In this document: positions 1 to 64,000 of the stretch, one piece after another
Numbering within the stretch: the first letter of the stretch is position 1
How the letters are laid out: each line of letters begins with the position of its first letter
Notes under the pieces: generated by a model
Seen by the model: the letters and a program-made list of their open reading frames with translations, nothing else
Told to the model about the DNA's origin: nothing
Databases searched by the model: none
Assembly (NCBI GenBank): GCA_023247445.1
Contig: JAHFGL010000003.1
Location: 14,128-78,127 of the forward strand
From: Candidatus Omnitrophota bacterium
GTDB taxonomy: Bacteria > Omnitrophota > Gorgyraeia > Zapsychrales > Zapsychraceae
Length of the DNA stretch: 64,000 bases
Reading direction: 5' to 3'
Made by a program: the position numbers and the translations under genes

Positions 1-13
1 TGAAACTGGTGAA

Positions 14-766
14 GTGATGCTGGATCTCTCTCGGGGAAAAATGTTTCGAGACAACGAAATTGCCAAATTTAATAGTATTGGATTAGATGAGAAAAGAGTT
101 TCGGGGATTTTAGCAGGAACAGAGGCATTTGATTTGGACTCGGTTCAAGGGGATGTCTTCGGTTCTTTTGGATTTATCACTGATAATCAAGTTTTTCAGA
201 TGGAAGCGCCAAAAGAAGACGGCGATGATATTGTTGTCCGCGGTTTAGTCATGAGTTTGGAGAATGGAAGAATTAAAGTTGAGATGGTTGAGGGGCGAGG
301 GAATAGAAACAAACTATTGCAGGAAGATGATGAAGATGTTTTGGTCTATTCAGTTGTTGGCGATGGTTTTTACGCCGACGAAGCGCTTGTGACAACGAAA
401 CCAAGTGAAACAATGCAAGAATTTGAAGCTGCTTCTGCACCAGATAAGAAGACGAATTTAGGAGAGAAGAAGTACGGTGGTATCAATCTTAATCCGGCGC
501 TACTTGATCTTCAGATCAAACGCGATGGGCAGGGGATTCCACTACCGATGAATCAACAGCCGATTGAAAATATGCATATTGAAGGATTTTTACCGGTCTT
601 TATTAAACTCACGACGATTACCGATTTGCCGCTGATGCTAGGAATTAATATTCCGGCAGACAAGAAAGATGACGAGAAGACTGATATTAGTTTCAATGTA
701 AGTAGCTTGCCGGTTGAGTATCGTGAAGAGTTTTTGGCGAAAGAGTTGGAGTTGGTGGAAGTGTAG
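14..766 (+). CDS. hypothetical protein; may extend upstream of the window (no in-frame stop before nt 14)
   Basis: 750-nt ORF with no motif I recognise; GTG/ATG start at 14/17, reading frame open to the window edge. Confidence 0.35.
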   Translation: MMLDLSRGKMFRDNEIAKFNSIGLDEKRVSGILAGTEAFDLDSVQGDVFGSFGFITDNQVFQMEAPKEDGDDIVVRGLVMSLENGRIKVEMVEGRGNRNKLLQEDDEDVLVYSVVGDGFYADEALVTTKPSETMQEFEAASAPDKKTNLGEKKYGGINLNPALLDLQIKRDGQGIPLPMNQQPIENMHIEGFLPVFIKLTTITDLPLMLGINIPADKKDDEKTDISFNVSSLPVEYREEFLAKELELVEV

Positions 767-860
767 TTAGGGTATTAGGTGATTTGGTGATTAGGGACAG
801 GGGATTAGGTTAGTAGGATATTAGGGACTGAGAGTTAGCGGATTAGGGAATTAGGGACTG
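767..860. repeat. left arm of an inverted repeat flanking the four-helix-bundle gene (degenerate TTAGGGA/ATTAGGG-type units)
   Basis: repeated ttagggtattagg / gattagggaattagggactg units; their reverse complement recurs at 1271-1352 (cagtccctattcacccaataacc). Confidence 0.5.
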
Positions 861-865
861 AAAGG

Positions 866-1270
866 TTGCAAGAAAGGAGGATAGTGATGCCTACGTTTAA
901 AGATTTATGGATTTGGAAAGAATCTCATCAATTAATGCTTGAGATCCACGAGTTAGCTAAGAAGTTACCTGCCGAAGAAAAATTCAGAAAACGAGATCAA
1001 ATAGAAAGATCATCTTCTTCCATCGCTGATAATATTGCCGAAGGTTACGCGGCGTATTATTACAATGATAAGATAAAAACTTTCTACATTGCGCGTAAAG
1101 AAGTAGCAGAGACTCAAAATCACATTGAGGCTTTGGTAGGAAAGAATTATTTGGATAGAAAACAAGCTGATCTTTGGATTAATCAATATAATCGAATAAT
1201 TGCTGGTATTAATGGGTTAGTTGCTTATATTCGCGATAAAAGTCGAAGTGAAGCGCAAAAGAAAAGGTAA
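866..1270 (+). CDS. four-helix-bundle protein of the 23S rRNA intervening-sequence protein family
   Basis: 134 aa; KESHQL..EIHELAKKLP...SSSIADNIAEGY pattern typical of the TIGR02436-type IVS proteins; RBS aaggagg upstream. Confidence 0.75.
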   Translation: MQERRIVMPTFKDLWIWKESHQLMLEIHELAKKLPAEEKFRKRDQIERSSSSIADNIAEGYAAYYYNDKIKTFYIARKEVAETQNHIEALVGKNYLDRKQADLWINQYNRIIAGINGLVAYIRDKSRSEAQKKR

Positions 1271-1352
1271 TTTGGTTATTGGGTCCATCGACGTCCCTAT
1301 TCCCCTAATAATCTAATCACCAGTCCCTATTCACCCAATAACCTAATATCCT
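1271..1352. repeat. right arm of the inverted repeat flanking the four-helix-bundle gene
   Basis: tccctattcccctaataatctaatcaccagtccctattcacccaataacctaat is the reverse complement of the left-arm units. Confidence 0.5.
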
Positions 1353-1445
1353 TTTTCCATTCTTTCTCCTAAAAAAATCCTTCCCTATCCCGTTCCTTAA
1401 TGCTATCTTATTTTTTGAAAACTCCCTGCAATTTTATTTATTCTT

Positions 1446-1586
1446 CGTCATTCTGAGCGATAGCGCACTGACTTTTCCATATTTATATTTAGATGAAGTC
1501 AGTACGTACCAACTTCATCTAAAACTATTAAGGAAAGTTGGTGCGAAGAATCTCCTGAGATCCTTCGGCTTTGCCTCAGGATGACG
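1446..1586 (+). mobile_element. MITE-like palindromic element, copy 1 (TIR + X hairpin + Y palindrome + TIR)
   Basis: cgtcattctgagcg ... cctcaggatgacg terminal inverted repeats; internal hairpin gtactgactt...aagtcagtac; palindrome ctcctgagatccttcg; near-identical copies at 25718, 39752 and 45686. Confidence 0.7.
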
Positions 1587-1613
1587 AAAAATAAGAATTA
1601 ATATATTAAGGCA

Positions 1614-3788
1614 TTGATGTTGTTTGCGCAAAACTCCAAAGATTCTTCATCCCCGTTTTCCCTTCCTGTTTTATTCTTCATCACGTTTCTCTTATGGATC
1701 TTTGCTTTTAAGGATTTTGTTTTTGACAAGATCACGCTAAGCTCGGATGCCTTGGCCTATTATGAACATTTTAAGGTTTTTACTGATGGTCTAAGGCGCG
1801 GGGTTTTCCCAATGTGGGATCCAACCTGGATCACAGGCATTCCAGAAGAATTCTTTTTGCGTCGGATGGGATCATTTAATCCCTTTATTTGGATTATTAT
1901 TATATTTAATAAAATTGGAATTCCTTACAACATTGCCTATCTTCTTTTCTTAAGTTGTTATTATTTTTTTGGCATGGTCGGATTCTATTTATTAGCCAAA
2001 CGCATAATAAAAGATTCTGCCATCGCTTTCTTGGCATATCTACTTCTGATGTTTTCTTCGCTGGGGACAAGAATGTTTGATTCCTATATTCTCCTTACCT
2101 TTGTCCCGATGGTCTGGTTTTTTTTCTTCTGCGTTGCCTTTTGTCAAAATCCGCAGCGGTTTTATTTCTTGGGCCTTATTTTTAGTCTGATGATTTTGTT
2201 TACAACCTACATCCCATTTTATTTTATAACTATCTTTTTAACATTCTTGATTTCTTTGGTGATCTTGTATTTTGCGCAATTAAAAGAGATCGCCGCAAAA
2301 GCGTTGTTTTTTATAAAGGGGAACAAAGGTTTTGTTATTTTGTGCTGTTTGTTCTTTTTCATATCTCTTTGGCCGGGCTGTTTATTTTATAAAGAAGCGC
2401 AGAAGGGGGAGATGGTATTTTTTGAGCGGCATTCGACCTCGAGCGTTTCAAACCAGGTCAGCGTTGGCATTGAAACTGTCACAAGCTGGGGAATCGAGGA
2501 AGATATTGCTTACGCGAGCGCCTTCACCGATTTGAAACGATTTAAGTTTGCCATTCTTTATATATCCTTTTTTGCCTATTTGATTTTTCTTTTGGGCATT
2601 ATTACTGATGTTAACAGAAAAATTCTGTTTCTTTTTGTCTGGGCGGGCCTGCTTATTCTAATAACGACGCCGCGTCTTAGTGGGATTTATGATTATCTTT
2701 ATCAACATGTTTTCTATTTTAAATATTTCCGGAATCTTCATTTCTTCCTGTGGCTAGTTTTACTTCCCATATTTATTCTTTTTTTATCTGGGCAATTAAA
2801 AAATTTATTATCTTTTCAACCTAAGACCAAAACCGGTCGAATTGGTTTTTTAACATTTATTACGTTAGTCCATGCTGGTTTTCTCTACTTTATCTATTCT
2901 CAGGGAAGCAATATCGCCAGCTCTTATGCAGTTGTCATTTTAAGTTGGTTGTTTCTAACGTTATATTTCTTGGGGCGGATTAAAACGTGTTATTTGCCCA
3001 TTATATTTTTGGTCATTGTGATTATCCAGCCGCTGGAGGTTTATCATTATTTATCGCGCAACTCTATCCCCAAGGTTAAAAGTTTTAAACATGTGTATGA
3101 ATCTGATTATTTGTTTCCCAGGATGATACAAACTGAAAATAAATTGATAGAAATGAAGCAAAGTTTTGCCCAGGAGATAAAGGGATTATCTCACTATGCT
3201 GAAAATAAAACGTCCAATTCTTACATTGGACTTAAGTGGATGAATCTTTTTAAGAATAATTTGAATTTAAAGATATTTGATGAATACTCGGCCTATAAGA
3301 TTGTTCTTTATGATCATGTCGAATGGATGAAAGATGACCAAGTTGATTTTGAGCGTCTGGGTAAGGCTATTGCCAACAGCGAAAACGTTGCGTTTATTTC
3401 TGAGTCGCCTCAGAAAGAGGGAGTGGGTGCTTTAGGATCATCAGCGCAAATTATTACAGCTGAATCTAAGGAGGTAAAGATTTTGAAATATGATTTTAAT
3501 GACGTGATATTAAAAACTAATCTCAATAAAGAGAAATTTTTAGTTTATAACGATAGCTATCATAGTGGTTGGCATGTGTTTATCGATGGGAAAGAGGCGC
3601 CCTTATTTCGAACGAATGTTGCCTTTAAAGGTGTTTGGGTGCCCGCGGGAGAACATCAGGTATGGTTTCGCTTTGGCACAGCGCTTGATTATTTTCGAAA
3701 TTATTTTCTTCTTATGATGTTTTATGCCGTTTTTATTTATTTATTATTTCTGGGAAAGAATTTGTATTCTCAAAAAGTGATTAATTAA
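1614..3788 (+). CDS. polytopic membrane protein, YfhO-like GT-C glycosyltransferase family (assignment tentative); paralog of 4713-6950
   Basis: 724 aa, many TM segments; C-terminal LVYNDSYHSGWHVFIDGKEAPLFRTNVAFKGVWVPAGEHQVWFRF resembles the YfhO C-terminal signature; about 60% identical by eye to the downstream copy. Confidence 0.45.
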   Translation: MMLFAQNSKDSSSPFSLPVLFFITFLLWIFAFKDFVFDKITLSSDALAYYEHFKVFTDGLRRGVFPMWDPTWITGIPEEFFLRRMGSFNPFIWIIIIFNKIGIPYNIAYLLFLSCYYFFGMVGFYLLAKRIIKDSAIAFLAYLLLMFSSLGTRMFDSYILLTFVPMVWFFFFCVAFCQNPQRFYFLGLIFSLMILFTTYIPFYFITIFLTFLISLVILYFAQLKEIAAKALFFIKGNKGFVILCCLFFFISLWPGCLFYKEAQKGEMVFFERHSTSSVSNQVSVGIETVTSWGIEEDIAYASAFTDLKRFKFAILYISFFAYLIFLLGIITDVNRKILFLFVWAGLLILITTPRLSGIYDYLYQHVFYFKYFRNLHFFLWLVLLPIFILFLSGQLKNLLSFQPKTKTGRIGFLTFITLVHAGFLYFIYSQGSNIASSYAVVILSWLFLTLYFLGRIKTCYLPIIFLVIVIIQPLEVYHYLSRNSIPKVKSFKHVYESDYLFPRMIQTENKLIEMKQSFAQEIKGLSHYAENKTSNSYIGLKWMNLFKNNLNLKIFDEYSAYKIVLYDHVEWMKDDQVDFERLGKAIANSENVAFISESPQKEGVGALGSSAQIITAESKEVKILKYDFNDVILKTNLNKEKFLVYNDSYHSGWHVFIDGKEAPLFRTNVAFKGVWVPAGEHQVWFRFGTALDYFRNYFLLMMFYAVFIYLLFLGKNLYSQKVIN

Positions 3789-4708
3789 TGATCAAATTTT
3801 TCTCGTTTATAACTCGAAAAGTATTTTTTCTCTACATTGTAATCTTTTTTATCGCTTATCGTTTTTTGGATTATCAAAGCGTATTTGAGATTAGTCGGTT
3901 GAAAACCTTGAACCGGCTTGTGCCGCCGTCTTTTAGTGGTCTTGTCCAATATAGTCAGGGCACAGAACAGTTAAAGAAAGAGGACTTAGAAAGTTATTTG
4001 TATTATTTTAATAAAGTCATAGAATATGTTCCCTATGAGTCAGACCTGGCGGATGCGTATGGCATGTTGGGATTTTGTTACTATGCCAAGGGAGAGCCGC
4101 ACAAGGCGATTGATTTTTACAAAAAAGCCATCGGTCTTAATCCGCATTTCTTTTGGTTTCACTATAACCTTGGTCTTATTTATTACAAACAAGGCCGTTA
4201 TAAGGAAGCGATGGATAGTTTGGATCATGCTATTTCTTCAAATCCGGGAGTTATTGTTGAAGTACTGAAAACATCCAGGATTTACCGCCAGGTTATGGAG
4301 TTATCAAAGTATTCTACGCAAAACATGGACATTGGATTAAAGACAGTTTATCGCAATGCTTATTTGCTTTTGATTACGATGCATGATGCTCGTAAAGATT
4401 ATCCAAAGATGTTTGATTATGCCGGTGTTGCTATTGAGGTGAAGCTAGATGATGACGGTTTATTTTATTTTTATCAGGGATTGGCAGCCTATCGTTTGAA
4501 ATCATATAATAATGCGATTTTTGCTCTACAGGAAAGTCTTCGCCGAAACCAAAACAATGCCGACACTTTTTATTATTTTGGTTTATCATTAGATGCTGTT
4601 GGGAAAAAAGATTATGCGCAGGCCTTTTTGAAGCAAGCCGAGGTGAGAAGAAGAGTTACCCAGGGGTATTCGTTTGACCCACAGAAGGTTAATTTAAAAA
4701 TATTTTGA
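3788..4708 (+). CDS. TPR-repeat protein with N-terminal TM anchor; paralog of 6940-7863
   Basis: AYGMLGFCYYAKGEPHKAIDFYKKAIGLNPHFFWFHYNLGLIYYKQGRYKEA is a classic TPR pair; start overlaps the upstream stop (ATGA). Confidence 0.6.
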   Translation: MIKFFSFITRKVFFLYIVIFFIAYRFLDYQSVFEISRLKTLNRLVPPSFSGLVQYSQGTEQLKKEDLESYLYYFNKVIEYVPYESDLADAYGMLGFCYYAKGEPHKAIDFYKKAIGLNPHFFWFHYNLGLIYYKQGRYKEAMDSLDHAISSNPGVIVEVLKTSRIYRQVMELSKYSTQNMDIGLKTVYRNAYLLLITMHDARKDYPKMFDYAGVAIEVKLDDDGLFYFYQGLAAYRLKSYNNAIFALQESLRRNQNNADTFYYFGLSLDAVGKKDYAQAFLKQAEVRRRVTQGYSFDPQKVNLKIF

Positions 4709-4712
4709 TTGT

Positions 4713-6950
4713 ATGACTAAATATCTAAGAAAAGTTAAACAGTTTTTTCGTTTGGACAACATTGCTTTCTTGCTGTGTCTGGCGTTTTTGATTTGGTTTT
4801 ATGCTTTCCGAGGATTTTTGTTAGATAAATTGACACTCACCTCGGATGCCATGGCCTATTATGATCATTTTAAATTTTTTGCCGATGCTTTAAAGCGTGG
4901 GGTGTATCCTTTATGGGATCCAACCTTTGAGCATGGGATCCCGGTCGAGTTTTTCTTGCGTCGGATAGGTTCTTTTAATCCACTCATTCTTTTCCCATTT
5001 CTTCTTAATAAGCTTGGGATACCTCATGTTTTATCGTATTTATTTTTCTTAGGATTTTATTATTTCTTAGGGATGATTGGGTTTTATTTAATTGCCAAGA
5101 AAATCTTTAAGAATCCCGCGGTCGCCTTTGTTGCTTGTTTACTTCTTATGTTTTCTTCACTGGGGACTCGCCTATTTGATTCGTATATCTTGTTAACGTT
5201 TATTCCCATGGTATGGTTTTTTTATTTTTGCGTGTCATTTTTTGATAGGCCGCAACGATTTTATTTTATCGGCATGATTTTTACGCTAATGATTTTGTTT
5301 GTAACGTATATTCCGTTTTATTTTATTACCATTTTGGGGGCTTTTCTTATTTTGTTTGGTATCTTTTATTTTTCTCATCTTGCCAGCGTTATTAATCGTG
5401 TGAAAGAATTCTTTAAAGGTAACCGCATCTTTGGTGCCTTGTGTCTTTTAGCTTTTTTAATATCGTTATGGCCAGGATATGCGTTTTATAAAGAAACGAA
5501 AGCAGGCGGGCCCGATGCAACCTTGGGAGATAACACAGCGGAGTTTATTTTGCCGGAACGACATGCGACATCCACCTCAGATAGTCAGATCGGGGTCGGG
5601 ATCTCAACAAGTACGTCCTGGGGTATAGAAGAAGATTTGGCCTATAGTCAACACTTTCGAGATTATAAAGAAATTGGATTTGCGGTTGTGTATATCCCCA
5701 TATATGCCTTTATTTTGTTTTGGATTGGGGCTTTTGCAACAACCCAGAGAAATTTTTTCCTTCTCTTTGGGTGGGGGTGTCTTTTGTTATTTATGACGAC
5801 CCCGCGGATTACGGGTCTTTATGAATTCTTGTATGACCATGTTTTTTATTTTAAATATTTTAGAAACTTACATTTCTTCCTTTGGCTGATTTTGCTACCG
5901 CTTTTTATTCTTGTCTTGGCCCAACAATTAAAGAGTTTCTTAAATTTTAAACCACAACGACAAGCCCAGCGGCATGGATTGTTGGCTTTTCTTGCCGTGA
6001 TCCATATCGGTTTTGCAATCTTGGCCTATCTTCAAGGGCAAAATATTGTGTCAACGTATGCCGTTATCGGATTAAGCTTCGGGGTTTTGGTGGCGCATGT
6101 CTACGGATGGCTTAATCCCCGTTATTTACCTGCGTTATTTTTGCTTCTGGTGGTTACTCAACCCCTCGAGGTTTATCATTATTTGAGTAAGAACGCGGTT
6201 ATTAAAGAATATAAATATCGATACGATGAGCCAAATTATTATTTGTCTTTAGGAGCTCAATACAACGATAAAGATCTGTTTAAAGTTCAAGCTGAGAATA
6301 AGGATTTAGTAGGGAATATTGATCAGGTTGTTGATAAGAAGTCAACGCGATCTTATATCAATGTTAAATGGAAAAGTTTCCTTGAGGAAAATTTAAATTC
6401 CACCGTTTATGGGAATTATATGCTTTGTAAAGCACTTCTCTATGATCATGTTGAGTGGATTGATGATGATCATATGGATTTAGAACGTATCGGTAAGGCT
6501 TTTCAGAAATTAGAGAATACAGTCTTTGTGTCTGTTGGCAAGGGAGAGCACCCTCAGGAAGAAGGGGCTATAAAATCTGGATCCAAACCAGAGATTCTTA
6601 CGAAGGATTCAAAGAATCTCCAGATTTTAGAATCTGATTTTAATCATTTTAAAATTAAAGTTCGTTCAGATCGGCCCAAATTTCTTGTTTATAACGACAG
6701 TTATCATAGCGAATGGCAGGTTTTTGTTAATGGCCAGAAAATGCCGTTATATCGAGCGAATATAGCCTTTAAAGGTGTTTGGGTCCCCGCTGGTGAGAGT
6801 GTTGTTTATTTTCGTTATGGCTCGCCGACACGTTATTTTAGAAATTATTTGCTACTAGCGGTATTTTATAGCATGTTTATTTATTTGCTGCTGTTATGGT
6901 ATCAATTTTATAGAAAAAAATCCGGAGTAATCCATCCTCATGAAGTTTAA
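4713..6950 (+). CDS. polytopic membrane protein, YfhO-like (tentative); tandem paralog of 1614-3788
   Basis: 745 aa; conserved blocks LTSDAMAYYDHFKFFADALKRGVYPLWDP, PRITGLYEFLYDHVFYFKYFRNLHFFLW and C-terminal LVYNDSYHSEWQVFVNGQKMPLYRANIAFKGVWVPAGE. Confidence 0.45.
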   Translation: MTKYLRKVKQFFRLDNIAFLLCLAFLIWFYAFRGFLLDKLTLTSDAMAYYDHFKFFADALKRGVYPLWDPTFEHGIPVEFFLRRIGSFNPLILFPFLLNKLGIPHVLSYLFFLGFYYFLGMIGFYLIAKKIFKNPAVAFVACLLLMFSSLGTRLFDSYILLTFIPMVWFFYFCVSFFDRPQRFYFIGMIFTLMILFVTYIPFYFITILGAFLILFGIFYFSHLASVINRVKEFFKGNRIFGALCLLAFLISLWPGYAFYKETKAGGPDATLGDNTAEFILPERHATSTSDSQIGVGISTSTSWGIEEDLAYSQHFRDYKEIGFAVVYIPIYAFILFWIGAFATTQRNFFLLFGWGCLLLFMTTPRITGLYEFLYDHVFYFKYFRNLHFFLWLILLPLFILVLAQQLKSFLNFKPQRQAQRHGLLAFLAVIHIGFAILAYLQGQNIVSTYAVIGLSFGVLVAHVYGWLNPRYLPALFLLLVVTQPLEVYHYLSKNAVIKEYKYRYDEPNYYLSLGAQYNDKDLFKVQAENKDLVGNIDQVVDKKSTRSYINVKWKSFLEENLNSTVYGNYMLCKALLYDHVEWIDDDHMDLERIGKAFQKLENTVFVSVGKGEHPQEEGAIKSGSKPEILTKDSKNLQILESDFNHFKIKVRSDRPKFLVYNDSYHSEWQVFVNGQKMPLYRANIAFKGVWVPAGESVVYFRYGSPTRYFRNYLLLAVFYSMFIYLLLLWYQFYRKKSGVIHPHEV

Positions 6951-7863
6951 ACCACAAATCAAATGGTTATTATTTCTTAATAGGGCGATTATTTTTTATC
7001 TTCTTTTATTTGTTGTCCTGGCGGTTTCTCTAAATCAAACCAGAACAAAATTAAAAGTTAATCTCTTGGCCCTTAATCGTTTAATGCCGTCTTTTGATTA
7101 TTTGGTTAGCTTTGAGGCAGGCGCGGCGCCTTTTAAGGCCAGTGAATTTGATAAATATGTCGACTACTATGAAAATTTTGTTAAATTCGTCCAGGATAGG
7201 CCAGAGGCGTATACGATGCTTGGGTTTTGTTATTATCATATGGGAAAAACAAAGAAGGCGATTTCATTTTATGAAAAGGCGATTAAGTTAGATCCTGATT
7301 ATTTTTGGCCTTATTACAATTTAGGATTAATTTATTTTAAAGAAGGGGATTTTGCGGGGGCAGTTAATTATCTTGGTAAGGCGGTTGATATCAGCCCAGA
7401 TTATTCTTTCAAACTTGTCCGCAATTCAAAACTTTATCGTCCCATTCAAGCGGTCAGTAGTGTTAATTCAGATTTTAAAGCTTTAAAAAAGATGAAGGTT
7501 TACTACACCTATTCTTATAATCTTTTGATTCTAAGTTATATTCAGATGGGAAATTTTCAGAAGGCTTTTGAGGCGGCCAATTTTGGGATTAATTCTAATT
7601 TTGGTCATCAAGATTTTCTTCATTATTATGCAGGGTTAGCCAATTTAAAAATGGGAAACCCTAAATTAGCCATTGTTTATTTTAGAGAATGTATAAACAA
7701 GAATAAGAATTATGTTGATGCTTACAAAGGGTTAGCCCAGGCGCTTATCGCGATGGGAGAAAAAGAGCGGGCGAAAGAGGTGACCAATGCGACCCCATTT
7801 CTATCCAAAGAAAATCCACAAGATATGTTTGACCCAAAGTTAATAAGGTTACAACTTTTTTAA
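6940..7863 (+). CDS. TPR-repeat protein with TM anchor; paralog of 3788-4708
   Basis: AYTMLGFCYYHMGKTKKAISFYEKAIKLDPDYFWPYYNLGLIYFKEGDFAGA. Confidence 0.6.
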   Translation: MKFKPQIKWLLFLNRAIIFYLLLFVVLAVSLNQTRTKLKVNLLALNRLMPSFDYLVSFEAGAAPFKASEFDKYVDYYENFVKFVQDRPEAYTMLGFCYYHMGKTKKAISFYEKAIKLDPDYFWPYYNLGLIYFKEGDFAGAVNYLGKAVDISPDYSFKLVRNSKLYRPIQAVSSVNSDFKALKKMKVYYTYSYNLLILSYIQMGNFQKAFEAANFGINSNFGHQDFLHYYAGLANLKMGNPKLAIVYFRECINKNKNYVDAYKGLAQALIAMGEKERAKEVTNATPFLSKENPQDMFDPKLIRLQLF

Positions 7864-7872
7864 AATCGCTGC

Positions 7873-9039
7873 ATGAATCTAAAAGAAAAAGTTTTCTCCA
7901 AATTCCCCGTATGGTGTTTTATCGTTTTTGCTGCGATGTGCCTTCTTCATTATTTTTCCCTGCGGCCGTTATGGCTTGATGAACAATTCATTTTAAATAA
8001 CATTCAAGATTATAATTATGTCCAAGTTTTTGGTCCTTTAAAGAATCTGCAGGCTTTTCCCCGGGTTTATTTGGTTGTAGTCAAAGCTTTTTCACAGGCA
8101 TTTGATTATCATTTGCTTTCACTGCGGTTTTTTTCTTTGGTTTTTATGCTGGGCGCTTTTGTAATCTGGATAAAGCTGTATCAACGCCAGTGGCAAGACA
8201 AGGTGGGGATATTTTTATCGATATTATCTTTTACCGTTAGTTATCAATTGGTCTATTATTCTGCTGAACTCAAACCTTATTCGATGGATGTTTTAGCGGT
8301 TGGATTATTTTGTTTGTTTTTTTACTATCAACAACAATTTGTTAGTAAGAGTCCAACAGCTTGGCTGTATTGTACGAGCATTCTTTTACCTTTCTTGATT
8401 TTCTTTTCCTATGCGGGTTGTTTCGTGTTTTGGATGGTCGGTTATAATTTTATAATTCTTATCCGAGATAACAAAAAGTTGATTCCCGTTTTTCTGGTCA
8501 ATGCCGCTGTGTCTTTATTGTGCCTGGCCCTTCTTTATTTTATCGATTTAAGGCATGGCATGTATATGAACGGGTTTTATCAGTATTGGAAAAATTATTT
8601 TTTAGGCATAAATTCTTTTACGGCCTTTATAACTCCGTTTGGCGAGGCCTTAAAAGAAATTGGAACATGGTGGTATGGCAATACTAAGTTATTAATCCGC
8701 ATGGCAACCCCGTTTTTGCCTTTATTGGTATTTTCTTTGGCGAAATATGGCTTTGGCGGATGGAAGAAAAATGGCTGGGGAATTTTTACGATCCCGCGGA
8801 TGTTTGGTGTTCTTTTTGTGGAATTGATCATTTTAAGCATTTGCCACAAATATCCTTTTACCGGTGATCGCATCACATTATTTCTGGCGCCATTTGTTTT
8901 TTATATGATTGTTAAAGGGATTGATAGCTTACGGAAGATTAAGATTCTTCATGCCATTTGCTTTGGGTATTATTTATTTTTTCTGGGCGTTTGTTTGGTT
9001 AGCAGCTTTCTCCATTATCTGAGTCTTTACAAACAGTAG
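7873..9039 (+). CDS. polytopic membrane protein, GT-C fold (PMT/ArnT GT39/GT83-like) glycosyltransferase candidate
   Basis: 388 aa; first-loop LRPLWLDEQF acidic motif after TM1, then many TM segments. Confidence 0.4.
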   Translation: MNLKEKVFSKFPVWCFIVFAAMCLLHYFSLRPLWLDEQFILNNIQDYNYVQVFGPLKNLQAFPRVYLVVVKAFSQAFDYHLLSLRFFSLVFMLGAFVIWIKLYQRQWQDKVGIFLSILSFTVSYQLVYYSAELKPYSMDVLAVGLFCLFFYYQQQFVSKSPTAWLYCTSILLPFLIFFSYAGCFVFWMVGYNFIILIRDNKKLIPVFLVNAAVSLLCLALLYFIDLRHGMYMNGFYQYWKNYFLGINSFTAFITPFGEALKEIGTWWYGNTKLLIRMATPFLPLLVFSLAKYGFGGWKKNGWGIFTIPRMFGVLFVELIILSICHKYPFTGDRITLFLAPFVFYMIVKGIDSLRKIKILHAICFGYYLFFLGVCLVSSFLHYLSLYKQ

Positions 9040-9046
9040 TCTAACC

Positions 9047-10528
9047 ATGTCTGCACGATTATTTTTTCGATTTATTTTAATCATTATCCTTCCTGGAGTA
9101 TTAGCTTTTATTCTAACAACGCTGATTTGTTCCTCACAAAACACATTGGCCCATAATGGTCGATGGATTTCTACTAAAACAACTTTGCAAAAACCAGTTT
9201 CAGGTGCATTTACTTTTTTGACGACGCGTCAGGCTTTAGCCAAGAACCGATTGAATCTTGGCGCCTGGCATGGATATCAAGAAGTCATTTACAAAGATCC
9301 ACTTTCTATTAAGGATATTTCTTTTGATGTCTATTATCCAATGCCGAGTTATTTGACATTTATTTTTAATAAGGATTCTTCGGGGTTTGACGGCATTCGT
9401 TTAAGTGCGCATCCTATTTTTAAGAATATTTATTTAAAGTCGGATGAAACTGGCCAATTTTTGAAGAAGATGAATCTTCCGATGGATTCCTTGGCGCTTC
9501 ATCGTTGGCATCATGTAGCAATGGTTTGTGAAGAAGGTGGTTTGTCTTTATATGTCGATCGTTTATTGTGGGGGAAGATTTATTCCACGTGTTTGTCTGA
9601 TCGATATCTTGGATTTCGGAGTGGTAAGAAAGATATTTTGGTTGATAACGTCGTAATCCACCTAAAAGATTCTGCGACTACGATTCATGAAGACTTCTCT
9701 AATCGAGGAAGATTTATCACCATTTTGGGTGTTATATGGATCGTTGGTTGTCTTATTTCGTTTATATATAAAGGAAGAGAACTTCTTGGTTTACAAAGCC
9801 TTCTGATTCTTTTGTGCAGCTTAATTTATTTTTTTGATAATCAATTTCAAGCGCTTAGATATCCGATAGCTTCATCCTTTAAGAAACAAGAAGAGGTTTA
9901 TTGGAAAATGGCCCAAAGAGATAGGGTCTGTGATCTTTTAAGGAAACAGTATAATTTTTCAGCCCAAAATGATATTGATCGCATTTTGTTTATTGGCAGT
10001 TCACAAACTTGGGGGGCGGGAGTGCTTAAGGAAGAAGATAATTTTGTTTCGCATCTTGAGAAACACTTCAATAAAAGGAAATTTGGGAATCGAGCTGTAT
10101 CTTGTATTAATGCCGGCATCTCTGGGCTAGATGCACCAGCCCTTTTTGATTTATACGAAAAAGAATGGATCAATCTTGCGCCCGAGTGGGTTGTTATCAA
10201 TCTATCTTTTAATGATCGTCTTGATCCAAAGAAATTTGCTTTAAGTTTAAAGAAATTTATTCATTTGAATTTGGTTAAAGGAATTAAGACCATATTTGTT
10301 TTAGAAGCCACTTCACTGGAAGATGAAGAGTTGACATTTCCAGCTTATGCCGCGATGAAAGAGGTGGCCCTCAACAATAATATTCCCATTATTGATATGC
10401 ATCAATTCTTAAAAGGTCACTATGATGACGGTTTTTTGTGGTGGGACACGGTGCATTTAACCACCTTTGGACACAAATTATTGGCGGACACCTTGGCTAA
10501 AGAGTTAAGTAAAATTATTAATAAATAA
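9047..10528 (+). CDS. membrane-anchored protein with a LamG/ConA-like domain and a C-terminal SGNH/GDSL hydrolase domain
   Basis: N-terminal TM; WHHVAMVCEEGGLSLYVDRLLWG (LamG-like); ILFIGSSQTWGAGV (GDSL block I) and WWDTVHLTTFGHKLLA (DxxH block V). Confidence 0.55.
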   Translation: MSARLFFRFILIIILPGVLAFILTTLICSSQNTLAHNGRWISTKTTLQKPVSGAFTFLTTRQALAKNRLNLGAWHGYQEVIYKDPLSIKDISFDVYYPMPSYLTFIFNKDSSGFDGIRLSAHPIFKNIYLKSDETGQFLKKMNLPMDSLALHRWHHVAMVCEEGGLSLYVDRLLWGKIYSTCLSDRYLGFRSGKKDILVDNVVIHLKDSATTIHEDFSNRGRFITILGVIWIVGCLISFIYKGRELLGLQSLLILLCSLIYFFDNQFQALRYPIASSFKKQEEVYWKMAQRDRVCDLLRKQYNFSAQNDIDRILFIGSSQTWGAGVLKEEDNFVSHLEKHFNKRKFGNRAVSCINAGISGLDAPALFDLYEKEWINLAPEWVVINLSFNDRLDPKKFALSLKKFIHLNLVKGIKTIFVLEATSLEDEELTFPAYAAMKEVALNNNIPIIDMHQFLKGHYDDGFLWWDTVHLTTFGHKLLADTLAKELSKIINK

Positions 10529-10634
10529 CAAAATAGTGGCCAAAATAATCTTGCTATAAATATTCGATACATATATAATAGCGCTCCAAGTGTAGAGAAA
10601 CTATACAGTTATGTGAGGAGCAGCGTTTTAAATA

Positions 10635-10786
10635 AAATTCCAATAAACAAGTACCAAATACCAAGCAATGCACAAATCCCAATGACCAAAATTTAGTTTT
10701 GTACCTTGTTAATTGGATTTTTTTTGGTATTTGTGATTTTGGATTTGTATATTGTCTGTGATTTGGTGTTTGGGATTTGGAATTTT
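10635..10786 (+). promoter_or_regulatory. long imperfect hairpin (A/C-rich arm then G/T-rich arm) immediately upstream of the trxA RBS; copy A of a three-member family
   Basis: aaattccaataaacaagtaccaaataccaa...ttggtatttgtgattttggatttg...tgggatttggaatttt; arms are complementary (ccaaataccaa/ttggtatttgg, caaatcccaa/ttgggatttg); followed by aaaagaggagg and ATG. Confidence 0.4.
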
Positions 10787-10802
10787 AAAAGAGGAGGATT
10801 GA

Positions 10803-11123
10803 ATGTCTGTTGCACAAATTACAGGGAAGAATTTTGAGAACGAAGTTGCTAAATCCAACTTGCCGGTTTTAGTTGATTTTTGGGCCGAGTGGTGTGGCCC
10901 TTGCCGGATGATTACCCCCATTGTTGATGAAATTGCTAAAGACTTAACTGGAAAGTTAAAGGTCGGGAAGGTTAACGTTGATGATGAACAAGAATTAGCC
11001 GCCCGATTTAATATTATGTCCATTCCGACGCTTCTCATTTTTAAAAAAGGCGAGGCCGTTGATCAAATTGTTGGTGCGATGTCGAAAGATCAGCTTTTAG
11101 CTAGGATAAATCCGAATTTATAA
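10803..11123 (+). CDS. trxA: thioredoxin
   Basis: 106 aa; WAEWCGPCR active site; strong RBS gaggagg. Confidence 0.9.
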   Translation: MSVAQITGKNFENEVAKSNLPVLVDFWAEWCGPCRMITPIVDEIAKDLTGKLKVGKVNVDDEQELAARFNIMSIPTLLIFKKGEAVDQIVGAMSKDQLLARINPNL

Positions 11124-11130
11124 GGGGCAA

Positions 11131-11188
11131 GTAGCAAGGGGCATGGGTCAAGGACATATTCCTTGCTACATGACCCTTGACCCTTTTA
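11131..11188 (+). terminator. rho-independent terminator after trxA
   Basis: GGGTCAAGG...CCTTGACCC 9-bp stem (with a nested alternative TAGCAAGG/CCTTGCTA) followed by TTTT. Confidence 0.5.
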
Positions 11189-11197
11189 GGAGAATTT

Positions 11198-11548
11198 ATG
11201 TTCATTCATTTCTGCAAATCCAAACTAGCTCACGCAACCATTAACGAAGCCGAACTTCATTATGAGGGAAGCATCACCATTGATGCCAATTTGCTTAAAG
11301 CCGTCGATATTATTCCTGGTGAAAAAGTCGAGGTTCTTAACATTAATAATGGAAATCGGTTCGAAACATATGCCATTGCTGGAGAGCCTGGTTCTGGTCA
11401 TATTTGCCTTAACGGTCCTGCCGCTCGCTTAGGGCTTGTGGGAGATAAGATCATCATATTAAGTTATGTTCTTTTGGATCCCAACGAAGCCAAAACGTTT
11501 AAGACAAAAGTTGTTCACTTAGATGCTCACAACAAAATTAAAAATTAG
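11198..11548 (+). CDS. panD: aspartate 1-decarboxylase
   Basis: KLHRATV-like [21 protein letters not shown], then ...[26 protein letters not shown]; ATG at 11198 follows aggag (the ORF track starts earlier at 11177). Confidence 0.8.
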
Positions 11549-12029
11549 ACTTTACGGCGACCCATGCCTTCGTAAAAAGTCTACTCTTTTAAAAGAAGTA
11601 GGTCCTTCCGAGCGTATTTTAATTGATTCCATGATTGCCACGATGCATGACTATAAGGGGATTGGTCTGGCGGCGCCGCAGGTGGGTGTTAACCAGCGCA
11701 TTATTGTTGCTGATATCGGAGAAGGCCCCATGGCCTTAATTAATCCTAAAATTATAAGAAAGTCAGGAACAGATATTTTGGAAGAAGGCTGTTTAAGTAT
11801 TCCCGGCATTACGGTCAAGATTAAGCGTGCGCAAAAAGTTTTGGTTCAATACACCGATCATAATAATAAATCTGTCGAGAAGGTTTTTGAAGATTTACTG
11901 GCGCGGGTGATTTTGCACGAAACGGATCATTTAGATGGGAAGTTGATCATTGATTATGCGACGATTGTAGCTAAACGGAAATTTAAAAACCAACTCAAAG
12001 AAATTGAAGCTAGCCAAAAGAAGTCATAA
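11523..12029 (+). CDS. def: peptide deformylase
   Basis: [18 protein letters not shown] and HETDHLDG motifs; overlaps the panD 3' end by 26 nt. Confidence 0.85.
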
Positions 12030-12949
12030 TGCCCCAATTATTAGAAGATAATCCAACCGCCGATAATAATCGTTTACCGCTGTGGTTTAATCAGCCAATT
12101 CCGAATATGGATAAAATTCGGGAAATGAAGGGGCTGTTTCGCTCTTCGGGACTGCATACGGTTTGCGAAAGCGCGCATTGCCCTAATATTGGTAAATGCT
12201 GGGGAGAAGGAGTTGCCACATTTATGATTTTAGGCGAGATCTGCACGCGTGCGTGTCGCTTTTGTGCGGTTAAAGCGGGCAAGGCGATGGATGTTGATTT
12301 AGAAGAACCCAAGAATGTGGCGCTCGCGGTCCAAAAATTAAAATTACGTTATGTGGTCATTACATCTGTTGCTCGTGATGATTTAGATGATGAAGGGGCG
12401 GATCATTTTGCGCAAACTATATCTGAAATTAGGCGGATAATGCCGCAAACAAAGATTGAGGTTTTGATTCCAGACTTTTCCAACAAAATGGATAGTCTTA
12501 AGAAACTTGTTGCCGCCAAACCCGAAGTTGTCAGCCATAATATCGAAACGGTTCGTCGGCTGTCGCCAAAAATTAGACCACAGGCCCAGTATGATCGATC
12601 GCTGGAGGTTCTGCGTAATTTTAAGAAATTGGATGTAAGTATTTTTACCAAATCAAGTTTTATGGTTGGACTAGGAGAAACAGACGAAGAAATCGACGTC
12701 GTCATGCAAGATTTATTAAAAGCAGAGTGTGATATTTTAACGATCGGTCAATATTTAGCGCCAACTAAATTAAAACGGCATCTGAAAGTTTCACGATTTG
12801 CGACACCCAAAGAATTTGACAATTATAAACAGCGGGGCCTGGCGATGGGATTTAAACATGTGATGAGTGGCCCTCTCGTGCGAAGTTCTTTTATCGCTGA
12901 AGAAGGATATAAAGAATGTTTTGGAAAGGGCGTTGCTAAAAATGTCTGA
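12029..12949 (+). CDS. lipA: lipoyl synthase
   Basis: CPNIGKCWG auxiliary-cluster motif and CTRACRFCAV radical-SAM CxxxCxxC motif. Confidence 0.9.
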   Translation: MPQLLEDNPTADNNRLPLWFNQPIPNMDKIREMKGLFRSSGLHTVCESAHCPNIGKCWGEGVATFMILGEICTRACRFCAVKAGKAMDVDLEEPKNVALAVQKLKLRYVVITSVARDDLDDEGADHFAQTISEIRRIMPQTKIEVLIPDFSNKMDSLKKLVAAKPEVVSHNIETVRRLSPKIRPQAQYDRSLEVLRNFKKLDVSIFTKSSFMVGLGETDEEIDVVMQDLLKAECDILTIGQYLAPTKLKRHLKVSRFATPKEFDNYKQRGLAMGFKHVMSGPLVRSSFIAEEGYKECFGKGVAKNV

Positions 12950-13940
12950 ACCTAAGAAAAAAAATAATCTTCTTTCATGGCTAATGCGGGTTGGGTTTAG
13001 CGCAGCTTTATTAGGTTATATATTTTCTAAAATTGATATAACACAAACATGGACCGTGTTTAAGTCCGCCGATTTTAGCTATATTTTTTATGCCTGGTGG
13101 GTGTTTTGTTTTATTAATGCCATTATTCTTTGGCGATGGTTTACTCTTATTCGAGCTGTTGATTTAACGACACCTTTTTTTACCGTCGCACGGTATTTTC
13201 TTGTTGGTTTGTTTGGAAATTTATTTCTTCCGAGTGCGGTTGGTGGAGATATTATCAAAATTGTTGGTTTGTGTAAGGATAGTCATCAAAAACCTAAGGT
13301 TGTTGCCTCGGTCCTACTTGATCGCCTTAGTGGTTTTTCAGGAATCGTGGTCGTTGCCATTGGCGCATTTCTGTTTGGATACCGTATTATCAATAACCCC
13401 TCACTTTTAATTTTTGTTATGATTTTGGCGGCGGTATCATTGACCGTCACATTTATATTGTTTAATGAAAGAATTTATTCTTTTTCTTGTCAGATTTTTA
13501 ATGCCTTTCCCCGTGTTAAAAACAGTCTGATGAGCCTACATTACGATGTGTCGTTATTAAAAACGAAGAAAATTGAAGGATTTAAAGCTATTGGTTTTTC
13601 CTGTATGGCTCAAATTTTATTAGCGTTTGTTTTTTATTTGGTGGCCAAAGCTCTGCACCAAGATATTCCAATAATCTATTTTCTAATTTTTGTTCCCATG
13701 ATTTGCGTCGTTTCATCAGTTCCCTCCATTGGTGGATTAGGTGTTCGAGAAGCAGGGGCGGTTTATTTGTTTACCAAAATTGGAGTGCCTTCCAACATCG
13801 CTCTTAGCATTTCGTTAATTAATTTTTCTTTTATGGTGCTTATTGGTCTTTTAGGCGGAATTGTCTATGTCATTACACTATCTTCTAGACGGGTACAACA
13901 TTATCCATCAGATACCAAAGCTAAGCCTCGAGAAGCTTGA
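12942..13940 (+). CDS. flippase-like membrane protein (UPF0104 / lysylphosphatidylglycerol-synthase TM-region family)
   Basis: GLFGNLFLPSAVGGDIIKI signature; about 8 TM segments; ATG at 12942 overlaps the lipA stop (the track start at 12867 is probably too early). Confidence 0.55.
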   Translation: MSEPKKKNNLLSWLMRVGFSAALLGYIFSKIDITQTWTVFKSADFSYIFYAWWVFCFINAIILWRWFTLIRAVDLTTPFFTVARYFLVGLFGNLFLPSAVGGDIIKIVGLCKDSHQKPKVVASVLLDRLSGFSGIVVVAIGAFLFGYRIINNPSLLIFVMILAAVSLTVTFILFNERIYSFSCQIFNAFPRVKNSLMSLHYDVSLLKTKKIEGFKAIGFSCMAQILLAFVFYLVAKALHQDIPIIYFLIFVPMICVVSSVPSIGGLGVREAGAVYLFTKIGVPSNIALSISLINFSFMVLIGLLGGIVYVITLSSRRVQHYPSDTKAKPREA

Positions 13941-14367
13941 AGTTCAGCGTAAAGAATTGGTACGCTTTATTGAGATGCATGGGCTTAAAGGGAGCATTAA
14001 TAATCAGTTAACCATTGTTTTTGACGGGAAGGCGACGGTTTTTGGTTCTTTTGAAAGTGGGCCAGTTAAGGTCATTTTTTCTCATGGCGAATCGGCTGAT
14101 GAAAAAATAAAGAGAATTGTTAGTGATGCTGGGGATAAGAAAAATATTGTTGTCGTGACTGATGATCGCGATATTCAATATGCGATAAGAGCCTTAGGGG
14201 CGAAATCGATGGCGGTTAAAGAATTTTTGTCAAAGGCCAAACCTTCTTTAATGGCCAGCAATGTGAAGAAAAAGCAATTGAAAGAAAATAAACAAATTTC
14301 AAATGTCCTGGAATCTAAGATTACGTCGGAATTCGAACGCATTTGGCTCAAATCAAAAGAAAAATAA
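13861..14367 (+). CDS. NYN-domain (YacP/Rae1-like) predicted RNase
   Basis: LLDGYNIIHQ N-terminal motif and VVVTDDRDIQ acidic block typical of YacP-like NYN domains. Confidence 0.5.
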   Translation: MSMSLHYLLDGYNIIHQIPKLSLEKLEVQRKELVRFIEMHGLKGSINNQLTIVFDGKATVFGSFESGPVKVIFSHGESADEKIKRIVSDAGDKKNIVVVTDDRDIQYAIRALGAKSMAVKEFLSKAKPSLMASNVKKKQLKENKQISNVLESKITSEFERIWLKSKEK

Positions 14368-14373
14368 TTAACC

Positions 14374-15141
14374 ATGACATTGATGGCTGTATACCAACAA
14401 GTAGTAAGAAGCTTAGGTAATGCTCTTTGGTTTTTAGGAGAGATTTTCGGGAATATCCTCCGCGGGAAAATTCGTTTTGGGGAAGTCCTTAAGCAGGTTT
14501 ATGAACAAGGATTGCAATCGGTTGTTATTGTTGTTTTAACTTCGCTCGCGTCAGGACTTGTTTTGGCCTTGCAAGGATATGTGGCGATGTCACGCTTTGG
14601 GGCTAAAGAGTTTGTGGCGGATCTGGTGGCGCTGTCACTCGTGCGGGAGCTAGGTCCTGTCTTTACCGCTCTTGTTTTTTCTGGAAAGGCAGGCGCGCGT
14701 ATTACAGCTGAACTGGGAACGATGAATGTTAACGACCAAATTTTAGCGACGCGGACTTTGGGTGTTGATCCTATGGAGTTTCTTGTTGTTCCACGAATGG
14801 TTGCCTGTTTTTTGGTTTTACCAATTTTAACGATCATTTCGGAATTTTGTGGCATCATGGGCGGATATTTTGTGGGGGTAACGCAGGCTCACATTGCTGG
14901 TGTTTATTATATTAACGAGACAATTCGCGCGATCCATTATGTCGATTTCTTTAGCGGCTTTATCAAAGTTTTTTTCTTTGCGATTTTAATCGGATGGATT
15001 TGCTGTTATGAAGGATTTTCGACGAAGGGCGGATCTTTAGGGGTTGGAAAATATACGACAAAGGCTGTTGCCTATTCGTATATTTTTGTTATTTTATTAA
15101 ATACATTATTAACGAAAGTCATTTTAACTTTCTGGGGGTAA
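14374..15141 (+). CDS. mlaE: ABC transporter permease, MlaE family
   Basis: LVRELGPVFTALVFSGKAGARITAELGTM matches the MlaE/Ttg2B signature. Confidence 0.8.
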   Translation: MTLMAVYQQVVRSLGNALWFLGEIFGNILRGKIRFGEVLKQVYEQGLQSVVIVVLTSLASGLVLALQGYVAMSRFGAKEFVADLVALSLVRELGPVFTALVFSGKAGARITAELGTMNVNDQILATRTLGVDPMEFLVVPRMVACFLVLPILTIISEFCGIMGGYFVGVTQAHIAGVYYINETIRAIHYVDFFSGFIKVFFFAILIGWICCYEGFSTKGGSLGVGKYTTKAVAYSYIFVILLNTLLTKVILTFWG

Positions 15142-15143
15142 GG

Positions 15144-15497
15144 ATGAAAAGGTTGTTTAATAAGAACAATTTGTTTCTTTGTTGTTATGTATTTTTGACT
15201 TGTTGCTTTATTGGTTGTGTGAGTACGGTTGGCAATGATGGACAATTGCAAAGTTATTCGTTTGCCACTGTTGAGCCCCAATGGATTCGCGATGGAGAGC
15301 CCATTGAGTTTGATCAGGAATTATGGTATCCGGCTGATGATACAGAGAATTTGACGGATAACGAAGTAACGCTTTTAACGGAACATCGTGGTGTTCAAGT
15401 TTTTATTGATGAGAAGGATGTTAAACCATATCACAGGCTTTACACTAAATTTGGTAAAAATAAATTTAGATATTTTGAAAAGCAAACCGCCGAATGA
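15144..15497 (+). CDS. small lipoprotein of unknown function, inserted between mlaE and mlaF
   Basis: signal peptide with lipobox FIGC; 117 aa. Confidence 0.45.
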   Translation: MKRLFNKNNLFLCCYVFLTCCFIGCVSTVGNDGQLQSYSFATVEPQWIRDGEPIEFDQELWYPADDTENLTDNEVTLLTEHRGVQVFIDEKDVKPYHRLYTKFGKNKFRYFEKQTAE

Positions 15498-16210
15498 TTC
15501 GTGTCCGAAATGTTTCAAAAAGTTTTAACGATCAATTAGTCCTTAATGATGTTAGTCTCGACATTAAGAGCGAAGAAATTTTTGTTGTCTTAGGTGAGAG
15601 CGGCGCTGGTAAAAGTGTTCTTTTAAAACATTTGATTGGGCTTCTTCAGCCTGACTCCGGGACGATTCAAATTGACAATGAGGACATCACGCATTTGCCG
15701 GAGAGCAAATTGCTTAAAATGAGAAAAAAGATGGGATACCTTTTTCAAGAAGGGGCTTTGTACGATTTTATGACGGTTTTTGAGAACATTGCTTTTCCTC
15801 TACGGGAGCATGCCCACCTGGATGAAAAAACTATTCGGCAGAAGGTTAAAGATATTTTGAAGATGATTGATTTGGACGAGGTTGAAGAAAAAATGCCAGC
15901 ACAGTTAAGCGGTGGGATGAAGAAAAGAGTGGCGCTCGCCAGGGCCATGATTTTGGATTCTAAAATATTGTTTTGTGATGAGCCGACTTCGGGTTTAGAC
16001 CCAATCCGTAGCCGAGATGTATCGGATTTGATCCGTAATGTCTCGAGGAAATTTGGGTGCACCACGGTGATTACTTCTCATGATATTCGAAATTCTTTTC
16101 GTGTGGCTGATCGATTGGCACTAATTCATGATGGAAAGATTATTGCCATGGGAACACAAGATGAACTTAAAGCATCAAAAGATGCATTCGTTAAAGAATT
16201 TATTAGTTAA
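15494..16210 (+). CDS. mlaF: ABC transporter ATP-binding protein, MlaF family
   Basis: Walker A GESGAGKS, ABC signature LSGGMKKRVALARA, Walker B ILFCDEPTSGLD. Confidence 0.85.
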   Translation: MIRVRNVSKSFNDQLVLNDVSLDIKSEEIFVVLGESGAGKSVLLKHLIGLLQPDSGTIQIDNEDITHLPESKLLKMRKKMGYLFQEGALYDFMTVFENIAFPLREHAHLDEKTIRQKVKDILKMIDLDEVEEKMPAQLSGGMKKRVALARAMILDSKILFCDEPTSGLDPIRSRDVSDLIRNVSRKFGCTTVITSHDIRNSFRVADRLALIHDGKIIAMGTQDELKASKDAFVKEFIS

Positions 16211-16237
16211 TGTTCACACCAGATAAACTTTAGCTTT

Positions 16238-16927
16238 TTGGGTTTGAAAGGACATATGGACAAAAAAGAAAAGAGAACTCAATATTTAGCTGCACTTTTT
16301 TTTATTGGTGGGATTGTGCTTATTATGGTTTTTATCTTTACCATTGGTAAAGATAAAGGATTCTCGCGGCCAAAATTTCAAGTTTCTGTTTTGTTTAAGA
16401 ATGTGGGAGGTTTAAGTGAAGGCGCTCCAACCCGTCTGGCGGGTGTTAATGTTGGTAATGTTGCTAGCATCGATTTTTTGGATAAAGAAATTGAAGGCCG
16501 ACGGGTCAAAGTTACACTGAATATTTATAACAAATATCGACAACAGTTAAATAAGAATGTTAGCTTTGCTATTAAAACCGAAGGGGTTTTGGGGGAGAAA
16601 CTTGTTGAGATTTATGTTATTGATAATTTAAGTAAAATTGATCTTAGCCAGCAGATTTTTGGGGAAGATCCTTTGGATGTTCAGGATCTAGCTCAAGTTT
16701 TCTCTGGCGCGGCGGAATCTTTTACGAAGACTTCCGATGAATTAAGTAAGATTGATATGGTTAAGCTTTCGGATGTTTTGCTTGAGGCATCACAATCGCT
16801 TATTAAAACTTCCAACAACATTAATGTGATGGTAGGTGAGTTGCAAGAAACAACACGAAAAACAAAGCGTCTGATTGACCGTGTTGAACAAAAAGTGATT
16901 GAAGGAAATTTATTTAAAGTTTTCTAA
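16238..16927 (+). CDS. mlaD: MCE-domain protein, MlaD family
   Basis: N-terminal TM plus MCE fold (VGGLSEGAPTRLAGVNVGNVASI); follows mlaF. Confidence 0.7.
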   Translation: MGLKGHMDKKEKRTQYLAALFFIGGIVLIMVFIFTIGKDKGFSRPKFQVSVLFKNVGGLSEGAPTRLAGVNVGNVASIDFLDKEIEGRRVKVTLNIYNKYRQQLNKNVSFAIKTEGVLGEKLVEIYVIDNLSKIDLSQQIFGEDPLDVQDLAQVFSGAAESFTKTSDELSKIDMVKLSDVLLEASQSLIKTSNNINVMVGELQETTRKTKRLIDRVEQKVIEGNLFKVF

Positions 16928-16944
16928 AGGCAAAAGGATTCTCA

Positions 16945-17241
16945 ATGTTTGTTCTAAGTAATTTTATTATCGCATTGGCAAAAATGGTGGATGCTGTTTT
17001 ATGGCTAGCCCCTTGGCTAATCTTTGTCAGAGTTGCGCTTAGTTGGGTTAACGCTGATCCTTATAATCCTATTGTTCAATTTCTTTGTCGGATAACAGAG
17101 CCAGTCTTAGCGTTTTTTAGAAGGTTTTTACCGCCGATCAGCGGATTTGATGTTTCGCCGATTATTGCGTGTGTCGTTATTATGTTTTTGCGATCATTTT
17201 TAGTCACGACACTTTTTGATTTGGCTTTTCGTTTGCGGTAA
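16945..17241 (+). CDS. YggT family membrane protein
   Basis: 98 aa, two TM segments; PIVQFLCRITEPVLAFFRRFLPPISGFDVSPIIA. Confidence 0.6.
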   Translation: MFVLSNFIIALAKMVDAVLWLAPWLIFVRVALSWVNADPYNPIVQFLCRITEPVLAFFRRFLPPISGFDVSPIIACVVIMFLRSFLVTTLFDLAFRLR

Positions 17242-17322
17242 CTTAATTTAGGTCTTGCAAATTTTTTGGAGATAGAGTATAAGATTGCTATTCATATTTT
17301 GTAATTTCGAAAAGAGGTTATT

Positions 17323-17613
17323 ATGTTTGATAAAATGAAACAATTGATGGAAATGAAAAAACAGGCCGATCAGATCAAACGCGAGTTGGATGCATCAAGC
17401 GTTGAGGTGACAGAAGTCCGTGGTATTAAAATTGTTATTAATGGATCTCAAGATATTCAATCGTTGGAACTTGATGAGAGTTTGTTGGGCGCCTCCAATA
17501 AGAGTAGATTAGAAGGGGATTTGAAAAAAAGCTTAAATGCCGCCATCAAAAAGTCGCAGATGTTAGCCGCTCAAAAAATGAAGAACCTTATGCCAGGTTT
17601 TCCTGGGCTTTAA
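17323..17613 (+). CDS. ybaB: nucleoid-associated protein YbaB/EbfC
   Basis: 96 aa; MKQLMEMKKQADQIKRELDASSVEVTEVRGIKIVINGSQDI pattern. Confidence 0.75.
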   Translation: MFDKMKQLMEMKKQADQIKRELDASSVEVTEVRGIKIVINGSQDIQSLELDESLLGASNKSRLEGDLKKSLNAAIKKSQMLAAQKMKNLMPGFPGL

Positions 17614-17646
17614 ATAAGGGTTAACGTAATTTAAAAAGGAGTTATC

Positions 17647-17880
17647 ATGCCGTATGATGCATCATTAGATGTGGTATCTTTTAAAGAAGCAAAAGAGTTT
17701 GATGATACGCGTATTACTGTTGGTATTTTTTCTTATAATAACGGGGAAAAGAAATTGCAGATTTCTCGTGAGAATTTGAATCAAGAAAATGAATGGCGTT
17801 TTGCGAAGTTAGGACGTTTAAACAAGAACGAAGCCAAAGAAATTATTCCGATTTTGATTAAAGCTGCAGAAAATATGTAA
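17647..17880 (+). CDS. small protein, possibly YdbC-like (PC4-fold) ssDNA-binding
   Basis: 77 aa; SYNNGEKKLQISRE...FAKLGRLNKNEAKEI resembles the YdbC ISWNGR.PKYDLRDW...GKGITLSNEE pattern; weak. Confidence 0.3.
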   Translation: MPYDASLDVVSFKEAKEFDDTRITVGIFSYNNGEKKLQISRENLNQENEWRFAKLGRLNKNEAKEIIPILIKAAENM

Positions 17881-17968
17881 AATTATCCCGGGATTATTTA
17901 ATCTTAAATAATTCTGGGATGATTTATTTCTAGTACATTATCTCCAAAATTTGAAAGGGTATTTGATC

Positions 17969-18445
17969 ATGACAGATTCTGTATATTTGACAAGGGCGGG
18001 TTATAAAAAGCTGATGAAAGAGCTGGAACAGCAAAAATCAGAGAGACTGAAGATTGCCAAGGCTATCGAAGAGGCACGGTTACAAGGTGATATCTCTGAG
18101 AATGCTGAATATGATGCGGCTAAAGATGCTCAGGCGCATAATGCTGTCAGAATAGCTGAGCTAGAAACTAAATTGACCAAGGTTAGAATTATTGAAGATG
18201 AGAATATTCCCTCCGATAAGATTTTTATTGGGGCGATCGTTAAGTTAAAAGATCAGGACACAGGTGAGCAACTTACCTATATGCTCGTTTCTCCGGAAGA
18301 GGCAGATTACGAAGAAAATAAACTCTCCATTTATTCACCCATCGGTAAGGCTTTGATGGGGCACGCCCAAGGTGAGATTCTTTCCATTAAAGTTCCCGCC
18401 GGAATTCTTAAGTACAAAGTTGTAAAAATCGAACGCCCTAAGTAG
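17969..18445 (+). CDS. greA: transcription elongation factor GreA
   Basis: MTDSVYLTRAGYKKLMKELE N-terminal coiled coil, C-terminal FKBP-like domain; ATG at 17969 (the track uses an upstream TTG at 17951). Confidence 0.85.
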   Translation: MTDSVYLTRAGYKKLMKELEQQKSERLKIAKAIEEARLQGDISENAEYDAAKDAQAHNAVRIAELETKLTKVRIIEDENIPSDKIFIGAIVKLKDQDTGEQLTYMLVSPEEADYEENKLSIYSPIGKALMGHAQGEILSIKVPAGILKYKVVKIERPK

Positions 18446-18484
18446 GGAATAGGGTTTAGGGATCAGGGGTTAACTATTTAATCG

Positions 18485-19990
18485 TTATCCGCTGGTTTTA
18501 TCCATCCACAAAGCATAAATTACCCAGAAAACGACTGTCGGTAAGGCCGCGTATAAAATGCGGTGTAAGGTGACTTGTAGCCACCAATCGATGGGGAAGT
18601 ACGTATTGATGAAGTAGTAAAAAGTAATGACCGCCGTATAAGCGATAAAAAATAGAGGGAAAATAATTATACGGGGATTTAATAAATGCTTATTGGTGCC
18701 GATTAGAATGGCGATCAAAAGAAGCAAAATAACATTGTACCCGTGCGGTAAGCTCATCCATAAACCATTGAGCCCAGGTAAAATAATTGGCCCAAAACTA
18801 AAAAGAATGATACATAGCTTTAATATTATCCAGCGTTGATCGCTTAAGAGTAACCCCGCCACTAAAACCAACCATAAGCCATTCCAATTTGGACTGACAA
18901 TTTCTGCTAAATAAAACGATAAAATATATTCTAATCTAAATAAGCTGACAGGTTTTATTGTTGAAACAAGACCATTAATCATGGTGATGTTTTTTGGTGC
19001 ATAAAATCCATAGAAAATAATGGATGGAATAGAAGCGATGGCGCCGGCAATAAAAAATGTCTTTAAGATTTTCCATTTATCCTTTGCTGAATCTTTCCAG
19101 AAAATATAAGGCACGGCTAAGCATAGAATGATGAGAGCGGCAATCAAGGCTTCACCTTTTGTAAAGCTTAAGAAAGCTAAGAAAGTTCCGGCGAGTAAAG
19201 CGTAAATGGGATGGTGGGTTTCTTTTAATTCGATTAGGCAAAAGAAGCTGGCCAAAAGATAAAAGCTCACAACGATGTCGCAGTATTGACTCAAAGATAA
19301 TTTAATATAAAAAGGCATGCTTAAAATGACGAGCGCGGTAAGAAAAGAAAATATACTTTTTGTTTTGTGCCTGAGGGCGAAAGAAAGTAGTCCGATGGTT
19401 AAAAAGGTAAATAAGAAAGAAGTGAAAATGGATGCTTCGACATCAGGTTGGTTGATGAATGTCCAACCCCAGAGAATGGTGCAGGGCAGAAATAAGGGAT
19501 AGTGTGGGCTTGATCGCCATAAAATAGAAGTAAACATTCGCTTCCAATCATCACCGCTTAAAAATAGAAATTTTGCTTTGAGATTCCATACCGACCACGC
19601 ATCCCATCCTCCGTAGGCATAAAAATGGGCATGGATCCATAATGGTAAAGAGATGATAATTAAAAATAGAAATGGGTAGAGAGCTTTTTGGCTAAAAGTG
19701 TTTGGTGGGAAAATTGGTGATTTATCTTTGTTCCACTTTAGAATTTGGATAATGGTTAGCAAACAAAGAACGATTAAATTTCCACTAATGATAAACAGGC
19801 GATTAAATTGATTAAATAAAATAAAACTAGAGAAAACAATGCTTGAACTTATACCAATGCCTAATCCAGCGGCCAAGAAAAGATGAATTGAAGGTGGTAT
19901 CTTGTGTTCTTTAGACGAAAAAAGGTTGATCGCTAAATATCCAATCGTAAAGGAGATAAAAAATGGTAAGTAGACTAATAAGAGATTCAT
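18485..19990 (-). CDS. polytopic membrane protein; paralog of the N-terminal half of the 998-aa protein
   Basis: 501 aa; shared blocks LAAGLGIGISSSIVF/LALGLGLGFSSFITF and YGGWDAWSVWNLKAKFLF/YGEWDAWAMWNLKTKFLL. Confidence 0.5.
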   Translation of the reverse strand: MNLLLVYLPFFISFTIGYLAINLFSSKEHKIPPSIHLFLAAGLGIGISSSIVFSSFILFNQFNRLFIISGNLIVLCLLTIIQILKWNKDKSPIFPPNTFSQKALYPFLFLIIISLPLWIHAHFYAYGGWDAWSVWNLKAKFLFLSGDDWKRMFTSILWRSSPHYPLFLPCTILWGWTFINQPDVEASIFTSFLFTFLTIGLLSFALRHKTKSIFSFLTALVILSMPFYIKLSLSQYCDIVVSFYLLASFFCLIELKETHHPIYALLAGTFLAFLSFTKGEALIAALIILCLAVPYIFWKDSAKDKWKILKTFFIAGAIASIPSIIFYGFYAPKNITMINGLVSTIKPVSLFRLEYILSFYLAEIVSPNWNGLWLVLVAGLLLSDQRWIILKLCIILFSFGPIILPGLNGLWMSLPHGYNVILLLLIAILIGTNKHLLNPRIIIFPLFFIAYTAVITFYYFINTYFPIDWWLQVTLHRILYAALPTVVFWVIYALWMDKTSG

Positions 19991-20418
19991 GGCTTTCTTC
20001 GGATTAATATCATTCCAAATTTATTTACAAACAAAGGTTCAGCATTTAATTCTTTAATTTTTTCAAGGGCCTGAAGATCGTTTTTACAGACTAAAAGAAT
20101 GAATTCATGATTTGTATTGTTGTAGTCAAGCACCGTGGGCGCCAAAATAAATTGAGCCTGAGAAAATAGTTTGTTTGATTCATCATCATTGGTGTCGCTA
20201 TAATAGCCCAAGAGGTTAATCTTTTTGGTAATGTTTTCTAATCCTAGGAATTTGCCCCCGATGACTTGATGCTTTAGATATTTTTTAAATGTTTTAATGC
20301 GGTTGACCTCGGGGATAAAGACAATAACATTAAAAATAATAATGGCCAGGAAGGAGACGATAAGAATTCTCTGGGGCAAAGATTTTGGCCAATTTATTTT
20401 AAATGAGGGCAACGTCAT
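19987..20418 (-). CDS. small single-TM protein; paralog of 23408-23869
   Basis: 143 aa; shares SQAQFILAPTVLDY / LQAQYFLAPTILEL with the 153-aa protein; 4-nt overlap with the downstream gene. Confidence 0.45.
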   Translation of the reverse strand: MTLPSFKINWPKSLPQRILIVSFLAIIIFNVIVFIPEVNRIKTFKKYLKHQVIGGKFLGLENITKKINLLGYYSDTNDDESNKLFSQAQFILAPTVLDYNNTNHEFILLVCKNDLQALEKIKELNAEPLFVNKFGMILIRRKP

Positions 20419-23411
20419 GGATTTATTTGCGGATTTGGTTTGGTGGCTAGTAGGGTGTTCGCCACATCAAAATTCTTTAAAACTTTTAGATTATATTTTG
20501 CCAAAACAAAGAAATCTTGGAGCCAGTCTTTACTTTCAGGTAAATGGCTCTTCGGGGTTGTTAGATAATAATAATCAAATATTCCATTGGGTCCTTGGCG
20601 GTTAACCTGTTTTAGCCATGTCAGATGATATTTTTCGCGGTAGAAATTAATACTTGGTTCAAAAAGCCAGTTGATCCCAAGGCTCACAGAATTTTCATTT
20701 AAGTTCTTCGTTTTGGGCGCATCTTGCATAATAAATTTTACGGCGTCTTTGGTTGACGCATCGAACTGCCATTCATAAAAGTATTTGATGTTAGCACACC
20801 CAAGAAAGTGGACGAAATAAATTGTTGTTAAAGCATAGAAAAAAGTTTGGGCGGATAATCTAAGGGCTTTCTGAGGAATCGATTGGGCTACTCCTATCAA
20901 GATGACCACAACCATCATAAAAAGAAAAACAAAATAAAGGGCTGTTCTTCCCATAACAAACTTTGTCCCTAAAATTTTCCATTGAAGGAAGATTAAGGAT
21001 GCGCAAAGAAATAGGATTGTTAGGATTCCCATTAAGAATTTATCAGTTGATGAGAACGGTTTTTTCATTATCAGTAGTTGCGCTAGATGGGCTACGCTAA
21101 GAGTTAAAATAGATATGATCAGAAATTTAATGATTAAAATAATATTTAGTCCATCGATAGCTTTTGCGTAAAGGGTGCTATCAATTAAACTTGTTACAGT
21201 GTCCGTCCAGAATCCTTTGTCCCCGCCATAATAAAGTTCATGATAAGTTAATAATTTTTGTAGCGGGACAATGTAAAGAGCCCCCACCACAATTGAACTT
21301 AAGATAATAGAAGGAAAGAGGTTTTTTAGTAGACGTTTAAATATTTCTTTTTCGCGAAATGATTGCAAAAGTTCAAAGCCAAATAGAAACATGATGATAG
21401 CTAGATGAATATGGAGAAAGGCGAGGTTAGATAAAGTAGCCAGAACTAATAACCAAGAGCAAAGGATTAAATTTTTTCTGTAAAGAAGAATGTCATTTGT
21501 CATCAGGATTTTAAAAAAATAATATAAACCCAAAGCCAGAAATCCTAGGCCCAACGCATACCCTCGGGCGCAGGAAAATAAATCTAGCATATAAGGATTG
21601 CACGTCAGCAAAAGAAGTCCTGCGATAAGACTTGGTCCACGTAGAACGATCGAACAAATTTTATAAGCAGCAAACAGAAAAAGCGCATGACCGATCAAAG
21701 CCGGAATTCTTATCGCAAATTCTGACAATCCAAAACAATTGACTGAAATTTTAATAAGTAAACTATTGAGCAGATGGTTGTTTGATGGGTGCGGCTGACT
21801 AAAGGTTAATATTTGAAGAAATGAGGCCGAGGCATGACGCAGATATGTTAACGCTTCATCATGGGTGATCGATATGTTGTAAGCACGGATGAGCGTATAA
21901 ATAAATAATCCCGCCATGATGAGAAAGCAGATCCAGTGAGTAATTCTATTTCTGTCATCCTGAGCGTAGCGAAGGATCTCAGGATTCTTACGTGGCTTGA
22001 GATTTTTTGCCTCGCTCTTGGCAGGCTCAGAATGTTGGGGTGATAACTTTGTTGTTTGGTCTGACCAATAACAAAAAAATGATAGAAAGAGAATGGAGGG
22101 CAAAAGCTGCAGGTAAAGGCGCTCCAGTGACATTGACAGCCACCAATGGATATCGATATTGGTGTTGACCAGATAGATAAAGATTAGGATCGCGATGTAA
22201 GTAATGATGGAGAAGCTAATAATTTTATTTTCTTTATAAAATAATTTTGGAAATTTTAGGATGCCCAACAAAATAACCAATAACCAAATAAAGCTCCATC
22301 GTTTATCAATGATCTCGTTGAATACTGTTTTTTGAATGAGCAGAAATTTTTGGGCCTGTGTAATGTTTAGCTGAACTGCTTTTAAGCTGGGAAGAATATC
22401 TTCGTTGGGCGGCGCCAGGAATACTTTGAAGATGATCGTTGGCAATGCGGCAACGATTAATCCTATCAACATAAAGCGAATCAGGCTCCAACTTGTTTTC
22501 TTGCTTATCGTTTTATCAAATATTAGATAAAGTGTCGTGACGCTTGCCAAGATCCCCGTCATTACCATGCCTTCATTCTTGATGAAGGACAAAAATCCCA
22601 GGAATAGTCCATAAAGAATAGCCACGCGGTGATCTTTTAAATGCATCATGATGATCATTGTGACAAATGCGGCCAAAAGATAATACGCTAAGACAATATC
22701 GGCATATTGGGCCGTCGACCAAAAAATGAAATAAGGATGAGATAAAAGTAATAAGGAGGCAAAAATTCCAGCGGGCTTTAAATTAAGATGCTTTAAGGCC
22801 GCATAGACTAAAAGACAGGCGCTGACCGTAAATAAAAAAGACGTTATAAGCGGAATTGGAAAAAGATTGTTGGCGAAAAAGGAATAAATCCAAACATTAA
22901 CAAATGGTAAGAAAAGTGGGTAGTCGGGATGAGTATGCCAGTTTAGGCCTGATAAAATATCTTGCCAGGGCGTTTGGCTAAAGAGGAGAAACTTGGTTTT
23001 TAAATTCCACATCGCCCAGGCGTCCCATTCGCCGTAGGGATGTTTTTGGATAAGGAATAAGATTATTCCAGACAAGATAAGCCAGCAACAAGCAATTAGA
23101 ATATCTAATGGTTTAAGATTTTTTATCGATTTTTTAAATTGGTCAACGAGTGATGAGGAGCGCAACGACGAGAAATTAAGATAGATTAATAGAATTAAGA
23201 AAAGAAGATTGGCCGTAACAATGGCCAACGCATTAAATTGACGCAGGAATAAGAAAGAAAAGAATGTAATAAATGAGGAGAATCCTAATCCAAGGCCAAG
23301 GGCGAGTAAGAGATGAAGGCTTAATGAAATTGGTTTTGTATTTTTTAATAAAAAAGAAATGGCGAGGAATCCAAGGCAAAAAGAAATAAGGTAGGGGAAA
23401 AAATGGATCAT
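20415..23411 (-). CDS. large polytopic membrane protein: N-terminal module like 18485-19990, an RPE/MITE-encoded linker, and a C-terminal GT-C (PMT/ArnT-like) glycosyltransferase module
   Basis: 998 aa; C-half has ISITHDEALTYLRHA and NNHLLNSLL first-loop motifs typical of GT39/GT83; linker ...HSEPAKSEAKNLKPRKNPEILRYAQDD is encoded by the repeat at 21954-22035. Confidence 0.55.
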   Translation of the reverse strand: MIHFFPYLISFCLGFLAISFLLKNTKPISLSLHLLLALGLGLGFSSFITFFSFLFLRQFNALAIVTANLLFLILLIYLNFSSLRSSSLVDQFKKSIKNLKPLDILIACCWLILSGIILFLIQKHPYGEWDAWAMWNLKTKFLLFSQTPWQDILSGLNWHTHPDYPLFLPFVNVWIYSFFANNLFPIPLITSFLFTVSACLLVYAALKHLNLKPAGIFASLLLLSHPYFIFWSTAQYADIVLAYYLLAAFVTMIIMMHLKDHRVAILYGLFLGFLSFIKNEGMVMTGILASVTTLYLIFDKTISKKTSWSLIRFMLIGLIVAALPTIIFKVFLAPPNEDILPSLKAVQLNITQAQKFLLIQKTVFNEIIDKRWSFIWLLVILLGILKFPKLFYKENKIISFSIITYIAILIFIYLVNTNIDIHWWLSMSLERLYLQLLPSILFLSFFCYWSDQTTKLSPQHSEPAKSEAKNLKPRKNPEILRYAQDDRNRITHWICFLIMAGLFIYTLIRAYNISITHDEALTYLRHASASFLQILTFSQPHPSNNHLLNSLLIKISVNCFGLSEFAIRIPALIGHALFLFAAYKICSIVLRGPSLIAGLLLLTCNPYMLDLFSCARGYALGLGFLALGLYYFFKILMTNDILLYRKNLILCSWLLVLATLSNLAFLHIHLAIIMFLFGFELLQSFREKEIFKRLLKNLFPSIILSSIVVGALYIVPLQKLLTYHELYYGGDKGFWTDTVTSLIDSTLYAKAIDGLNIILIIKFLIISILTLSVAHLAQLLIMKKPFSSTDKFLMGILTILFLCASLIFLQWKILGTKFVMGRTALYFVFLFMMVVVILIGVAQSIPQKALRLSAQTFFYALTTIYFVHFLGCANIKYFYEWQFDASTKDAVKFIMQDAPKTKNLNENSVSLGINWLFEPSINFYREKYHLTWLKQVNRQGPNGIFDYYYLTTPKSHLPESKDWLQDFFVLAKYNLKVLKNFDVANTLLATKPNPQINP
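21954..22035 (-). mobile_element. MITE-like element, copy 2 (short, degenerate), translated in-frame within the 998-aa ORF
   Basis: gtcatcctgagcgtagcgaaggatctcagg...gcaggctcagaatg; minus-strand translation RYAQDD from the TIR. Confidence 0.55.
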
Positions 23412-23869
23412 CGTTTTCTTTGCGTCAAGGCCTGTCCGTAGTCATTGTGGGCCACTGGACGGGCATTAATTTTTCTTAACACCATTGGAAGAATTGTATA
23501 ATCAGGAAAGTCGACAATGTTAAATACTGGATTGGGTCGATTGAGTTCTAAGATCGTTGGCGCCAAGAAATACTGTGCTTGTAAGAAAATCCCATCGTTT
23601 TTTTCTCGCGACATATCTTTGCTGGTTAAATAGCCAACACGTTCTATCCCAGCGAGTTTAGGTTTGAAGGTGAGAAATTGATACCCTGGCTCGTAATAAG
23701 TGCTATAACCACTGGCAACATGGGCCATGACACTAATATAAAGAGAAATAATATTATGGATAAGAAGTCCGCAGGTTAATGCCAAAATGAGGGTGTTTAC
23801 GTGAAACCATTTTTTGGGGAACATAGGCGAAGCTATTTTATTACTGGACCTTTGAGAAAACAAGCTCAA
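23408..23869 (-). CDS. small single-TM protein; paralog of 19987-20418
   Basis: 153 aa; overlaps the start of the 998-aa gene by 4 nt. Confidence 0.45.
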   Translation of the reverse strand: MSLFSQRSSNKIASPMFPKKWFHVNTLILALTCGLLIHNIISLYISVMAHVASGYSTYYEPGYQFLTFKPKLAGIERVGYLTSKDMSREKNDGIFLQAQYFLAPTILELNRPNPVFNIVDFPDYTILPMVLRKINARPVAHNDYGQALTQRKR

Positions 23870-23997
23870 AATTACCCGCCGCGCATCTAATTTGAAGAGA
23901 AGTAAAACTAAAAATTAGGGCTTTCTTAAATTTATCTTAGTCAGTATAATATAGCCCGTTTAGAGACATTATTTTGTTTAGACAACAGCATTAAAAT

Positions 23998-24122
23998 AAA
24001 TTCCAATAAACAAGTACCAAATACCAAACAATCCACAAATACCAATGACCAAAAGTCATATTTAGCTTTGTAGTTTGTTAATTGGAATTTGTTTGGTATT
24101 TGAGATTTGGGATTTTGAATTT
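23998..24122 (+). promoter_or_regulatory. long imperfect hairpin element, copy B, immediately upstream of the RBS of the Gfo/Idh/MocA gene
   Basis: aaattccaataaacaagtaccaaataccaaacaatccacaaataccaa ... ttggaatttgtttggtatttgagatttgggattttgaattt, then aaaaagaggag. Confidence 0.4.
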
Positions 24123-24139
24123 AAAAAGAGGAGAAGAAG

Positions 24140-25156
24140 TTGGTTCATGTCGGGATTATCGGTTGTGGTCATTGGGGGCCCAACCACGTTCGTATTTTTT
24201 CACAGCTCTTAAATTCTAAGGCCTTGATGTGCGCTGATTTTGATGAAGGCCGGCTTAAAACGATAAAAAGTTTATTTCCTCAGATTGAGACAACCACAGA
24301 TTATAAGAAGATTTTAGCGAATAAAGAGATCCATGCGGTCTGCATCGCGACTCCAACCAATACACATTATTCGATAGCCAAAGAAGCCTTGGAACATGAC
24401 AAACATGTCTTGTGTGAAAAGCCTCTTGCGTTAACTTCCTCCGAATGTGAAGAGCTCAAAAATCTGGCCCGTGACAAAAATCGGCTGCTTATGGTTGGAC
24501 ATGTTTTTCTTTTTAATAAAGGAATTTTGTGGCTTAAGGAATATATTCAGTCAGGGGAGTTGGGGCATATTCATTATGCGTATGCTACAAGAACTAATCT
24601 GGGGCCGTTTCGTTATGATGTTAATGCGCTTTGGGATTTGGCGCCGCATGATATTTCAATCTTTAATTTTTTGTTTAATAGTGCGCCGGTAAATGTCTCG
24701 GCCCGCGGACAAAAATGTTTGGGGAATTCGCAGGAAGATTTGGCCTTTGCCACGTTAGAGTATCCGGGGAATTGTATGGCGAACGTCCATGTCAGCTGGC
24801 TTGATCCTAAAAAGGTTCGACAGATTACAATCGTTGGTGATAAGAAAATGGTGGTTTGGGATGATTTGGATAATCTCGGGCCCATTCAGCTTTATGATAA
24901 ACATGTCGAGAAAACGTCAACCTTCTATGCCACGTATGGTGAATTTCAGTTATTGTCTAAAGAAGGAAATATTACGATTCCCAAAATAGGATTTAATGAG
25001 CCCCTTAAAGCGCAGGCTGAATATTTTATTAATTGTATTGAGCAAAATAAAAATCCTGATGTCTGTGACGCGCAAAAAGGATTGGACGTCACAAAAACTT
25101 TGTGTGCGATTCAGCAATCTATGGATCGTAAAGGTGAATGCGTGGTGGTTAAGTGA
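24140..25156 (+). CDS. Gfo/Idh/MocA family NAD-dependent oxidoreductase (WbpB-like UDP-sugar 3-dehydrogenase candidate)
   Basis: VGIIGCGHWGPNHVR Rossmann motif and EKPLALTSSECEEL block; TTG start after aggag. Confidence 0.75.
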   Translation: MVHVGIIGCGHWGPNHVRIFSQLLNSKALMCADFDEGRLKTIKSLFPQIETTTDYKKILANKEIHAVCIATPTNTHYSIAKEALEHDKHVLCEKPLALTSSECEELKNLARDKNRLLMVGHVFLFNKGILWLKEYIQSGELGHIHYAYATRTNLGPFRYDVNALWDLAPHDISIFNFLFNSAPVNVSARGQKCLGNSQEDLAFATLEYPGNCMANVHVSWLDPKKVRQITIVGDKKMVVWDDLDNLGPIQLYDKHVEKTSTFYATYGEFQLLSKEGNITIPKIGFNEPLKAQAEYFINCIEQNKNPDVCDAQKGLDVTKTLCAIQQSMDRKGECVVVK

Positions 25157-25710
25157 GTTATTTTAAACATGAAAAAGCGATGGTCCATCCTGACGCCAAA
25201 ATTGGGGAAGGAACGCGTTGTTGGGCCAACACCAATGTTCAAGCAGGCGCTGTCATTGGTCAAGGATGTAATATCTGCGATGGCAGCTTTGTTGAAAAGG
25301 GGGCGGTCGTTGGCCATCATGTGACGATCAAACACCATGTCTCTATTTTTGATGGGGTGACTATTGAAGATGATGTTTTTATTGGATCCAATATTGCTTT
25401 TATCAATGATCGTTATCCGCGCAGCAATCGTAAAGATGCATGGACGCTTGAGAAGACGTTGGTTAAAAAGGGAGCAACCATTGGAACAAATGCCGTTATC
25501 TTATGTGGCTTAACGATTGGTCAATATGCGCTTGTGGCCGCAGGAGCGGTTGTTGTTAAGAATGTTTTAGATCACGAGGTTGTGGCTGGAAATCCTGCAC
25601 GAGCGAAAGGTTATGCCTGCCACTGCGGACGTCCGCTTGATGCCAAATATAAATGTGCGAAATGTAAACGGCAATATCGTAAGAAAAAATTTGGATTGGA
25701 AGAAAAATAA
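25153..25710 (+). CDS. hexapeptide-repeat (left-handed beta-helix) acetyltransferase, WbpD/PglD-like, with a C-terminal Cys-rich tail
   Basis: repeated [LIV]G.....G hexads (IGSNIAFINDRY, IGTNAVILCGLTIGQYALVAAGAVV); tail CHCGRPLDAKYKCAKCKRQY; 4-nt overlap with the upstream gene. Confidence 0.7.
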   Translation: MSYFKHEKAMVHPDAKIGEGTRCWANTNVQAGAVIGQGCNICDGSFVEKGAVVGHHVTIKHHVSIFDGVTIEDDVFIGSNIAFINDRYPRSNRKDAWTLEKTLVKKGATIGTNAVILCGLTIGQYALVAAGAVVVKNVLDHEVVAGNPARAKGYACHCGRPLDAKYKCAKCKRQYRKKKFGLEEK

Positions 25711-25717
25711 ATTTATT

Positions 25718-25890
25718 GTCATTCTTCGTTCCGCAAAGCGGAACGAAGAATCTCAGGACACTTAAAACTTATGGGATCCTTCGCATCAACTTTCCTTTAA
25801 TATTTTAGAGGAAGTTGGTACGTACTGACTTCATCTAAATATAAATTATGGAAAAGTCAGTACGCTACGCTCCATTAGACGAGAGCGTCG
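25718..25890 (-). mobile_element. MITE-like element, copy 3 (opposite orientation to copy 1)
   Basis: gtcattcttcgttccgcaaagcggaacgaagaatctcagg...gggatccttcgc...ggtacgtactgacttcatctaaatataaattatggaaaagtcagtacgctacgctc. Confidence 0.7.
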
Positions 25891-25903
25891 AATAAAATAT
25901 AAA

Positions 25904-26635
25904 ATGTCGAAAATTCTGGTCTGTCCGGTTGCCTTTAATGAACATGTGAAGTTAAAGAATGCGATTGAACGCTTTTTGAAATCTGCTGCTTATGGCAAAG
26001 TCGATTATTTAATCGTTGATGACGGTTCAACTGACGGCACAACCGAAATGATTGTAAGTTACGCCTCTTCGGGAGTTAAGACGATTAAGCATGGGCAGCG
26101 AAGCGGCGTTGGCGTTGCGATTCGCACGGCAATCAACCATGCTAAAGTTCGTGGTTATGAAATTTTAGTGATCATGGCGGGCAATGATAAAGATAATCCC
26201 GAAGAGATTCCACGGTTGATTGATCCGATTGTTAAAGAAGGTTATGATTTTGTGCAAGGTTCACGTTATAAGGGCGCCAATGGCATCGGCGGTGATATGC
26301 CGTTTTATCGAAAGGTAGCAACGAAGCTTCATCCACTTCTTATGTCGATTATTACGGGCCAGAAGATAACAGACTCGACTAATGGTTTTCGAGCTTTTCG
26401 ACTTTCGATTTTTGATAATAAAGATATTAATATTGATCAACCGTGGCTGGACAAATATGAACTTGAGCCGTATTTGCTTTTTAAAGCAATTAAGTTGGGA
26501 TATAAATTTCAAGAAGCGGCTGTTACAAAGATTTATCCATCTAAGAAGCTTGGTTACACCAAGATGCAACCGTTTATCGGCTGGTGGAGCATTTTAAGAC
26601 CAGTAATTTTTTTAGGTTTAGGAATCAAAAAATAA
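25904..26635 (+). CDS. GT2 family glycosyltransferase, polyprenyl-phosphate sugar synthase-like (DPM1/CsbB/ArnC-like)
   Basis: DYLIVDDGSTDGT nucleotide-sugar-binding motif; 243 aa with a C-terminal hydrophobic tail. Confidence 0.75.
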   Translation: MSKILVCPVAFNEHVKLKNAIERFLKSAAYGKVDYLIVDDGSTDGTTEMIVSYASSGVKTIKHGQRSGVGVAIRTAINHAKVRGYEILVIMAGNDKDNPEEIPRLIDPIVKEGYDFVQGSRYKGANGIGGDMPFYRKVATKLHPLLMSIITGQKITDSTNGFRAFRLSIFDNKDINIDQPWLDKYELEPYLLFKAIKLGYKFQEAAVTKIYPSKKLGYTKMQPFIGWWSILRPVIFLGLGIKK

Positions 26636-26666
26636 TTTACATCAACATATAACAAAGGATACCCAC

Positions 26667-26942
26667 ATGAAACAAAAACATCTTCTAATAGTATTAACGG
26701 TGTTGTTGGTTGGTTGTGCTTATAAAGGACAGCAGGCGCTTGAAACCTATATTGATGAACCCGAAACAATTTTGCGTGATCCTCATTTTACTAATTATCA
26801 AGAAGCCAGTGATCATTTAGAAAGCGAATATTTAAAGAAGACGATCACCTATGCCGAGTATGTAGAAAAGAAAAAAGAGCTGGATGATAAGTACGCGAAA
26901 GAAGTCCATGAGCGTGATTCAATCGTCGCTCCGGGGCAATAA
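26667..26942 (+). CDS. small lipoprotein, unknown function
   Basis: signal peptide plus lipobox LLVGCAYKG. Confidence 0.4.
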   Translation: MKQKHLLIVLTVLLVGCAYKGQQALETYIDEPETILRDPHFTNYQEASDHLESEYLKKTITYAEYVEKKKELDDKYAKEVHERDSIVAPGQ

Positions 26943-26943
26943 T

Positions 26944-27678
26944 ATGCGCCTTTATGGTAAAAATCCTGTTATTGAACGCTTACGTTCGAATCCCACCACG
27001 ATAAAGAAAATATTTATTGAAGATAATTTCTCAGAGGCTTCGTATATCCATCAGAAGGCGAAGAAATGGGGGATCTCTGTTTTTATTATCACGCGAGCTA
27101 GAATGATTAAGATCGCGCGCAATATTAATACTCAGGGGATTTTAGTTGAGGTCGATGATTTTGTTTACACGCCTTACGATGAACTTCTTGAAGATGCGCG
27201 AGATAAACATAAGTGTATTTTGTTTTTAGATGAATTAAATGATCCGCAGAATTTGGGCGGCATTATCCGTAGTGTTGCTTGTTTGGGAAAGTTTTCGATT
27301 GTCCTGCCCACCCATGATTCGGTCAGCGTCACTGATGCTGTTTTACGTGTTGCCTCCGGTGGTGATAATTATGTCAAGATTGCCAGGGTTTCTAATTTAA
27401 CGAATGCGATTAAATCCGCCAAAGATTCAGATTTTGAGATTGCCGGTGCTGTCGTTGAGGGTGGAGAATCGTTAATTGATGTTACGTTTCCATATCCATT
27501 AGGACTGGTGGTTGGCTCGGAACAAAAGGGAATTCGTGAGGTGATTCGTAAACATTTAGATTTACAGGTAACCATCCCAATGGCGGCTGCTTCTGGGCTG
27601 TCTTATAACGTGACCCACGCCACAACCATGTTTTGCTATGAAATCACACGACAAAAAAAGCTCAGAGAAAAAAAGTAA
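26944..27678 (+). CDS. TrmH/SpoU family RNA 2'-O-methyltransferase (RlmB-like)
   Basis: MRLYGKNPVIERL N-terminus; LGGIIRS and VVGSEQKGI SPOUT motifs; ATG at 26944 directly after the upstream stop. Confidence 0.7.
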   Translation: MRLYGKNPVIERLRSNPTTIKKIFIEDNFSEASYIHQKAKKWGISVFIITRARMIKIARNINTQGILVEVDDFVYTPYDELLEDARDKHKCILFLDELNDPQNLGGIIRSVACLGKFSIVLPTHDSVSVTDAVLRVASGGDNYVKIARVSNLTNAIKSAKDSDFEIAGAVVEGGESLIDVTFPYPLGLVVGSEQKGIREVIRKHLDLQVTIPMAAASGLSYNVTHATTMFCYEITRQKKLREKK

Positions 27679-28258
27679 AGTATCGGCGGAAACGCATCTC
27701 ATCAATTTATTTGCTGAAGCGGGCCTTTTAAAAAAGGTCAAGCGCAGCGGTTGGTGGGTGGTTGGTATCCGCAATCCTGAAAGTGTGGCTGATCATTCTT
27801 TTCGCTGCGCCATTATCGGGTATCACATTGCCCAATTAGAAAAGGTTGACCCTTATAAAGTTTTGGTGATGACTTTATTTAATGACATCCATGAAGCGCG
27901 GATTAATGATTTGCATAAAATGGGTCATTATTACATTGATTTTAAAGATGCGGAAAAGAAAGTTTTCAAAGATCAGGTAAAATATTTGGGAAGTAAGGTT
28001 AAGCTCGAGATGGAGGATTGCCGCCGAGGATATGATGAGCAGAAGACTAAAGAAAGCATCGTCGCCCGCGATGCGGATATTTTAGAGTGTTTGCTGCAGG
28101 CAAAAGAATATTATGAGGAAGGCTATACGAAGGCCAAGAAATTTTTCCAAAAAGCCCCGGGTTATTTGAAAACAAAAACCGCAAAGCGTCTTTGGCAACA
28201 GATTAAACGTTGGGATAGCTCAAAGTGGTGGGAAGATGTGGTTAAATTTGAAAGATAG
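27638..28258 (+). CDS. HD-domain phosphohydrolase (YfbR-like 5'-deoxynucleotidase family)
   Basis: RSGWWVVGIRNPESVADHSFRCAIIGYHIA HD motif region. Confidence 0.6.
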   Translation: MKSHDKKSSEKKSKVSAETHLINLFAEAGLLKKVKRSGWWVVGIRNPESVADHSFRCAIIGYHIAQLEKVDPYKVLVMTLFNDIHEARINDLHKMGHYYIDFKDAEKKVFKDQVKYLGSKVKLEMEDCRRGYDEQKTKESIVARDADILECLLQAKEYYEEGYTKAKKFFQKAPGYLKTKTAKRLWQQIKRWDSSKWWEDVVKFER

Positions 28259-29120
28259 AGAAGTTAAATTCCAAATTACAAATCCAAAACCACAAACAAA
28301 TTCTAAATTCCAAACTCCAAATCATAAACGTTTTGGGCTTGGTGTTTGTTTATTGTCTGTGATTTGGAATTTGTGGTTTGTGCTTTTTCTTTCAGGTTGT
28401 GGAACTTTCGGAAATTATAATGCCGCCACGGGCCATCGAGAATTCATCGCCATCCCGACCAATCAAGAAGTTTCCATGGGGCAGGGAATTCATCAAGATA
28501 TTCTTAAGAAATATAGACTTTGTACAGATCAATCCAAGGTTCAACGAGTCGAGCGAATTGGTCTGCGGGTTGCCCAAATCTCGGACCGTCAGGATTATCA
28601 ATACCATTTTTATGTTTTAGAGAGTGATGATCTTAATGCTTTTACTACGCCGGGTGGAAGTGTTTATCTTTATACAGGGTTACTAGATAAGTTAACGACC
28701 GATGATCAAGTGGCGGCTGTTATCGCCCATGAGATCGGTCATTGCGCGGCTCGTCACACGATTAAAAAATATCAAGCGGCGCTTGGTTATCAATTGGTCG
28801 GCAACATTCTTTTAAGCCAAATTCAAGGATCCCAAGCTAAACAAGTTACTTCCTTGGGATCAAATTTAGCGATGAATCTTGTTTTTTCTGCTTATGGCCG
28901 TGGCGATGAATATGAAGCTGATCGTTTGGGTATTAAATATTTGTATTTAGCTGGATATGATTTGGAAGGGATGGTTGAAACGTTGGGGGTATTAAAGCAG
29001 GCCTCCAAAGGCTCTAAACCACCGCTTATTTTAAGCAGTCATCCCTACGTGGAAGATCGTATTGAAGAAGTGAAAAAAGAAATTGTCAAAGTCCGACAAC
29101 AATTTAAAGATGATTCGTAA
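28236..29120 (+). CDS. M48 family zinc metallopeptidase (BepA/LoiP-like) with lipoprotein-type signal; true start uncertain
   Basis: AHEIGHCAARH (HExxH), signal/lipobox LFLSGCGT; the first ~40 codons of the tracked ORF translate the hairpin repeat, so the real start is probably an in-frame TTG/GTG near 28340-28350. Confidence 0.7.
   Translation: MWLNLKDREVKFQITNPKPQTNSKFQTPNHKRFGLGVCLLSVIWNLWFVLFLSGCGTFGNYNAATGHREFIAIPTNQEVSMGQGIHQDILKKYRLCTDQSKVQRVERIGLRVAQISDRQDYQYHFYVLESDDLNAFTTPGGSVYLYTGLLDKLTTDDQVAAVIAHEIGHCAARHTIKKYQAALGYQLVGNILLSQIQGSQAKQVTSLGSNLAMNLVFSAYGRGDEYEADRLGIKYLYLAGYDLEGMVETLGVLKQASKGSKPPLILSSHPYVEDRIEEVKKEIVKVRQQFKDDS
28266..28382 (+). promoter_or_regulatory. hairpin element, copy C, overlapping the 5' end of the M48 peptidase ORF
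   Basis: aaattccaaattacaaatccaaaaccacaaacaaattc...ttggtgtttgtttattgtctgtgatttggaatttgtggtttgtg; shares tattgtctgtgatttgg exactly with copy A. Confidence 0.35.
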
Positions 29121-29198
29121 AATTCTTTTTTAAACATTTTTTAGCAAAAAAATAATGTTAAGATAAAAACGTTATCCGCGATACAAAGGAAGATTGGA

Positions 29199-29501
29199 AT
29201 GGAACGCATAGGGATCGCCGCCAGCAAAATTTCCAAAGGAAATCTTTTTCTTTATAATCTCAATGTTGTTTTGATCTCATTTTTGTTTTCGTTGTTTATT
29301 TTTGTGATCGCAGGATCAACGGTTCTTTTTGCTCTGATGATCATTGGCTATGTGGCCGGTGAGATTAAGGGGGCTGATTTTGATAAGAAATGGTTTTCGA
29401 TTTTTAGTATTTGTATGGTGACATTAACTATTTTGATTGGCTTATTTAACCTCTTTGCCATTTCAAGGAATTTAAAATTTAAAAAAGGAAAAGGCCTTTA
29501 A
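29199..29501 (+). CDS. small membrane protein, unknown
   Basis: 100 aa, 2-3 TM segments. Confidence 0.3.
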   Translation: MERIGIAASKISKGNLFLYNLNVVLISFLFSLFIFVIAGSTVLFALMIIGYVAGEIKGADFDKKWFSIFSICMVTLTILIGLFNLFAISRNLKFKKGKGL

Positions 29502-29513
29502 AATCTAAAAACT

Positions 29514-31832
29514 ATGCTCAATAAACACATTGTCTTCAAAGATTTTGTTCAACAGTTATCGATTGGCGCGCTACGTGCATCAGCGACAAAAAAGGCAAAG
29601 GTTTTGTATGCCAATAGCACATTTTGTCAAATGTTTGGCCACAAGGAGCGGGATGTTTGGGATTTATATGTTGAGGAATTGTTTGCAGAACGTCGGCGCT
29701 ATTTGATGTTTAATAAAGATCTGTTAGAGAACAATGTTGTCAAGAACTTTGAGATTCGTTTAAAAGGCCCTGCGAAGAAAACATTTTGGGGTTCGATCTC
29801 TGCTTTAACTGTCTTTGATGATCGAGGAAAGCCAAAATATTTTGATCTAGTCATTGAAGATATTTCGATTCAAAAAAAATATGAGAAGAGTCTTATTGAA
29901 TCAAAAGAATTATTTCAGACGGTCTTTAATAATACCGCGGCCGCCATTACGGTTACTGATAAAGACGAACGAATTATCGCCTGGAATCCTTTTGCTGAAA
30001 AAATGCTTGGATTAACTAAAGAAGAGCTTTTTAATAAACCGGTCAAAGATCTGTATCCTCCCAAAGAATGGCGTCGAATTCGAGCCTTTCGTATCCGTCA
30101 ACGAGGGATGCTTGCTGATATTGAAATCAAAATTTATAAAAAAAGCAATGGCACGCTTGATGCCAGCTTGTCAATTTCTGTTCTTAAAGATTCTGAAGGT
30201 AATGTGATTGGATCGATCGGAATTATTCGTGACATCACCGCGCAAAAAGCAGCGGAACGCAGAATTAAAGATTCAGAAAACAAGATTCGTGTCATTCTTG
30301 ATAACTCAGCGGCCGCCATCACCTTAATTGATGAGAAAGAACGGATTATTTCTTGGAATAGGTTCACCGAACATTTGTTGGGGATGAAAAGAAGCGATCT
30401 TTATTTAAGGCCGGTCAGCACTCTTTATCCAGAAGAAGAGTGGAAGAAGATTCGCGCTGAAAATATTCGTACAATTGGATCCAAACATCATTTAGCGACT
30501 AAGGTGATTAATAAAAGGGGTAATATTATTGATATTGACCTTTCTATTAACGTTTTGCGTGACTCCCAGGATAAGATTGTTGGGTCTGTTGGGATTATGC
30601 AAGATATTACTGAGCAAAAGCGTTTCCAGGAAATATTGATTCAAGCAAAGTTAGCTGCGGAGGAGGCCAATAGCGCCAAATCACTTTTCTTAGCCAATAT
30701 GTCGCATGAAGTTCGTACCCCGATGAATACAATTCTCGGCATGATTGATTTAACGCTAGATACGACCTTGGATGAGGAGCAGCGCGATAATCTCGTCGTG
30801 GCTAAAGAGGCCGCTGGTAATTTGCTGAGCCTTATCAACGACATTTTAGATCTTTCCCGTGTTGAGTCAGGAAAACTTACGTTAGAAAATATTGAATTTC
30901 ATTTACCTAATATTTTAAAGAATGTTTGTAAGGGGCTATCCGTTTTAGCGCGTGGCAAAAATTTAGAATTAATTCTAAAAATTCATCCCGATGTCCCTGA
31001 ACTTCTAGAAAGTGATCCTGTGCGACTGCGGCAGATTTTGATTAACTTAATTAATAACGCGATCAAATTTACACCCAAAGGAAAAATTGTTATTGAGGTT
31101 AAGGCTTCGGCAAAAACGGATCAAGAGATTACGCTCACATTTGCCGTCATTGATCAAGGAATTGGAATCGCCAAGGACAAACAAGATTTTATCTTTGAGG
31201 CTTTTACTCAAGCGGATACCTCGACAACCCGGCGTTTTGGCGGCACGGGTCTTGGGCTTGCCATTTCTAAGCGGTTAGTGGAAATGATGGGTGGGCGCAT
31301 TTGGGTTGAGAGTGAAGAAGAAAAAGGAAGCACATTTTATTTTACTGGAGTTTTCAAATATAAAGATAAAGCGTCTTCAGCTGTTTTAACGGAGGAAGAA
31401 TCTCCCGCAGGCATTGAAGATCCGGTGTTAGCCCAACGTATTAAAAGTTTACGGATTCTTTTAGCAGAAGACAATATTGTTAATCAGAAAATTTCGATGC
31501 GTTTATTAGAGAAGCAAGGTTGGCATGTAGTGACGGTTGATAATGGCAAGGAAGTTGTTGATCGCATGAGTAAGGATCATTTTGATATTGTCCTTATGGA
31601 TGCCCAAATGCCTATTTTGGATGGTTTTGAGGCGACAAAAATTATCCGTGATAATGAAAAGCATACGGGTAAACATATCCCCATCATTGCCTTAACAGCC
31701 CGTGCCATGCAGGAAGACCGTAAGCGTTGTTTAGATGCGGGAATGGATGGATATGTGGCGAAACCCATCGATCGCAAAAAACTTTTTGAAGAAATCATCA
31801 ATGTTTTTAAAAAAGGAATTGTTCATGAATGA
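29514..31832 (+). CDS. hybrid sensor histidine kinase (PAS domains, HisKA, HATPase_c, C-terminal receiver)
   Basis: [11 protein letters not shown]-box, [12 protein letters not shown]2 box, receiver [13 protein letters not shown]...[19 protein letters not shown]. Confidence 0.85.
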
Positions 31833-32178
31833 TGAGATATTAGATTTGAATGAGTTTTTAGAAAGAGTTCAAGACGATAAAGAATTATTGCTTGAACTTT
31901 TTGATATTTTTATCGCTGACTACAAAGAAAAAAGTCAATTGCTGCAAACAGCCATCGACACCAATAATTATGAGCAAATTAAAAATATTGCCCATTCGCT
32001 GAAAGGATCATCAGGAAATATTTCAGCAAAACTCTTGCGGGCAAGCTGTTTAAAGTTAGAAGAGATAGGGAAAAATGGTGACTTGGCGCAAGCCAAGGAA
32101 TATTTGATTCAGATGGATAAACACTTTCAAGATCTTTTAGTTCGTATTGAGGCCACTAAGCAACAGTTAAAGAGTTGA
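31825..32178 (+). CDS. Hpt (histidine phosphotransfer) domain protein
   Basis: HSLKGSSGNISA conserved His motif; ATG at 31825 overlaps the kinase stop. Confidence 0.6.
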   Translation: MNDEILDLNEFLERVQDDKELLLELFDIFIADYKEKSQLLQTAIDTNNYEQIKNIAHSLKGSSGNISAKLLRASCLKLEEIGKNGDLAQAKEYLIQMDKHFQDLLVRIEATKQQLKS

Positions 32179-34046
32179 AAAATCCTTTTCTATCAGAACT
32201 TCAGTTGCGTCTTAAAGCCTTAACTCAAAGGCGAATAACCATTATTTTATGCGTGGTGGGATTCTTGGCGTATGCCAATGCTATTCCACATCCTTTTGTC
32301 CACGATGATGTTGTTTTTATCCAGCAGAATCCTCACATCGCTGATTTAAATTTAAAAAATATTTTTTGGCAAACAATCCCTCAGCATGGGCAACTCGGCT
32401 TCATTAATAATTATTATCGTCCGCTTTTAGAGTTTTTTAACCGTCTTCAATATCAAATCTTTCATCTTAATCCATACGGATATCATTTAACCAATGTTGT
32501 GATTCACTTGATCAACGGACTTTTGGTTTATCAACTTGTTTATCTTTTAAGAAAAAGAAGGGCGTTGTTGTTTAAAGATGCGGCTTGGATTTCTGAGGAT
32601 GGGTGGGACAAAGGGTTTGCGTTAACAGCGGCTTTACTATTTTTAGTTCATCCTGCTCAATCGGAGGCGGTGGCTTGTATTTCCGGGATCTCCAATCTTT
32701 TAAATACGCTATTATCTTTTGGAGTGCTTTATTTGTATTTAACTTCTTTTGGTGATGATAAAAAGCGTAATTTGACTAGATATGCTTGGTCGCTGGTTTT
32801 GTACTTTTTGTCTTTGTTATCCAAAGAACAGTCGGCAATATTGCCACTGATTATTGTTTTGTGTGAATGGGCATTACCAGCCCGCGGGCAGAATCAATCA
32901 AGTAAGGCTTTAAAGTTAAGTGGTTATTTTCTCATCGTAGGATTTTATTTCTTAATGCGGCAGGCCATTTTGGGGCATTTTTTAACACCGCCGTTGGATT
33001 CTCCCGCTGAGATGCAACTACGTTTGTTAGCTTTACCGAGAATATTTTTTACATACCTTGGTATTCTTTTTGTCCCACATGATTTGCACTATTACCGCTG
33101 TCTCGATTTTCTTAAGCCATATATATTTTCTCTCGTTTTTTTCTCTTTGTTTATCATCGTCATTGGACTACTCATCAAATTGATAGCCCCAGCCCGGCGT
33201 AGATTATTGTTTTTTGGATTGGGATGGTTTTTGATCGCCCTTTTGCCTGTGCTTAATATTTTTCCGTTGGTTAATGAATATTCTCTTTTATTAACGGCCG
33301 AACATTTCCTCTATTTTGCCATTGTTGGAATGATTATTTTTATCTTAAGCCTAGGTGAATCCTGGATTGAAAGTGTTAGGAAGATGGAGGCGGTCTATAT
33401 TGTTTCCATGATACTCGTCAGCGTCCTTGTCACGTTTTTTTTAATGACGATTAAACAAAATACTTATTGGCGAGGAGAAATTCCGCTTTTTAAAAGAACG
33501 ATTAAGTATGAACGCAATTTTGGTCGAGCCCGTATTCTTTTGGCCAAGGCCTATGCGCGCAGTGGCCAATATGAGGAAGCCATAAGGCAATACGGCTGGG
33601 CGTATGACATCATGAAAAAATATGCCGATAAAGTAAAAGATGAAAAGATAAAGGCCTTTTATTTAGACTATATTAAGGAAATATATTTGGATTTAGCCCA
33701 TTGTCATGAAGCGATGGGAGATTTTGAAGCGACCGCCAAGTATTATCTTAAAGTCATTCAAATCGATCCTCAGAATAGTTTTCTTTACAGTAATTTGGGT
33801 CTTAATTATTTAAAGATTAATAATATCAATAAGGCTCTTGGCGCTTTTGAAAAAGCGGTTGCGTTAAATGATAATGATTTAATGGCCAAGAATAGTTTGG
33901 CTATTTGCTATAAAGAGGTCGGACGATTAGAAGAGGCCCAAGAGCTTTTGCGCGAGATTGTTGAACGTGATCCACAGTCTGCCTCAGCTAAACAAAATTT
34001 AGAAAATCTTATTTCTCCCAGTAATTTATCAAATGAGACACCATAA
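32175..34046 (+). CDS. TMTC-like GT-C glycosyltransferase (DUF1736-type TM domain) fused to C-terminal TPR repeats
   Basis: first-loop PHPFVHDDVVFIQQNP (F-x-DD...N motif of TMTC/PMT-like), about 10 TM segments, then TPRs (AKAYARSGQYEEAIRQY, ...GLNYLKINNINKALGAFEKAVALN); TTG start. Confidence 0.5.
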   Translation: MKNPFLSELQLRLKALTQRRITIILCVVGFLAYANAIPHPFVHDDVVFIQQNPHIADLNLKNIFWQTIPQHGQLGFINNYYRPLLEFFNRLQYQIFHLNPYGYHLTNVVIHLINGLLVYQLVYLLRKRRALLFKDAAWISEDGWDKGFALTAALLFLVHPAQSEAVACISGISNLLNTLLSFGVLYLYLTSFGDDKKRNLTRYAWSLVLYFLSLLSKEQSAILPLIIVLCEWALPARGQNQSSKALKLSGYFLIVGFYFLMRQAILGHFLTPPLDSPAEMQLRLLALPRIFFTYLGILFVPHDLHYYRCLDFLKPYIFSLVFFSLFIIVIGLLIKLIAPARRRLLFFGLGWFLIALLPVLNIFPLVNEYSLLLTAEHFLYFAIVGMIIFILSLGESWIESVRKMEAVYIVSMILVSVLVTFFLMTIKQNTYWRGEIPLFKRTIKYERNFGRARILLAKAYARSGQYEEAIRQYGWAYDIMKKYADKVKDEKIKAFYLDYIKEIYLDLAHCHEAMGDFEATAKYYLKVIQIDPQNSFLYSNLGLNYLKINNINKALGAFEKAVALNDNDLMAKNSLAICYKEVGRLEEAQELLREIVERDPQSASAKQNLENLISPSNLSNETP

Positions 34047-34048
34047 TT

Positions 34049-34729
34049 ATGACAACTATTAATATTGTTATCGGCATTGGAATTCTTTTTATATTGGTTT
34101 TGTTGGTGGGTCTTTTTTTTATGCCGACTGAAAAGAAAGTTGAGAAGAAAAAGAAAAAAGAGAAGACTGAACCCGAAGCTGACACGAAAGATTGGCAGCA
34201 AACGGTTACGAAGCTTCAGCACCATGTTCAATCGCTCCATAAACAAATTGAGGATCTTGACCGCAGCGTCAAATCAAAAGATAAGCAACTTATCATCGAG
34301 ATAGCTAAGGCCAAGAAGTTACAAGAAAAAATAACGCAAGAGCGCAGTTGGCATGAAAAAGAAAAGTCTGAGGTGGATCGTAAAGGAGGCGAGTTTAAGA
34401 AATTGCAGGACGAACTTGCTAAGTCACAAGATCATTTTTCAAAAGAACATGCTTTAACACTGCGTTTGGAACAGGAACTTAAAGAGCTTAGATTGGTGAT
34501 GGATTCTACGAATAGTCAACGGCGTGCCGCTGAAGCCGAGAGTGCGCAACTAAAAGCTCAAGTTGAAAGTTATCGTAAAGACACAGCGCAGTTACGTAGA
34601 GAAAATACGGAATTATCCAAGAAAAAAGAAGATGCCTCGTGGATTGCGAAATCTGAATATGAGCGCGTTGAGAAATTGTTGAGGGAAAAGGAAAAAGAAT
34701 TTGAGCGCATCAAGCGAGAGGCCAGTTAG
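34049..34729 (+). CDS. membrane-anchored coiled-coil protein
   Basis: N-terminal TM, then a K/E-rich heptad-like region. Confidence 0.4.
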   Translation: MTTINIVIGIGILFILVLLVGLFFMPTEKKVEKKKKKEKTEPEADTKDWQQTVTKLQHHVQSLHKQIEDLDRSVKSKDKQLIIEIAKAKKLQEKITQERSWHEKEKSEVDRKGGEFKKLQDELAKSQDHFSKEHALTLRLEQELKELRLVMDSTNSQRRAAEAESAQLKAQVESYRKDTAQLRRENTELSKKKEDASWIAKSEYERVEKLLREKEKEFERIKREAS

Positions 34730-35885
34730 ATTTGCCAAGCGAACGAATTGGATTCTGTCGTCGAATGAGCTCATGACGGCTTTGCAAAAGCTGCGTGATG
34801 AGAAGGTCACGATTTTTGATCTGACGGAATCTAATCCTACCCGATGTCAGTTTAAATATCCCCAAGATAAAATCTTAAGCGCGTTAGCGTCAGTAAAAAA
34901 TTTAGCGTATGAACCAAATCCACGCGGTTCGCTTGCGGCTCGTGAAGCGATTGCGAAATATTATCAAGCGAAGAAGTTTGACGTTTCCCCCGAAGAAATA
35001 TTTCTAACGTCCAGCACATCAGAAGGTTATTCGTATCTGTTTCGATTATTGGCCGATGTTGATGATGAGGTTCTTTTTCCCCAGCCAAGTTATCCGCTTT
35101 TTCAATATTTGGTTGATTTAAATGACCTTAAAATAAATTTTTATCCGCTGACATATGCCGATAGTTGGCACATGAATTTGGAACAGTTGGATGGACAGAT
35201 TAACAGCAAAACCAAAGCGATCGTTGTGGTTAATCCGAATAATCCAACGGGTTCTTTTATAAAAAAGAGTGAACTAAAACAACTTAGTGCCATTTGCAAA
35301 CAAAGAAATATTCCAATTATCGCGGATGAGGTCTTTTATGATTTTGGTTTTGATGATTCACCAGAGGAGAGTTTGGTCAATAACCACGAGGTGTTGACAT
35401 TTGTTTTAGGCGGCGTTTCTAAAACGTTAGCTCTTCCTCAAATGAAATTGTCATGGATTATTGTTAAAGGCCCCAAAGAATTAGTTAAAGCAGCTAACGA
35501 ACGATTGGAAATTATTGCCGACACGTATTTATCTGTTAATGCGCCAACACAAAATGCTTTTAGTGAATGGTTATTATTAAAAGATGAGATTCAGAATGAA
35601 GTTAGAGAACGTTTAAAAAGAAATTATGATTTTATTAAGAAAGAAGTGGCTCAATCGAAAAGTTGTCAGCTTCTTAAGACAGAAGGTGGTTGGTATGCGG
35701 TTTTACGATTACCAGATGATATTGATGAAGAAGATTTTGTGTTGCAATTATTAAGAGAAGATCATGTTTTTGTTCATCCTGGATATTTCTTTGATTTTGA
35801 AGAAGGGGCACATTTGGTTTTAAGCCTTCTTGCGCCTTTTGATATTTTTTGCGATGGTGTCAAAAGGCTGGTAAATAGAATCTAG
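34701..35885 (+). CDS. pyridoxal-phosphate-dependent aminotransferase, class I/II
   Basis: VVNPNNPTG, IADEVFYDF and GGVSKTLALPQMKLSW (Lys-PLP region); alternative ATG at 34773. Confidence 0.7.
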   Translation: MSASSERPVRFAKRTNWILSSNELMTALQKLRDEKVTIFDLTESNPTRCQFKYPQDKILSALASVKNLAYEPNPRGSLAAREAIAKYYQAKKFDVSPEEIFLTSSTSEGYSYLFRLLADVDDEVLFPQPSYPLFQYLVDLNDLKINFYPLTYADSWHMNLEQLDGQINSKTKAIVVVNPNNPTGSFIKKSELKQLSAICKQRNIPIIADEVFYDFGFDDSPEESLVNNHEVLTFVLGGVSKTLALPQMKLSWIIVKGPKELVKAANERLEIIADTYLSVNAPTQNAFSEWLLLKDEIQNEVRERLKRNYDFIKKEVAQSKSCQLLKTEGGWYAVLRLPDDIDEEDFVLQLLREDHVFVHPGYFFDFEEGAHLVLSLLAPFDIFCDGVKRLVNRI

Positions 35886-35953
35886 CGGCCGTATTTTAAG
35901 GCTTGAAAAGTTCTTTCAATTTGGTAAGATGAGTCAAATTTGAGGAGAGAAAA

Positions 35954-36430
35954 TTGATGACTAAACGCCCTGATTGGGATGAATATTTTTTGAAGTTAGC
36001 GATGCTGGCCTCTGAACGCGCCACATGCCCGCGGATGCATTGCGGCTGTGTCTTGGTTAAAAATAAAAATGTTATTGCCACAGGTTATAATGGTTCGATT
36101 CCCGGCGATGATCATTGTGAAGATGCTGGATGTATGGTGGTCGACAATCATTGTGTACGTACAGTTCATGCGGAGATGAATGCGCTTATCCAAGCCGCTC
36201 GGCGTGGTCATGCGGTTGATGGCGCAACGGCCTACATCACGAATATGTCATGCACAACCTGTGCGAAGGCGCTTATTATCGGTGGAGTCACACGTGTTGT
36301 TGTCTTTTCTGATTATCATGATACGCTTGCCACTGAATTTTTTGCCAAAGCGGGTGTCAAAATTGATAAGCATGCGATTCCCTCGAAAGAGATTAGTTAT
36401 AACCTGAAAGATTATTCTTCAGCTCGCTAA
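35954..36430 (+). CDS. dCMP deaminase (ComEB-like)
   Basis: HAEMNAL and MSCTTCAKALI zinc-binding motifs of cytidine/dCMP deaminases. Confidence 0.8.
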   Translation: MMTKRPDWDEYFLKLAMLASERATCPRMHCGCVLVKNKNVIATGYNGSIPGDDHCEDAGCMVVDNHCVRTVHAEMNALIQAARRGHAVDGATAYITNMSCTTCAKALIIGGVTRVVVFSDYHDTLATEFFAKAGVKIDKHAIPSKEISYNLKDYSSAR

Positions 36431-36461
36431 GCGAGACAGGCATTGAATGGAATCTAATTTT

Positions 36462-36490
36462 ATAGGCAACCGATTAAGGGTTGCCTATTT
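36462..36490 (+). terminator. possible terminator hairpin after the dCMP deaminase gene
   Basis: ataggcaacc-gattaag-ggttgcctat 10-bp stem followed by tttggtct. Confidence 0.35.
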
Positions 36491-36521
36491 GGTCTGTATC
36501 AAGTAGGAGCTATGAACCAAT

Positions 36522-36917
36522 ATGCCAGATATCAAAATATTAATGGCGGATGATGAACCGGATGTTTTAGCCATTCTGGCCAAGAAAGTGGCTAAGGAAG
36601 GTTACTTCGTCTTGACGGCCAAAGATGGAGAAGAGGCTTGGCAAAAGATTCAAATGGAATCTCCCGATATTATTATTTTGGATTTGACGATGCCAAAGAA
36701 GGATGGCTTGGAAATTCTAAGAGATCTGCGGGCCAATCCTCCGTCAAGCAAATGGCAGGCGGTTATCATTGTTTCTGCACGTGATGAACTGGAAGATATG
36801 CAAAAAGGATATTCTTTGGAAGCAGATCACTACATCTCCAAGCCCTGCACCGTAGAAGATATTCTAAAAGCCATTCGGCTGATGATCGCGTTAATTCCTC
36901 AGCGTAAATCCAAATGA
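36522..36917 (+). CDS. single-domain response regulator (CheY-like receiver)
   Basis: ILMADDEPDVL...DIIILDLTMPKKDGLEILRDLR...KPC. Confidence 0.8.
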   Translation: MPDIKILMADDEPDVLAILAKKVAKEGYFVLTAKDGEEAWQKIQMESPDIIILDLTMPKKDGLEILRDLRANPPSSKWQAVIIVSARDELEDMQKGYSLEADHYISKPCTVEDILKAIRLMIALIPQRKSK

Positions 36918-36944
36918 GAAGGTTCATTTAAGAAATAACAGAGG

Positions 36945-37754
36945 ATGAAAATTTTTATCTACATTATTATTGGCGCAGGACTAATCATTGCGTACGTGCG
37001 CTTTTTAGAAAAGAAAATGGTTTTTGTACCATCGCGTGTTTTAGCGCATCGTCCTTTAGATATTGGGTTAGCTTATGACGATGTTTCTTTGACGACAGAA
37101 GATGGGGTTAAGCTCAATGGTTGGTTTATTAAGTCTTCTGACACGAACATAAATAGCACGCTTGTTTATTTTCATGGCAACGCAGGAAATATTGGTGATC
37201 GATTAGACAAGATTGGGATTTTTGCAAGGCTTGGGCTTAATGTTTTTATTATCGATTATCGGGGTTACGGCAAAAGTCAAGGCCGGCCAAGCGAAGAGGG
37301 AGCCTACAAGGATGCCTTGGCGGCGTATGATTATTTATTACGGCGCGATGATATCGATCCCAAGAAAATAATTGGATATGGGGGTTCCTTGGGTGGCGCC
37401 ATTGCCATTGACCTGGCAACGAAGCGTCCGGTTGCGGCGCTTATTGTTGATTCGTCCTTTAGCTCTGCTGCGGATATGTCGAAACGTATTTTTCCGTTTC
37501 TTCCGACGGCCATCTTAAGCACAAAGATGGATTCACTATCAAAGGTAAAAAACATAACGGCGCCTAAATTATTTATTCATAGCCGTGAAGATACGGTTGT
37601 GCCGTTTGTATTTGGAGAAAAATTGTATCAAGCGGCGGCCGCGCCAAAAGAATTCCTAGAAATTAAGGGCGGACATAATGATTCACATTTATTTGATCAG
37701 GACAATTTTGAAGGTGGCATTCGGAGTTTCTTGAAGAGTTTAAATTTAATTTAA
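36945..37754 (+). CDS. alpha/beta hydrolase
   Basis: N-terminal TM; HGNAGN oxyanion region; GGSLGG nucleophile elbow. Confidence 0.65.
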   Translation: MKIFIYIIIGAGLIIAYVRFLEKKMVFVPSRVLAHRPLDIGLAYDDVSLTTEDGVKLNGWFIKSSDTNINSTLVYFHGNAGNIGDRLDKIGIFARLGLNVFIIDYRGYGKSQGRPSEEGAYKDALAAYDYLLRRDDIDPKKIIGYGGSLGGAIAIDLATKRPVAALIVDSSFSSAADMSKRIFPFLPTAILSTKMDSLSKVKNITAPKLFIHSREDTVVPFVFGEKLYQAAAAPKEFLEIKGGHNDSHLFDQDNFEGGIRSFLKSLNLI

Positions 37755-37757
37755 AGT

Positions 37758-38972
37758 TTGATTAAGATCATGAATCAATTTTTAAAAACGAAGAAAACGC
37801 AAATCATTGGTCCTGATAATAAACCGATTACGCTTCGAGGTGTCAATTTCGGCGGGTGGCTGATGATGGAGGCCTATATTCTTTATGCGCCCAATAATCC
37901 GGAACGAGGGTTCAAGGAAGATTTTGCCAAAAAGTTAGGGCCCGCCGCGCTTAAATCATTTGAGAAAAATTTTCGCGCCAATTTTGTTTGTGAAGATGAT
38001 TTTAAGAATATTGCCCAGCTTGGATTTAATTGTGTCCGCGTGCCGTTTAACCATCGCCTTGTTGAATCGACACCGTATCATTATTCTAAGGAAGGCCTAA
38101 AAGTTTTGGATGATGTGCTCGCGTGGGCCAAGAAATATAAAGTTTATGTTATCTTGGATCTTCACGGCGCAGCTGGGTGTCAAAATCACGATTGGCACTC
38201 TGATAGTTTTGGCAAAGCCGAGCTTTGGACGAACAAAGTTTATCAAAAACGAACCTTAGCCCTTTGGAAATTTATTGCTGACCGTTATAAAAATGAACCA
38301 TATTTGGCTGGATATGATTTACTCAACGAATCGATACTTACTGACACAAAGCTTTTGAATAGATTTTATAAGGAGATTATTGGCGGCATTCGCCACGTTG
38401 ATAAAAATCATATTTTATTTATCGAGGGAAACCGTTGGGCGCAAGATATTGAGTGCTTGGAAGAATTTGATGATGATAATTATGCCTTGAGTATTCATAA
38501 TTATGAGCCGATTGATTTTACATTTAACTTTGTGCCGCAGTTGTCGTATCCACTCAAATCGAAACAGGGGAGTTGGGATAAAAAGACAACGTATCAACAT
38601 TTATTAAAGCATAAAAAGTTATCAGATGCGCGCGGCGTGCCGATTTTCGTTGGAGAATTTGGCATTAATGCCCGTAATAGTTTTTATGGTGAAGATAAAT
38701 GGCTCGATGACACACTTCGTTGTTATAAAGAACTTGGTTTTCATTGGACTTATTGGACTTATAAAGCGATTAAGAATTTTGTTTTTCCCGATGGGGTTTA
38801 CAGTTATCTTAGCAATCCGCCGTGGGTCAATCGTGTTGGCCCCAAGATGGGTTGGGATACGTTCGCCAGCCACTGGCCTACACGACAAAAAGAGATGATT
38901 GAATCATGGCAGACCAAGAATTTTGAACCAAATACAGCCGTACTTAAAACATTACAAAAATATGCTCGATAA
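37758..38972 (+). CDS. glycoside hydrolase family 5
   Basis: GYDLLNES (NEP-like acid/base region), HNYEP, and FVGEFG nucleophile motif. Confidence 0.55.
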   Translation: MIKIMNQFLKTKKTQIIGPDNKPITLRGVNFGGWLMMEAYILYAPNNPERGFKEDFAKKLGPAALKSFEKNFRANFVCEDDFKNIAQLGFNCVRVPFNHRLVESTPYHYSKEGLKVLDDVLAWAKKYKVYVILDLHGAAGCQNHDWHSDSFGKAELWTNKVYQKRTLALWKFIADRYKNEPYLAGYDLLNESILTDTKLLNRFYKEIIGGIRHVDKNHILFIEGNRWAQDIECLEEFDDDNYALSIHNYEPIDFTFNFVPQLSYPLKSKQGSWDKKTTYQHLLKHKKLSDARGVPIFVGEFGINARNSFYGEDKWLDDTLRCYKELGFHWTYWTYKAIKNFVFPDGVYSYLSNPPWVNRVGPKMGWDTFASHWPTRQKEMIESWQTKNFEPNTAVLKTLQKYAR

Positions 38973-39762
38973 AATTACCAGCCTCACTAATCCAAAAGTT
39001 AAAGAACTCGTTAAACTGCGCGAAGCGGCTCAGCGAAAGAAGTCGGGGGTCATTGTCGTTGAAGGATATCGTGAAATTGAGCGTGCTATTGAAGCGAAGG
39101 TGAACTTTAAGGAATTTTATATCTGTAAATATTTTGTTAAAACGTTAGCGCAAAAAGAAACGCTTAAGAAAATCATGGCGCTTAATGTCCCGATTTATGA
39201 GACAAGCAGCGAAGTGTATGAAAAAATTTCATATGGTGACCGCAATGAAGGATTGATGGCGATTGCTCAGCCAAAGTATTCATCATTCTTCGATTTGCCA
39301 TCGAAAGACGATTTGTTTATTCTGGTTATTGAGCAGGTTGAGAAGCCTGGAAATTTGGGCGCGATCCTGCGTACTGCTGATGGCGTGGGCGTTGATGGCA
39401 TCATCGTCTGTGATGCCAAAACGGATATTTATAATCCAAATGTGATTCGTTCAAGTTTGGGAACAATTTTTTCAACTAAAGTGGTTGTTAGTTCTGTTGC
39501 CCCAACTTTTGATTTCTTAAAGTCGAAGGGAGTCAAGATTTGTGCGACGAGTCCTGATGCCGATTTTATTTATTCCAAGGCTGATTTAAAAGCGCCGGTT
39601 GCCATTGTCGTTGGCAGTGAACAGGAGGGCTTAAGTCGATTTTGGTTAAGTAAAGCGGATTTAAAGGTAAGAATTCCAATGCGTGGGAAAGCTGATTCGC
39701 TTAATGTCTCGACATCAACGGCAATTTTGCTTTATGAAGCGCTGAGACAATCGTCATCCTGA
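38962..39762 (+). CDS. TrmH/SpoU family RNA methyltransferase; its stop codon lies in the MITE TIR
   Basis: LGAILRTADGVGVDGII and VVGSEQEGLS SPOUT motifs; last codons caa tcg tca tcc tga are the MITE TIR cgtcatcctga. Confidence 0.7.
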   Translation: MLDKITSLTNPKVKELVKLREAAQRKKSGVIVVEGYREIERAIEAKVNFKEFYICKYFVKTLAQKETLKKIMALNVPIYETSSEVYEKISYGDRNEGLMAIAQPKYSSFFDLPSKDDLFILVIEQVEKPGNLGAILRTADGVGVDGIIVCDAKTDIYNPNVIRSSLGTIFSTKVVVSSVAPTFDFLKSKGVKICATSPDADFIYSKADLKAPVAIVVGSEQEGLSRFWLSKADLKVRIPMRGKADSLNVSTSTAILLYEALRQSSS

Positions 39763-39900
39763 AGGAGCAAAGCGTACTGACTTTTCCATAATTTATATTT
39801 AGATGAAGTCAGTACGTACCAACTTCCTCTAAAATATTAAAGGACAGTTGGTGCGACTGAAGGATCTCTTAAGAGATCCTTCGCTTACGCTCAGGATGAC
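39752..39900 (+). mobile_element. MITE-like element, copy 4 (full length, same orientation as copy 1)
   Basis: cgtcatcctgaaggagcaaagcgtactgacttttccataatttatatttagatgaagtcagtacgtacc...gaaggatctcttaagagatccttcgcttacgctcaggatgacg. Confidence 0.75.
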
Positions 39901-39929
39901 GAGAAATCATGCTATTTCTCGAAATTAAA

Positions 39930-40646
39930 ATGAAAACAAAAATTCGTCTACAAGTATTCTTGTCGCATAATGGTGTTTGTTCACGGCGAAAGGCCTTTGA
40001 TTTAATTCAAAGTGGCCAAGTCGCGGTTAATGGACGGATTGTTAAAGAACCATCAACGGCCATTGATGCTGATCGTGATGAAATTTACGTTGATGGCAGC
40101 GAAATAAAGTCTAAGGCCTTTGATTATATTTTATTAAATAAGCCTAAAGGCGTTACCACAACTAAGGCTGATCAGTTTGCCGAGAAGACAGTTCTGGAAT
40201 TATTGCCCAAAGAATTTCAGCATTTAGTCCCGGTTGGACGTTTGGATAAAGATACAGAAGGATTGCTCTTATTAACTAATGATGGTGATGTGGCGTATAA
40301 ACTAACGCATCCAAAATTTAATGTCGGCAAAACATATTTCGTTAGAGTACGATGGGAGTTAACAGAGGCTAAACGAAAAAAATTAGAGCAAGGTATTATC
40401 TTAGAAGGAACGAAAACATCGCCGGCAAAAGTTGAAGAGGTCAAATATACTAATGATCAGACGGAGTTTAACATCACGATTCATGAAGGCCGTAAGCGTC
40501 AGGTAAGACTTATGTGCGCCAAGGTTGGCCTGCCAGTTATTTATTTAAGACGTTTAACTCAAGGGCCGCTTGAGTTGGGAGATTTACAACTAGGGAAATA
40601 TCGAGCATTAACCAAGGATGAAATTGAAAGGCTTCGCAGTTTGTAA
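39930..40646 (+). CDS. pseudouridine synthase, RsuA/RluB family (S4 domain plus catalytic domain)
   Basis: S4 region RLQVFLSHNGVCSRRKAFDLIQSGQVAVNG; catalytic GRLDKDTEGLLLLTNDG. Confidence 0.8.
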   Translation: MKTKIRLQVFLSHNGVCSRRKAFDLIQSGQVAVNGRIVKEPSTAIDADRDEIYVDGSEIKSKAFDYILLNKPKGVTTTKADQFAEKTVLELLPKEFQHLVPVGRLDKDTEGLLLLTNDGDVAYKLTHPKFNVGKTYFVRVRWELTEAKRKKLEQGIILEGTKTSPAKVEEVKYTNDQTEFNITIHEGRKRQVRLMCAKVGLPVIYLRRLTQGPLELGDLQLGKYRALTKDEIERLRSL

Positions 40647-40655
40647 GATATAAAT

Positions 40656-42602
40656 ATGATTACGATAAATAATTTAACGATGGGATTTACCAACCGTACG
40701 CTCTTTAAGGATGTTACTTTTAGCATTTTTCCCAATGAAAAAATTGGTTTAACTGGACCCAACGGCGCGGGAAAGACAACACTCTTCTCTATTATATTAG
40801 GCGATATGCAGCCGATTTCGGGAAGTGTCGTTGTACAAAAGAATATCAGCATTGGATATTTACCGCAGGAGTCACGATTTGATTCGACGAAAACGGTGCT
40901 AGAAGAAATTACCGAGGGCGACGCGCGCATTCGAACGCTCATGGATGAGAAACGTAAACTCGAGGATGATAATAAAGCAGATTCGAATCGCTACGGCGAC
41001 GTTTTGCATGAGCTGGAACAACTGGGGATTTATGATATTGAACATAAGGCCGAAAAGATTTTGATGGGACTTGGATTTAAGACGACCGATTTTAATCGGC
41101 CGATTTCAAATTTAAGCGGCGGCTGGCAGATGCGCGCGCTTTTGGCGAAGCTTTTAACATATTCTTATGATTTACTTTTGCTCGATGAGCCTACAAACTA
41201 TTTGGATTTAAACGCGACGCTTTGGCTAAAAGGTTTTTTAGCCAACTATCCCGGCGCGTTTGTTCTTATCTCTCATGACCGCGTCTTTTTAAATGATGTC
41301 ACCAACTATACGATTATCTTAGAGCGCAATGGAATGACGAAGGTCAAAGGAAACTATGAAGAATATGAAATCCAAAAAGGTTTGACTGTTAAACATTTGG
41401 AACGTCAGCAAAAGGTTGTTGAGAAAAAGCGTGAACAACTGGAAAGGTTTGCTGAACGTTTTCATGCGCAGCCTAACAAAGCCTCAGCGGTGCGCAACAA
41501 ACGTAAACAATTGGAAAAGTTGGAAGAGATTGATCTGCCGCAACAGCAAAGAAGTATGGAGGCCTTTGAGTTTTCTAATATCCAACAAAGTGGATATGTG
41601 GTTGTCCATATGGAGAAGGTCAGTAAGAGTTATGTAGAGAAGAAAGTTTATCAGGATTTAGATTTTGAGATTATCCGTGGACAAAAGGTCTGTTTGGTTG
41701 GACCAAACGGCGCAGGAAAGTCTACTCTTCTTAAAATGCTCGCTGGTGCCATTGCCGCCGATAGCGGGACAATTAAATATGGCCACAAAGTTGATTTGGG
41801 ATATTTTTCACAATCACGAATGGATGTTTTAAGTCCGGAGAAAAATCCGCTGGAAGAAGTTTATTCGGCTGCCGAAGGCAAGGGCGTTCAAACGACACAA
41901 ATCCGTAGTCTCTTGGGACTTTTTAATTTTCATGGTGATGATGTATTTAAGCCGGTTAAGGTTCTTTCGGGAGGAGAAAAAAGCCGTTTGATCTTGGCCA
42001 AACTTTTGATTAATCCACCGAACTTTATGCTTTTAGACGAACCTACAACTCATCTTGATCTTGACGGCGTTCGCGCGCTAACGAGTGCTTTTCAATCTTT
42101 TGAAGGAACGATTTGTTTTATCAGTCACGATCTTTACTTTATTCGAGAGTTGGCGGACACAATTGTTGAAGTCGATAGTGGTCATATTAAAGTTTATTCA
42201 GGTGGACTGGAATATTATTTAGAGAAGCGAGAAGAAAAGGACGCCGAGCTTAAAGAACAAAAACGTCAGGAAAAGTTGGGGCAGCAAGAACAAAAGAAAC
42301 AAGAGCAGAAAAAACAAGAGAAAGACAATTCTCACCTGAGTCAATTACATAAACAGCATAACGAGGCGCTCAAACGCATCGGGCAGATTAAAAACGAAAT
42401 TAAAAGTTTGGAAGATGAGCAAAAAGAAATCGAGACGGAAAGTTATGTTAAGGCCCGCGCTTTGGCCAAGATGTATGAATCCAAAGACGGTGAGAAGATT
42501 AAGGAATATGGCAAGCGGCTCAAAGATATTCAAGCCCGCCAGCGCGAAATTGAGACGACGATAAAGAATTTAAGAGAAGAGCGCGACAGAATTAGTAAGT
42601 GA
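40656..42602 (+). CDS. ABC-F family ATPase (two ABC domains plus C-terminal coiled coil; Uup/YheS-like)
   Basis: two Walker A sites (GPNGAGKTT, GPNGAGKST), two signatures (LSGGWQMR, LSGGEKSR), K/E-rich coiled-coil tail. Confidence 0.85.
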   Translation: MITINNLTMGFTNRTLFKDVTFSIFPNEKIGLTGPNGAGKTTLFSIILGDMQPISGSVVVQKNISIGYLPQESRFDSTKTVLEEITEGDARIRTLMDEKRKLEDDNKADSNRYGDVLHELEQLGIYDIEHKAEKILMGLGFKTTDFNRPISNLSGGWQMRALLAKLLTYSYDLLLLDEPTNYLDLNATLWLKGFLANYPGAFVLISHDRVFLNDVTNYTIILERNGMTKVKGNYEEYEIQKGLTVKHLERQQKVVEKKREQLERFAERFHAQPNKASAVRNKRKQLEKLEEIDLPQQQRSMEAFEFSNIQQSGYVVVHMEKVSKSYVEKKVYQDLDFEIIRGQKVCLVGPNGAGKSTLLKMLAGAIAADSGTIKYGHKVDLGYFSQSRMDVLSPEKNPLEEVYSAAEGKGVQTTQIRSLLGLFNFHGDDVFKPVKVLSGGEKSRLILAKLLINPPNFMLLDEPTTHLDLDGVRALTSAFQSFEGTICFISHDLYFIRELADTIVEVDSGHIKVYSGGLEYYLEKREEKDAELKEQKRQEKLGQQEQKKQEQKKQEKDNSHLSQLHKQHNEALKRIGQIKNEIKSLEDEQKEIETESYVKARALAKMYESKDGEKIKEYGKRLKDIQARQREIETTIKNLREERDRISK

Positions 42603-42612
42603 CCACGAAGTG

Positions 42613-42678
42613 GTCATCCTGAGGAACGCAGTGACGAAGGATCTCTTAAGAGATCCTTCGCTGGCGCTCAGGATTACG
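42613..42678 (+). mobile_element. MITE-like element, copy 5 (short form: TIR + Y palindrome + TIR)
   Basis: gtcatcctgaggaacgcagtgacgaaggatctcttaagagatccttcgctggcgctcaggattacg. Confidence 0.65.
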
Positions 42679-42679
42679 G

Positions 42680-42955
42680 ATGGTTTACAAATTAAGGAAT
42701 ATGCGACTAAAAATAGATTTACACGACATTTATTCCAGCAGCCGTGAGCTTGAGCGATCCTTAACGGATATCATGCAAGAGGCGCAAGATAAAAAAGCAG
42801 ATTTAATTGAGATCATTCCTGGTAAAGGTTCTGGTCAGCTCAAAAAATATGTCCTGCGATTTCTAGAAAAAGGGTACAAGAATGTTTATCATCGCATCGA
42901 GAAGGATGATAAAAATTGGGGCCGCATCTTTGTTCACTTTCGGTGGTCAAAGTAA
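42680..42955 (+). CDS. Smr-domain protein
   Basis: LKIDLHD...AQDKKADLIEIIPGKGSGQLKKYVLRFL matches the Smr DLHG...IIHGKG.G pattern. Confidence 0.55.
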   Translation: MVYKLRNMRLKIDLHDIYSSSRELERSLTDIMQEAQDKKADLIEIIPGKGSGQLKKYVLRFLEKGYKNVYHRIEKDDKNWGRIFVHFRWSK

Positions 42956-43018
42956 AACAAATTCTTGAAATATGATCAGTAATTCTTATGGTATACTATC
43001 CGCGAAAGGATAAAAATT

Positions 43019-43240
43019 ATGATCAAACAAGCCAAATATTCAGTTATTCAATCCACCAAAGATATTTTAGGTGGTGTACCTGTCTTTAAAGGCACGCGGG
43101 TTCCAATTAAAACACTTATTGATTACTTGGAACAGGGCGAGACCATTGAGGATTTTTTAGAGGGTTTTCCAACAGTTTCCAGAAAACAGGTGATTCATTT
43201 ATTAGAGGAAGCTAAGGAGAAAGTTCTTGCCGGGATTTAA
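43019..43240 (+). CDS. DUF433-domain protein (antitoxin-like)
   Basis: GGVPVFKGTRVPIKTLIDYLEQGETIEDFLEGFPTVSRKQV. Confidence 0.6.
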   Translation: MIKQAKYSVIQSTKDILGGVPVFKGTRVPIKTLIDYLEQGETIEDFLEGFPTVSRKQVIHLLEEAKEKVLAGI

Positions 43241-43553
43241 GATACTTCTTGATGAATGTGTCGACCATCGGTTAGCTAAAACCATCTCCCACCATTCCGT
43301 TAAAACAGTTTTCGATATGGGTTGGTCTGGATTAAAAAATGGCGAATTGCTTACGAAGGCCCAAGAGCGATTTGATATTTTTCTTACAACGGATCGAAAT
43401 TTATCAACTCAGCAAAATCTTGTTCGCTATGATATTGCGATTTTAGTCCTTTGCGTACCTAGTAATACACTTGATGATCTCAAAGAAGTTTTGTCTAAAG
43501 GGCTTAAACAATTACATTTTCTGCAGAAAGGCAAAGCCACTTTCATCAAATGA
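43227..43553 (+). CDS. DUF5615 (PIN-like) protein, putative toxin partner of the DUF433 gene
   Basis: MPGFKILLDECVDHRLAKTI...; 14-nt overlap with the upstream gene. Confidence 0.5.
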   Translation: MPGFKILLDECVDHRLAKTISHHSVKTVFDMGWSGLKNGELLTKAQERFDIFLTTDRNLSTQQNLVRYDIAILVLCVPSNTLDDLKEVLSKGLKQLHFLQKGKATFIK

Positions 43554-43957
43554 AAAGATTAGTTAATTTGTTAATTGTAACGATTTTCTTCAGTGGCTGC
43601 TCGATTCTTGGCCACATGGATGAGCTGTTGACGTTAAAGGCTGTGGGCGATGAGCAGGCAGCAATGGATCGTGAAGTTGGACAGCAAAAGAAGAAGTTTG
43701 CGTTATTAGTTGAAGCCACGAAAAAAGATTCCTTCCTCAAAGATTATTCCACTAAAGACAAGATTAGACGACGATTCGGTGACCCAGTATTTACTCGGCC
43801 AGAAACTAAAGATGGTCAGGAGCTTGAGCTTTGGTTGTATCGTCACGGCACAAAGTTTTCTGAGGGAGATAAGGTTTATTTGTATTTTAACCCAACAGCA
43901 AATCTGATGAGTTGGGAATATGTCGAAGCTCCCAAAAAAGAAGCAGAGAGTAAATAG
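43550..43957 (+). CDS. lipoprotein, unknown function
   Basis: signal plus lipobox FFSGCS. Confidence 0.4.
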   Translation: MKRLVNLLIVTIFFSGCSILGHMDELLTLKAVGDEQAAMDREVGQQKKKFALLVEATKKDSFLKDYSTKDKIRRRFGDPVFTRPETKDGQELELWLYRHGTKFSEGDKVYLYFNPTANLMSWEYVEAPKKEAESK

Positions 43958-44666
43958 TTTCCTCCAAAGTGCTTACCAGAAATTATTTAAACATTTTGGT
44001 CCGCAACACTGGTGGCCTGGCGAAACCCCATTTGAAATAATTGTTGGCGCGATCCTTACCCAAAATACAAATTGGGGCAACGTTGAGAAAGCCATCCGCA
44101 ATTTAAAGCATGAAAAAGTTTTAACCCCGCAGGCGCTCCACCAAATTTCGCAATCCAAATTAGCTGCACTCATTAAACCCGCCGGATATTTCAACGTCAA
44201 AGCCAAACGCCTAAAGAATTTTATCGATTATTTATTTGCCGAATACGATGGAAGTTTAGCGAAGATGAAGAGGGAGAAACTTTCAACCTTACGCCTTAAA
44301 CTTTTAACCATTAACGGCATCGGTCCCGAAACAGCGGACTCGATTTTGTTGTACGCCTTTGCCAAACCGACATTCGTTGTCGATGCGTATACAAAACGTC
44401 TTTTATATCGGCACAATATTATTGAACACGATGCCACGTATCATGACGTTAAAGATTTATTTGAAACTTTTTTTAAGCACGATAGCAAATTTTTTAATGA
44501 ATACCATGCGTTGATTGTTCGTCTGGGAAAAGATTATTGTAAGACAAAAGCTCTCTGCCAGCTCTGTCCGCTGAATGATTTGGAATATTCCCTAATCCGC
44601 AAATGCCCCGACTGCCACCGCGCACTTACTCATAGTTCTCTTTCCCATTCTTGTGCTAAAAAATAG
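43920..44666 (+). CDS. endonuclease III-like HhH-GPD DNA glycosylase with a C-terminal [4Fe-4S] Cys cluster
   Basis: IIVGAILTQNTNWGNVEKA; HhH region LLTINGIGPETADSILLYAF; CKTKALCQLCPL...C. Confidence 0.6.
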   Translation: MSKLPKKKQRVNSFLQSAYQKLFKHFGPQHWWPGETPFEIIVGAILTQNTNWGNVEKAIRNLKHEKVLTPQALHQISQSKLAALIKPAGYFNVKAKRLKNFIDYLFAEYDGSLAKMKREKLSTLRLKLLTINGIGPETADSILLYAFAKPTFVVDAYTKRLLYRHNIIEHDATYHDVKDLFETFFKHDSKFFNEYHALIVRLGKDYCKTKALCQLCPLNDLEYSLIRKCPDCHRALTHSSLSHSCAKK

Positions 44667-44690
44667 TGTGAGTTAGTTATAACTATGTTG

Positions 44691-44888
44691 TCTGTGGTTT
44701 AGGCATATTATTACAGAGCGAGTTCCGCAGCTGATCGACTACAAAAATTTGGTTTAGCCATATGATCAGTCGCTCAAACATGCTCCCTTTGGTCGCAAAC
44801 TCGCTTTGTGATCATATGGCTAAACCATTGCGAAAAGTCGATCTCGCGAGGACTGTTTGAGCGAATAATAATATGCCTAAACCACAGG
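44691..44888. repeat. unique ~200 bp nested palindromic element (MITE-like or structured RNA)
   Basis: outer IR ctgtggtttaggcatattattac / gaataataatatgcctaaaccacag; inner IR tggtttagccatatgatca / tgatcatatggctaaacca; further dyads cgctcaaaca / tgtttgagcg and gatcgac / gtcgatc. Confidence 0.6.
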
Positions 44889-44997
44889 TCATTCTCCGTT
44901 TTTGCCCCTAAGTCACAACAGTAATTTTTTGGCATTTTCCCCAATCACATGGCATACTTTTGCCTATAAATCCTGTCTTTAGTAGTTAATTAATATT

Positions 44998-47900
44998 ATG
45001 TATATTTACAAGAAAAACCAAAACTCATGTGGTAGCCGCCGGCTTATTTCAACCGTCTTACTGATAGCCTTTGGATTGACCTCATTTTTGCCTCCCAATC
45101 TTAGCTGGGCGCAGGTTGTGCCCTTAACAGGACTCAATCTTCCTATTCCGGGAACGGTCATCAATTTAAGTCCCGCCTTTATTCCCGCGCATGTCACCGG
45201 CATTGCCATTCATCCCGACGATCCATTTAAATTCGATTTTATTATTGATACCGGTGATGATCATTTAGAAGGTGAGGCGTTTAAACAGGAATCGATGAAG
45301 CTGATTAAATATTTTATGGCCTCCCTAACGGTGCCGGAGAATCAGATGTGGGTTAATCTTTCGCCATATGAAAAGAATCGTATCATTGCGGATGGACTGG
45401 GGCAGACGGAGATGGGCCGCGACATGCTTGGCCAAGATTATATTTTGAAACAATTAACGGCATCTTTAATGTCACCTGAGAATGAATGGGGACAAAAGTT
45501 TTGGGATCGTGTTCATAAAGAAGTTAAAGAAAAATATGGCAACATTGATATTCCAACGGATACGTTTAACAAAATTTGGATTCTGCCGGATAAGGCGTCG
45601 GTTTATGTTCATGACAATCGCGCGTTTGTTGTTGAGAATCATTTAAAGGTGATGTTGGAGGAAGATTACGTGGCGCTTTCTAATAGTCATCCTGAAGGAG
45701 CGAATGCGACTGAAGGATCTCCGAAGAGATCCTTCGCATCAACTTTCCTTAATGGTTTTGAGAAGAAGTTGGTACGTACTGACTTCCTCCAAATTGAATT
45801 AAGGAAAAGTCAGTACGCTGCGCTCAGGATGACGGAGCCAATCAAAGAAATTTTAAAAGAAATTCTCCTTCCCGAAATCGAGAAGGAAGTTAACAACGGC
45901 AAGAATTTTGCCCAGCTGCGACAGATTTTTTATTCAATGATTTTAGCCACGTGGTATAAACAGAATTTGAAAAAGAGCTTGTTCACCAAAAATTACGCCA
46001 ATCAAAACAAGATTGAAGGAATCGACCTTCAAGATAAAAAAATCAGTGAGAAGATTTACAACCAATATTTAGAAGCCTTCCAAAAAGGTGTCTCCAATTT
46101 AATTAAAGAAGAGTATGATCCGCAAACTCAGGAAGTTATCCCGCGCAAATATTTCTCGGGAGGAGTTCAGGGAGTCGAAGACGCGGCGATCTTGACAAGT
46201 CTGCCTTCGAGTTGGATGGAAGCTCAAATAAATCGCGATCATGCGATGGTCACCGCCGGCATCGATCCTCTCGGCCCTCAAGCTTCCGATGAGGCGATGG
46301 TGACTTATGCCGAAGGAACAGATCAACAATACCTCAAGAGGCTGGATAAGATGTTTCGGGCAATTGCTGGTTCCGCCGATGTGGATGGTTCGGCTTATAA
46401 AGATTTTCAAAGAGGAGTTTCTCAATTAATAACAGATGGCGTGATCACGGGTTTAGTTGCAAGAAGGCAAGTTTGGGATTTTATGAAATCTGTGGCCCAA
46501 GGTGTTGCGTCAGGCGATCGGACAGAATTGCAACAACTGAGATTCCTCTTGAATTCTCCCGAGGAGATTACGTTATCTCATTTTATGAGAATAAGGATTC
46601 GAAAAGAAAAAACAAGTAAACGAATGATTAGAGTTGTTCAAAGAGTCCCTGGAATGCTTGCTCATTCCCAAGCGTTGTTGCAGGACATTGTGGGTAAAAT
46701 AAAACGTAATGAGCCGGTTAAAATATGTTTTGTCTGTAATATGAATGTTCACCGCAGTGCCGTCGCCCATGTCTTAGTAATGGATCAAGCTCAAAAATTA
46801 GGAAGGACCAATGTTGAGATTGTCTCTGGCGGGACATTTGATTCAAATGAACATTTAAATTCTAAATTAAGATCTGGATTCAAGAAAATTTTAGAGGCCA
46901 GGGGTGTTGACAGCGACATCATTAATCGATTTCGTACCAGAGATGTAACTAAAGAAGATTTAGAAGATTCTCAGTTAATTGTGATTGCAGAACCAATGAA
47001 CCTAGAGAGGTTGTCAGAGTTTGAAAATGAGGTTCCAGGGTTGTATGAGAAGATGATATTTTTTACATCGATTAATCCCGTCGTAGATGCCCAGCATCCG
47101 GATCATGTGATGCCAGATCCTTATGATTCAAGTAAGATATCAGCAGAAGGGTTGGTTGATTTAATAGAACAAGAAATAATTCCGCGGTTGTTTCCAACCG
47201 ACCCCGCCCTCCAGCCTTTGGCTGGAGAGGCCTCGGCATCCCGTAAGCGGGATGACCGGGCGATGTTGACTAAAACGGAACAAACTCCTCAAGCTCTGGT
47301 TGAAGATTTAAAACGCGCTGCTGCCGAGGATCCTGGCAATATTGTGGATGTTTTGTATGACCGTGGTTTTAGAAAACCGGATGAACCATTCAACGTGTAT
47401 CTTATGATAAAGAATCATAAAGGTCCGATCTTGGATATTAGAACTGGTGAGGAGTTGCAAAATTGGCCAGCCGAGCAGTTAGTCGGCCGTCAGTGGAGAA
47501 GGGCCGACGTTTATATTAGAAAAGATGACCCAAGAGGTTTGGGAGTTTTGGTGATCGATTCTGATAATATTTTGACCGCGCGCGAAAGTCATCAATTTAG
47601 AGAAAGAAATTGGCGGGATTTGGCTCAAAAAAGAGGACTGATTGTTTATACCGGAGTCAATGCCATCAATCGTGAGTTGATAACCGCGCATCGAATTTTA
47701 AAAGAAGACGGCACGATTGTTGAAAAGGAATATGGTGATTCACCGCCATTCGACTTAAAGGTCACAAAAGAGTCAATCCTGATACGTATTGGCGATGGTG
47801 TTTTTTTTATCGAGTTGGATGAGTCGATGCTGACATACTCTGAAGACCAATGGGATAAAGTCAATCAAACGTACGAGAGCCTTCGCAAATTAGCCCAGAG

Positions 47901-49578
47901 TATTAAAGATGATCTTGATGCAAAGTTAGGGCCTGGATTTGTTGAGGAGTTAACGGGGTTAGTTGATCGATTACCCGAAAATGAAACTCAGGCCAGAGAA
48001 AGGTTAGGCGAAGATGACGCAATGAAATTGTTGGAGGACACCAACCGATTAGCCAATCTTGCTTTTGTGACAATCGATCAAATTTTAACATCATCTCATG
48101 AAAAGATTACATCATTAGGTCTTGATAATATTCTTCAGTCTGATTTAGAAAGTCCAAGGTATCCGATAAAAGAAGGATTTCGCAGCTACGACATAATTCG
48201 TGATTTTACTGAAAAATTGGGCAAGGTTAAAGGGGCTATGGATGGAATGAGTTCTCGGAATCTTAGTCGAGATACAGTTTATGGAGAATTTAATAGTTGT
48301 AAGCTTTTCTCGTCAATGGCTTTAAAAAGAATTGTAGCATTTGTCAACTTATTGGATCATGTTGTTGATCTACAAAGCGAGTCCTTTGAGAAATTTAAAG
48401 AGGAGATAAAATCAAGTACCGTATCTTTTAGAGAATCAAAAAGTTTACCCGAGTATATTTATCGATATTTTTTAATCCCGTATCAAGAAGCTTTGGCAGA
48501 GCGAGAAGCCATTGCTGAACCTATTCCCGATGAGGCGCTGTTGGCTCACCCGGAAGATTTGGTTGGGGGAGAAATAAATTTAAGATATTTGCGACGGATT
48601 CAAAAAATTGTTAATTCCAGCAAGGCTGATACAAAAAAGATCGCCATGTATGTGGGGGCTGGGGCGGATATCAGTGCTGCGCTTCTAGCGATTGATGCGA
48701 CGGACTATATTTTTATCGATCAAATTCCATTTGATACGGATAAACGAAAGGTCAGCGCCAAGACATTGGCTCGCGACATGGAAATTTATTTCCATGACAA
48801 GATGGGCAAAGGATATGGCAATTATTTGGCGATGAAGTCGGTTGGTCGGATTCGGCCATTTTTTATAAAAGAATTAGAATTGTTAGGAATTGATCCTAAG
48901 GATGTTTCAATTAAAAAAGATAAAAATAATCCAAATGTTTTTAGAATTAGTTTTGAGTATAAAGGCCAGAGGAGAACGGTTACCTATGTTGGTAATGCGG
49001 ATGCGACAAGGCCAGCCAAATTCGCCTCGCTTATTAAACGTTTGGGCCGAGCTGATTTTCTAATGATTAGAGCCGGCAATTACAGTGAGCGCAATCCAAA
49101 ACCATTATTAACGCGGACTTTTGTTATGAAACATTTAAAACCATCAGGACATCTTATTGTAGATTCCCTCGATGGGTTGACGGCCAAGGATGGACTACGT
49201 GATTTAGTTGAGCAGAAGCATTTGCGTGATGCCGTTTTAACTAGACTGGAACGCGATGGGGCGGGGTTAGGGTATGGTGATCGTTACGCCCCGCAATCAT
49301 ATATTTATATAAACAATCTCGATGAGGCGCTAGTGACGGATAAAGCAGTGACTAGTGAAGTTCCTGGTGGGATTGATTTTAATCCTGCGAATATGAATTT
49401 CAATTCAAACGGCGATAAGATTCAAATCAACTTACCGATGGCAGATCCCGCGATGCTGGGAGTAGAATCACCCGTCCGTGGTTATCAACCGGTCATTATT
49501 GAAATCACTCCGATAACAAATTTTCCGCTATTGCTCGGACTTAAAGATGAGCACGTGACGCAGATTTCTTATAACTAA
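44998..49578 (+). CDS. giant secreted multidomain protein (1526 aa) with an embedded LMW protein-tyrosine-phosphatase-like domain and an in-frame MITE
   Basis: signal peptide ...FLPPNLSWA-QV; CX5R(S) P-loop VKICFVCNMNVHRSAVAH plus PDPYDS Asp loop at about aa 570-730; possible Rossmann-like MYVGAGADISAALLAIDATDYIFIDQ near the C-terminus. Confidence 0.65.
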   Translation: MYIYKKNQNSCGSRRLISTVLLIAFGLTSFLPPNLSWAQVVPLTGLNLPIPGTVINLSPAFIPAHVTGIAIHPDDPFKFDFIIDTGDDHLEGEAFKQESMKLIKYFMASLTVPENQMWVNLSPYEKNRIIADGLGQTEMGRDMLGQDYILKQLTASLMSPENEWGQKFWDRVHKEVKEKYGNIDIPTDTFNKIWILPDKASVYVHDNRAFVVENHLKVMLEEDYVALSNSHPEGANATEGSPKRSFASTFLNGFEKKLVRTDFLQIELRKSQYAALRMTEPIKEILKEILLPEIEKEVNNGKNFAQLRQIFYSMILATWYKQNLKKSLFTKNYANQNKIEGIDLQDKKISEKIYNQYLEAFQKGVSNLIKEEYDPQTQEVIPRKYFSGGVQGVEDAAILTSLPSSWMEAQINRDHAMVTAGIDPLGPQASDEAMVTYAEGTDQQYLKRLDKMFRAIAGSADVDGSAYKDFQRGVSQLITDGVITGLVARRQVWDFMKSVAQGVASGDRTELQQLRFLLNSPEEITLSHFMRIRIRKEKTSKRMIRVVQRVPGMLAHSQALLQDIVGKIKRNEPVKICFVCNMNVHRSAVAHVLVMDQAQKLGRTNVEIVSGGTFDSNEHLNSKLRSGFKKILEARGVDSDIINRFRTRDVTKEDLEDSQLIVIAEPMNLERLSEFENEVPGLYEKMIFFTSINPVVDAQHPDHVMPDPYDSSKISAEGLVDLIEQEIIPRLFPTDPALQPLAGEASASRKRDDRAMLTKTEQTPQALVEDLKRAAAEDPGNIVDVLYDRGFRKPDEPFNVYLMIKNHKGPILDIRTGEELQNWPAEQLVGRQWRRADVYIRKDDPRGLGVLVIDSDNILTARESHQFRERNWRDLAQKRGLIVYTGVNAINRELITAHRILKEDGTIVEKEYGDSPPFDLKVTKESILIRIGDGVFFIELDESMLTYSEDQWDKVNQTYESLRKLAQSIKDDLDAKLGPGFVEELTGLVDRLPENETQARERLGEDDAMKLLEDTNRLANLAFVTIDQILTSSHEKITSLGLDNILQSDLESPRYPIKEGFRSYDIIRDFTEKLGKVKGAMDGMSSRNLSRDTVYGEFNSCKLFSSMALKRIVAFVNLLDHVVDLQSESFEKFKEEIKSSTVSFRESKSLPEYIYRYFLIPYQEALAEREAIAEPIPDEALLAHPEDLVGGEINLRYLRRIQKIVNSSKADTKKIAMYVGAGADISAALLAIDATDYIFIDQIPFDTDKRKVSAKTLARDMEIYFHDKMGKGYGNYLAMKSVGRIRPFFIKELELLGIDPKDVSIKKDKNNPNVFRISFEYKGQRRTVTYVGNADATRPAKFASLIKRLGRADFLMIRAGNYSERNPKPLLTRTFVMKHLKPSGHLIVDSLDGLTAKDGLRDLVEQKHLRDAVLTRLERDGAGLGYGDRYAPQSYIYINNLDEALVTDKAVTSEVPGGIDFNPANMNFNSNGDKIQINLPMADPAMLGVESPVRGYQPVIIEITPITNFPLLLGLKDEHVTQISYN
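45686..45834 (-). mobile_element. MITE-like element, copy 6, full length and translated in-frame inside the giant ORF
   Basis: gtcatcctgaaggagcgaatgcgactgaaggatctccgaagagatccttcgc...ggtacgtactgacttcctccaaattgaattaaggaaaagtcagtacgctgcgctcaggatgacg encodes SHPEGANATEGSPKRSFASTFLNGFEKKLVRTDFLQIELRKSQYAALRMTE. Confidence 0.7.
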
Positions 49579-49601
49579 CGTGAGTTCGGTATTTATATTT
49601 T

Positions 49602-49681
49602 GTCATCCTGAGGAACGAAGTGACGAAGGATCTCCGATTATTTTAAGTACTTTGAGATTCTTCGCTTCGCTCAGAATGACG
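49602..49681 (+). mobile_element. MITE-like element, copy 7 (short form)
   Basis: gtcatcctgaggaacgaagtgacgaaggatctccgatta...gagattcttcgcttcgctcagaatgacg. Confidence 0.65.
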
Positions 49682-49694
49682 TAAACGTTTTAAA

Positions 49695-50213
49695 CTAGAT
49701 CATTAAAAGTGCAGCGTTGGCGCGAAGATAGTTACGCACATCTTCCGTAAAAGGCAAAAAGACCTTATAAAACAATTTGCCTTTTTGTTGCGCAACCTTT
49801 TTAATCTTTGTTTGGAATTGGATTTTGGATTCTTTAGGCGAGTGGCCTTCGTTTTGAAAGCTGATGGTAACCTCTGCGATTGTTCCTTCAGCAATAAAGG
49901 AAGGAATGTCGCAGGAAAGGCCGATGAGATTAATATCATGAGTGCGGCTGATAATAAAATGATCGTTGACCTTTAAATGGATCGGCCATTCATAGTGAAA
50001 ACGGCGATAATGACGTTTCTCAGAGAAAACATTTTGATTGTTTTGCACTCCTAAACGATAGCGTGTCCAATCTTGACCATATTTTTTGATCCAGTCTGTT
50101 GCCGCTGTGGCAAAACCAACTTCGCGACCTAATTTTTCACTTTCAAGCCATTTATGTTTACGAATTTCAGCTAACGCTAATTCATCCTGAAGAAATGAGT
50201 AAGTGGTATTCAT
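49695..50213 (-). CDS. PilZ-like domain protein with an unrecognised N-terminal domain
   Basis: RHYRRF (RxxxR) then DINLIGLSCDIP...GTIAEVTISF resembles a degenerate PilZ c-di-GMP-binding fold. Confidence 0.4.
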   Translation of the reverse strand: MNTTYSFLQDELALAEIRKHKWLESEKLGREVGFATAATDWIKKYGQDWTRYRLGVQNNQNVFSEKRHYRRFHYEWPIHLKVNDHFIISRTHDINLIGLSCDIPSFIAEGTIAEVTISFQNEGHSPKESKIQFQTKIKKVAQQKGKLFYKVFLPFTEDVRNYLRANAALLMI

Positions 50214-50430
50214 CGAGGCACCCCATTTTTAAAAAATATTTTAATAGAAGATTTGCATTATAGCAAAGCGAAACATCAAATCAAGATTTTAATAAATTAT
50301 TTTGTCGACGAGGAATGGCATTATTGGTAAGCATAGAATAAAATAGCGACGCGATAAATATTTCATGACTTGCCCATAAACAATTTGCTTTAAAGAGTAT
50401 TCTTTTATATGATATGGCCAACAAATTTAA

Positions 50431-51585
50431 TTGGAGAAAATAGCGATGAACAATGTTGGTCTTATCCTTTTGATTGTAGTCCTGGCCATTGGCTTTTTAG
50501 CGGCATTTTTGGTTGTGGTTATCAATTTGCTGAAGAAACAAATTAGAGAAGAGATAAAATTTAATCAAGATCAGTTTCTGCAATTAGCCCAGCAACAATT
50601 CGAGACCCAGCAAAGCAAATCAACCGCAGAATTAGATCAGCGAAAGCAATCAGTTGAGTCTTCTGTTAGCGGATTAAAGGAAGAATTGGAGCGATATCAG
50701 CGATTGATGCGCGAATTTGAACAGGATCGAGCGAAAAAATATGGAAGCTTAGAAAATGAACTAAAGAATGCATCGACCGCCACTGTCAAATTGCAGGAAA
50801 CGACGAATCATTTAAATAATATTTTGGGCAATGTTAAATTACGTGGTCAGTGGGGCGAGCGCATGGCCGAAGATATTATCCAGTATGCAGGACTTCTGGA
50901 AGGCGTTAATTACCGTAAGCAAACCAAACTCGATTTAACCAACACCATTCCCGACTATACTTTTCTTCTGCCCGATAATCATAAGGTCAACATGGACGTC
51001 AAATTTCCTTATGACAATTACATCAAGATGATGAACGCGCCGGAATCTTTAGAGAAAGAGCATTATCAAAAAGAATTTTCTGGCAACGTCACAAGCCGTA
51101 TTCGGGAACTGCGCAATCGTGGTTATATCAATCCGCAGGAAAATACGCTCGACTTTGTTTTATTATTTATCCCTAGTGAACAGGTGTATGCCTTTATTCA
51201 AGAACAGATGCCGGGGATTATGGATGAAGCGTTAAAGCAAAAGGTCGTGTTGTGTTCGCCGTTTACGCTCTATGCGATGCTGACAGTTATCCGTCAGGCC
51301 TATGAAAATTTCCGTTATGAAAAAGATATGAAGAAGATCATCGATCTTATCGACCAATTTGCTAAGCTTTATGAAAATTTTAAGGTGCGGTTTGAGGATA
51401 TTGGAAAATCGCTCGAGAAGATGGAAGCCACATACAATAATATTAAATTAAATAATTTTAAACAACTTGATACAAAGATAAGACAGATTGATGAACACAA
51501 AAAAGGAAATACAATCCCCCTTAATTCATCCGGCGCCATCATCGACGTATCCAAAGAGTCCTTGGACGATCAAGCCGTTGTTTAA
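50431..51585 (+). CDS. rmuC: DNA recombination protein RmuC
   Basis: N-terminal TM plus coiled coil; C-terminal VVLCSPFTLYAMLTVIRQAYENF conserved block. Confidence 0.8.
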   Translation: MEKIAMNNVGLILLIVVLAIGFLAAFLVVVINLLKKQIREEIKFNQDQFLQLAQQQFETQQSKSTAELDQRKQSVESSVSGLKEELERYQRLMREFEQDRAKKYGSLENELKNASTATVKLQETTNHLNNILGNVKLRGQWGERMAEDIIQYAGLLEGVNYRKQTKLDLTNTIPDYTFLLPDNHKVNMDVKFPYDNYIKMMNAPESLEKEHYQKEFSGNVTSRIRELRNRGYINPQENTLDFVLLFIPSEQVYAFIQEQMPGIMDEALKQKVVLCSPFTLYAMLTVIRQAYENFRYEKDMKKIIDLIDQFAKLYENFKVRFEDIGKSLEKMEATYNNIKLNNFKQLDTKIRQIDEHKKGNTIPLNSSGAIIDVSKESLDDQAVV

Positions 51586-52279
51586 TCATTTCTTCCCGTC
51601 ATCGGTAGTAACCTACGTTAGCGATCAGACGAAAGATTTTAAGCTAAGAGAGAAACAGCTTAGCTTAGAGGATGATCAAAGGAAGTTTCTATCTTCTCAA
51701 TTAGGTTTTGATGTTGGGCATGCGGTTAATATTCAGCAGGTGCATGGTAAAAGGGTTGTGAAAGTTGACGCTCTTTATAATCAATCTCGGTCGATTTTAG
51801 AAGAGGCGGATGGGATTATAACCAATACGATCAATGTCCCGATTGTGATTCGCACTGCCGATTGTTTGCCAATTTTTATTTGTGATGTGAAACAAAAATG
51901 CATTGGCTTGGTTCATGCGGGATGGAAAGGGACCCAGCAAAATATTGTTGGACAGACGCTTATGCTGATGTATAAATACTGGCACTGTGAATTGTCTGAT
52001 ATCAAGGTTGCCATTGGCCCAGCGATTCGATCTTGTTGTTATCAGGTTGGGAAAGAAGTGTCGGATTATTTCCCGTGGGCGATTGTCAAAAAGGACAGCT
52101 CGTTGTATTTAGATTTGCCACAAGTTAATAAGAATCAAATGATTAATTTGGGGCTCCCGCAAGAGAATATTTTTGATTGTGGGATTTGTACTTGTTGTGA
52201 TCATAATTATTTTTCATTTCGTCGGCAAAAAGAGTCCGCTGGTCGAATGATTTCTCTAATGATGTTGCAAGGAGATTAA
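51488..52279 (+). CDS. pgeF: YfiH/PgeF (DUF152) family protein; start uncertain
   Basis: CLPIFICD and GLVHAGWKGT conserved His/Cys motifs; tracked ATG at 51488 lies inside rmuC, an in-frame TTG at 51578 is an alternative. Confidence 0.65.
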   Translation: MMNTKKEIQSPLIHPAPSSTYPKSPWTIKPLFNHFFPSSVVTYVSDQTKDFKLREKQLSLEDDQRKFLSSQLGFDVGHAVNIQQVHGKRVVKVDALYNQSRSILEEADGIITNTINVPIVIRTADCLPIFICDVKQKCIGLVHAGWKGTQQNIVGQTLMLMYKYWHCELSDIKVAIGPAIRSCCYQVGKEVSDYFPWAIVKKDSSLYLDLPQVNKNQMINLGLPQENIFDCGICTCCDHNYFSFRRQKESAGRMISLMMLQGD

Positions 52280-52280
52280 T

Positions 52281-52592
52281 ATGCACGTTGTCATTTTGGT
52301 TACAGCCAAAGATAAAAAAGAAGCTCATAAAATTGCGAACAAGTTAGTGGCAGGGAAGTTGATCGCCTGTGCAAATATTATTAACGGCATTGAATCAGTT
52401 TTTTGGTGGGATGGAAAAATAGATAATGCCAAAGAAGTGCTATTGGTTTTGAAATCTCGAAAGAGTTTGGTTTCAAAGATTATTAAAACGGTTAAATTAG
52501 TTCATAGTTATTCTGTGCCAGAGATTATTGCCTTGCCGATTATTGCCGGGAACAAGGATTATTTAAAATGGATTGATGGATCAACTGGCTAA
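52281..52592 (+). CDS. cutA: divalent-cation tolerance protein CutA
   Basis: 103 aa; VVILVTAKDKKEAHKIANKLVAGKLIACANII...SVFWWDGKI...YSVPEIIALPI. Confidence 0.75.
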   Translation: MHVVILVTAKDKKEAHKIANKLVAGKLIACANIINGIESVFWWDGKIDNAKEVLLVLKSRKSLVSKIIKTVKLVHSYSVPEIIALPIIAGNKDYLKWIDGSTG

Positions 52593-52636
52593 GTATATAG
52601 TAAAAGAAATTTTTTAATCAGCGGAGGTTCTAGATA

Positions 52637-53140
52637 ATGAAATATTTGGGAAGAATAGTTTTTTTGGTAGCGGTTATCATGGTGGCATCTTATGTACCTA
52701 ATTCATCGGCACAATTCTTTATGACGGGAAATCCATTGGTCGGTGAAAAATCTCCAGATTTTACGTTGGACACAACCAGTGGCGAAAAAGTCAACATGAC
52801 GAAGTTTCGTGATAAGCACAGTGCGATAATTTTTTTCTGGGCCACGTGGTGTCCGCATTGCCGTGAACAGCTGAAGGTATTAAACAATGAAAGTGCGAAT
52901 ATGTTAAAGAAGAATATTAAGATTATTTTGGTGGATATCGGTGAGGGGGCCAAACAAGTTCAAGCGCATCTTAAGCGAGAAAAAATTAGCCTCAACGTTT
53001 TTCTGGACCAGGATCAGGCCATCGCTGAGACCTATGCCATCATTGGCGTTCCAACCTTTTTCTTCATTAACAAAAGCGGCGTGATTACTGCCGTTGAGCA
53101 CACTATTCCAGATAATTACGAAGAGATCTTGTCCAAGTAA
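52637..53140 (+). CDS. TlpA-like thiol-disulfide oxidoreductase (secreted thioredoxin fold)
   Basis: signal peptide; FWATWCPHCREQ. Confidence 0.75.
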   Translation: MKYLGRIVFLVAVIMVASYVPNSSAQFFMTGNPLVGEKSPDFTLDTTSGEKVNMTKFRDKHSAIIFFWATWCPHCREQLKVLNNESANMLKKNIKIILVDIGEGAKQVQAHLKREKISLNVFLDQDQAIAETYAIIGVPTFFFINKSGVITAVEHTIPDNYEEILSK

Positions 53141-53174
53141 TAAAACACTAAATCCAAAACTCTAAATAAATTTA

Positions 53175-53210
53175 AAAGCCAAATGCACAAGTTAAGCATT
53201 TGGCTTTTAA
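53175..53210. terminator. bidirectional rho-independent terminator between convergent genes
   Basis: aaagccaaatgc-acaagttaa-gcatttggcttt, a perfect 12-bp stem, A-run upstream and T-run downstream. Confidence 0.55.
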
Positions 53211-53226
53211 GGTTTTATAAGGCCGT

Positions 53227-54699
53227 TTAATTCTTGTTTTTAGGAAGATTATCAACGAGATTAGCTTTAAGTCTTAGGCCCGATAAGAAGTTGCTAAAAA
53301 TTTCATTTCTTTTTTCCATAAAAAGATTTTGAGCAAACTTTTCTTTTTCTTTGGCAAAAACTTCTTTATCTACAGGGATATAAGAATTTAAATGAAGGAT
53401 ACAATAACCATTTTCGGTTTCAACCACATCACTGATTGTGTTATTCTCCGTGAGTGAAAAGGCTGCTTCTTGAAATTCCTTGGCGATACCAACCTTAGGT
53501 AAATAATCCCCGCGATTAAAGCCCGGTGTTTGATAAATTTCTAATCCCAATTGTTTAGCTGCGGCTTGAAAATCTTCGATTTTCGATTTATTTAATTCTT
53601 CTTTTAGACTTTTTAAATATTCTTGAGCCTTGAGCTTCGCAATATCTTTGGCCTTTATTTTTAAAAAGGCTTCTTTAACTTTATCTTTGACTTGAGCATA
53701 ATCTGGGATTTGGCTATCTTTCTTTTCTTTGACCTTGACGATGAAAATACCTTTAGATGTTTCAAAAGGTTCATTGATTCTATTTGTTTCTAGCTGGGAT
53801 ACATATGTCTGTAGTTCAAAAGGCCATCCTAGCGAAAGATTGGGCTGGTCAACGCTAAAAAATCCACTGGTTTGTAAGTTTAAATTATCCTTTTTAGCAA
53901 TTTCTTGTATGTCAGGATTAATAAGGAGTGCTTGATAGACCGATGTCGCTTTTTGCTTCAGCTCAGCCTTCTCAGTTTCTTCAATATTGTCCTTATAATC
54001 AAAACGGATAAAATCGACATTAATGCTAGGGGGAATGCGGAATTCATCTTTATGCTCGGCATAATATTGTTGAGCTTGAGATTCATCGTAGTTAACGTCA
54101 TTTTTGAATGAATCCGTTGAAATTAAACAATAGCTAACTTGTACTTTTTCATTTTGTTTCTTATAAGCGGCAAATACTTCATCTTCGGTTAGTGTCGTCG
54201 CTGAAGCCTCTTGGTCTAGCAATTTACCAAACATCAAGGTATCGCGGACGCTTTCTTCAAAATCTCTGGCTTCCGTTCGAAAACTATAGCGCAGGATATC
54301 GTTGTAAAGCAATGTGTCGAATTGCCCATCTCGTTGAAAGAAAGAGTATTGTTTAATTGTTTCAATAACCTCTTTATCGCTAACTTTAATGTGTCTTCGA
54401 TTGGCTTCCTCTAAAAGAATGAGTCGGTCCCATGTTTCTGCTTCCAAATTTAAGAATGGGCGAGCTTCTCTAAATTTGTCACCATAACGAATCATGGCCT
54501 GAAGTTGGGTGTGTTGATACATGCGTTCAAACTTATCAAGGGAAATTTTGTGGTTAAAGATTTTGCCAGCATAGGTTGGTTGGCCGTTGCCTTGTATCAT
54601 GTAGGCTGTTCCAAAAAATCCAAAAGAGATAATGATAATAATGGCTACAAACCACAAGATTTTCTTAGCAACACCTTTTTTGCGTAACGTTTTTAACAT
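53227..54699 (-). CDS. membrane-anchored periplasmic chaperone / peptidyl-prolyl isomerase, PpiD/SurA family
   Basis: N-terminal TM (ILWFVAIIIIISFGFF), SurA-N-like region, C-terminal parvulin-like segment (EPFETSKGIFIVKVKEKK). Confidence 0.6.
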   Translation of the reverse strand: MLKTLRKKGVAKKILWFVAIIIIISFGFFGTAYMIQGNGQPTYAGKIFNHKISLDKFERMYQHTQLQAMIRYGDKFREARPFLNLEAETWDRLILLEEANRRHIKVSDKEVIETIKQYSFFQRDGQFDTLLYNDILRYSFRTEARDFEESVRDTLMFGKLLDQEASATTLTEDEVFAAYKKQNEKVQVSYCLISTDSFKNDVNYDESQAQQYYAEHKDEFRIPPSINVDFIRFDYKDNIEETEKAELKQKATSVYQALLINPDIQEIAKKDNLNLQTSGFFSVDQPNLSLGWPFELQTYVSQLETNRINEPFETSKGIFIVKVKEKKDSQIPDYAQVKDKVKEAFLKIKAKDIAKLKAQEYLKSLKEELNKSKIEDFQAAAKQLGLEIYQTPGFNRGDYLPKVGIAKEFQEAAFSLTENNTISDVVETENGYCILHLNSYIPVDKEVFAKEKEKFAQNLFMEKRNEIFSNFLSGLRLKANLVDNLPKNKN

Positions 54700-54980
54700 G
54701 AATATTCCTTAATGAATTGATTTTTGGTTAATTGGATTAAAATAAATATGCCGATTATATATTTGAATTACACCTTTTACAAGCGTTTTTCCAAACCTTA
54801 TTTGATTAGTGGCCTAGGAATTAAGACGGTATGCACCTGATTTGCTAAAAGCCCTTTTAGATAATATACTTATGTTGGCCCTTAACAATTGTCTTTACAA
54901 CAAGATAGGCCAAAGATATAATACCGCTTCATTAAAATATGATACGCATATATATAAGAGAAGAAGGGTTATTTTAAAAG

Positions 54981-55856
54981 ATGAAAAAGTTGAGATTAGG
55001 TCTTCCAAAAGGAAGTTTACAAGAGGCAACCCTCAAGGTTTTTGAACGCGCAGGATTTAAAATCTACGTTTCCTCACGATCCTATTTCCCCACAATTGAT
55101 GATGTTGAAATTCAACCCGTTCTTTTGCGTGCGCAAGAAATGTCGCGTTATGTCGAGGAAAAGGCGCTAGACTGTGGAATTACAGGGGCTGATTGGACGC
55201 TTGAAAATGGGTCTGATGTTGTTTCGATGGCCGATTTAATTTACGCCAAACAGACGGCTGTTAAAGTGCGTTGGGTTTTGGCCGTGCCGGAAGCTTCTGA
55301 TATAAAAACGGTTAAAGATTTAAGCGGGAAAAGGATTGCGACTGAACTTGTTAACGTGACAAAAAATTATCTAAAGAAAAATAATGTTAAAGCTGATGTT
55401 GAGTTTAGCTGGGGCGCCACCGAGGCGAAAGTTGCTGATGGACTCGTGGATGCGGTCGTTGAGTTGACCGAAACAGGAAGTAGTTTGCGCGCGCACAAAC
55501 TTCGCATTATCGACACCATTGTCGAATCAGTGACACAATTTGTTGCCAATAAAGAGGCCGTTAAAGATCCATGGAAGAAAGATAAGATGGAGCAGATCGT
55601 GATGCTTCTTAAGGGCGCTATTGCAGCCAACAATATGGTTGGCCTTAAAATGAATGTTGAAAAGAAAAAGTTAGATGCTGTTTTAAAGATTTTACCGTCC
55701 TTGCAGAATCCGACGGTGTCACATCTGAGCAAAGACAATTGGCTGGCGGTTGAAACGGTTATTGATGAAAGTACAGTGCGAACATTAATTCCAAAACTTA
55801 AGAATGCCGGGGCTCATGGAATTATCGAGTATTCGTTAAATAAATTAATTTATTAA
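54981..55856 (+). CDS. hisG: ATP phosphoribosyltransferase (long form)
   Basis: [26 protein letters not shown]...; 291 aa with the C-terminal regulatory domain. Confidence 0.85.
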
Positions 55857-55878
55857 CCAATAACGGGGAGTAGATAGT

Positions 55879-55980
55879 ATGCCTTGCGGAAGAAAACGAA
55901 AGTTACGCAAGATCCGAACGCATAAGCGAAAGAAGCGACGAAAGGCTTTGCGTCATCTTAAAAAACGAGCCACGCAATAA
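55879..55980 (+). CDS. 33-aa highly basic small protein, bS22-like (ribosomal protein S22 / AURKAIP1-type) candidate; not in the ORF track
   Basis: MPCGRKRKLRKIRTHKRKKRRKALRHLKKRATQ; RBS ggggag 8 nt upstream. Confidence 0.45.
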   Translation: MPCGRKRKLRKIRTHKRKKRRKALRHLKKRATQ

Positions 55981-56003
55981 ACCTTTTTTAAATAGAGGGT
56001 TTT

Positions 56004-57005
56004 ATGAAAACTTTAAAGATCGTTAAAATTTTGAATCTCTTCATTTTTTTGACGGTGACTTTCTGTTTTTTTTCTCCTAATGCGCAGGCTTTTGTAAATC
56101 CGGATAAGATTTCTACAACCAAAAGTCTGGCGCATTATACGATGGGGCAGATCTATGATTTGCTGGGGGCGACAGAGCGAGCGACTTTAGAATACCAAGC
56201 AGCAGCTGCGTTTGATGAAACAAGTTATCTCATTCATTTGCGGCTAGGTATTAACTATGCTCGTTTAAAGATGACGCCTGAAGCAACAAAAGAGATGCAT
56301 CTGGTTCAAAAGTTTAATCCAGAAGATCTGCAATCTCATTATTTATTAGCCTTGATTTATTCGAATGAAAAAGAATATGAAAAGGCGGCCGATGAATATG
56401 AATTCATTCTAAAGAAGTTCTCCAGCGCCGAACCAAAAAATCCTGAAATCTACGGTTATTTAGCTCAGCTGTACTATTCCCAACGTAAATACGATCAAGC
56501 CATCGAACAGTTTCAGAAAATGTTAATCTTAGATCCCCAAAATGCGGATGTGATGTATTTGTTGGGGGCTTTATATGTTGAGGTTAATCAGCAAGATAAA
56601 GCCATTGAATTATTGGCTCAGTCTGTTGCCATTGATCCTGAGCATGATGGGAGTTTAAATACATTGGCGTATCTTTATGCTGAGAAGAATGAAAAGTTAG
56701 ATGAGGCGTTGGATCTTATTAGCCGGGCATTAAAAATTAGTCCTGATAATGGGGCTTATCTTGATAGTTTAGGTTGGGTTTACTACAAAAAAGGGATGTA
56801 TGAAGATGCTTTGAAAGTGCTCAACAAGGCGGATACCGTTTTACAAGACCCGGTCATTAACGATCATTTGGGCGATGTTTATTATAAAATGAACCGCGTT
56901 GATCAAGCGATTAAATATTGGCAAGGGTCGCTGGATCTTTTACCTAATCAAGAAACGATTATTAAAAAAATTAATAGTGTGAAAAATACACAGGCCAGCC
57001 GTTAG
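56004..57005 (+). CDS. secreted TPR-repeat protein
   Basis: signal peptide ...SPNAQA; multiple TPRs (AADEYEFILKKF, YGYLAQLYYSQRKYDQAIEQFQKMLILDPQN...). Confidence 0.6.
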   Translation: MKTLKIVKILNLFIFLTVTFCFFSPNAQAFVNPDKISTTKSLAHYTMGQIYDLLGATERATLEYQAAAAFDETSYLIHLRLGINYARLKMTPEATKEMHLVQKFNPEDLQSHYLLALIYSNEKEYEKAADEYEFILKKFSSAEPKNPEIYGYLAQLYYSQRKYDQAIEQFQKMLILDPQNADVMYLLGALYVEVNQQDKAIELLAQSVAIDPEHDGSLNTLAYLYAEKNEKLDEALDLISRALKISPDNGAYLDSLGWVYYKKGMYEDALKVLNKADTVLQDPVINDHLGDVYYKMNRVDQAIKYWQGSLDLLPNQETIIKKINSVKNTQASR

Positions 57006-57011
57006 CCCGTC

Positions 57012-57869
57012 ATGAAATCTCTGCATCTTAAGTCTCCTGCCAAAGTTAACCTTTATTTAAAAGTCATTAATAAAAGACCAGATGGATTTCATAATATTGA
57101 AACCCTTTTTGAACGGATTAATCTTTTTGATGATATTTATTTTAAATTGACCAATGATTCAAAGATTCGTATTCGTTGTAATCATCCACACGTTCCTTGT
57201 GGGCCGAAAAATCTTGTTTATAAAGTAGCAAAACTTTTACAGCAAGATTTAGGGATTTCACAAGGGGTTGAAATTCGGATTAACAAGCGAATCCCGGTAG
57301 CTGCAGGGTTGGCTGGCGGATCAAGCAACGCGGCCACCGCTTTGATCGGTCTAAATAAGCTATGGAATTTGGGGCTTAGCCAGAAACAGCTTGTTGGTTA
57401 TGGCCAAACAATAGGTAGTGACGTGGCATTCTTTTTATATGACTATTCTTGGGCTCTGGGAACGCAAAGAGGGGATAAAATTAAGCAGGTTAAAATTCCT
57501 AAAGTTTTGTGGCATGTCCTTGTTATACCTAAGATTAAGTTATATGCCAAAGACGTCTATGGGCACCTGAATTTGAAGTTGACAAAGAGAAATGATGATG
57601 TTACTATTCTAATTCATCATTTGAGAAAAAATAATATTTTTGGTATTTGTTCTTTATTATTAAACGATTTAGAGCCTTCGATAATTGGACTTTGTCCGCG
57701 GTTATTGATATTACAAAAGCGACTAAAGTCGTTGAATACACAAGGAGTTATGATTTCTGGGAGTGGCCCATGTGTTTTTTGCCTTACGGAAAACCAACGG
57801 CAAGCTAAAAAAATTCAAACAATTTTGAAGCGACAATTTGCCCAAGTTTTTGTTGTAAGAACGTTTTAA
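57012..57869 (+). CDS. ispE: 4-diphosphocytidyl-2-C-methyl-D-erythritol kinase
   Basis: PAKVNLYLKV and IPVAAGLAGGSSNAA GHMP-kinase motifs. Confidence 0.8.
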   Translation: MKSLHLKSPAKVNLYLKVINKRPDGFHNIETLFERINLFDDIYFKLTNDSKIRIRCNHPHVPCGPKNLVYKVAKLLQQDLGISQGVEIRINKRIPVAAGLAGGSSNAATALIGLNKLWNLGLSQKQLVGYGQTIGSDVAFFLYDYSWALGTQRGDKIKQVKIPKVLWHVLVIPKIKLYAKDVYGHLNLKLTKRNDDVTILIHHLRKNNIFGICSLLLNDLEPSIIGLCPRLLILQKRLKSLNTQGVMISGSGPCVFCLTENQRQAKKIQTILKRQFAQVFVVRTF

Positions 57870-57885
57870 ATAAGAGATAAACGCC

Positions 57886-58266
57886 ATGGAGATTACAGAA
57901 ATACGTGTATTTCTCAAGGAAGGCCAAGATAAGAAATTAAAAGCGTATACAACAGTTACTTTTGACAACGCTTTTGTGGTTCGAAATATAAAAGTCATTC
58001 AGGGATCAAGCGGTCTTTTTATAGCTATGCCGTCGAGAAAGATGAAGCATGCTTGTTCCAAATGTAATTTTAAGAATGAAGTAGGCAGTAAATTTTGTAA
58101 TCAGTGCGGGGCACAATTACCAGTAATAACTGAGCATGAAGTTGAGGGGGATAATAAGTTAGAGCATCGTGATATTGCTCACCCTATAACGCAGCAATTT
58201 CGTGAATACCTACAGAATAAGATTTTAGAGGCCTTCGCAAAGGAAACTTCGGCAACAGGTCATTGA
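57886..58266 (+). CDS. spoVG: SpoVG family protein with a ~36-aa Cys4 zinc-ribbon insertion
   Basis: MEITEIRVFL...FDNAFVVRNIKVIQGSSGLFIAMPSRK...RDIAHPI is canonical SpoVG; inserted ACSKCNFKNEVGSKFCNQCGAQL between the conserved blocks. Confidence 0.8.
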   Translation: MEITEIRVFLKEGQDKKLKAYTTVTFDNAFVVRNIKVIQGSSGLFIAMPSRKMKHACSKCNFKNEVGSKFCNQCGAQLPVITEHEVEGDNKLEHRDIAHPITQQFREYLQNKILEAFAKETSATGH

Positions 58267-58474
58267 AGCAAAATCTTCCTAAAGGTAAACTCAAATAAAT
58301 AGAAATTTTGATAGTTCTTTTTAATGATTCGATTGTGATTTGTTGTGATGGTTTTGCCCGCCGCTTGCTTTTTAGAAGATTGTGAAAATATTGCCCGGCC
58401 CTGATTTATTTGAATGTTTTGTGGAAATCAGGACTGGTCAAAATTTTTTCTGGATGATTTAATGTGGTAATTTT

Positions 58475-58545
58475 TGCCCGGTGGTGTAATGGTAACACAG
58501 CAGAATTTGGATCTGCTTTTCCAGGTTCGAATCCTGGCTGGGCAG
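58475..58545 (+). tRNA. tRNA-Gln (anticodon UUG), CCA not encoded
   Basis: cloverleaf by hand: acceptor TGCCCGG/CTGGGCA (U1-A72, as in bacterial tRNA-Gln), D-stem GTGT/ACAC, anticodon stem GCAGA/TCTGC with loop ATTTGGA, T-arm CCAGG-TTCGAAT-CCTGG, discriminator G. Confidence 0.8.
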
Positions 58546-58598
58546 TGGTTCGACGCGCTCCAACATAGTTGGAGCTTGCTCACCATTGTTGCGTTGAA

Positions 58599-58640
58599 CC
58601 ATCCTGAGCAAGTGAGTGCAACGAACGCGTCGAAGGAAAA
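58599..58640 (+). repeat. degenerate MITE remnant (TIR-like accatcctgagc...gtcgaagg)
   Basis: accatcctgagcaagtgagtgcaacgaacgcgtcgaagg resembles the short-form left half gtcatcctgaggaacgcagtgacgaagg. Confidence 0.3.
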
Positions 58641-58669
58641 TAGTTACCTCTATTTAGAAATTAAATTAT

Positions 58670-59917
58670 ATGAAAGATTTACGCGCGATCATTCTGGCAG
58701 CTGGCAAAGGTACACGGATGAAATCGGATATCCCGAAGGTTCTCCATAAAGTTTGTGGACAACCAATCATCCAATATGTTTTAGACGTTGTAAAAGCCGT
58801 TGGTTCTTTGACAACATATGTTGTATTGGGACATCAAATTGATAAGGTTAAAGAATATCTACCAAGTGATTTGGTGGCCGTTGAGCAAAAGAAATTATTA
58901 GGCACAGCGGACGCAGTACGCTCGGCTGAAAAATATTTTAAGAATTATCGCGGCGATGTTTTGATTTTATGTGGCGATACACCGCTACTGAGCAAGTCAA
59001 CCGTTCGAAATATTATTCGCAAACATAAAAGTTCAAAGGCCGCGTGTACAGTTTTAACAGCTGTTGTTCATGATCCGAACGGATATGGCCGTATCATTCG
59101 TAGTGACAGCGGTGTGGCGATGGCCATTCGGGAAGATAAGGATGCGGTCGGTTTAGAACGTAACATTGCGGAAATCAACGTCGGGGTTTATTGCTTTCAA
59201 GCTAAGGAACTGTTTGCTGGGTTAAAAGAGATAAAGCTTAACCACAAGAAAAAAGAATTTTATTTAACGGATATCATTGAGTTATTTGCGCGGAAGAATT
59301 TAAAAGTTGTGACGGTTGAGACAGAAGATTCTCAGGAAGGATTGGGTGTTAACACGCGTGAAGATTTAGCGACGGCTGAAACGATTATTCGTCAAAAAGT
59401 TTTAAAAGATTTTATGTTGAGTGGAGTAACAATTGTAGATCCACAAACAACTTATATCGATCGTCATTGCCAGATTGGTCAAGATACAACGATTCGTCCT
59501 TTTACAGTTATTGAAAATAACGTTCGCGTCGGCAAACGTTGTATCATTGGACCTTTTGCAAGGTTAAGGCCAGGGGCGAGAATTGGTAATGATGTTGAGG
59601 TTGGAAATTTTACTGAAGTTAATCGAAGTAAACTTGGCGATCAAACGTTGATGAAACATTTTAGTTATTTGGGTGATGCGATTGTTGGGTCGGGAGTTAA
59701 TATTGGTGCCGGCGTTGTTACGGCCAACTTCGATGGAAAAGAAAAGAATACAACACATATCGGCAATAAAGCTTTTATTGGTTCAGATTCTGTTTTAGTG
59801 GCGCCAGTAAAGATTGGAAAAAAAGCTGTTATAGGCGCGGGCAGCGTTGTGACACGAGGTAAAGTAATTCCTGATAATAAAAAAGCATTTGGCGTTCCAG
59901 CTAGAATCATAGAATAG
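58670..59917 (+). CDS. glmU: bifunctional UDP-N-acetylglucosamine pyrophosphorylase / glucosamine-1-phosphate N-acetyltransferase
   Basis: AIILAAGKGTRMKS N-terminal nucleotidyltransferase motif; C-terminal hexapeptide repeats. Confidence 0.8.
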   Translation: MKDLRAIILAAGKGTRMKSDIPKVLHKVCGQPIIQYVLDVVKAVGSLTTYVVLGHQIDKVKEYLPSDLVAVEQKKLLGTADAVRSAEKYFKNYRGDVLILCGDTPLLSKSTVRNIIRKHKSSKAACTVLTAVVHDPNGYGRIIRSDSGVAMAIREDKDAVGLERNIAEINVGVYCFQAKELFAGLKEIKLNHKKKEFYLTDIIELFARKNLKVVTVETEDSQEGLGVNTREDLATAETIIRQKVLKDFMLSGVTIVDPQTTYIDRHCQIGQDTTIRPFTVIENNVRVGKRCIIGPFARLRPGARIGNDVEVGNFTEVNRSKLGDQTLMKHFSYLGDAIVGSGVNIGAGVVTANFDGKEKNTTHIGNKAFIGSDSVLVAPVKIGKKAVIGAGSVVTRGKVIPDNKKAFGVPARIIE

Positions 59918-59927
59918 GAAAAATAAT

Positions 59928-60878
59928 ATGAATGGTTTAGCGATTTTTACAGGCAATGCAAACCCAGAGTTAGCCAAAAAAATTTGTGCTCTTTTAAAAG
60001 TTAAGTTGACAGATGTTTTGGTTGGGCGTTTTAGCGAAGGCGAAATTCGCGTTAAGATTCAAGAAAATATTCGCGGAAAAGATGTTTTTATTATTCAGCC
60101 GACTTGTCCGCCGACAAATGAGAGCTTGATGGAACTTTTAATTATGATCGATGCGGCCAAGCGTGCTTCTGCTGATCGGATCACGCCAGTTTTGCCTTAT
60201 TATGGTTATGCACGGCAAGATCGTAAAGATCAACCACGCGTTCCTATTACGGCGAAGTTGGTAGCTAATATTATTGTTGCCGCTGGCGCTGATCGTGTTT
60301 TAACGATGGATCTACATGCGAATCAAATTCAAGGATTCTTTGATATACCCGTCGATCATTTGTATGCAATTAATGCCTTATGCGATTATTTTAACCAAAA
60401 AGAAATTAAGAATTTAGTCGTTGTTTCTCCTGATGTCGGTGGTATTAAAATGGCTCGAGCCTATGCGAAACGTTTAGGTGCGCCACTAGCGATCGTTGAT
60501 AAACGTCGTGAGAGTCCAGAAAAAACAGAGGTCATGCACATTTTAGGTGATGTTAAAGGGATGAATGCAGTTTTAGTTGATGATATTGTTGCCACGGGAG
60601 GGTCATTGGTCGAGGCAGCTTCTGCTTTATCTAAAGAAGGTGTTAAAGAAGTTTATGCTGCTGTCAGCCATGGTATTCTTTCTGGGAGCGCCATTGAGAA
60701 ATTAAATAATTGTAAAGTATTAAAGGAACTTGTAATAACGGATAGTATTCCGCTTAGTAAAGAAAAACAAATTGATAAAATTAAAGTCGTGAGTGTCGCA
60801 TCATTATTGGCTGAGGCGATTCAGCGGATTCATGATGAAGAATCGATCAGCTGTTTGTTTGATGAGACACGACAATAA
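59928..60878 (+). CDS. prs: ribose-phosphate pyrophosphokinase
   Basis: LAIFTGNANPELAKKI, PYYGYARQDRK, VLVDDIVATGGS PRPP-binding loop. Confidence 0.9.
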   Translation: MNGLAIFTGNANPELAKKICALLKVKLTDVLVGRFSEGEIRVKIQENIRGKDVFIIQPTCPPTNESLMELLIMIDAAKRASADRITPVLPYYGYARQDRKDQPRVPITAKLVANIIVAAGADRVLTMDLHANQIQGFFDIPVDHLYAINALCDYFNQKEIKNLVVVSPDVGGIKMARAYAKRLGAPLAIVDKRRESPEKTEVMHILGDVKGMNAVLVDDIVATGGSLVEAASALSKEGVKEVYAAVSHGILSGSAIEKLNNCKVLKELVITDSIPLSKEKQIDKIKVVSVASLLAEAIQRIHDEESISCLFDETRQ

Positions 60879-60958
60879 TCCTTGGATTATAGTCCCGAAT
60901 TACATTAATTAATTTGGGGAAATTCGGGGCAGTAACTAAAAAGTGAGGCTAGGAAAAA

Positions 60959-61669
60959 ATGGAAGAAATTAAGTTAGATGTTCAAGTTAGAAATCGAATT
61001 GGAAGCCGTAAGATTCGATCGGTTCGTTCACAGAATTTTGTGCCGGCCGTTGTCTACGGAGGCAAAAAGCAGCAACCTACGACCATCCAGGTTGATCGCA
61101 AAGCCTATGAACGCATCATGCGTAATCATCGAGGAGAAAGCGTGCTCTTTCATCTTAACGTGTTAGATGGAGAGAAGAAACTCAAAGATTATTCCGCTAT
61201 TGTTAAGGAAGAACAACTTGATCCTGTACGTGATGGGGTTTTGCATATCGATTTCTATCGTATTTCTTTAACGGAAGAAATTGAAGTTAAGGTTAAGATT
61301 GTTGCACGCGGCGAGGCCATTGGTGTCAAGCAAGGTGGCGGATCGCTCGAGCATGGTTTATGGGAACTCGATGTTATCTGTTTGCCGACGAAAATTCCAG
61401 CAAAGATTGAGGTTGAGGTCGCTAACTTAAATATTGGTGATGCGATTCATGTTAAAGAACTTGTTTTGCCCGAAGGTGTCAGAACAAAGCATGATCCTGA
61501 CTCAATTGTCGTTTCTGTTGTTCCACCGATGAAAGAAGAAGTTGCTCCTGTTGATGGTGAAACAATCACTGAGCCAGAAGTAACAAAAGAGAAGAAGAAG
61601 GTAGAAGGCGCTGCTGACGCTAAGGCTGAGGGTAAAGCAGAAGAGAAACCGAAAGAAAAAACTAAATAA
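60959..61669 (+). CDS. rplY: 50S ribosomal protein L25 / general stress protein Ctc (long form)
   Basis: GSRKIRSVRSQNFVPAVVYG ... LHIDFYRI; K/E-rich C-terminal tail. Confidence 0.85.
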   Translation: MEEIKLDVQVRNRIGSRKIRSVRSQNFVPAVVYGGKKQQPTTIQVDRKAYERIMRNHRGESVLFHLNVLDGEKKLKDYSAIVKEEQLDPVRDGVLHIDFYRISLTEEIEVKVKIVARGEAIGVKQGGGSLEHGLWELDVICLPTKIPAKIEVEVANLNIGDAIHVKELVLPEGVRTKHDPDSIVVSVVPPMKEEVAPVDGETITEPEVTKEKKKVEGAADAKAEGKAEEKPKEKTK

Positions 61670-61690
61670 TTGGTTGATTAGGTTTTAACC

Positions 61691-62284
61691 TTGTCTGAAT
61701 TGCAACTTATAGTAGGTTTGGGAAATCCTGGCAAAGATTATGAATATACACGACATAATTTGGGATTTCTAGTTGTTGAGCAGTTAGCTAAAGAATTAAG
61801 TTTTCGTTTTAAAAAGAGTTCTTTTACAAAAGGATTTGTAGCCGAAGGCCAGTTTGAGGGAAAAGATGTTGCGCTTCTTTTACCACAAACATTTATGAAT
61901 CATTCTGGCCTCGCTGTAAAACCGATGGTCCAACATAAGAATATTGAGTTATCAAATATTCTAGTTGTTTGTGACGATCTAAATTTGGATTTTGGGCAGA
62001 TGCGGTTGCGGCCCAATGGTTCAGATGGTGGCCATAATGGATTAACTTCTATTAACGAACTTTTGGAGTCCAAAGAATACGCGCGGCTACGGATGGGGAT
62101 TGGTCACCCTGGGCACAAAGATCAAGTGGTTGATTATGTGCTTACAGAATTTAGTAAAGAAGAAAAGAAGGATCTCGATAACTTTATTGAACAGGCGACA
62201 ACGTGTTGTCTGGTGTGGTTGCGAGATGGGATGAATCAAGCTATGGATCAATTTAACAGAAGGAATAAAAATGGTAAAGAATGA
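61691..62284 (+). CDS. pth: peptidyl-tRNA hydrolase
   Basis: LIVGLGNPGKDYEYTRHNLGF, TFMNHSG, NGHNGL motifs; TTG start. Confidence 0.85.
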   Translation: MSELQLIVGLGNPGKDYEYTRHNLGFLVVEQLAKELSFRFKKSSFTKGFVAEGQFEGKDVALLLPQTFMNHSGLAVKPMVQHKNIELSNILVVCDDLNLDFGQMRLRPNGSDGGHNGLTSINELLESKEYARLRMGIGHPGHKDQVVDYVLTEFSKEEKKDLDNFIEQATTCCLVWLRDGMNQAMDQFNRRNKNGKE

Positions 62285-62576
62285 ATTGGTAAGAAAATAC
62301 GAATTGATGGTTATTATCGACGGCAAGTTGCCGAACGAAGAAAAAGAGGCGATTGGCAAAAGTGTTTCTGAGGCGGTTGTTAAAGGTGGCGGCCGTATTG
62401 TCAATAGCCAGGTATGGTTGGATAAACACAAATTAACATTTAAGATAAAAAAATGCGGTGAAGGATTGTATTATCTCGTCAATTTTGAAGCGGACAGCTC
62501 ATCGATTGGTAAGATAGAACCGATACTTCGGCTTAATGAGAAAATTCTTCGTTATCTAGTTAGTGTGATGGAATAA
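62271..62576 (+). CDS. rpsF: 30S ribosomal protein S6
   Basis: RKYELMVIIDGKLPNEEKEA is S6-like; conserved rpsF-ssb-rpsR-rplI order. Confidence 0.75.
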   Translation: MVKNELVRKYELMVIIDGKLPNEEKEAIGKSVSEAVVKGGGRIVNSQVWLDKHKLTFKIKKCGEGLYYLVNFEADSSSIGKIEPILRLNEKILRYLVSVME

Positions 62577-62613
62577 TTATTATTTAAGCGTTTGAGGCAG
62601 AAGGAGGAGTGAA

Positions 62614-63051
62614 ATGGCGAATTTAAACAAAGTTTTTTTAATCGGAAATTTAACTCGGGATCCAGAACTGCGTTACACCCCCGGTGGAACAGCGGTGGCT
62701 AATTTGGGAATAGCCGTTAACAGAAAGTTTAAAGACAGCTCCGGAGAACTTAAAGAAGAAGTTTGCTTTTTGACAGTAACGGTTTGGGATAAACAAGCTG
62801 AGGCTTGCTGTCAGTATTTACAAAAAGGGCGTCCTGTATTTGTTGAAGGCGTTTTGCAATCTCGATTTTGGGAGACATCAGATGGACAAAAAAGAAGTGC
62901 GATTGATGTGCGCGCAGAACGAGTTCAGTTCTTAGGGACGTATGGTACACCAAAAGAAAAGGCAACGGCGGAAACGACCGAAATGGTTGACGCATCGGCA
63001 CAACAGCAAGGCGATGCCATCAAGCCAGAAGATATTGCCTGGGATGAATAA
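62614..63051 (+). CDS. ssb: single-stranded DNA-binding protein
   Basis: MANLNKVFLIGNLTRDPELRYTPGGTAVANLGIAVNR OB-fold; acidic C-terminal tail ...DIAWDE. Confidence 0.85.
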   Translation: MANLNKVFLIGNLTRDPELRYTPGGTAVANLGIAVNRKFKDSSGELKEEVCFLTVTVWDKQAEACCQYLQKGRPVFVEGVLQSRFWETSDGQKRSAIDVRAERVQFLGTYGTPKEKATAETTEMVDASAQQQGDAIKPEDIAWDE

Positions 63052-63080
63052 AATTGTGGTTTAAATGAAAGGGGTTTGCC

Positions 63081-63365
63081 TTGTTTACAAGAAGAGAAAC
63101 TAGAAGAGAAACTAAAAGAGAAAAGAAAACGCCAAGACAAAAGATGGAGAGATTTAAGAAACCGGCAGCGAAGTTTCAATTCTCCAAGGAAAATAAAATC
63201 GATTACAAAAATTTGTCTTTGTTGCAAAAGTTTATAAGCGACCGAAGCAAAATTTATGCTAGACGTACCTCAGGGGTTACAGCCAAAGAGCAGCGTTTAC
63301 TCGTGTCCGCTATTAAAAAAGCCCGCTTTCTTGCCCTGCTTTCAACAGGCGGGATTAAAAAATAA
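63081..63365 (+). CDS. rpsR: 30S ribosomal protein S18 with a basic N-terminal extension
   Basis: [48 protein letters not shown]; TTG start after aaagggg (internal ATG at 63144 is an alternative). Confidence 0.8.
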
Positions 63366-63392
63366 ATTAGCTTTTGTCGTGGAGGATATTCT

Positions 63393-63836
63393 ATGGAAGT
63401 TATATTGATTCAAGATGTTGATCATTTGGGCCGTATAGGAGAGGTTGTTAAGGTTAAAGAGGGATATGCGAGAAATTTACTTCTCCCGAAGAAATTAGCC
63501 TTCTTGGCCACCCCAGCTAACCTAAAACGTATTGACCAAGAAAAAAAGAAAAGACAGGCAGAATATAATAAACATAAAGCGGAAGCTGAAGTATTAGCGG
63601 AGAAGTTAAGTAAAGTTTCTTGTTCGCTTAATGTGGAAGTTAATGATTTAGATAAGTTGTACGGAGCCATTACATCAGCCGAAATTGCCAAGGCTTTGGA
63701 AGTTGAAGGATTCGATATTGACAAAAAGAATGTCGTGTTTGAAAAACCAATTGAAGAGTTGGGCATTTTTGAAGTTGGTATTAAATTACATTCCGAAGTG
63801 ACGGCGAAAGTACGTGTATGGGTTACCAAGAAATAG
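63393..63836 (+). CDS. rplI: 50S ribosomal protein L9
   Basis: MEVILIQDVDHLGRIGEVVKVKEGYARNLLLPKKLA. Confidence 0.85.
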   Translation: MEVILIQDVDHLGRIGEVVKVKEGYARNLLLPKKLAFLATPANLKRIDQEKKKRQAEYNKHKAEAEVLAEKLSKVSCSLNVEVNDLDKLYGAITSAEIAKALEVEGFDIDKKNVVFEKPIEELGIFEVGIKLHSEVTAKVRVWVTKK

Positions 63837-64000
63837 CAAAGATCCCACCGCAGAATTTAGAAGCAGAGAAATCTGTTTTGGGATCTATGTTAATTGATGA
63901 TGAGGCCGTTGGTCTAGCCATTGAAATCTTGGATGATTCCTGGTTCTACGATGAAGCCCACCGCAAGATCTACAAAACCGTTCTTGACCTCTACAGCGAT
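63818..64000 (+). CDS. dnaB: replicative DNA helicase DnaB, N-terminal fragment (continues past the window end)
   Basis: MGYQEIAKIPPQNLEAEKSVLGSMLIDDEAVG... is a canonical DnaB N-terminus; ATG at 63818 overlaps the rplI 3' end; not in the ORF track. Confidence 0.6.
   Translation, partial: MGYQEIAKIPPQNLEAEKSVLGSMLIDDEAVGLAIEILDDSWFYDEAHRKIYKTVLDLYSD

Follow-up and report, generated by a model that had tools for sequence, protein, structure and literature searches.

Sequence comparison places the intergenic, 196-bp nested palindrome at 44692–44887 of the window (the whole 64,000-nucleotide stretch of contig JAHFGL010000003.1 from a Candidatus Omnitrophota bacterium) in a rare family of short DNA insertions without coding capacity, known from two Omnitrophota genomes, where they occupy unrelated loci. 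Its architecture is real and far beyond chance. As to its nature, we consider that there is about an even chance that it is a low-copy, non-autonomous palindromic insertion of the MITE/foldback-like kind, kept as a two-layer composite. Nothing curated or published was found to match the family, which is similar in kind to known bacterial palindromic repeats.

The two outer arms, A at 44692–44713 (CTGTGGTTTAGGCATATTATTA) and A′ at 44866–44887 (TAATAATATGCCTAAACCACAG), which like all arms and helix strands below are given on the + strand, pair at 22 of 22 positions. The initial annotation was right that an outer inverted repeat is present, and wrong in giving it 23 bp, since position 23 is a C opposite an A. 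The inner arms B (44750–44768, TGGTTTAGCCATATGATCA) and B′ (44809–44827, TGATCATATGGCTAAACCA) pair at 19 of 19 positions, in agreement with the 19-bp inner repeat proposed earlier. A further helix, P2, joins 44733–44740 (GATCGACT) to 44836–44843 (AGTCGATC); it contains the gatcgac/gtcgatc dyad that had already been noticed and extends it to 8/8. The second dyad reported, cgctcaaaca/tgtttgagcg, also exists, as part of a 31-nt pairing (87%) of 44750–44780 with 44854–44884, and has a mirror counterpart in the complementarity of 44695–44724 with 44798–44827 (30 nt, 87%). Both of these cross the nested pairs, which bears out the earlier statement that some pairings cross. All four arms are copies of a single core, TGGTTTAGSCATATKAT, in the order forward, forward, reverse, reverse. 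The core was not found elsewhere in the window at 0–1 mismatch; at two mismatches or fewer there were six matches in the window against 1.0 expected, a number reached by none of 100 shuffles. Outer and inner arms are spaced by 55 and 57 bp. The RNA fold of the 211-nt stretch had an energy of -90.7 kcal/mol, shuffles giving -49.1 +/- 4.1 (z = -10.2), and its DNA fold reached -53.6 (z = -10.0).

The element starts 26 nt past the stop codon of an HhH-GPD (EndoIII-like) gene and ends 110 bp before the ATG of the giant ORF at 44998, the distance that had been given at the outset. Only ORFs of 26–56 aa overlap it, none with a database relative. A possible third, outermost layer was also seen, in which 44654–44676 (TGCTAAAAAATAGTGTGAGTTAG) pairs imperfectly with 44908–44934 (CTAAGTCACAACAGTAATTTTTTGGCA). 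This repeat is a 27-column gapped local alignment with p of about 0.01 against shuffles in the window only; it would extend the palindromic region to 281 bp, and its left arm overlaps the HhH-GPD stop codon. No such inverted repeat is shared by the second family member described below.

The internal order of the element follows from a single design. Each unit opens with an arm of 19–22 bp; the L box (GAGCGAGTTCCRCAGC) comes next, a variable hairpin separates it from the R box (GAGGAC.TGTYTGAGCGA), and the complementary arm closes the unit. The element is one such asymmetric unit used twice, the second copy being placed in reverse at the hairpin apex of the first. The L type follows the outer left arm, where it occupies 44714–44731 on the + strand (CAGAGCGAGTTCCGCAGC), and recurs in reverse complement before the inner right arm at 44791–44808 (- strand; the + strand reads GGTCGCAAACTCGCTTTG). 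The R type, which read from outside is TTCGCTCAAACAGTCCTCGC, follows the inner left arm at 44769–44786 (- strand; the + strand reads GTCGCTCAAACATGCTCC) and stands in reverse complement before the outer right arm at 44844–44865 (outer R box, + strand, TCGCGAGGACTGTTTGAGCGAA). When the eight arm-adjacent 22-nt segments of both genomes were compared, they fell into two clean classes, L-type and R-type, with alignment scores of 6–14 and 10–18, respectively, within the classes and 3–6 across them (shuffle mean 4.6). Each layer has one L and one R segment; in both genomes it is the inner layer that is turned around. The motif GAGCGA stands next to both arms of a unit in direct, not inverted, orientation. 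The crossing complementarities arise because one asymmetric unit is used twice, the second time reversed.

The second member was discovered by a degenerate arm-pattern scan of genome contigs, one genome per species. It lies in Omnitrophica WOR_2 bacterium RIFCSPHIGHO2_02_FULL_48_11 (MHGP01000013), at 2177–2413 of the locus called L064 here. A scan of metagenome contigs returned this same locus three more times (L220, L271 and L295) among the matches listed; the other pattern matches listed in the two scans were mostly chance single matches, and no strain variants of the L064 locus are on record. The L064 copy has the two-layer design, the L and R assignment and the polarity of the window copy, with an outer-to-inner arm spacing of ~58 bp. 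The two are 60% identical over 196 aligned columns, with nhmmer E-values of 1e-49 on the same strand and 7e-13 on the opposite strand. Scores from a covariance model were higher on the modelled strand than on the other, at 223.6 against 75 bits for the window copy and 275.1 against 82.3 bits for the L064 copy. The homology ends at the outer arms, beyond which the flanks are not alignable. The element has a G+C content of 43.4% and 43.5% in the two members, that of the hosts being 38.7% and 46–48%. Conservation is uneven: the inner arms are identical at 17–18 of 19 positions (17 of 19 for B) and the sequence of the outer L box is also conserved, whereas the outer arms are the least conserved part, identical at only 9 of 21 positions and yet perfectly complementary within each genome (22/22 and 21/21).

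That the element is an insertion is best seen at L064, where pepF (Peptidase_M3) and rpmB start on either side of it and run in opposite directions. The synteny RsfS-ArgS-RecJ-rpmB-pepF is kept in Omnitrophota relatives, and the rpmB-pepF spacer measures 514 bp in L064, with the element. It is 173 bp in L306, 66 bp in L307, 103 bp in L308, 72 bp in L431 and L433, and 108 bp in the P0126 contig, which shares its ENA sample of origin with the window organism; pepF in these loci is 84, 67, 68, 62 and 65% identical, respectively, to that of L064. The short spacers of these five related loci identify the element as an insertion in L064. By alignment, the rpmB promoter is conserved up to ~430 bp of extra DNA in L064, a segment larger than the element, which sits at its center.

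Other repeats were noted at this locus. An exact 60-bp direct repeat, consisting of the last 60 bp of rpmB, occurs at L064 2776–2835 and, 1.7 kb downstream, at 4505–4564. Between its copies lies an AAA_14/DUF4143 ATPase gene, and the arrangement, which adjoins the nested palindrome, looks like a small island integrated at the rpmB 3′ end. At ~2436–2549 a 15-nt direct repeat (GGAAAATAGRGATTG) surrounds an 84-bp segment with an 8-bp inverted repeat.

The family is rare in the DNA that was covered. The 64-kb window and the L064 contig pieces each contain a single copy, and no further copy was found in ~170 kb of other Omnitrophota DNA (~230 kb in all); at least two independent members are present among the matches listed in the genome and metagenome scans. 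Re-search of all listed pattern loci by nhmmer gave no further member, nor did the covariance model on 200 of the ~240 genome and metagenome pattern loci. Viral contigs scanned with three patterns (arm, R box and L box) contained no family member, and BLAST against plasmids and phages gave no match. Six-frame peptides of both copies, compared with the protein database for miscalled ORFs in other copies, had no hits, and nothing relevant was found in the literature on the arm sequences or on "inverted repeat" in Omnitrophota. A short-read contig of the window organism (L120, window 43305–45711) spans the nested palindrome intact, which weakly suggests that this is not a high-copy identical repeat.

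The initial annotation had considered a second MITE family. The homologue at an unrelated locus and the five empty orthologous sites speak for this; multi-copy status and target duplication, both defining marks of a MITE, were not found. At the outer arms of the window copy, inspection for target duplications showed a 2-bp match only (GT/GT), as did the inner arms (TT/TT and TA/TA); there was none at the L064 outer arms and nowhere one of 3 bp or more. In common with MITE and foldback elements such as Neisseria Correia, enterobacterial ERIC/IRU and Rickettsia RPE, the element is ~200 bp long (well within the usual limit of <~600 bp), non-coding and intergenic, has long terminal inverted repeats and a long hairpin fold, is present or absent at orthologous loci, and occurs in unrelated contexts across genomes. 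It differs from them in having one copy per genome sample instead of several dispersed ones, no clear target duplication and no known parent IS. Its terminal arms are the least conserved part, and two reversed copies of the unit are nested as a conserved composite. Since it carries no gene, a MITE/foldback-like element of this kind must be, or have been, moved in trans, and arm plus box would presumably be what a transposase or recombinase recognises. All ORFs scanned in the window are housekeeping or of unknown function, with no transposase or recombinase among them, and no autonomous IS with these arms occurred among the pattern matches listed. An IS30-like transposase element in L307 was considered as a parent and rejected because its ends are unrelated to the arms. 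Several other candidates were also rejected by eye against the consensus sequences: a dif/Xer site (the arms are not 11-6-11), a parS site (the halves are not adjacent) and a LexA box. A retron or DGR was dismissed for want of a reverse transcriptase.

How the two copies have diverged bears on whether DNA or RNA is the form that matters. When the two sequences are aligned, each of the 58 predicted pairs is a standard pair in both copies, with changes on both sides at 19 of them: 12 of the 21 in the outer stem, three in P2, one in the inner stem and three in the box region. With slid partners at most one double change was obtained, and no shuffle came close. This covariation, together with the very stable fold, the conserved unpaired boxes between stems that are free to change sequence, and a start just past a stop codon, would suit a structured RNA, either a ~200-nt rod-like small RNA (6S-like) or a stabilising or terminating hairpin in the HhH-GPD 3′-UTR. 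The sole wobble pairs, which lie in the weak helix between the boxes (helix 3) on the + strand, and the slightly better fold of the inner units on their "sense" strand point the same way. However, the long stems, ~40 bp per copy, contain no G-U pair and no bulge despite 13 double substitutions. The two strands of the whole element fold about equally well (-88.1 and -89.8 kcal/mol in the window, -101.1 and -106.7 in L064) with no consistent preference, and strand asymmetry of folding was abandoned as a test for RNA because it was inconsistent. Since the stems are purely Watson-Crick and the strands fold equally, symmetry at the DNA level fits better than a selected RNA.

Other observations also count against an RNA, which we regard as quite unlikely. 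At the gathering threshold, Rfam models matched only a tRNA (58475–58545) in the whole window, and at E-values up to 10 the element region gave only a chance SNORD112 match of 15 bits. Neither copy has a conserved promoter or intrinsic terminator at the element, and the L064 copy, between divergent promoter-like sites, would be transcribed by neither neighbour. Perfect duplexes of 19–22 bp, such as the arms of a transcript would form, would be RNase III substrates. The element is absent at syntenic sites in relatives and from the other Omnitrophota DNA, and the reversed unit-in-unit symmetry has no RNA rationale. With 6S and other rod-like small RNAs it shares the length of ~200 nt and the succession of closing stem, conserved internal bubble and apical stem; it departs from them in its unbulged stems, its lack of strand preference and its non-conserved locus, and the reversed internal copy would be left unexplained. 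A hammerhead core, CUGAUCGA, was also rejected by eye, as it is not conserved in L064.

The initial annotation also raised the possibility of a cis-regulatory RNA or a protein-binding palindrome controlling the giant gene, and as a dedicated regulator of that gene the element is not supported. The neighbours in the window are the HhH-GPD gene on one side and, on the other, the giant ORF (1526 aa, 44998–49578), whose translated start suggests a signal-peptide-like N-terminus. The homologue in L064 stands by pepF and rpmB with no giant gene near it, and no protein is common to the two neighbourhoods. The polarity is reversed as well, the end proximal to the nearest downstream gene being R in the window and L in L064. 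Control from within a leader is further opposed by a sigma-70-like site, TTGGCA-18-CATACT, at 44929–44958, which lies downstream of the element, between it and the giant-gene ATG, and is the only promoter-like site on the + strand; the L064 copy is flanked on each side by a promoter-like site, the two being divergent. Upstream of the closest giant-gene homologues (two regions, L434/L435 and L436) the element is absent. Its effect at the present site is probably passive only. Transcripts of the HhH-GPD gene probably include it at their 3′ end, where the stable hairpin could act as a passive 3′-end barrier or as an insulator before the giant gene's own promoter.

A DNA site bound by protein, with the arms as operators or recombination sites of a multi-site operator or of an invertible (phase-variation) cassette before the giant gene, is in our view unlikely. 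It would account for the four copies of the 17-nt core, spaced alike in both genomes, and for the location of the element 24–42 bp upstream of the neighbouring gene's sigma-70-like promoter in each of them; the element is nevertheless missing from the same promoter region in the five related loci. Perfect 19–22-bp inverted repeats around 40–152 bp resemble invertons, the phase-variable promoters of surface-protein genes, and here too they stand directly upstream of a gene for a large, putatively secreted protein. Against this, the window encodes no recombinase or invertase, there is no convincing promoter inside the element (the promoter-like site being outside it), independent assemblies of each organism have one orientation throughout, and the homologue is not by a comparable gene, a giant secreted protein on the one hand and pepF/rpmB on the other being functionally unrelated. 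Moreover, with 12 of 21 positions different from the core, the outer arms of L064 would not bind the same protein.

One observation at a giant-gene homologue speaks for this reading. In the 254-bp spacer upstream of the closest homologue (P0004), at L434 3753–3953 (also in L435), there are three copies of GTTTGGGTAT in inverted and direct arrangement. One of them, TGGTTTGGGTATATAAT, is identical to the window arm at 14 of 17 positions, with a post-hoc p of about 0.01–0.02; the spacer is without boxes and scores 11.4 bits with the covariance model. As a weak hint, this arm-like motif is either chance or a motif that recurs upstream of giant genes.

The giant ORF itself belongs to an Omnitrophota-wide family of >4000 proteins, whose common parts are an N-terminal domain (~420 aa) and a C-terminal segment (~75 aa). 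The inserts between these shared ends are highly varied and in homologues include glycolytic and other enzyme domains. The ORF that runs off the start of the window (2–766) carries the C-terminal segment of this family. Upstream of the giant ORF, TGGCATACTTTTGCC at 44951–44965 overlaps the -10 region of the sigma-70-like site. It resembles the sigma-54 -24/-12 element, and was rejected by eye as a sigma-54 promoter since its GG-GC spacing is one base short. An RmuC-family gene lies at 50431–51585, 5.5 kb downstream of the palindrome. This family has been linked to limiting inversions at short inverted repeats, and its proximity here is probably coincidence.

Perfect outer arms that have nonetheless diverged between the members are unusual for ends recognised by a transposase and hint at selection for pairing itself. 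Divergent perfect arms around conserved unpaired boxes leave room for readings other than a MITE/foldback-like insertion, whether structure-recognised, protein-binding or invertible, or RNA. The element could be a mobile or recombination site recognised as a hairpin or cruciform, like attC, REP/RAYT or IS200/IS605 ends, a reading that we hold to be highly improbable. Stems that covary freely while staying paired, next to unpaired boxes that keep their sequence, are what it would lead one to expect, and the direct GAGCGA gives the strand polarity typical of single-strand-specific systems. In such a scheme, one "sense" unit would be available on either DNA strand because of the reversed nesting. 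HUH and tyrosine-recombinase elements insert without target duplication, in agreement with the lack of one of 3 bp or more here. The window, however, holds no HUH transposase, RAYT or integron integrase, and the contrast between sequence and structure rests on one comparison of two members.

Two of these systems also differ from the element in detail. With integron attC sites it shares an imperfect palindrome of 60–140+ bp, conservation of structure over sequence, a conserved asymmetric unpaired region and a variable terminal hairpin. The attC core order is 5′-RYYYAAC...GTTRRRY-3′, whereas the element arms have the opposite order, 5′-GTTTAGC...GCTAAAC-3′, and perfect stems with no extrahelical bases, integrase or cassette array. 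REP, BIME and REPIN sequences, which are mobilised by RAYT, consist of 20–40-nt units with a conserved GTAG head, a high copy number and an associated RAYT gene. The element resembles them in being pieced together from palindromic units of alternating orientation, which jointly form a larger hairpin and conserve pairing over sequence. It differs from them in lacking the GTAG head and a RAYT (Y1 HUH) gene in the window, in having units of ~80–120 bp, three to five times longer, and in occurring as a single copy, not highly repeated in the DNA examined.

It is very unlikely that the element represents a new kind of structure-recognised DNA site, moved as a single-stranded hairpin or cruciform by an Omnitrophota enzyme. 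By analogy, its logic may be comparable to that of attC/IntI or REP/RAYT while the site is unrelated to them. In a variant of this proposal the arm core TGGTTTRGSYATA would be a recurrent protein-binding motif upstream of giant genes.

Returning to a MITE/foldback-like insertion, the same genome contains a second modular family of nested palindromic repeats, and the presence of such a second family implies that elements of this type are active in the lineage. Copies of this GTCATCCTGAG...CTCAGGATGAC family were noted in the window at 1447–1585, 39753–39900, 42613–42677, 45686–45833, 49602–49680 and 21954. Their modules are a terminal repeat of 11 bp and a hairpin (GAAGGATCTC..GAGATCCTTC), to which the long forms add a second palindromic module. 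The two families are alike in being palindromic and modular, with nested modules and an interior in either orientation. They have no sequence similarity, and the GTCATCCTGAG family has at least five copies in 64 kb and the 11-bp terminal repeat. That the nested palindrome is unrelated to this family had been stated before and holds, as neither nhmmer nor the covariance model gave another match in the window. No GTCATCCTGAG copy occurs in the L064 region or in the related loci that were examined.

The copy at 45686–45833 is 148 bp long and lies inside the giant ORF, where it keeps the frame and encodes about aa 230–279 (SHPEGANATEGSPKRSFASTFLNGFEKKLVRTDFLQIELRKSQYAALRMT). When aligned with the homologue P0004, this stretch coincides with a gapped linker that is not conserved, within the conserved N-terminal domain, and it looks like an in-frame repeat insertion of the RPE type. 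Its interior is inverted as compared with the copy at 39753, so that this genome shows more than one case of palindromic modules being nested or inverted. The short-read contig L120 ends 26 nt into this copy (window 45711), a break pattern that fits the GTCATCCTGAG in-ORF copy being multi-copy and the nested palindrome not. Elsewhere in the window, four consecutive ORFs without a Pfam match (501, 143, 998 and 153 aa) were found on the minus strand at 18485–23869, in a region that is otherwise housekeeping.

For annotation, the element should not be labelled a riboswitch or a regulator of the giant gene. Very little has been described of the mobile DNA of Omnitrophota, an uncultured phylum. If the reading as a MITE/foldback-like insertion is true, the element would be a further small selfish palindromic family, distinguished mainly by its conserved design of a unit inside a reversed unit and by its occurrence in this phylum, and would mark intergenic spacers that took up foreign DNA. 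Should more copies prove to keep pairing rather than sequence, this would suggest a mobilisation system, so far undescribed, that recognises hairpins.

Follow-up and report, generated by a model that had tools for sequence, protein, structure and literature searches.

The window, that is, the whole 64,000-nucleotide (64-kb) stretch of Candidatus Omnitrophota DNA that was analyzed, contains a full-length composite palindromic repeat, referred to here as copy E, that lies inside a gene of 1526 codons and is read through in frame. Copy E is probably a selfish insertion tolerated at a permissive site, derived from a non-autonomous, structured palindromic repeat family with no sign of adaptation to translation. 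The evidence comes from the anatomy of the repeat, the behavior of its other copies, the protein linker that it occupies, and the frames of intergenic copies.

An intact palindromic repeat within an open reading frame

Copy E occupies 45686-45834 (GTCATCCTGAAGG...CTCAGGATGACG, 149 nt) of the open reading frame 44998..49578 on the + strand. Its first base is the second base of codon 230, and its last base ends codon 279. The translation, SHPEGANATEGSPKRSFASTFLNGFEKKLVRTDFLQIELRKSQYAALRMTE, is free of stops, and the same frame continues downstream of the repeat. The left flank reads ...GCGCTTTCTAAT, and the tryptic peptides predicted from the repeat segment are SFASTFLNGFEK, TDFLQIELR, SQYAALR, and MTEPIK. 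The features of the host gene and of copy E are as follows.

44998..49578, + strand: host gene, 1526 aa, with a signal-peptide-like N terminus, an Omnitrophota N-terminal domain of about 390 aa, cargo, and a C-terminal tail
45670..45870, + strand: N-terminal domain linker, bounded by ...LKVMLEEDY and PEIEKEVN as anchors; 67 aa here versus a modal 38 aa
45686..45834, + strand: copy E, full-length composite palindromic repeat; codons 230-279, in frame
45686..45695, + strand: left terminal inverted repeat GTCATCCTGA; encodes (S)HPE
45712..45735, + strand: X hairpin GAAGGATCTC-CGAA-GAGATCCTTC; perfect 10-bp stem
45740..45816, + strand: Y module, a nested double hairpin, CAACTTTCC...GGAAGTTGG and GTACTGACTT...AAGTCAGTAC
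45765-45786: core of the Y module, GAAGTTGGTACGTACTGACTTC; identical in all four full copies
45824..45833, + strand: right terminal inverted repeat TCAGGATGAC, followed by G; bottom strand CGTCATCC; encodes LRMT

The terminal repeats GTCATCCTGA and TCAGGATGAC pair at 10 of 10 positions. As a single-stranded RNA, copy E folds at -68.7 kcal/mol (z = -8.9 versus shuffles), and the corresponding DNA fold is -38.7 kcal/mol (z = -8.5), so that its folding far exceeds chance. Searches against Rfam returned no match to copy E even at E <= 1 and, at the gathering threshold, a single tRNA and nothing else across the whole window. The first-pass annotation had described a full-length, MITE-like palindromic repeat through which an otherwise intact gene is read in frame, a description borne out by alignment with three other copies over the whole length and by the stop-free codons 230-279.

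A family of mostly intergenic copies

Copy E is one of four full copies in the window, which also contains two short copies and one degenerate copy. It aligns end to end with 1446-1587, 25719-25885, and 39753-39902 at about 81-85% identity over aligned bases, and nhmmer recovered the four full copies at E values of 1e-44 to 1e-49. The other copies are listed below; no strand is assigned to D, F, and G.

1446..1587, - strand: copy A, full-length; intergenic; the preceding stop lies 176 nt away and ORF 1614..3788 follows after 27 nt; fold, -57.6 kcal/mol
25719..25885, + strand: copy B, full-length, left end degenerate; intergenic, 9 nt past the stop of ORF 25153..25710; fold, -47 kcal/mol
39753..39902, - strand: copy C, full-length; ends 7 nt before ORF 39909..40646; fold, -69.3 kcal/mol
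42613..42680: copy D, short (terminal repeats and X hairpin only); 11 nt past the stop of the ABC-F gene 40656..42602
49602..49682: copy F, short (terminal repeats and X hairpin only); 24 nt past the host-gene stop, with the convergent ORF 49695..50213 ending 13 nt away
21954..22035: copy G, degenerate short form; in frame in the 998-aa ORF 20415..23411 (- strand), with the peptide ...HSEPAKSEAKNLKPRKNPEILRYAQDD...

Five of the seven copies are intergenic, and four of these five overlap a stop codon or begin within 24 nt after one, copy A being the exception; this is the classic placement of REPs and MITEs. In copy C, the terminal repeat itself provides the TGA that ends the SpoU methylase ORF 38899..39762.

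The ends of the outer palindrome have the form (C/T)GTC-ATCCTGAG, also written (C/T)GTCATCCTGAG. CGTC is found at both ends of copies A and C and at the right ends of E and F, TGTC is found at the left ends of F and G, and AGTC or GGTC is found at the left ends of E and D. An 8-bp outer stem (ATCCTGAG / CTCAGGAT) adjoins the tag directly, and the tagged ends base-pair with one another over 45 nt in the short form to 125 nt in the full form, enclosing the X hairpin and, in the full form, also Y. The terminal inverted repeats measure 10-12 bp, copy lengths range from 68 to 167 bp, and there is no transposase gene inside. The Y module (about 77 nt) sits between the X hairpin and the right end and is absent from the short copies; it also occurs within a different outer palindrome at a metagenome locus, L001. 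An exact scan with the Y core gave no match in 185,579 GTDB species genomes and one in metagenome contigs. No direct repeat common to both flanks, as expected of a target-site duplication, was seen in the six copies inspected, and no parent insertion sequence, transposase, or RAYT domain was found among the approximately 50 ORFs of the window. A 3.2-kb contig identical to the window over a 1668-bp overlap held no further copies, and literature searches with the terminal-repeat sequence returned only primers and unrelated sequences.

Copy G had been reported together with copy E as one of two independent in-frame insertions. It is real and in frame (...PEILRYAQDD...), but it represents a short degenerate form and not the full element. 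As a separate observation, the two halves of the 998-aa ORF are not similar to each other, and the ORF has only two homologs, both distant and partial; the ORF may or may not be a fusion of two genes bridged by the short copy.

The repeat probably replaced a length-variable linker

Copy E falls in a linker of the N-terminal domain, a domain with more than 2104 homologs that belong to Candidatus Omnitrophota wherever a source is named. Comparison with 95 homologs of this conserved domain showed the repeat-encoded segment to be absent from all 95, which confirms by alignment the proposal that the insert is an indel relative to them. The homologous linker is exactly 38 aa long in 47 of the 95 and has a minimum length of 26 aa. 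Without the element, the host linker would be only 17 aa long, below this minimum, and the native linker has therefore probably been replaced by the repeat. The earlier statement that the repeat adds about 50 residues thus holds for what it encodes but not for the protein, in which some 21 aa of native linker (in terms of the modal homolog) are missing and the net gain is about 29 aa. Residues downstream of copy E still match the family (…PIKEILKEILLPEIEKEVNNGKNF…). A history of insertion plus deletion is suggested by paralogs at 50-58% identity.

In the AlphaFold2 model of the host domain (mean pLDDT, 71), residues 234-261 score below 50 and the insert as a whole below 50-57, and this low-confidence segment is flanked by the confident helices 221-230 and 280-300. 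For the structural check proposed earlier, whether the insert forms a surface loop, this model gives a low-confidence linker between confident helices. The approximately 50 repeat-encoded residues are probably a flexible linker with surface exposure. Neither the PDB fold search with the N-terminal domain model (at E <= 0.001) nor NCBIfam yielded a match, and Pfam matched the host protein only at its LMWPc domain.

These data suggest a course of events in which copy E would have inserted or recombined into the linker between the two helices in a multi-paralog Omnitrophota protein, with loss of the native linker. The frame would have stayed open, so that the gene still encodes a full-length protein, and the persistence of the repeat would be a matter of survivorship in a linker that may tolerate almost any sequence. 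Judged from the sequence, the repeat would be translated, with a near-neutral effect on protein function. A neutral passenger in a disordered linker might decay, yet the palindrome is intact; the insertion may be recent, the source copy may have been a variant, or structure may be under selection.

Unrelated palindromes occupy the same linker in paralogs

In-frame palindromes unrelated to copy E, of GTAG type and others, were found in the linkers of at least five paralogs from four other assemblies (L015 10766-10885, L015 21114-21236, L016 3896-4132, L017 865-993, and L018 1624-1770). Counting the host gene, this one linker contains palindromes of four types in at least six members of the family, drawn from five assemblies, and three of the palindromes start directly after an (S/H)N codon. 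The GTAG-tagged palindromes have the form GTAGGGGCGGG...CCCCTAC. Complete GTAGGGGC...CCCCTAC hairpins in the L015 locus (23 kb) were seen in the two paralog linkers alone, with a few one-mismatch GTAGGGGC-like sites near or inside the second paralog. Five ordinary linkers of 37-38 aa, examined as controls, had no excess structure (z = -1.8 to +0.9). Since palindromes stand in frame in paralog linkers and ordinary linkers lack excess structure, the site is evidently permissive. A scan of 11 family genes for perfect hairpins of at least 9 bp found 6 in linkers and 12 elsewhere, a biased sample of qualitative use; in one gene (P0112), three of four inspected non-linker hairpins were AT-rich chance inverted repeats.

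A more ambitious and rather doubtful reading is that the linker is a genuine hot spot, at which unrelated palindromic repeats (CGTC-type composite, GTAG-type REPs, and others) have repeatedly inserted and been kept in frame, generating surface-loop diversity across thousands of secreted, cargo-carrying paralogs, possibly with a target motif at the conserved SN|VG codons as the guide. A related idea is unlikely: in it, the linker is a preferred landing site for palindromic repeats, owing either to a target sequence (e.g., ...AAT|GT(A/T)GG..., encoding the conserved SN-VG) or to positive selection, and the inserts would diversify a surface loop in thousands of secreted paralogs. It draws on the recurrence of four palindrome types in the linker, on the three that begin after an (S/H)N codon, on the unstructured control linkers, on the confinement of complete L015 hairpins to two linkers, and on the palindrome in the second L015 paralog, which was not selected in advance. 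Set against it, four of the five DNA-verified cases were chosen for their odd-looking peptides, insertion positions differ among cases (P0032, P0006, and P0059), and neither a target-site duplication nor a common flank was found for the window family. In addition, of all parts of the domain the linker varies most in length, and purifying selection alone predicts that insertions survive there. Tolerance at a permissive site is the reading retained here.

No sign of selection for translation in the repeat family

Copy E had been taken to carry the hallmark of RPE-type elements, that is, selection for compatibility with translation. The other copies do not bear this out. Each of the intergenic full copies A, B, and C has at least one stop in every one of the six frames, and an open frame is found only in genic copy E; the six-frame check for a stop-free bias found none among the four full copies of the window. 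Mean numbers of stops per frame in the four full copies were 3.0, 3.3, 3.2, and 2.3, compared with 2.66 in composition-matched shuffles, in which a given frame is open with P = 0.06; these frame statistics rest on seven copies from one 64-kb window. When the 51-aa peptide was searched exhaustively with phmmer against 1.84 billion representative proteins, the only hits were the protein itself and one unrelated tandem-repeat protein. The repeat family is probably without adaptation for translation.

An RPE-type family selected for translatable copies, in which in-frame genic insertion would be characteristic and frequent as in Rickettsia, is accordingly improbable. It could appeal to the two of seven copies that stand in frame in the two largest ORFs of the window, to the CGTC tag at the ends, which Di Nocera et al. 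reported for Rickettsia RPEs, and to the frame used by copy E, which has just 1-2 stops in the other full copies. It is countered by the closure of all three intergenic full copies, by their 3.0-3.3 stops per frame, by the lack of relatives of the peptide, and by the preference for positions directly after or overlapping stop codons.

Relative to the other copies, copy E has a compensated +1/-1 frameshift pair and the substitution T105C. Whether these private mutations opened the frame was considered and rejected: with all six private Y-module changes, or both indels together, reverted, the frame stays open, and it is in the shifted frame alone that T105C is required. T105C can pair in the hairpin with G75, a private insertion, and the stability of the palindrome in genic copy E (-68.7 kcal/mol) is close to that of the best intergenic copy, C (-69.3 kcal/mol). 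Such pairing, the full retention of the palindrome in a coding region, and the known action of REPs and MITEs as RNA hairpins (PMC3733652) could be read as signs of an RNA-level element, whose structure of -69 kcal/mol pauses ribosomes or controls mRNA stability and whose open frame merely keeps the gene. This reading is very improbable, as Rfam has no match, homologs have no structure at the linker site, and a recent insertion explains the preservation of the palindrome equally well.

Integrity of the host gene

The cargo of the host protein includes a low-molecular-weight phosphotyrosine phosphatase domain at aa 576-726 (Pfam LMWPc, E = 2.3e-8) with an intact CX5RS motif, and the C terminus is the conserved GGIDFNP...PVIIEITP tail of the family. 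An identical protein is encoded in the NCBI (149-kb contig) and ENA (33-kb contig) assemblies, and a second ENA sample contains a 100% identical stretch from the same strain. The C-terminal 942 aa, searched against 5.8e9 sequences, matched only themselves, with no ortholog or empty-site allele. Repeats are classic sites of misassembly and there is no ortholog for comparison, but a pseudogene or assembly chimera, in which the repeat would mark a misjoin or a dead gene, is hardly credible given that both flanks are collinear with the family alignment in one frame, that 1526 codons are open through the catalytic motif and the family tail, and that the two assemblies agree.

Implications

Copy E extends in-frame repeat insertion to Omnitrophota, an uncultured phylum for which the papers examined say nothing of interspersed repeats, and two Omnitrophota genome papers nothing of palindromic repeats or MITEs. 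It offers a control case, in that a family without translational adaptation may become translated by way of a permissive linker. The side result is perhaps the more useful one: the linker of a huge, unannotated, and probably secreted protein family repeatedly hosts different palindromes. A permissive linker of this kind helps in defining domain boundaries and in engineering, and it provides a system for separating target preference from survivorship. As a practical warning, such repeats make odd peptide segments and can fragment assemblies of large genes.

Comparison with known repeat systems

Rickettsia is the best-known setting for selfish DNA lying in frame within genes; scattered REP-rich genomes also contain such DNA, according to a 2013 survey (PMC3733652). 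The Rickettsia elements RPE-1 to RPE-10 (Ogata et al. 2000/2002) occur as in-frame inserts in numerous unrelated genes, where they encode a conserved peptide that recurs (PMC10969869, PMC3733652). Copy E resembles them as a palindromic repeat of about 100-150 bp that is read through in frame while the gene stays intact. RPE inserts lie where the host fold is compatible with them (surface or loop), and copy E may do so too, its segment being modeled at low pLDDT in a length-variable linker. The window family also shares the CGTC tetranucleotide at its ends, the end tag alone being the sequence likeness noted. It differs in its unique peptide, its mostly intergenic copies, and its undepleted stops; only one of four full copies and one degenerate short copy are in frame, and the host phylum is Omnitrophota rather than Alphaproteobacteria.

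REP superfamilies tagged with CGTC or GTAG, intragenic members included, were described by Di Nocera, De Gregorio & Rocco in 2013 (PMC3733652). Published intragenic REPs encode 20-82 aa, and Opitutus terrae, a member of the PVC group, is rich in them (PMC3733652). A CGTC-REP is defined by a terminal CGTC (or TGTC/CCTC) and a stem of 8-9 bp that has A-T at its first two positions (PMC3733652). The ends of the window elements resemble this published CGTC-tagged REP/RPE superfamily in sequence, in that CGTC or TGTC precedes AT and a stem of 8 bp (ATCCTGAG), and the GTAG tag is carried by the paralog-linker palindromes. Published REP behavior (PMC3733652) is matched by the intergenic position of five of the seven copies and by the stop codon supplied by copy C. 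As with CGTC-REPs, copies lie mostly just downstream of genes (9, 11, and 24 nt for B, D, and F) and occasionally wholly inside ORFs. Unlike canonical REPs, which are 20-40 bp long with a loop of 4-5 nt and an unpaired tag at one end, the window elements have ends that pair mutually over inner hairpins.

Bacterial MITEs with in-frame fusions include intragenic ERIC, large BOX, and Anabaena MITEb/e (PMC10969869). The window family is MITE-like in its small size (criterion, 70-300 bp), terminal inverted repeats, lack of transposase coding, strong structure, and occasional in-frame genic copies; it is unlike MITEs in having no recognizable target-site duplication in the six copies inspected. No parent insertion sequence with matching ends was found among the approximately 50 ORFs of the window.

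BIMEs are enterobacterial REP arrays with defined linker motifs. Their likeness to the window family is one of modular build and not of demonstrated sequence relationship, and it is seen in the mosaic of short forms without Y and in the placement of Y within a different outer palindrome at L001. The architecture in the window is thus MITE- or BIME-like, not that of a single REP or a simple head-to-head dimer, and copy E is a new instance, in Omnitrophota, of the in-frame repeat insertion already known in other bacteria.

A palindromic repeat read in frame within the longest ORF

The longest open reading frame (ORF) of the window (44998..49578, plus strand, 1526 aa) contains a full-length copy of a composite palindromic repeat, copy E, which spans 149 nt (window 45686-45834, GTCATCCTGAAGG...CTCAGGATGACG). 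Copy E runs from the second base of codon 230 to the end of codon 279, and its translation, SHPEGANATEGSPKRSFASTFLNGFEKKLVRTDFLQIELRKSQYAALRMTE, is free of stops, with the same frame being kept in the downstream part of the protein. Re-reading of the DNA and its translation agree on these points, and the coordinates, peptide, and in-frame read-through reported in the first-pass annotation are therefore correct. The accompanying claim, that an in-frame palindromic repeat lies within an intact gene, is likewise upheld, as the frame is open and both the LMW phosphotyrosine phosphatase domain and the C-terminal tail are present.

Probable replacement of the native linker

The segment encoded by copy E is absent from every aligned homologue, which supports the earlier claim that it is an indel relative to them. 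It lies in the inter-helix linker of the conserved N-terminal domain, whose length was measured in 95 homologues as the distance between the strictly conserved anchors ...LKVMLEEDY and PEIEKEVN.... The linker is exactly 38 aa long in 47 of the 95 (range, 26 to 79 aa) and 67 aa long in the window protein. Without copy E, the window linker would comprise 17 aa (VALSN plus EPIKEILKEILL), 9 aa below the shortest homologue, and it lacks the part of the modal linker corresponding to ...VGSTKHGLGNITKDDIEVVSGV.... Both observations argue that copy E replaced the native linker, for an apparent net gain of ~29 aa, rather than adding about 50 residues as first proposed. An empty site was not found, the C-terminal 942 aa matching only itself among 5.8 billion sequences.

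In an AlphaFold2 model of residues 1 to 411 built with 37 homologues (mean pLDDT, 71; pTM, 0.70), the main internal low-confidence region is the repeat-encoded segment (pLDDT of <50 for residues 234 to 261 and ~52 to 57 for residues 262 to 279). Its neighbours, a beta-hairpin plus helix (residues 221 to 230) and a helix (residues 280 to 300), are both confidently predicted, which fits a flexible, looped-out linker. The reading that we consider likely is that a selfish, non-autonomous repeat took the place of the native inter-helix linker at a permissive site and would survive in the gene because the frame stayed open.

Other palindromes in the same linker

Odd peptides occupy the linker position in several homologues. 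The DNA was read for five homologous linkers, four of which had been picked for such peptides, and palindromes, some GTAG-tagged and REP-like, lie in frame in these paralogues from four other assemblies:

L015 10766-10885 and 21114-21236: P0112 and another paralogue of that contig, the latter not preselected, with in-frame GTAGGGGCGGG...CCCCTAC hairpins directly after (S/H)N codons
L017 865-993: P0032, linker with GTAGGGGCGGGTTTAAAACCCGCCCGTAC
L016 3896-4132: P0059, linker with three hairpins
L018 1624-1770: P0006, linker with a long imperfect palindrome

Folding energies of four of the five palindrome linkers were -0.26 to -0.40 kcal/mol per nt (z = -3.7 to -5.7). The fifth, in L017, has a small hairpin and gave -0.29 kcal/mol per nt (z = -1.8), and the window linker gave z = -6.6. 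Five control linkers of ordinary length (37 to 38 aa) gave -0.17 to -0.20 kcal/mol per nt (z = -1.8 to +0.9). Four palindrome types in one linker, across six or more members of the family in five assemblies, would favor a targeted or adaptive diversification of the linker. However, because most of the linkers read were selected for odd peptides, the set shows that the linker is permissive and only suggests that palindromes are targeted to it, and we regard this alternative as unlikely. The main interest lies in the phylum and in a repeatedly hit linker within a very large unannotated protein family.

The repeat family and its capacity for translation

Copy E belongs to a family with six other copies in the window, and five of the seven (A, B, C, D, and F) are intergenic:

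1446-1587, reverse orientation: copy A, full, 176 nt past the upstream stop and 27 nt ahead of the next ORF
21954-22035: copy G, degenerate short form, in frame near the middle of a 998-aa ORF (20415-23411, minus strand)
25719-25885: copy B, full with a degenerate left end, 9 nt past a stop codon
39753-39902, reverse orientation: copy C, full, providing the TGA of a SpoU methylase ORF
42613-42680: copy D, short form (terminal inverted repeats and X hairpin only), 11 nt past a stop codon
49602-49682: copy F, short form (same composition as D), 24 nt past a stop codon

In the SpoU-type methylase ORF (38899..39762), the final codons as well as the stop come from the terminal repeat of copy C (39753-39762). 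Copy E aligns end to end with the other three full copies at ~81 to 85% identity, and a profile built from these four matches each of them with an E value of 1e-44 to 1e-49. The family is a nested composite, in which the ends of the outer palindrome read (C/T)GTC-ATCCTGAG, a 10-bp stem (GAAGGATCTC/GAGATCCTTC) forms the X hairpin, and the Y module (~77 nt) consists of two hairpins around a core, GAAGTTGGTACGTACTGACTTC, identical in all four full copies. The short forms lack Y, and on an activated-sludge contig (L001 101-208) Y, with an identical 22-nt core, is enclosed by another outer palindrome, which is GC-rich and closely follows a tRNA-like gene; Y is therefore an independent nested module. 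No target-site duplication was visible at the copies inspected in the window, and its ~50 ORFs showed neither a transposase nor a RAYT domain, the remaining gene content being housekeeping functions.

The first-pass annotation had further taken the family to be RPE-like and selected for translatability, which was not borne out. Each of the intergenic full copies A, B, and C has at least one stop in each of the six frames, leaving copy E as the only one with an open frame, and mean stops per frame (A, 3.0; B, 3.3; C, 3.2; E, 2.3) resemble those of same-composition shuffles (2.66); the probability that any one frame is open by chance is 0.06. In an exhaustive phmmer search of 1.84 billion cluster representatives, the 51-aa peptide matched only its own protein and one unrelated tandem-repeat protein. 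Thus, six-frame counts against shuffles show no stop-codon depletion across the four full copies, and the search returned no recurrent peptide, which makes an RPE-type adaptation of the family improbable.

Private changes in copy E include a +1/-1 pair, mutually compensating, by which 11 codons are recoded, and also T105C, without which the shifted frame would have a TAA; G75 and C105 are able to pair in a hairpin. The idea that private changes opened the frame was rejected, since the frame stays open after all six in Y are reverted. Either the source copy was already a variant of this kind, or the changes arose later in the gene, where an open frame would have been selected for (n = 4 copies).

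Every copy folds far better than shuffles as a single strand (E, -68.7 kcal/mol, z = -8.9; C, -69.3; A, -57.6; B, -47), and Rfam contained no family matching the element. We consider it very improbable that the element works at the RNA level.

The host protein and its family

The host protein has a signal-peptide-like N terminus, and its first ~390 residues make up a conserved domain, for which the databases contain more than 2104 relatives (~50 to 58% identity) but Pfam, NCBIfam, and a PDB fold search gave no match. Names given to the homologues place the organism in Candidatus Omnitrophota. Fusion partners of the domain differ widely (kinase, DnaJ, Macro, PGK, methyltransferase, WD40, and LMW-PTP cargo), and the family shares a conserved GGIDFNP...PVIINITP tail. 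Because the N-terminal domain, the LMW phosphatase domain with its CX5RS motif intact, and the tail are all present, the window protein looks like an intact family member. The identical 1526-aa protein is recorded twice, on a 149-kb NCBI contig and a 33-kb ENA contig, which argues against an assembly artefact, and we give a pseudogene or chimera almost no credence.

Conserved regions of this unannotated Omnitrophota family lie at window 44998-46170 and 49380-49578; other members occur in L015, L019, L020, and L021, the last with three paralogues in tandem. L020 also shares with the window (11177-14367) the succession of genes Asp_decarbox, Pep_deformylase, Radical_SAM, LPG_synthase_TM, NYN_YacP. 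Window 62333-64000 is 100% identical to L022 1-1668 from a second ENA sample (assembly ERZ27280176), an overlap that excludes copy E and indicates that the window's strain is present in at least two assembled samples.

Other features of the window

The membrane-protein ORF with copy G near its middle has a weak PMT_2 match (aa 165 to 322). Its halves show no mutual similarity, and its homologues are just two, both distant and partial; copy G might join what were once two genes. Three intergenic regions (10628-10785, 23991-24123, and 28272-28386) carry members of a second dispersed repeat family, which is AT-rich and shows inverted symmetry internally (...CCAAATACCAA... / ...TTGGTATTTG...). A 30-bp unit (AGGGTATTAGGTGATTTGGTGATTAGGGAC, with variants) occurs three times in tandem (769-858), flanked by ORF 14..766 and a 23S rRNA intervening-sequence protein gene (866..1270). 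A unit of two genes, one for a membrane protein of ~730 aa (the first copy being YfhO-like) and one for a TPR protein, is tandemly duplicated (1614-4708 and 4713-7863; ~70 to 73% nucleotide identity).

Comparison with known repeats

A search with the X hairpin alone found the short form, with nearly identical ends and X hairpin, in genomes labelled Omnitrophica, Oscillospiraceae, Oligoflexales, Acidobacteria, and Kerfeldbacteria, and one uncultured bacterium also carries a similar element (L003 7127-7228, L006 4396-4467, L007 2611-2683, L008 2409-2470, L009 1986-2052, and L013 593-660). The consensus, GTCATYCTGAG...CGAAGGATCTC-loop-GAGATCCTTCG...CTCAGGATGAC, describes a near-identical ~60- to 70-bp noncoding repeat across phyla. 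Hypothetical proteins from a wide range of environmental bacteria commonly contain peptides that derive from such repeats, for example ...SLRMT and VILSEAKDL.

In-frame MITE fusions have been reviewed (PMC10969869). Di Nocera et al. recognised two superfamilies of prokaryotic REPs, one tagged with GTAG and one with CGTC, the latter also being the end of Rickettsia RPEs (PMC3733652). Stems of the CGTC superfamily are 8 to 9 bp long with A-T first, and REPs are mostly located within 20 bp past ORFs, sometimes supplying the stop codon; wholly intragenic REPs encode 20 to 82 aa in several phyla, the GTAG cases being most numerous in Opitutus terrae, a PVC bacterium (PMC3733652). Rickettsia RPEs are special for stop-codon depletion and a recurrent peptide, neither of which the window family has. 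The window element resembles CGTC-tagged REPs in having CGTC or TGTC at most ends, an AT-first 8-bp stem (ATCCTGAG), and a similar genomic placement of its copies. It differs in that its tagged ends pair mutually across 45 to 125 nt of further hairpins, an architecture that is MITE- or BIME-like.

What the first reader, a model, noticed from the sequence alone, without database searches (positions are those of the whole stretch)
44998..49578. Giant secreted protein with an internal low-molecular-weight tyrosine-phosphatase-like (CX5R) domain, bracketed by repeats
The protein is 1526 aa with a cleavable signal peptide. Around nt 46710-47190 it has ...VKICFVCNMNVHRSAVAH..., a C-x5-R-S P-loop, followed about 120 residues later by ...MPDPYDS, a DPY-type general-acid loop. 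That is the LMW-PTP / ArsC-like arrangement, embedded in an otherwise unrecognisable polypeptide. A possible Rossmann-like segment (MYVGAGAD...FIDQ) lies near the C-terminus. The gene is preceded by the unique nested palindrome, contains a MITE, and is followed by another MITE. Secreted tyrosine phosphatases are classic effector or exopolysaccharide-regulation activities, and giant genes are typical of some host-associated or predatory candidate-phylum bacteria.
Basis: partly seen in the sequence, partly recalled or inferred. Interest (0 to 1): 0.6.

Follow-up and report, generated by a model that had tools for sequence, protein, structure and literature searches.

The report
Exported modular enzyme carrier with phosphatase
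This 1,526-residue protein does contain a real low-molecular-weight tyrosine-phosphatase domain, but that domain is only one swappable cargo unit in a very large, apparently undescribed family from the uncultured bacterial phylum Omnitrophota, whose members sandwich strings of ordinary cytoplasm-type enzymes between a signal peptide plus a conserved head and a conserved tail.

Summary
The ORF (44998-49578, +, 1526 aa), the quoted motifs, the in-gene and downstream MITEs and the upstream nested palindrome are all present. Pfam LMWPc matches aa 576-726 above its gathering score. C580-x5-R586-S587 and D707-P-Y align with solved LMW-PTPs, so the phosphatase reading holds.

The rest is not "unrecognisable". 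Aa 15-400 (about 50% identity) and aa 1450-1520 (about 40%) are shared with more than 4,000 protein clusters, essentially all from Omnitrophota. Their middles are unrelated to this one and carry intact PGI, PGK, GAPDH, enolase, PEPCK, transketolase, kinases, DnaJ, HEAT repeats and methyltransferases.

Cargo modules are separated by a short punctuation motif. It is D-x-A-M-(L/V/T) in this protein (7 copies against 0.47 expected) and (A/S)SSP(V/I/L/M) in other lineages, and it flanks the Pfam domains in three relatives checked.

This member carries four cargo modules: a helical region plus LMW-PTP, an orphan, a near-orphan, and a recurrent Rossmann-like domain with no known relative.

The head has a moderate-confidence model with no match in the two fold libraries that could be searched. 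The tail is predicted without regular secondary structure.

The most likely reading is a Sec-exported cargo carrier that is displayed or delivered outside the cytoplasm. The destination and any cleavage at the motifs are inferred, not shown. The flanking repeats are incidental.

The parts
44998..45114 (+). Signal peptide, aa 1-39 (predicted cleavage S-W-A|Q)
   Evidence: Basic N-region, a hydrophobic core at aa 16-31 and small residues at -3 and -1. The same pattern is conserved in 76 relatives.
45115..46236 (+). N-cap, aa 40-413: the conserved head module of the Omnitrophota cap-cargo family
   Evidence: About 50% identical to all 120 listed homologs, with E down to 1e-142. AF2 gives pTM 0.68. 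There is no Pfam, NCBIfam or PDB sequence hit and no Foldseek hit in PDB or BFVD.
45686..45833 (+). MITE copy inserted in frame in a variable loop of the N-cap (peptide ~aa 230-279)
   Evidence: The terminal inverted repeats match five other window copies. The insertion falls where relatives have a shorter variable loop. The AF2 segment 231-264 has pLDDT below 50.
46237..46305 (+). Two punctuation motifs after the N-cap (DHAMVT aa 414-419; DEAMVT aa 431-436)
   Evidence: (repeat D1). The first motif lies in a predicted strand (415-421) in a stretch with block-mean pLDDT 80-83.
46306..47253 (+). Cargo module A, aa 437-752: a helical region followed by the LMW-PTP domain
   Evidence: Bounded by motifs at aa 431 and 753. 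No close homolog was found.
46723..47175 (+). LMWPc (low-molecular-weight phosphotyrosine phosphatase) domain, aa 576-726; P-loop C580-R586-S587 at nt 46735-46758, D707-P-Y at nt 47116-47124
   Evidence: Pfam PF01451 scores 34.8 bits against a gathering score of 23.2. PDB hits include 4etm, 4lrq and 3rof, with the P-loop and PDPY aligned.
47254..47271 (+). Punctuation motif DRAMLT (aa 753-758)
47272..47817 (+). Cargo module B, aa 759-940: an orphan
   Evidence: No hit to this stretch in the exhaustive HMMER scan of 1.84 billion representatives, in PDB or in Pfam.
47818..47835 (+). Punctuation motif DESMLT (aa 941-946)
47836..48528 (+). Cargo module C, aa 947-1177: a near-orphan
   Evidence: The only relative is P0135 (E 1.6e-8), itself a cap-cargo family member.
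48529..48546 (+). Punctuation motif DEALLA (aa 1178-1183)
48547..49320 (+). Cargo module D, aa 1184-1441: a recurrent Rossmann-like domain of unknown function (AxYxGxGADIS..DA..F(I/V)D ... LKPxG.LI.D ... LE..GA.(F/L)GY)
   Evidence: 46 representative clusters carry it, some up to three times in one protein. The AF2 core has pLDDT above 90. There is no significant Pfam, PDB sequence or fold match.
49321..49338 (+). Punctuation motif DEALVT (aa 1442-1447), 10 residues before the GGID that starts the C-cap core
49360..49575 (+). C-cap, aa 1455-1526: PGGIDFNP...PVIIEITPITNFPLLLGL followed by a short tail
   Evidence: Shared with about 110 of the 120 homologs at about 40% identity and found by motif in 114. 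AF2 gives pLDDT 50-60 with almost no regular secondary structure.
44692..44887 (.). Upstream nested palindrome (incidental, probably a foldback mobile element)
49602..49680 (.). Downstream MITE copy (incidental)
2..766 (+). C-terminal end of a second family member, cut by the window start (C-cap at 476-697, with the same DEALVT punctuation)

Best explanation
The gene encodes one member of a very large paralogous family that, as far as sampled, is specific to Omnitrophota. I call it the 'cap-cargo' family.

Shown here:
- Every member has a Sec-type cleavable signal peptide and a conserved N-terminal module of about 375 aa (the N-cap).
- A variable string of cargo modules follows.
- A conserved C-terminal module of about 55-70 aa (the C-cap) ends the protein: GGID(F/L)NP ... 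PVIINITPxTNxPLLLG plus an acidic tail.
- A short punctuation motif marks module boundaries. It is D-x-A-M-(L/V/T) in this lineage and (A/S)SSP(V/I/L/M) in others.
- This member carries four cargo modules. Module A ends in an LMW-PTP-fold domain with the nucleophile Cys580, Asn583, Arg586, Ser587 and the general acid Asp707 in place. B is an orphan, C a near-orphan, and D a recurrent Rossmann-like domain.

Inferred mechanism:
- The protein is exported unfolded through Sec and its signal peptide is removed.
- The two caps are the common handling modules. They retain, display or translocate the cargo beyond the cytoplasmic membrane of a diderm cell.
- The punctuation motifs are exposed inter-module linkers recognised by a shared factor, most plausibly a processing protease.
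- The phosphatase module then removes phosphate from phosphotyrosine on proteins at the cell surface or in a partner (host or prey) cell. Phospho-arginine cannot be excluded as substrate.

The phosphatase is therefore one interchangeable payload, not the identity of the protein.
For: Family and architecture:
- 4,077 clusters score E <= 1e-3, and the listed ones match only aa ~15-400 and ~1450-1520.
- Named sources and 37 reference-genome loci are almost all Omnitrophota, with several loci per genome and tandem arrays.
- Relatives carry intact unrelated enzymes between the caps, for example PGI at 630 bits and PEPCK at 354 bits.

Punctuation:
- The motif occurs 7 times in this protein against 0.47 expected (maximum 4 in 2,000 shuffles).
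- SSP[VIM] and D.AM are the most over-represented k-mers (15-38 fold) in the non-homologous cargo of 120 relatives.
- A strict motif lies within 80 aa after the N-cap in 53/113 relatives (chance about 1%) and within 30 aa before the C-cap in 56/115 (chance about 0.5%).
- The motifs flank Pfam domains and never lie inside them in P0032, P0038 and P0101.
- The two motif types are nearly mutually exclusive per protein (45 against 24, with 7 mixed). They are consistent within tandem loci and within genomes and between the two members in this window.

Export:
- Signal-peptide features are conserved across the family.
- There is no other hydrophobic segment of transmembrane strength.
- The charge bias places the bulk of the protein outside the cytoplasm.
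- Mla and SurA genes in the window indicate a diderm envelope.

Phosphatase.

Gene integrity: the ORF is intact over 1526 codons despite a MITE, which sits in frame in a loop that is variable in relatives and has low confidence in the model.
Against: - No experiment or structure shows what the caps do. The N-cap model is only moderately confident (pTM 0.68) and has no detectable fold relative. The C-cap is predicted without regular structure.
- Cleavage at the motifs is pure inference. They could be hinges, helix caps or recombination joints.
- About a third of relatives (44 of 120) have few or no strict motifs.
- Cargo such as PGK, GAPDH and kinases needs ATP or NAD, which the periplasm lacks. 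An extracytoplasmic site of action is therefore paradoxical unless a partner cell is the target.
- The P-loop has Met where the LMW-PTP and ArsC P-loops I know (CxGNxCRS; from memory, not a family-wide tally) have Gly, and His where many have a second Cys. Activity could be altered or lost.
- No conserved protease or secretion-system gene was seen next to family members in the loci examined.
Confidence: 0.6

Rival explanations
1. A dedicated secreted tyrosine-phosphatase effector or exopolysaccharide regulator. The phosphatase is the point of the protein and the rest is species-specific padding.
For: The LMWPc domain is real and its catalytic residues are present. A signal peptide is present.
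Against: The head and tail are shared with more than 4,000 proteins whose cargo is unrelated. The phosphatase occupies 151 of 1526 residues and is one of four delimited modules. No BY-kinase, Wzx/Wzy or polysaccharide-export genes lie in the 64-kb window. No other family member with an LMWPc cargo was found.
Confidence: 0.1
2. An inner-membrane-tethered cytoplasmic scaffold. The N-terminal hydrophobic segment is an uncleaved anchor and the enzymes face the cytoplasm, forming membrane-bound enzyme assemblies.
For: Cargo in relatives consists of cytoplasm-type, cofactor-dependent enzymes. The 2026 preprint reads nearly half of the long Omnitrophota proteins as membrane-anchored with cytoplasmic domains.
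Against: There is a single N-terminal hydrophobic segment. Its upstream flank carries a net charge of +3.4 and its downstream flank is uncharged, which predicts N-in, C-out. A conserved A-x-A|Q-type signal-peptidase site follows it in 67/74 relatives. There are no further transmembrane segments.
Confidence: 0.15
3. An uncleaved surface or 'coat' multi-enzyme protein. The caps anchor both ends in the envelope, and the punctuation motifs are only flexible hinges, or conserved joints that allow cargo cassettes to be exchanged by recombination.
For: [quoted passage not shown] Motif copies are also similar at the DNA level (63-77% over 30 nt). Within genomes the motif type is uniform, as concerted evolution would also give. 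Cargo composition is highly shuffled.
Against: Nothing here argues directly against it. It differs from the best explanation only in denying processing. Strong conservation of an exact 4-5-residue motif across unrelated modules is more than a hinge needs.
Confidence: 0.25
4. The CX5R domain is an ArsC-type arsenate reductase of the LMWPc superfamily rather than a protein phosphatase.
For: ArsC from Gram-positive bacteria belongs to the same Pfam family. This rests on established knowledge and was not tested here.
Against: Thioredoxin-coupled ArsC needs two further cysteines (Cys82 and Cys89 in the S. aureus pI258 enzyme). The whole protein has only four cysteines (11, 577, 580, 1101), and none lies downstream within the domain. 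All of the best PDB hits are protein phosphatases.
Confidence: 0.03
5. A decaying gene or an assembly chimera. The MITE insertion, or mis-joining of paralogs in a metagenome assembly, created a meaningless long ORF.
For: A MITE lies inside the coding sequence. Paralogs share head sequences about 50% identical that could mislead assemblers.
Against: The reading frame is open for 1526 codons. The MITE is in frame and sits in a loop that is variable in relatives. The architecture is complete, with head, regular punctuation and tail. The database lists the identical protein under both NCBI and ENA, on contigs of 149 kb and 33 kb. I did not establish that these are independent assemblies.
Confidence: 0.03

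Closest known systems
Low-molecular-weight protein tyrosine phosphatases (Pfam PF01451; e.g. B. subtilis YfkJ 4etm, V. cholerae 4lrq, S. aureus PtpA 3rof)
   Same: Module A aa 576-726 matches the family model above threshold. The match runs end to end, with the P-loop C-x5-R-S, the conserved Asn and the PDPY general-acid loop aligned.
   Different: Known members are free-standing proteins of about 150-180 aa, whereas this one is an internal module of a 1526-aa exported protein. The P-loop reads C-N-M-N-V-H-R-S, with Met in place of the usual Gly and no second P-loop Cys. Identity to solved structures is low (best E 5e-5).
Multi-enzyme 'giant' and long proteins of Omnitrophota (West-Roberts et al. 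2023, bioRxiv 10.1101/2023.11.21.568195; bioRxiv 10.64898/2026.06.07.730766)
   Same: Same phylum. The same paradox applies: metabolic and signalling enzyme domains sit behind signal peptides. The cargo repertoire overlaps (starch synthase, ROK, response regulator, radical SAM, methyltransferase, HATPase, PPDK). The neighbours echo those reported near giant genes, namely a small PilZ-like ORF and a Rotamase_2 PPIase. The punctuation motif also occurs in the tail of a 13,897-aa protein and in some large proteins without a detectable N-cap.
   Different: Those papers deal with proteins of 10,000 aa or more and mostly with transmembrane-rich architectures. In the passages I searched by keyword they do not describe a conserved head, a conserved GGIDxNP tail or punctuation motifs. 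The family here is 0.9-3.7 kaa, and this member has a signal peptide as its only hydrophobic segment.
MARTX toxins (analogy of architecture only; from established knowledge)
   Same: Conserved N- and C-terminal regions flank a variable, shuffled string of effector modules. In MARTX these are cut apart at inter-module sites after delivery.
   Different: There is no sequence or domain relationship. No RTX repeats, no C80 cysteine-protease domain and no type I secretion signal were found. This family uses a Sec signal peptide instead, and its cargo is housekeeping-type enzymes rather than toxins.
Polymorphic toxin systems (CdiA, Rhs, MafB; analogy only, from established knowledge)
   Same: A conserved trafficking part is joined to interchangeable payloads. 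Short conserved motifs demarcate the payloads (VENN, PxxxxDPxGL), as D-x-A-M and SSPV do here.
   Different: In those systems the payload is a single C-terminal toxin with a cognate immunity gene. Here there are several internal modules, a conserved tail, no immunity-like neighbour and no toxin domains.

Membership tests
LMW-PTP (Pfam LMWPc, PF01451) | Match to the family profile above the curated gathering score | tested here: met
   34.8 bits against 23.2, E 2.3e-8, profile positions 1-139 of 144.
LMW-PTP (Pfam LMWPc, PF01451) | N-terminal P-loop C-x5-R-(S/T) with a conserved Asn at +3 | tested here: met
   C580-N-M-N583-V-H-R586-S587 aligns with CLGNICRS of 4etm, 4lrq and 3rof.
LMW-PTP (Pfam LMWPc, PF01451) | Gly at P-loop position +2 (CxGNxxRS) | tested here: not met
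   Met582 replaces Gly. The consequence for activity is unknown.
LMW-PTP (Pfam LMWPc, PF01451) | DP(Y) general-acid loop about 115-130 residues after the nucleophile | tested here: met
   D707-P-Y lies 127 residues after C580 and aligns with PDPYY of 4lrq.
LMW-PTP (Pfam LMWPc, PF01451) | Four-stranded alpha/beta fold, and phosphatase activity | not tested
Activity needs an enzyme assay.
ArsC (thioredoxin-coupled, LMWPc type) | Cysteine triad (Cys10, Cys82, Cys89 in pI258 numbering) | tested here: not met
   Module A contains only C577 and C580.
Omnitrophota cap-cargo family (defined in this report) | N-cap homologous over about 375 aa | tested here: met
   40-57% identity to 119 listed relatives, E 1e-123 to 1e-142.
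Omnitrophota cap-cargo family (defined in this report) | C-cap GGID(F/L)NP ... PVIINITP.TN.PLLLG at the C-terminus | tested here: met
   aa 1455-1526 aligns with about 110 of the 120 relatives, and the motif is found in 114.
Omnitrophota cap-cargo family (defined in this report) | Sec-type signal peptide with A-x-A|Q-like site | tested here: met
   Rule-based only. No SignalP or DeepTMHMM was available.
Omnitrophota cap-cargo family (defined in this report) | Punctuation motif after the N-cap, between modules and about 11 aa before the C-cap | tested here: met
   Motifs at aa 414, 431, 753, 941, 1178 and 1442.
MARTX toxin | RTX/MARTX glycine-rich repeats, a C80 cysteine-protease domain and type I secretion | tested here: not met
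   No such Pfam or NCBIfam hit at E <= 1. A Sec signal peptide is present instead.
Type V autotransporter / T9SS cargo | C-terminal beta-barrel translocator (at least ~250 aa, or a trimeric ~70-aa anchor ending in an aromatic residue) or a beta-sandwich T9SS CTD | tested here: not met
   No Pfam hit. The C-cap is 72 aa and ends in an acidic or polar tail. AF2 predicts no beta structure there, at low confidence.

The most novel reading that the evidence does not exclude
The head, tail and punctuation motifs define a phylum-wide export-and-processing system. Omnitrophota send strings of intact cytoplasm-type enzymes (glycolytic enzymes, kinases, chaperones, phosphatases) across their own envelope as polyproteins. 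A shared protease, possibly the head module itself, cuts them apart at D-x-A-M or SSPV sites. The enzymes are then deployed inside or on a host or prey cell to rewire its metabolism and signalling. That would be a new class of effector-delivery architecture, and it would also explain how the phylum's giant proteins are matured.
Probability: 0.2. Interest if true: 0.9.

Novelty: new variant of a known kind. Interest (0 to 1): 0.65.

Why it matters
Omnitrophota are ubiquitous, uncultured, ultra-small bacteria suspected of predatory or parasitic lifestyles. Their large multi-enzyme proteins are a recognised puzzle.

This locus shows that proteins of 0.9-3.7 kaa form one coherent family of more than 4,000 clusters. 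The family has a fixed plan: signal peptide, head, punctuated cargo, tail.

That plan turns a vague phenomenon into testable questions:
- Are the proteins cut at D-x-A-M or SSPV?
- Where do the head and tail send them?
- Why are intact PGI, PGK, GAPDH or, here, an LMW-PTP placed behind a signal peptide?

The punctuation motif also gives a simple rule for parsing domain boundaries in otherwise unannotatable Omnitrophota proteins, including some of the giants. Modules B to D of this protein and the head module are candidates for new folds or functions.

Tried and rejected
- Searching the cargo alone (aa 420-1450) with the word-indexed search returned only the protein itself.
- The exhaustive HMMER scan of aa 753-1441 found relatives only for module D, plus one for module C.
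- Neither Pfam scans of module-D relatives nor a PDB search with the module-D profile gave a significant hit. The only hints were faint methyltransferase matches at E 0.05-0.09.
- Foldseek of the module D model against PDB gave glycine N-methyltransferase, OvoA and PHBH as best hits, at E 0.014-0.05 and TM below 0.25. None is significant, so I do not call it a methyltransferase.
- Foldseek of the N-cap model against PDB and BFVD gave nothing at E <= 0.001.
- A profile of the N-cap alignment against PDB sequences picked up only coiled-coil noise from the cargo columns.
- PADLOC and PHROGs gave nothing meaningful. NCBIfam gave only a spurious sigma-factor hit.
- A C-cap profile search was meant to find tail-bearing proteins that lack the head. 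It returned mostly short fragments from contig ends and was uninformative.
- Neighbourhoods of three family members show no conserved protease or secretion partner.
- Rfam found only a tRNA in the window, and nothing at the palindrome or the MITEs.
- Promoter and terminator scans were at background level.
- Literature searches for the GGIDxNP string, for 'polyprotein' together with Omnitrophota, and keyword searches inside three Omnitrophota papers found no description of this family. The library is incomplete, so prior description cannot be excluded.
- Considered and rejected: ArsC (no cysteine triad), autotransporter or T9SS tail (too short, wrong terminus, no beta prediction), and signal peptidase I as the enzyme acting on the punctuation motifs (Asp at -3 in D-x-A|M and Pro at +1 in SS|P are disfavoured; from established knowledge).
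Full report
**1. The observation**

The ORF finder lists 44998..49578 (+) as a 1526-aa ORF.

The only C-x5-R-[ST] match in the protein starts at C580, in VKICFVCNMNVHRSAVAH. A D-P-Y lies at 707, which is 127 residues downstream. The whole protein has just four cysteines (11, 577, 580, 1101).

The N-terminus looks like a classical Sec signal:
- It has a basic N-region (K5, K6, R14, R15).
- The single most hydrophobic 19-mer in the protein lies at aa 17-35.
- An S-W-A|Q site follows.

The upstream nested palindrome is real. It has perfect 22-nt outer arms (44692-44713 and 44866-44887) and perfect 19-nt inner arms. It folds as a 200-nt hairpin at -90.7 kcal/mol, z = -10.2.

The MITE is also real. 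Copies ending in GTCATCCTGAGG...CTCAGGATGAC lie at 45686-45833 (inside the gene) and 49602-49680 (32 nt after the stop). Further copies lie at 1447-1585, ~21954, 39753-39900 and 42613-42677. The terminal 12-mer matches 13 times against 2.0 expected.

**2. The phosphatase domain**

Pfam LMWPc (PF01451) matches aa 576-726 at 34.8 bits, above the gathering score of 23.2. The match covers profile positions 1-139 of 144.

A sequence search of PDB with aa 560-745 returns 20 hits at E <= 1, and 19 of them are LMW-PTPs. The best is B. subtilis YfkJ (4etm), at E 5e-5. The alignments place vCnmNvhRS on vClGNiCRS and mPDPYds on iPDPYyg.

The nucleophile Cys, the P-loop Asn, Arg and Ser, and the general-acid Asp are therefore all present.

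There are two departures from the usual P-loop. Met582 stands where the LMW-PTP and ArsC P-loops I know have Gly. His585 stands where many have a second Cys.

A thioredoxin-coupled ArsC reading is excluded, because the domain has no downstream cysteine pair.

I did not predict the structure of this module. The profile evidence was already above threshold, and the two available jobs were needed elsewhere.

**3. What the rest of the protein is**

The homology search changed the picture. It returned 4,077 clusters with E <= 1e-3 out of the 8,000 candidates scored. The best 119 scored E 1e-123 to 1e-142 yet covered only 23-37% of the query.

Mapping those hits back onto the query shows that all of them cover aa ~26-375 at about 50% identity. 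About 110 also cover aa ~1451-1520 at about 40% identity. Essentially none covers aa 530-1175.

Every source name given is Candidatus Omnitrophica/Omnitrophota or an unclassified metagenome.

A scan of one genome per GTDB species found 37 loci. Most are in Omnitrophota MAGs. Several more sit in bins labelled 'uncultured Planctomycetales', and two sit on short contigs of bins labelled Ignavibacteriales and Spirochaetia, which may be mis-binned. There are up to three loci per genome, even though the search patterns came from this one sequence.

Members often sit in tandem (L001, L003, L012, L017). In one locus, three members follow a 13,897-aa gene.

A second member ends at the start of this window. 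Its tail is at 476-697.

The middles of the relatives are unrelated to this protein's middle. Between them they carry a remarkable list of Pfam domains: PGI, PGK, UDPGP, FBP aldolase plus GAPDH, enolase, PEPCK, PPDK, transketolase, isocitrate lyase plus malate synthase, phosphoglycerate mutase, ROK and PfkB kinases, starch synthase, protein kinase, HATPase, response regulator, DnaJ, HEAT, HD, radical SAM, SAM methyltransferases and LysM.

Where I re-scanned them, the domains are full length and high scoring, for example PGI at 630 bits and PEPCK at 354 bits.

**4. Punctuation**

The repeat finder reported one 30-nt direct repeat family with five in-frame copies inside the gene (D1). They encode DEAMVT, DRAMLT, DESMLT, DEALLA and DEALVT.

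The pattern D-x-[AS]-[ML]-[LVMI] occurs 7 times in the protein, against 0.47 expected from shuffling. The maximum in 2,000 shuffles was 4.

I removed heads and tails from the 120 family proteins and counted k-mers in the cargo. The most over-represented 4-mers are SSPM/SSPV/SSPI/SSSP/ASSP (24-38 fold) and DAAM/DQAM/DPAM/DSAM/DRAM/DKAM/DEAM (11-30 fold). The GGID-LNP words also rank high, because they begin the tail.

Each protein uses essentially one motif type: 45 use D-x-A-M only, 24 use SSPx only, and 7 use both.

The motifs occupy fixed places:
- A strict motif lies within 80 aa after the head in 53/113 proteins (median 33 aa), where chance gives about 1%.
- One lies within 30 aa before the tail in 56/115 proteins (median 11 aa), where chance gives about 0.5%.
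- Motifs also lie between cargo units.

In relatives with recognisable cargo, the motifs flank the Pfam domains and never fall inside them:
- PGI (840-1330) lies between SSSPV at 781 and SSPV at 1369.
- DAAML at 426 lies 12 residues before the GAPDH domain, which starts at 438.
- PGK (1180-1689) is followed by DGAML at 1719.

The motif type is the same in tandem neighbours, in different loci of the same genome, and in the two members in this window. Both of those read DEALVT before the tail.

The motif also recurs in the tail of the 13,897-aa protein (EDQAML three times). Some large proteins without a detectable head also carry it, up to 18 SSPx in 4,282 aa. It is absent from many others.

**5. 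Anatomy of this member**

| Part | Residues | Note |
|---|---|---|
| Signal peptide | 1-39 | |
| N-cap | 40-~413 | |
| Punctuation | 414 and 431 | |
| Module A | 437-752 | helical region, then LMW-PTP at 576-726 |
| Punctuation | 753 | |
| Module B | 759-940 | |
| Punctuation | 941 | |
| Module C | 947-1177 | |
| Punctuation | 1178 | |
| Module D | 1184-1441 | |
| Punctuation | 1442 | |
| C-cap | 1455-1526 | |

The exhaustive HMMER scan of 1.84 billion representatives with aa 753-1441 gave different results for each module:
- Module B had no hit.
- Module C had one relative (P0135, E 1.6e-8), itself a family member.
- Module D had 46 clusters, covering proteins from 125 to 6,443 aa. One family member carries it three times (P0121).

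Module D has a conserved AxYxG(S/A)GADIS..L..TDA...F(I/V)D signature, later LKPxG.LI.D, and LE..GA.(F/L)GY.

Its AF2 model is very confident over aa 1178-1377 (pLDDT about 90 or more). Neither the profile searches nor Foldseek against PDB (best E 0.014, TM about 0.12-0.22) give a significant relative. I leave it as a recurrent domain of unknown function.

**6. The caps**

The N-cap alignment has about 65 invariant positions, including many acidic residues: D80, E125, D142, D147, E221, E295, E297 and E371. It has no invariant Cys or His.

AF2 with 37 sequences gives pTM 0.68 and a mixed alpha/beta domain. The lowest-confidence stretch, 231-264, is the MITE-encoded insertion. The first punctuation motif (414-419) is modelled as a strand (415-421) in a stretch with block-mean pLDDT 80-83.

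Foldseek finds nothing significant in PDB or BFVD. No Pfam, NCBIfam or PDB sequence hit exists either.

The C-cap is GGID(F/L)NP, then about 25 variable residues, then G..PVIINITP.TN.PLLLG and an acidic tail. There are two subtypes, and both occur in this window. It is predicted with pLDDT 50-60 and almost no secondary structure. It may fold only against a partner.

**7. The MITE inside the gene**

The 148-nt copy lies in a loop between the conserved HLKVMLEEDY and EILLPEIEKEVN blocks. Relatives have a shorter, variable segment there. Two relatives (P0041, P0065) also have extra insertions at that spot.

The frame is preserved, and the gene stays open to a complete tail. This argues that the gene is under selection and that the loop tolerates insertions. 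It is not a sign of decay.

**8. Context**

The window is ordinary chromosome. The genes identified are:
- pseudouridine synthase, an ABC-F ATPase, HhH-GPD glycosylase, RmuC, CutA and peroxiredoxin;
- a SurA-like PPIase, HisG, GlmU-like transferase and PRPP synthetase;
- ribosomal protein L25, Pth, Mla transport genes, GreA, deformylase, a PAS histidine kinase and a GH5 cellulase.

No BY-kinase, polysaccharide-export or secretion-system genes are present.

The ORF immediately downstream on the opposite strand is weakly PilZ-like, at 20.9 bits and below threshold. A Rotamase_2 PPIase lies 3.6 kb away. West-Roberts et al. report both kinds of neighbour near giant Omnitrophota genes.

Two other family loci showed no shared partner gene.

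**9. How it most likely works**

Shown:
- the family architecture;
- the punctuation motifs and where they sit;
- the signal-peptide features;
- the conserved catalytic residues of the phosphatase.

Inferred:
- The protein is exported through Sec. The positive-inside bias, the conserved A-x-A|Q site and the lack of other transmembrane segments support this.
- The caps are shared handling modules for retention, display or onward translocation in a diderm envelope.
- The motifs are exposed linkers read by a factor that co-evolves with the genome. A protease is the simplest candidate, as West-Roberts et al. already suspected for the giant proteins.
- The cargo acts outside the producer's cytoplasm.

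Because much of the family's cargo needs ATP, NAD or SAM, a partner cell's cytoplasm is an attractive destination. That fits the proposed predatory or parasitic lifestyle. It is the least supported step.

The architecture resembles MARTX and polymorphic toxins in logic. It fails every membership test for them.

**10. Novelty and verdict**

In the passages I searched by keyword, the papers on Omnitrophota giant and long proteins describe multi-enzyme, signal-peptide or transmembrane-bearing proteins with overlapping cargo. They do not describe this head, this tail or the punctuation. The tail motif string does not occur in the searchable literature.

I therefore rate the finding as a new variant of a known kind. 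It is a coherent mid-sized family within the known Omnitrophota multi-enzyme-protein phenomenon, and this ORF is its (so far unique) LMW-PTP-carrying member.

The flanking repeats are incidental.

Interest is 0.65. The individual phosphatase is modest. The family plan it reveals is surprising, and it makes the processing and destination of these proteins directly testable.

Noticed in passing
window 2-766 (+): C-terminal end of a second cap-cargo family member, cut by the window start. It has the other C-cap subtype (GGINLNPALLDLQIKRDGQGIPLP...) but the same DEALVT punctuation just upstream.
   Followed up: partly
window 1447-1585, ~21954-22010, 39753-39900, 42613-42677, 45686-45833, 49602-49680: A MITE family with GTCATCCTGAGG/CTCAGGATGAC ends and an inner GAAGGATCTC...GAGATCCTTC palindrome. 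The longer copies also carry a second palindromic insert (ACTTTTCC...GTACGTAC...GGAAAGT), so the element is composite. One copy is translated in frame inside the N-cap loop.
   Followed up: partly
window 44689-44891: A 200-nt perfect nested hairpin. Its inner and outer arms are variants of the same 19-mer (TGGTTTAGCCATATGATCA and TGGTTTAGGCATATTATTA), as if a foldback element had inserted into a copy of itself. It is unique in the window and has no Rfam match.
   Followed up: partly
window 49695-50213 (-) and 53227-54699 (-): A small ORF with a sub-threshold PilZ match (20.9 bits against a gathering score of 22.5) lies directly downstream. A SurA-like PPIase with Rotamase_2 domains lies 3.6 kb away. 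West-Roberts et al. 2023 report the same kinds of neighbours next to giant Omnitrophota genes.
   Followed up: no
L038 1-1757 (tail of a 13,897-aa gene) and L038 2352-13150: In another Omnitrophota MAG, a giant gene is followed directly by three cap-cargo family members in tandem. The giant's tail contains three repeats of a module, each preceded by EDQAML, the same punctuation motif type.
   Followed up: partly
relatives P0041 and P0065, N-cap loop equivalent to window aa ~228-280: Two relatives carry their own extra insertions in the same N-cap loop that holds the MITE here. P0041's insertion reads like a translated palindromic repeat (VIASPEGARQS...). This suggests that the loop is a recurrent, tolerated landing site.
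   Followed up: no
window 4713-6950, 7873-9039, 18485-19990 (-), 20415-23411 (-): Four sizeable ORFs (745, 388, 501 and 998 aa) have no Pfam match at E <= 1e-5.
   Followed up: no
relatives listed (P0164, P0191, P0210, P0222, P0240, P0264): Short ORFs of 79-172 aa consist of little more than a C-cap but lie on long contigs (37-125 kb). They may be stand-alone tail proteins or split or frameshifted family genes.
   Followed up: no
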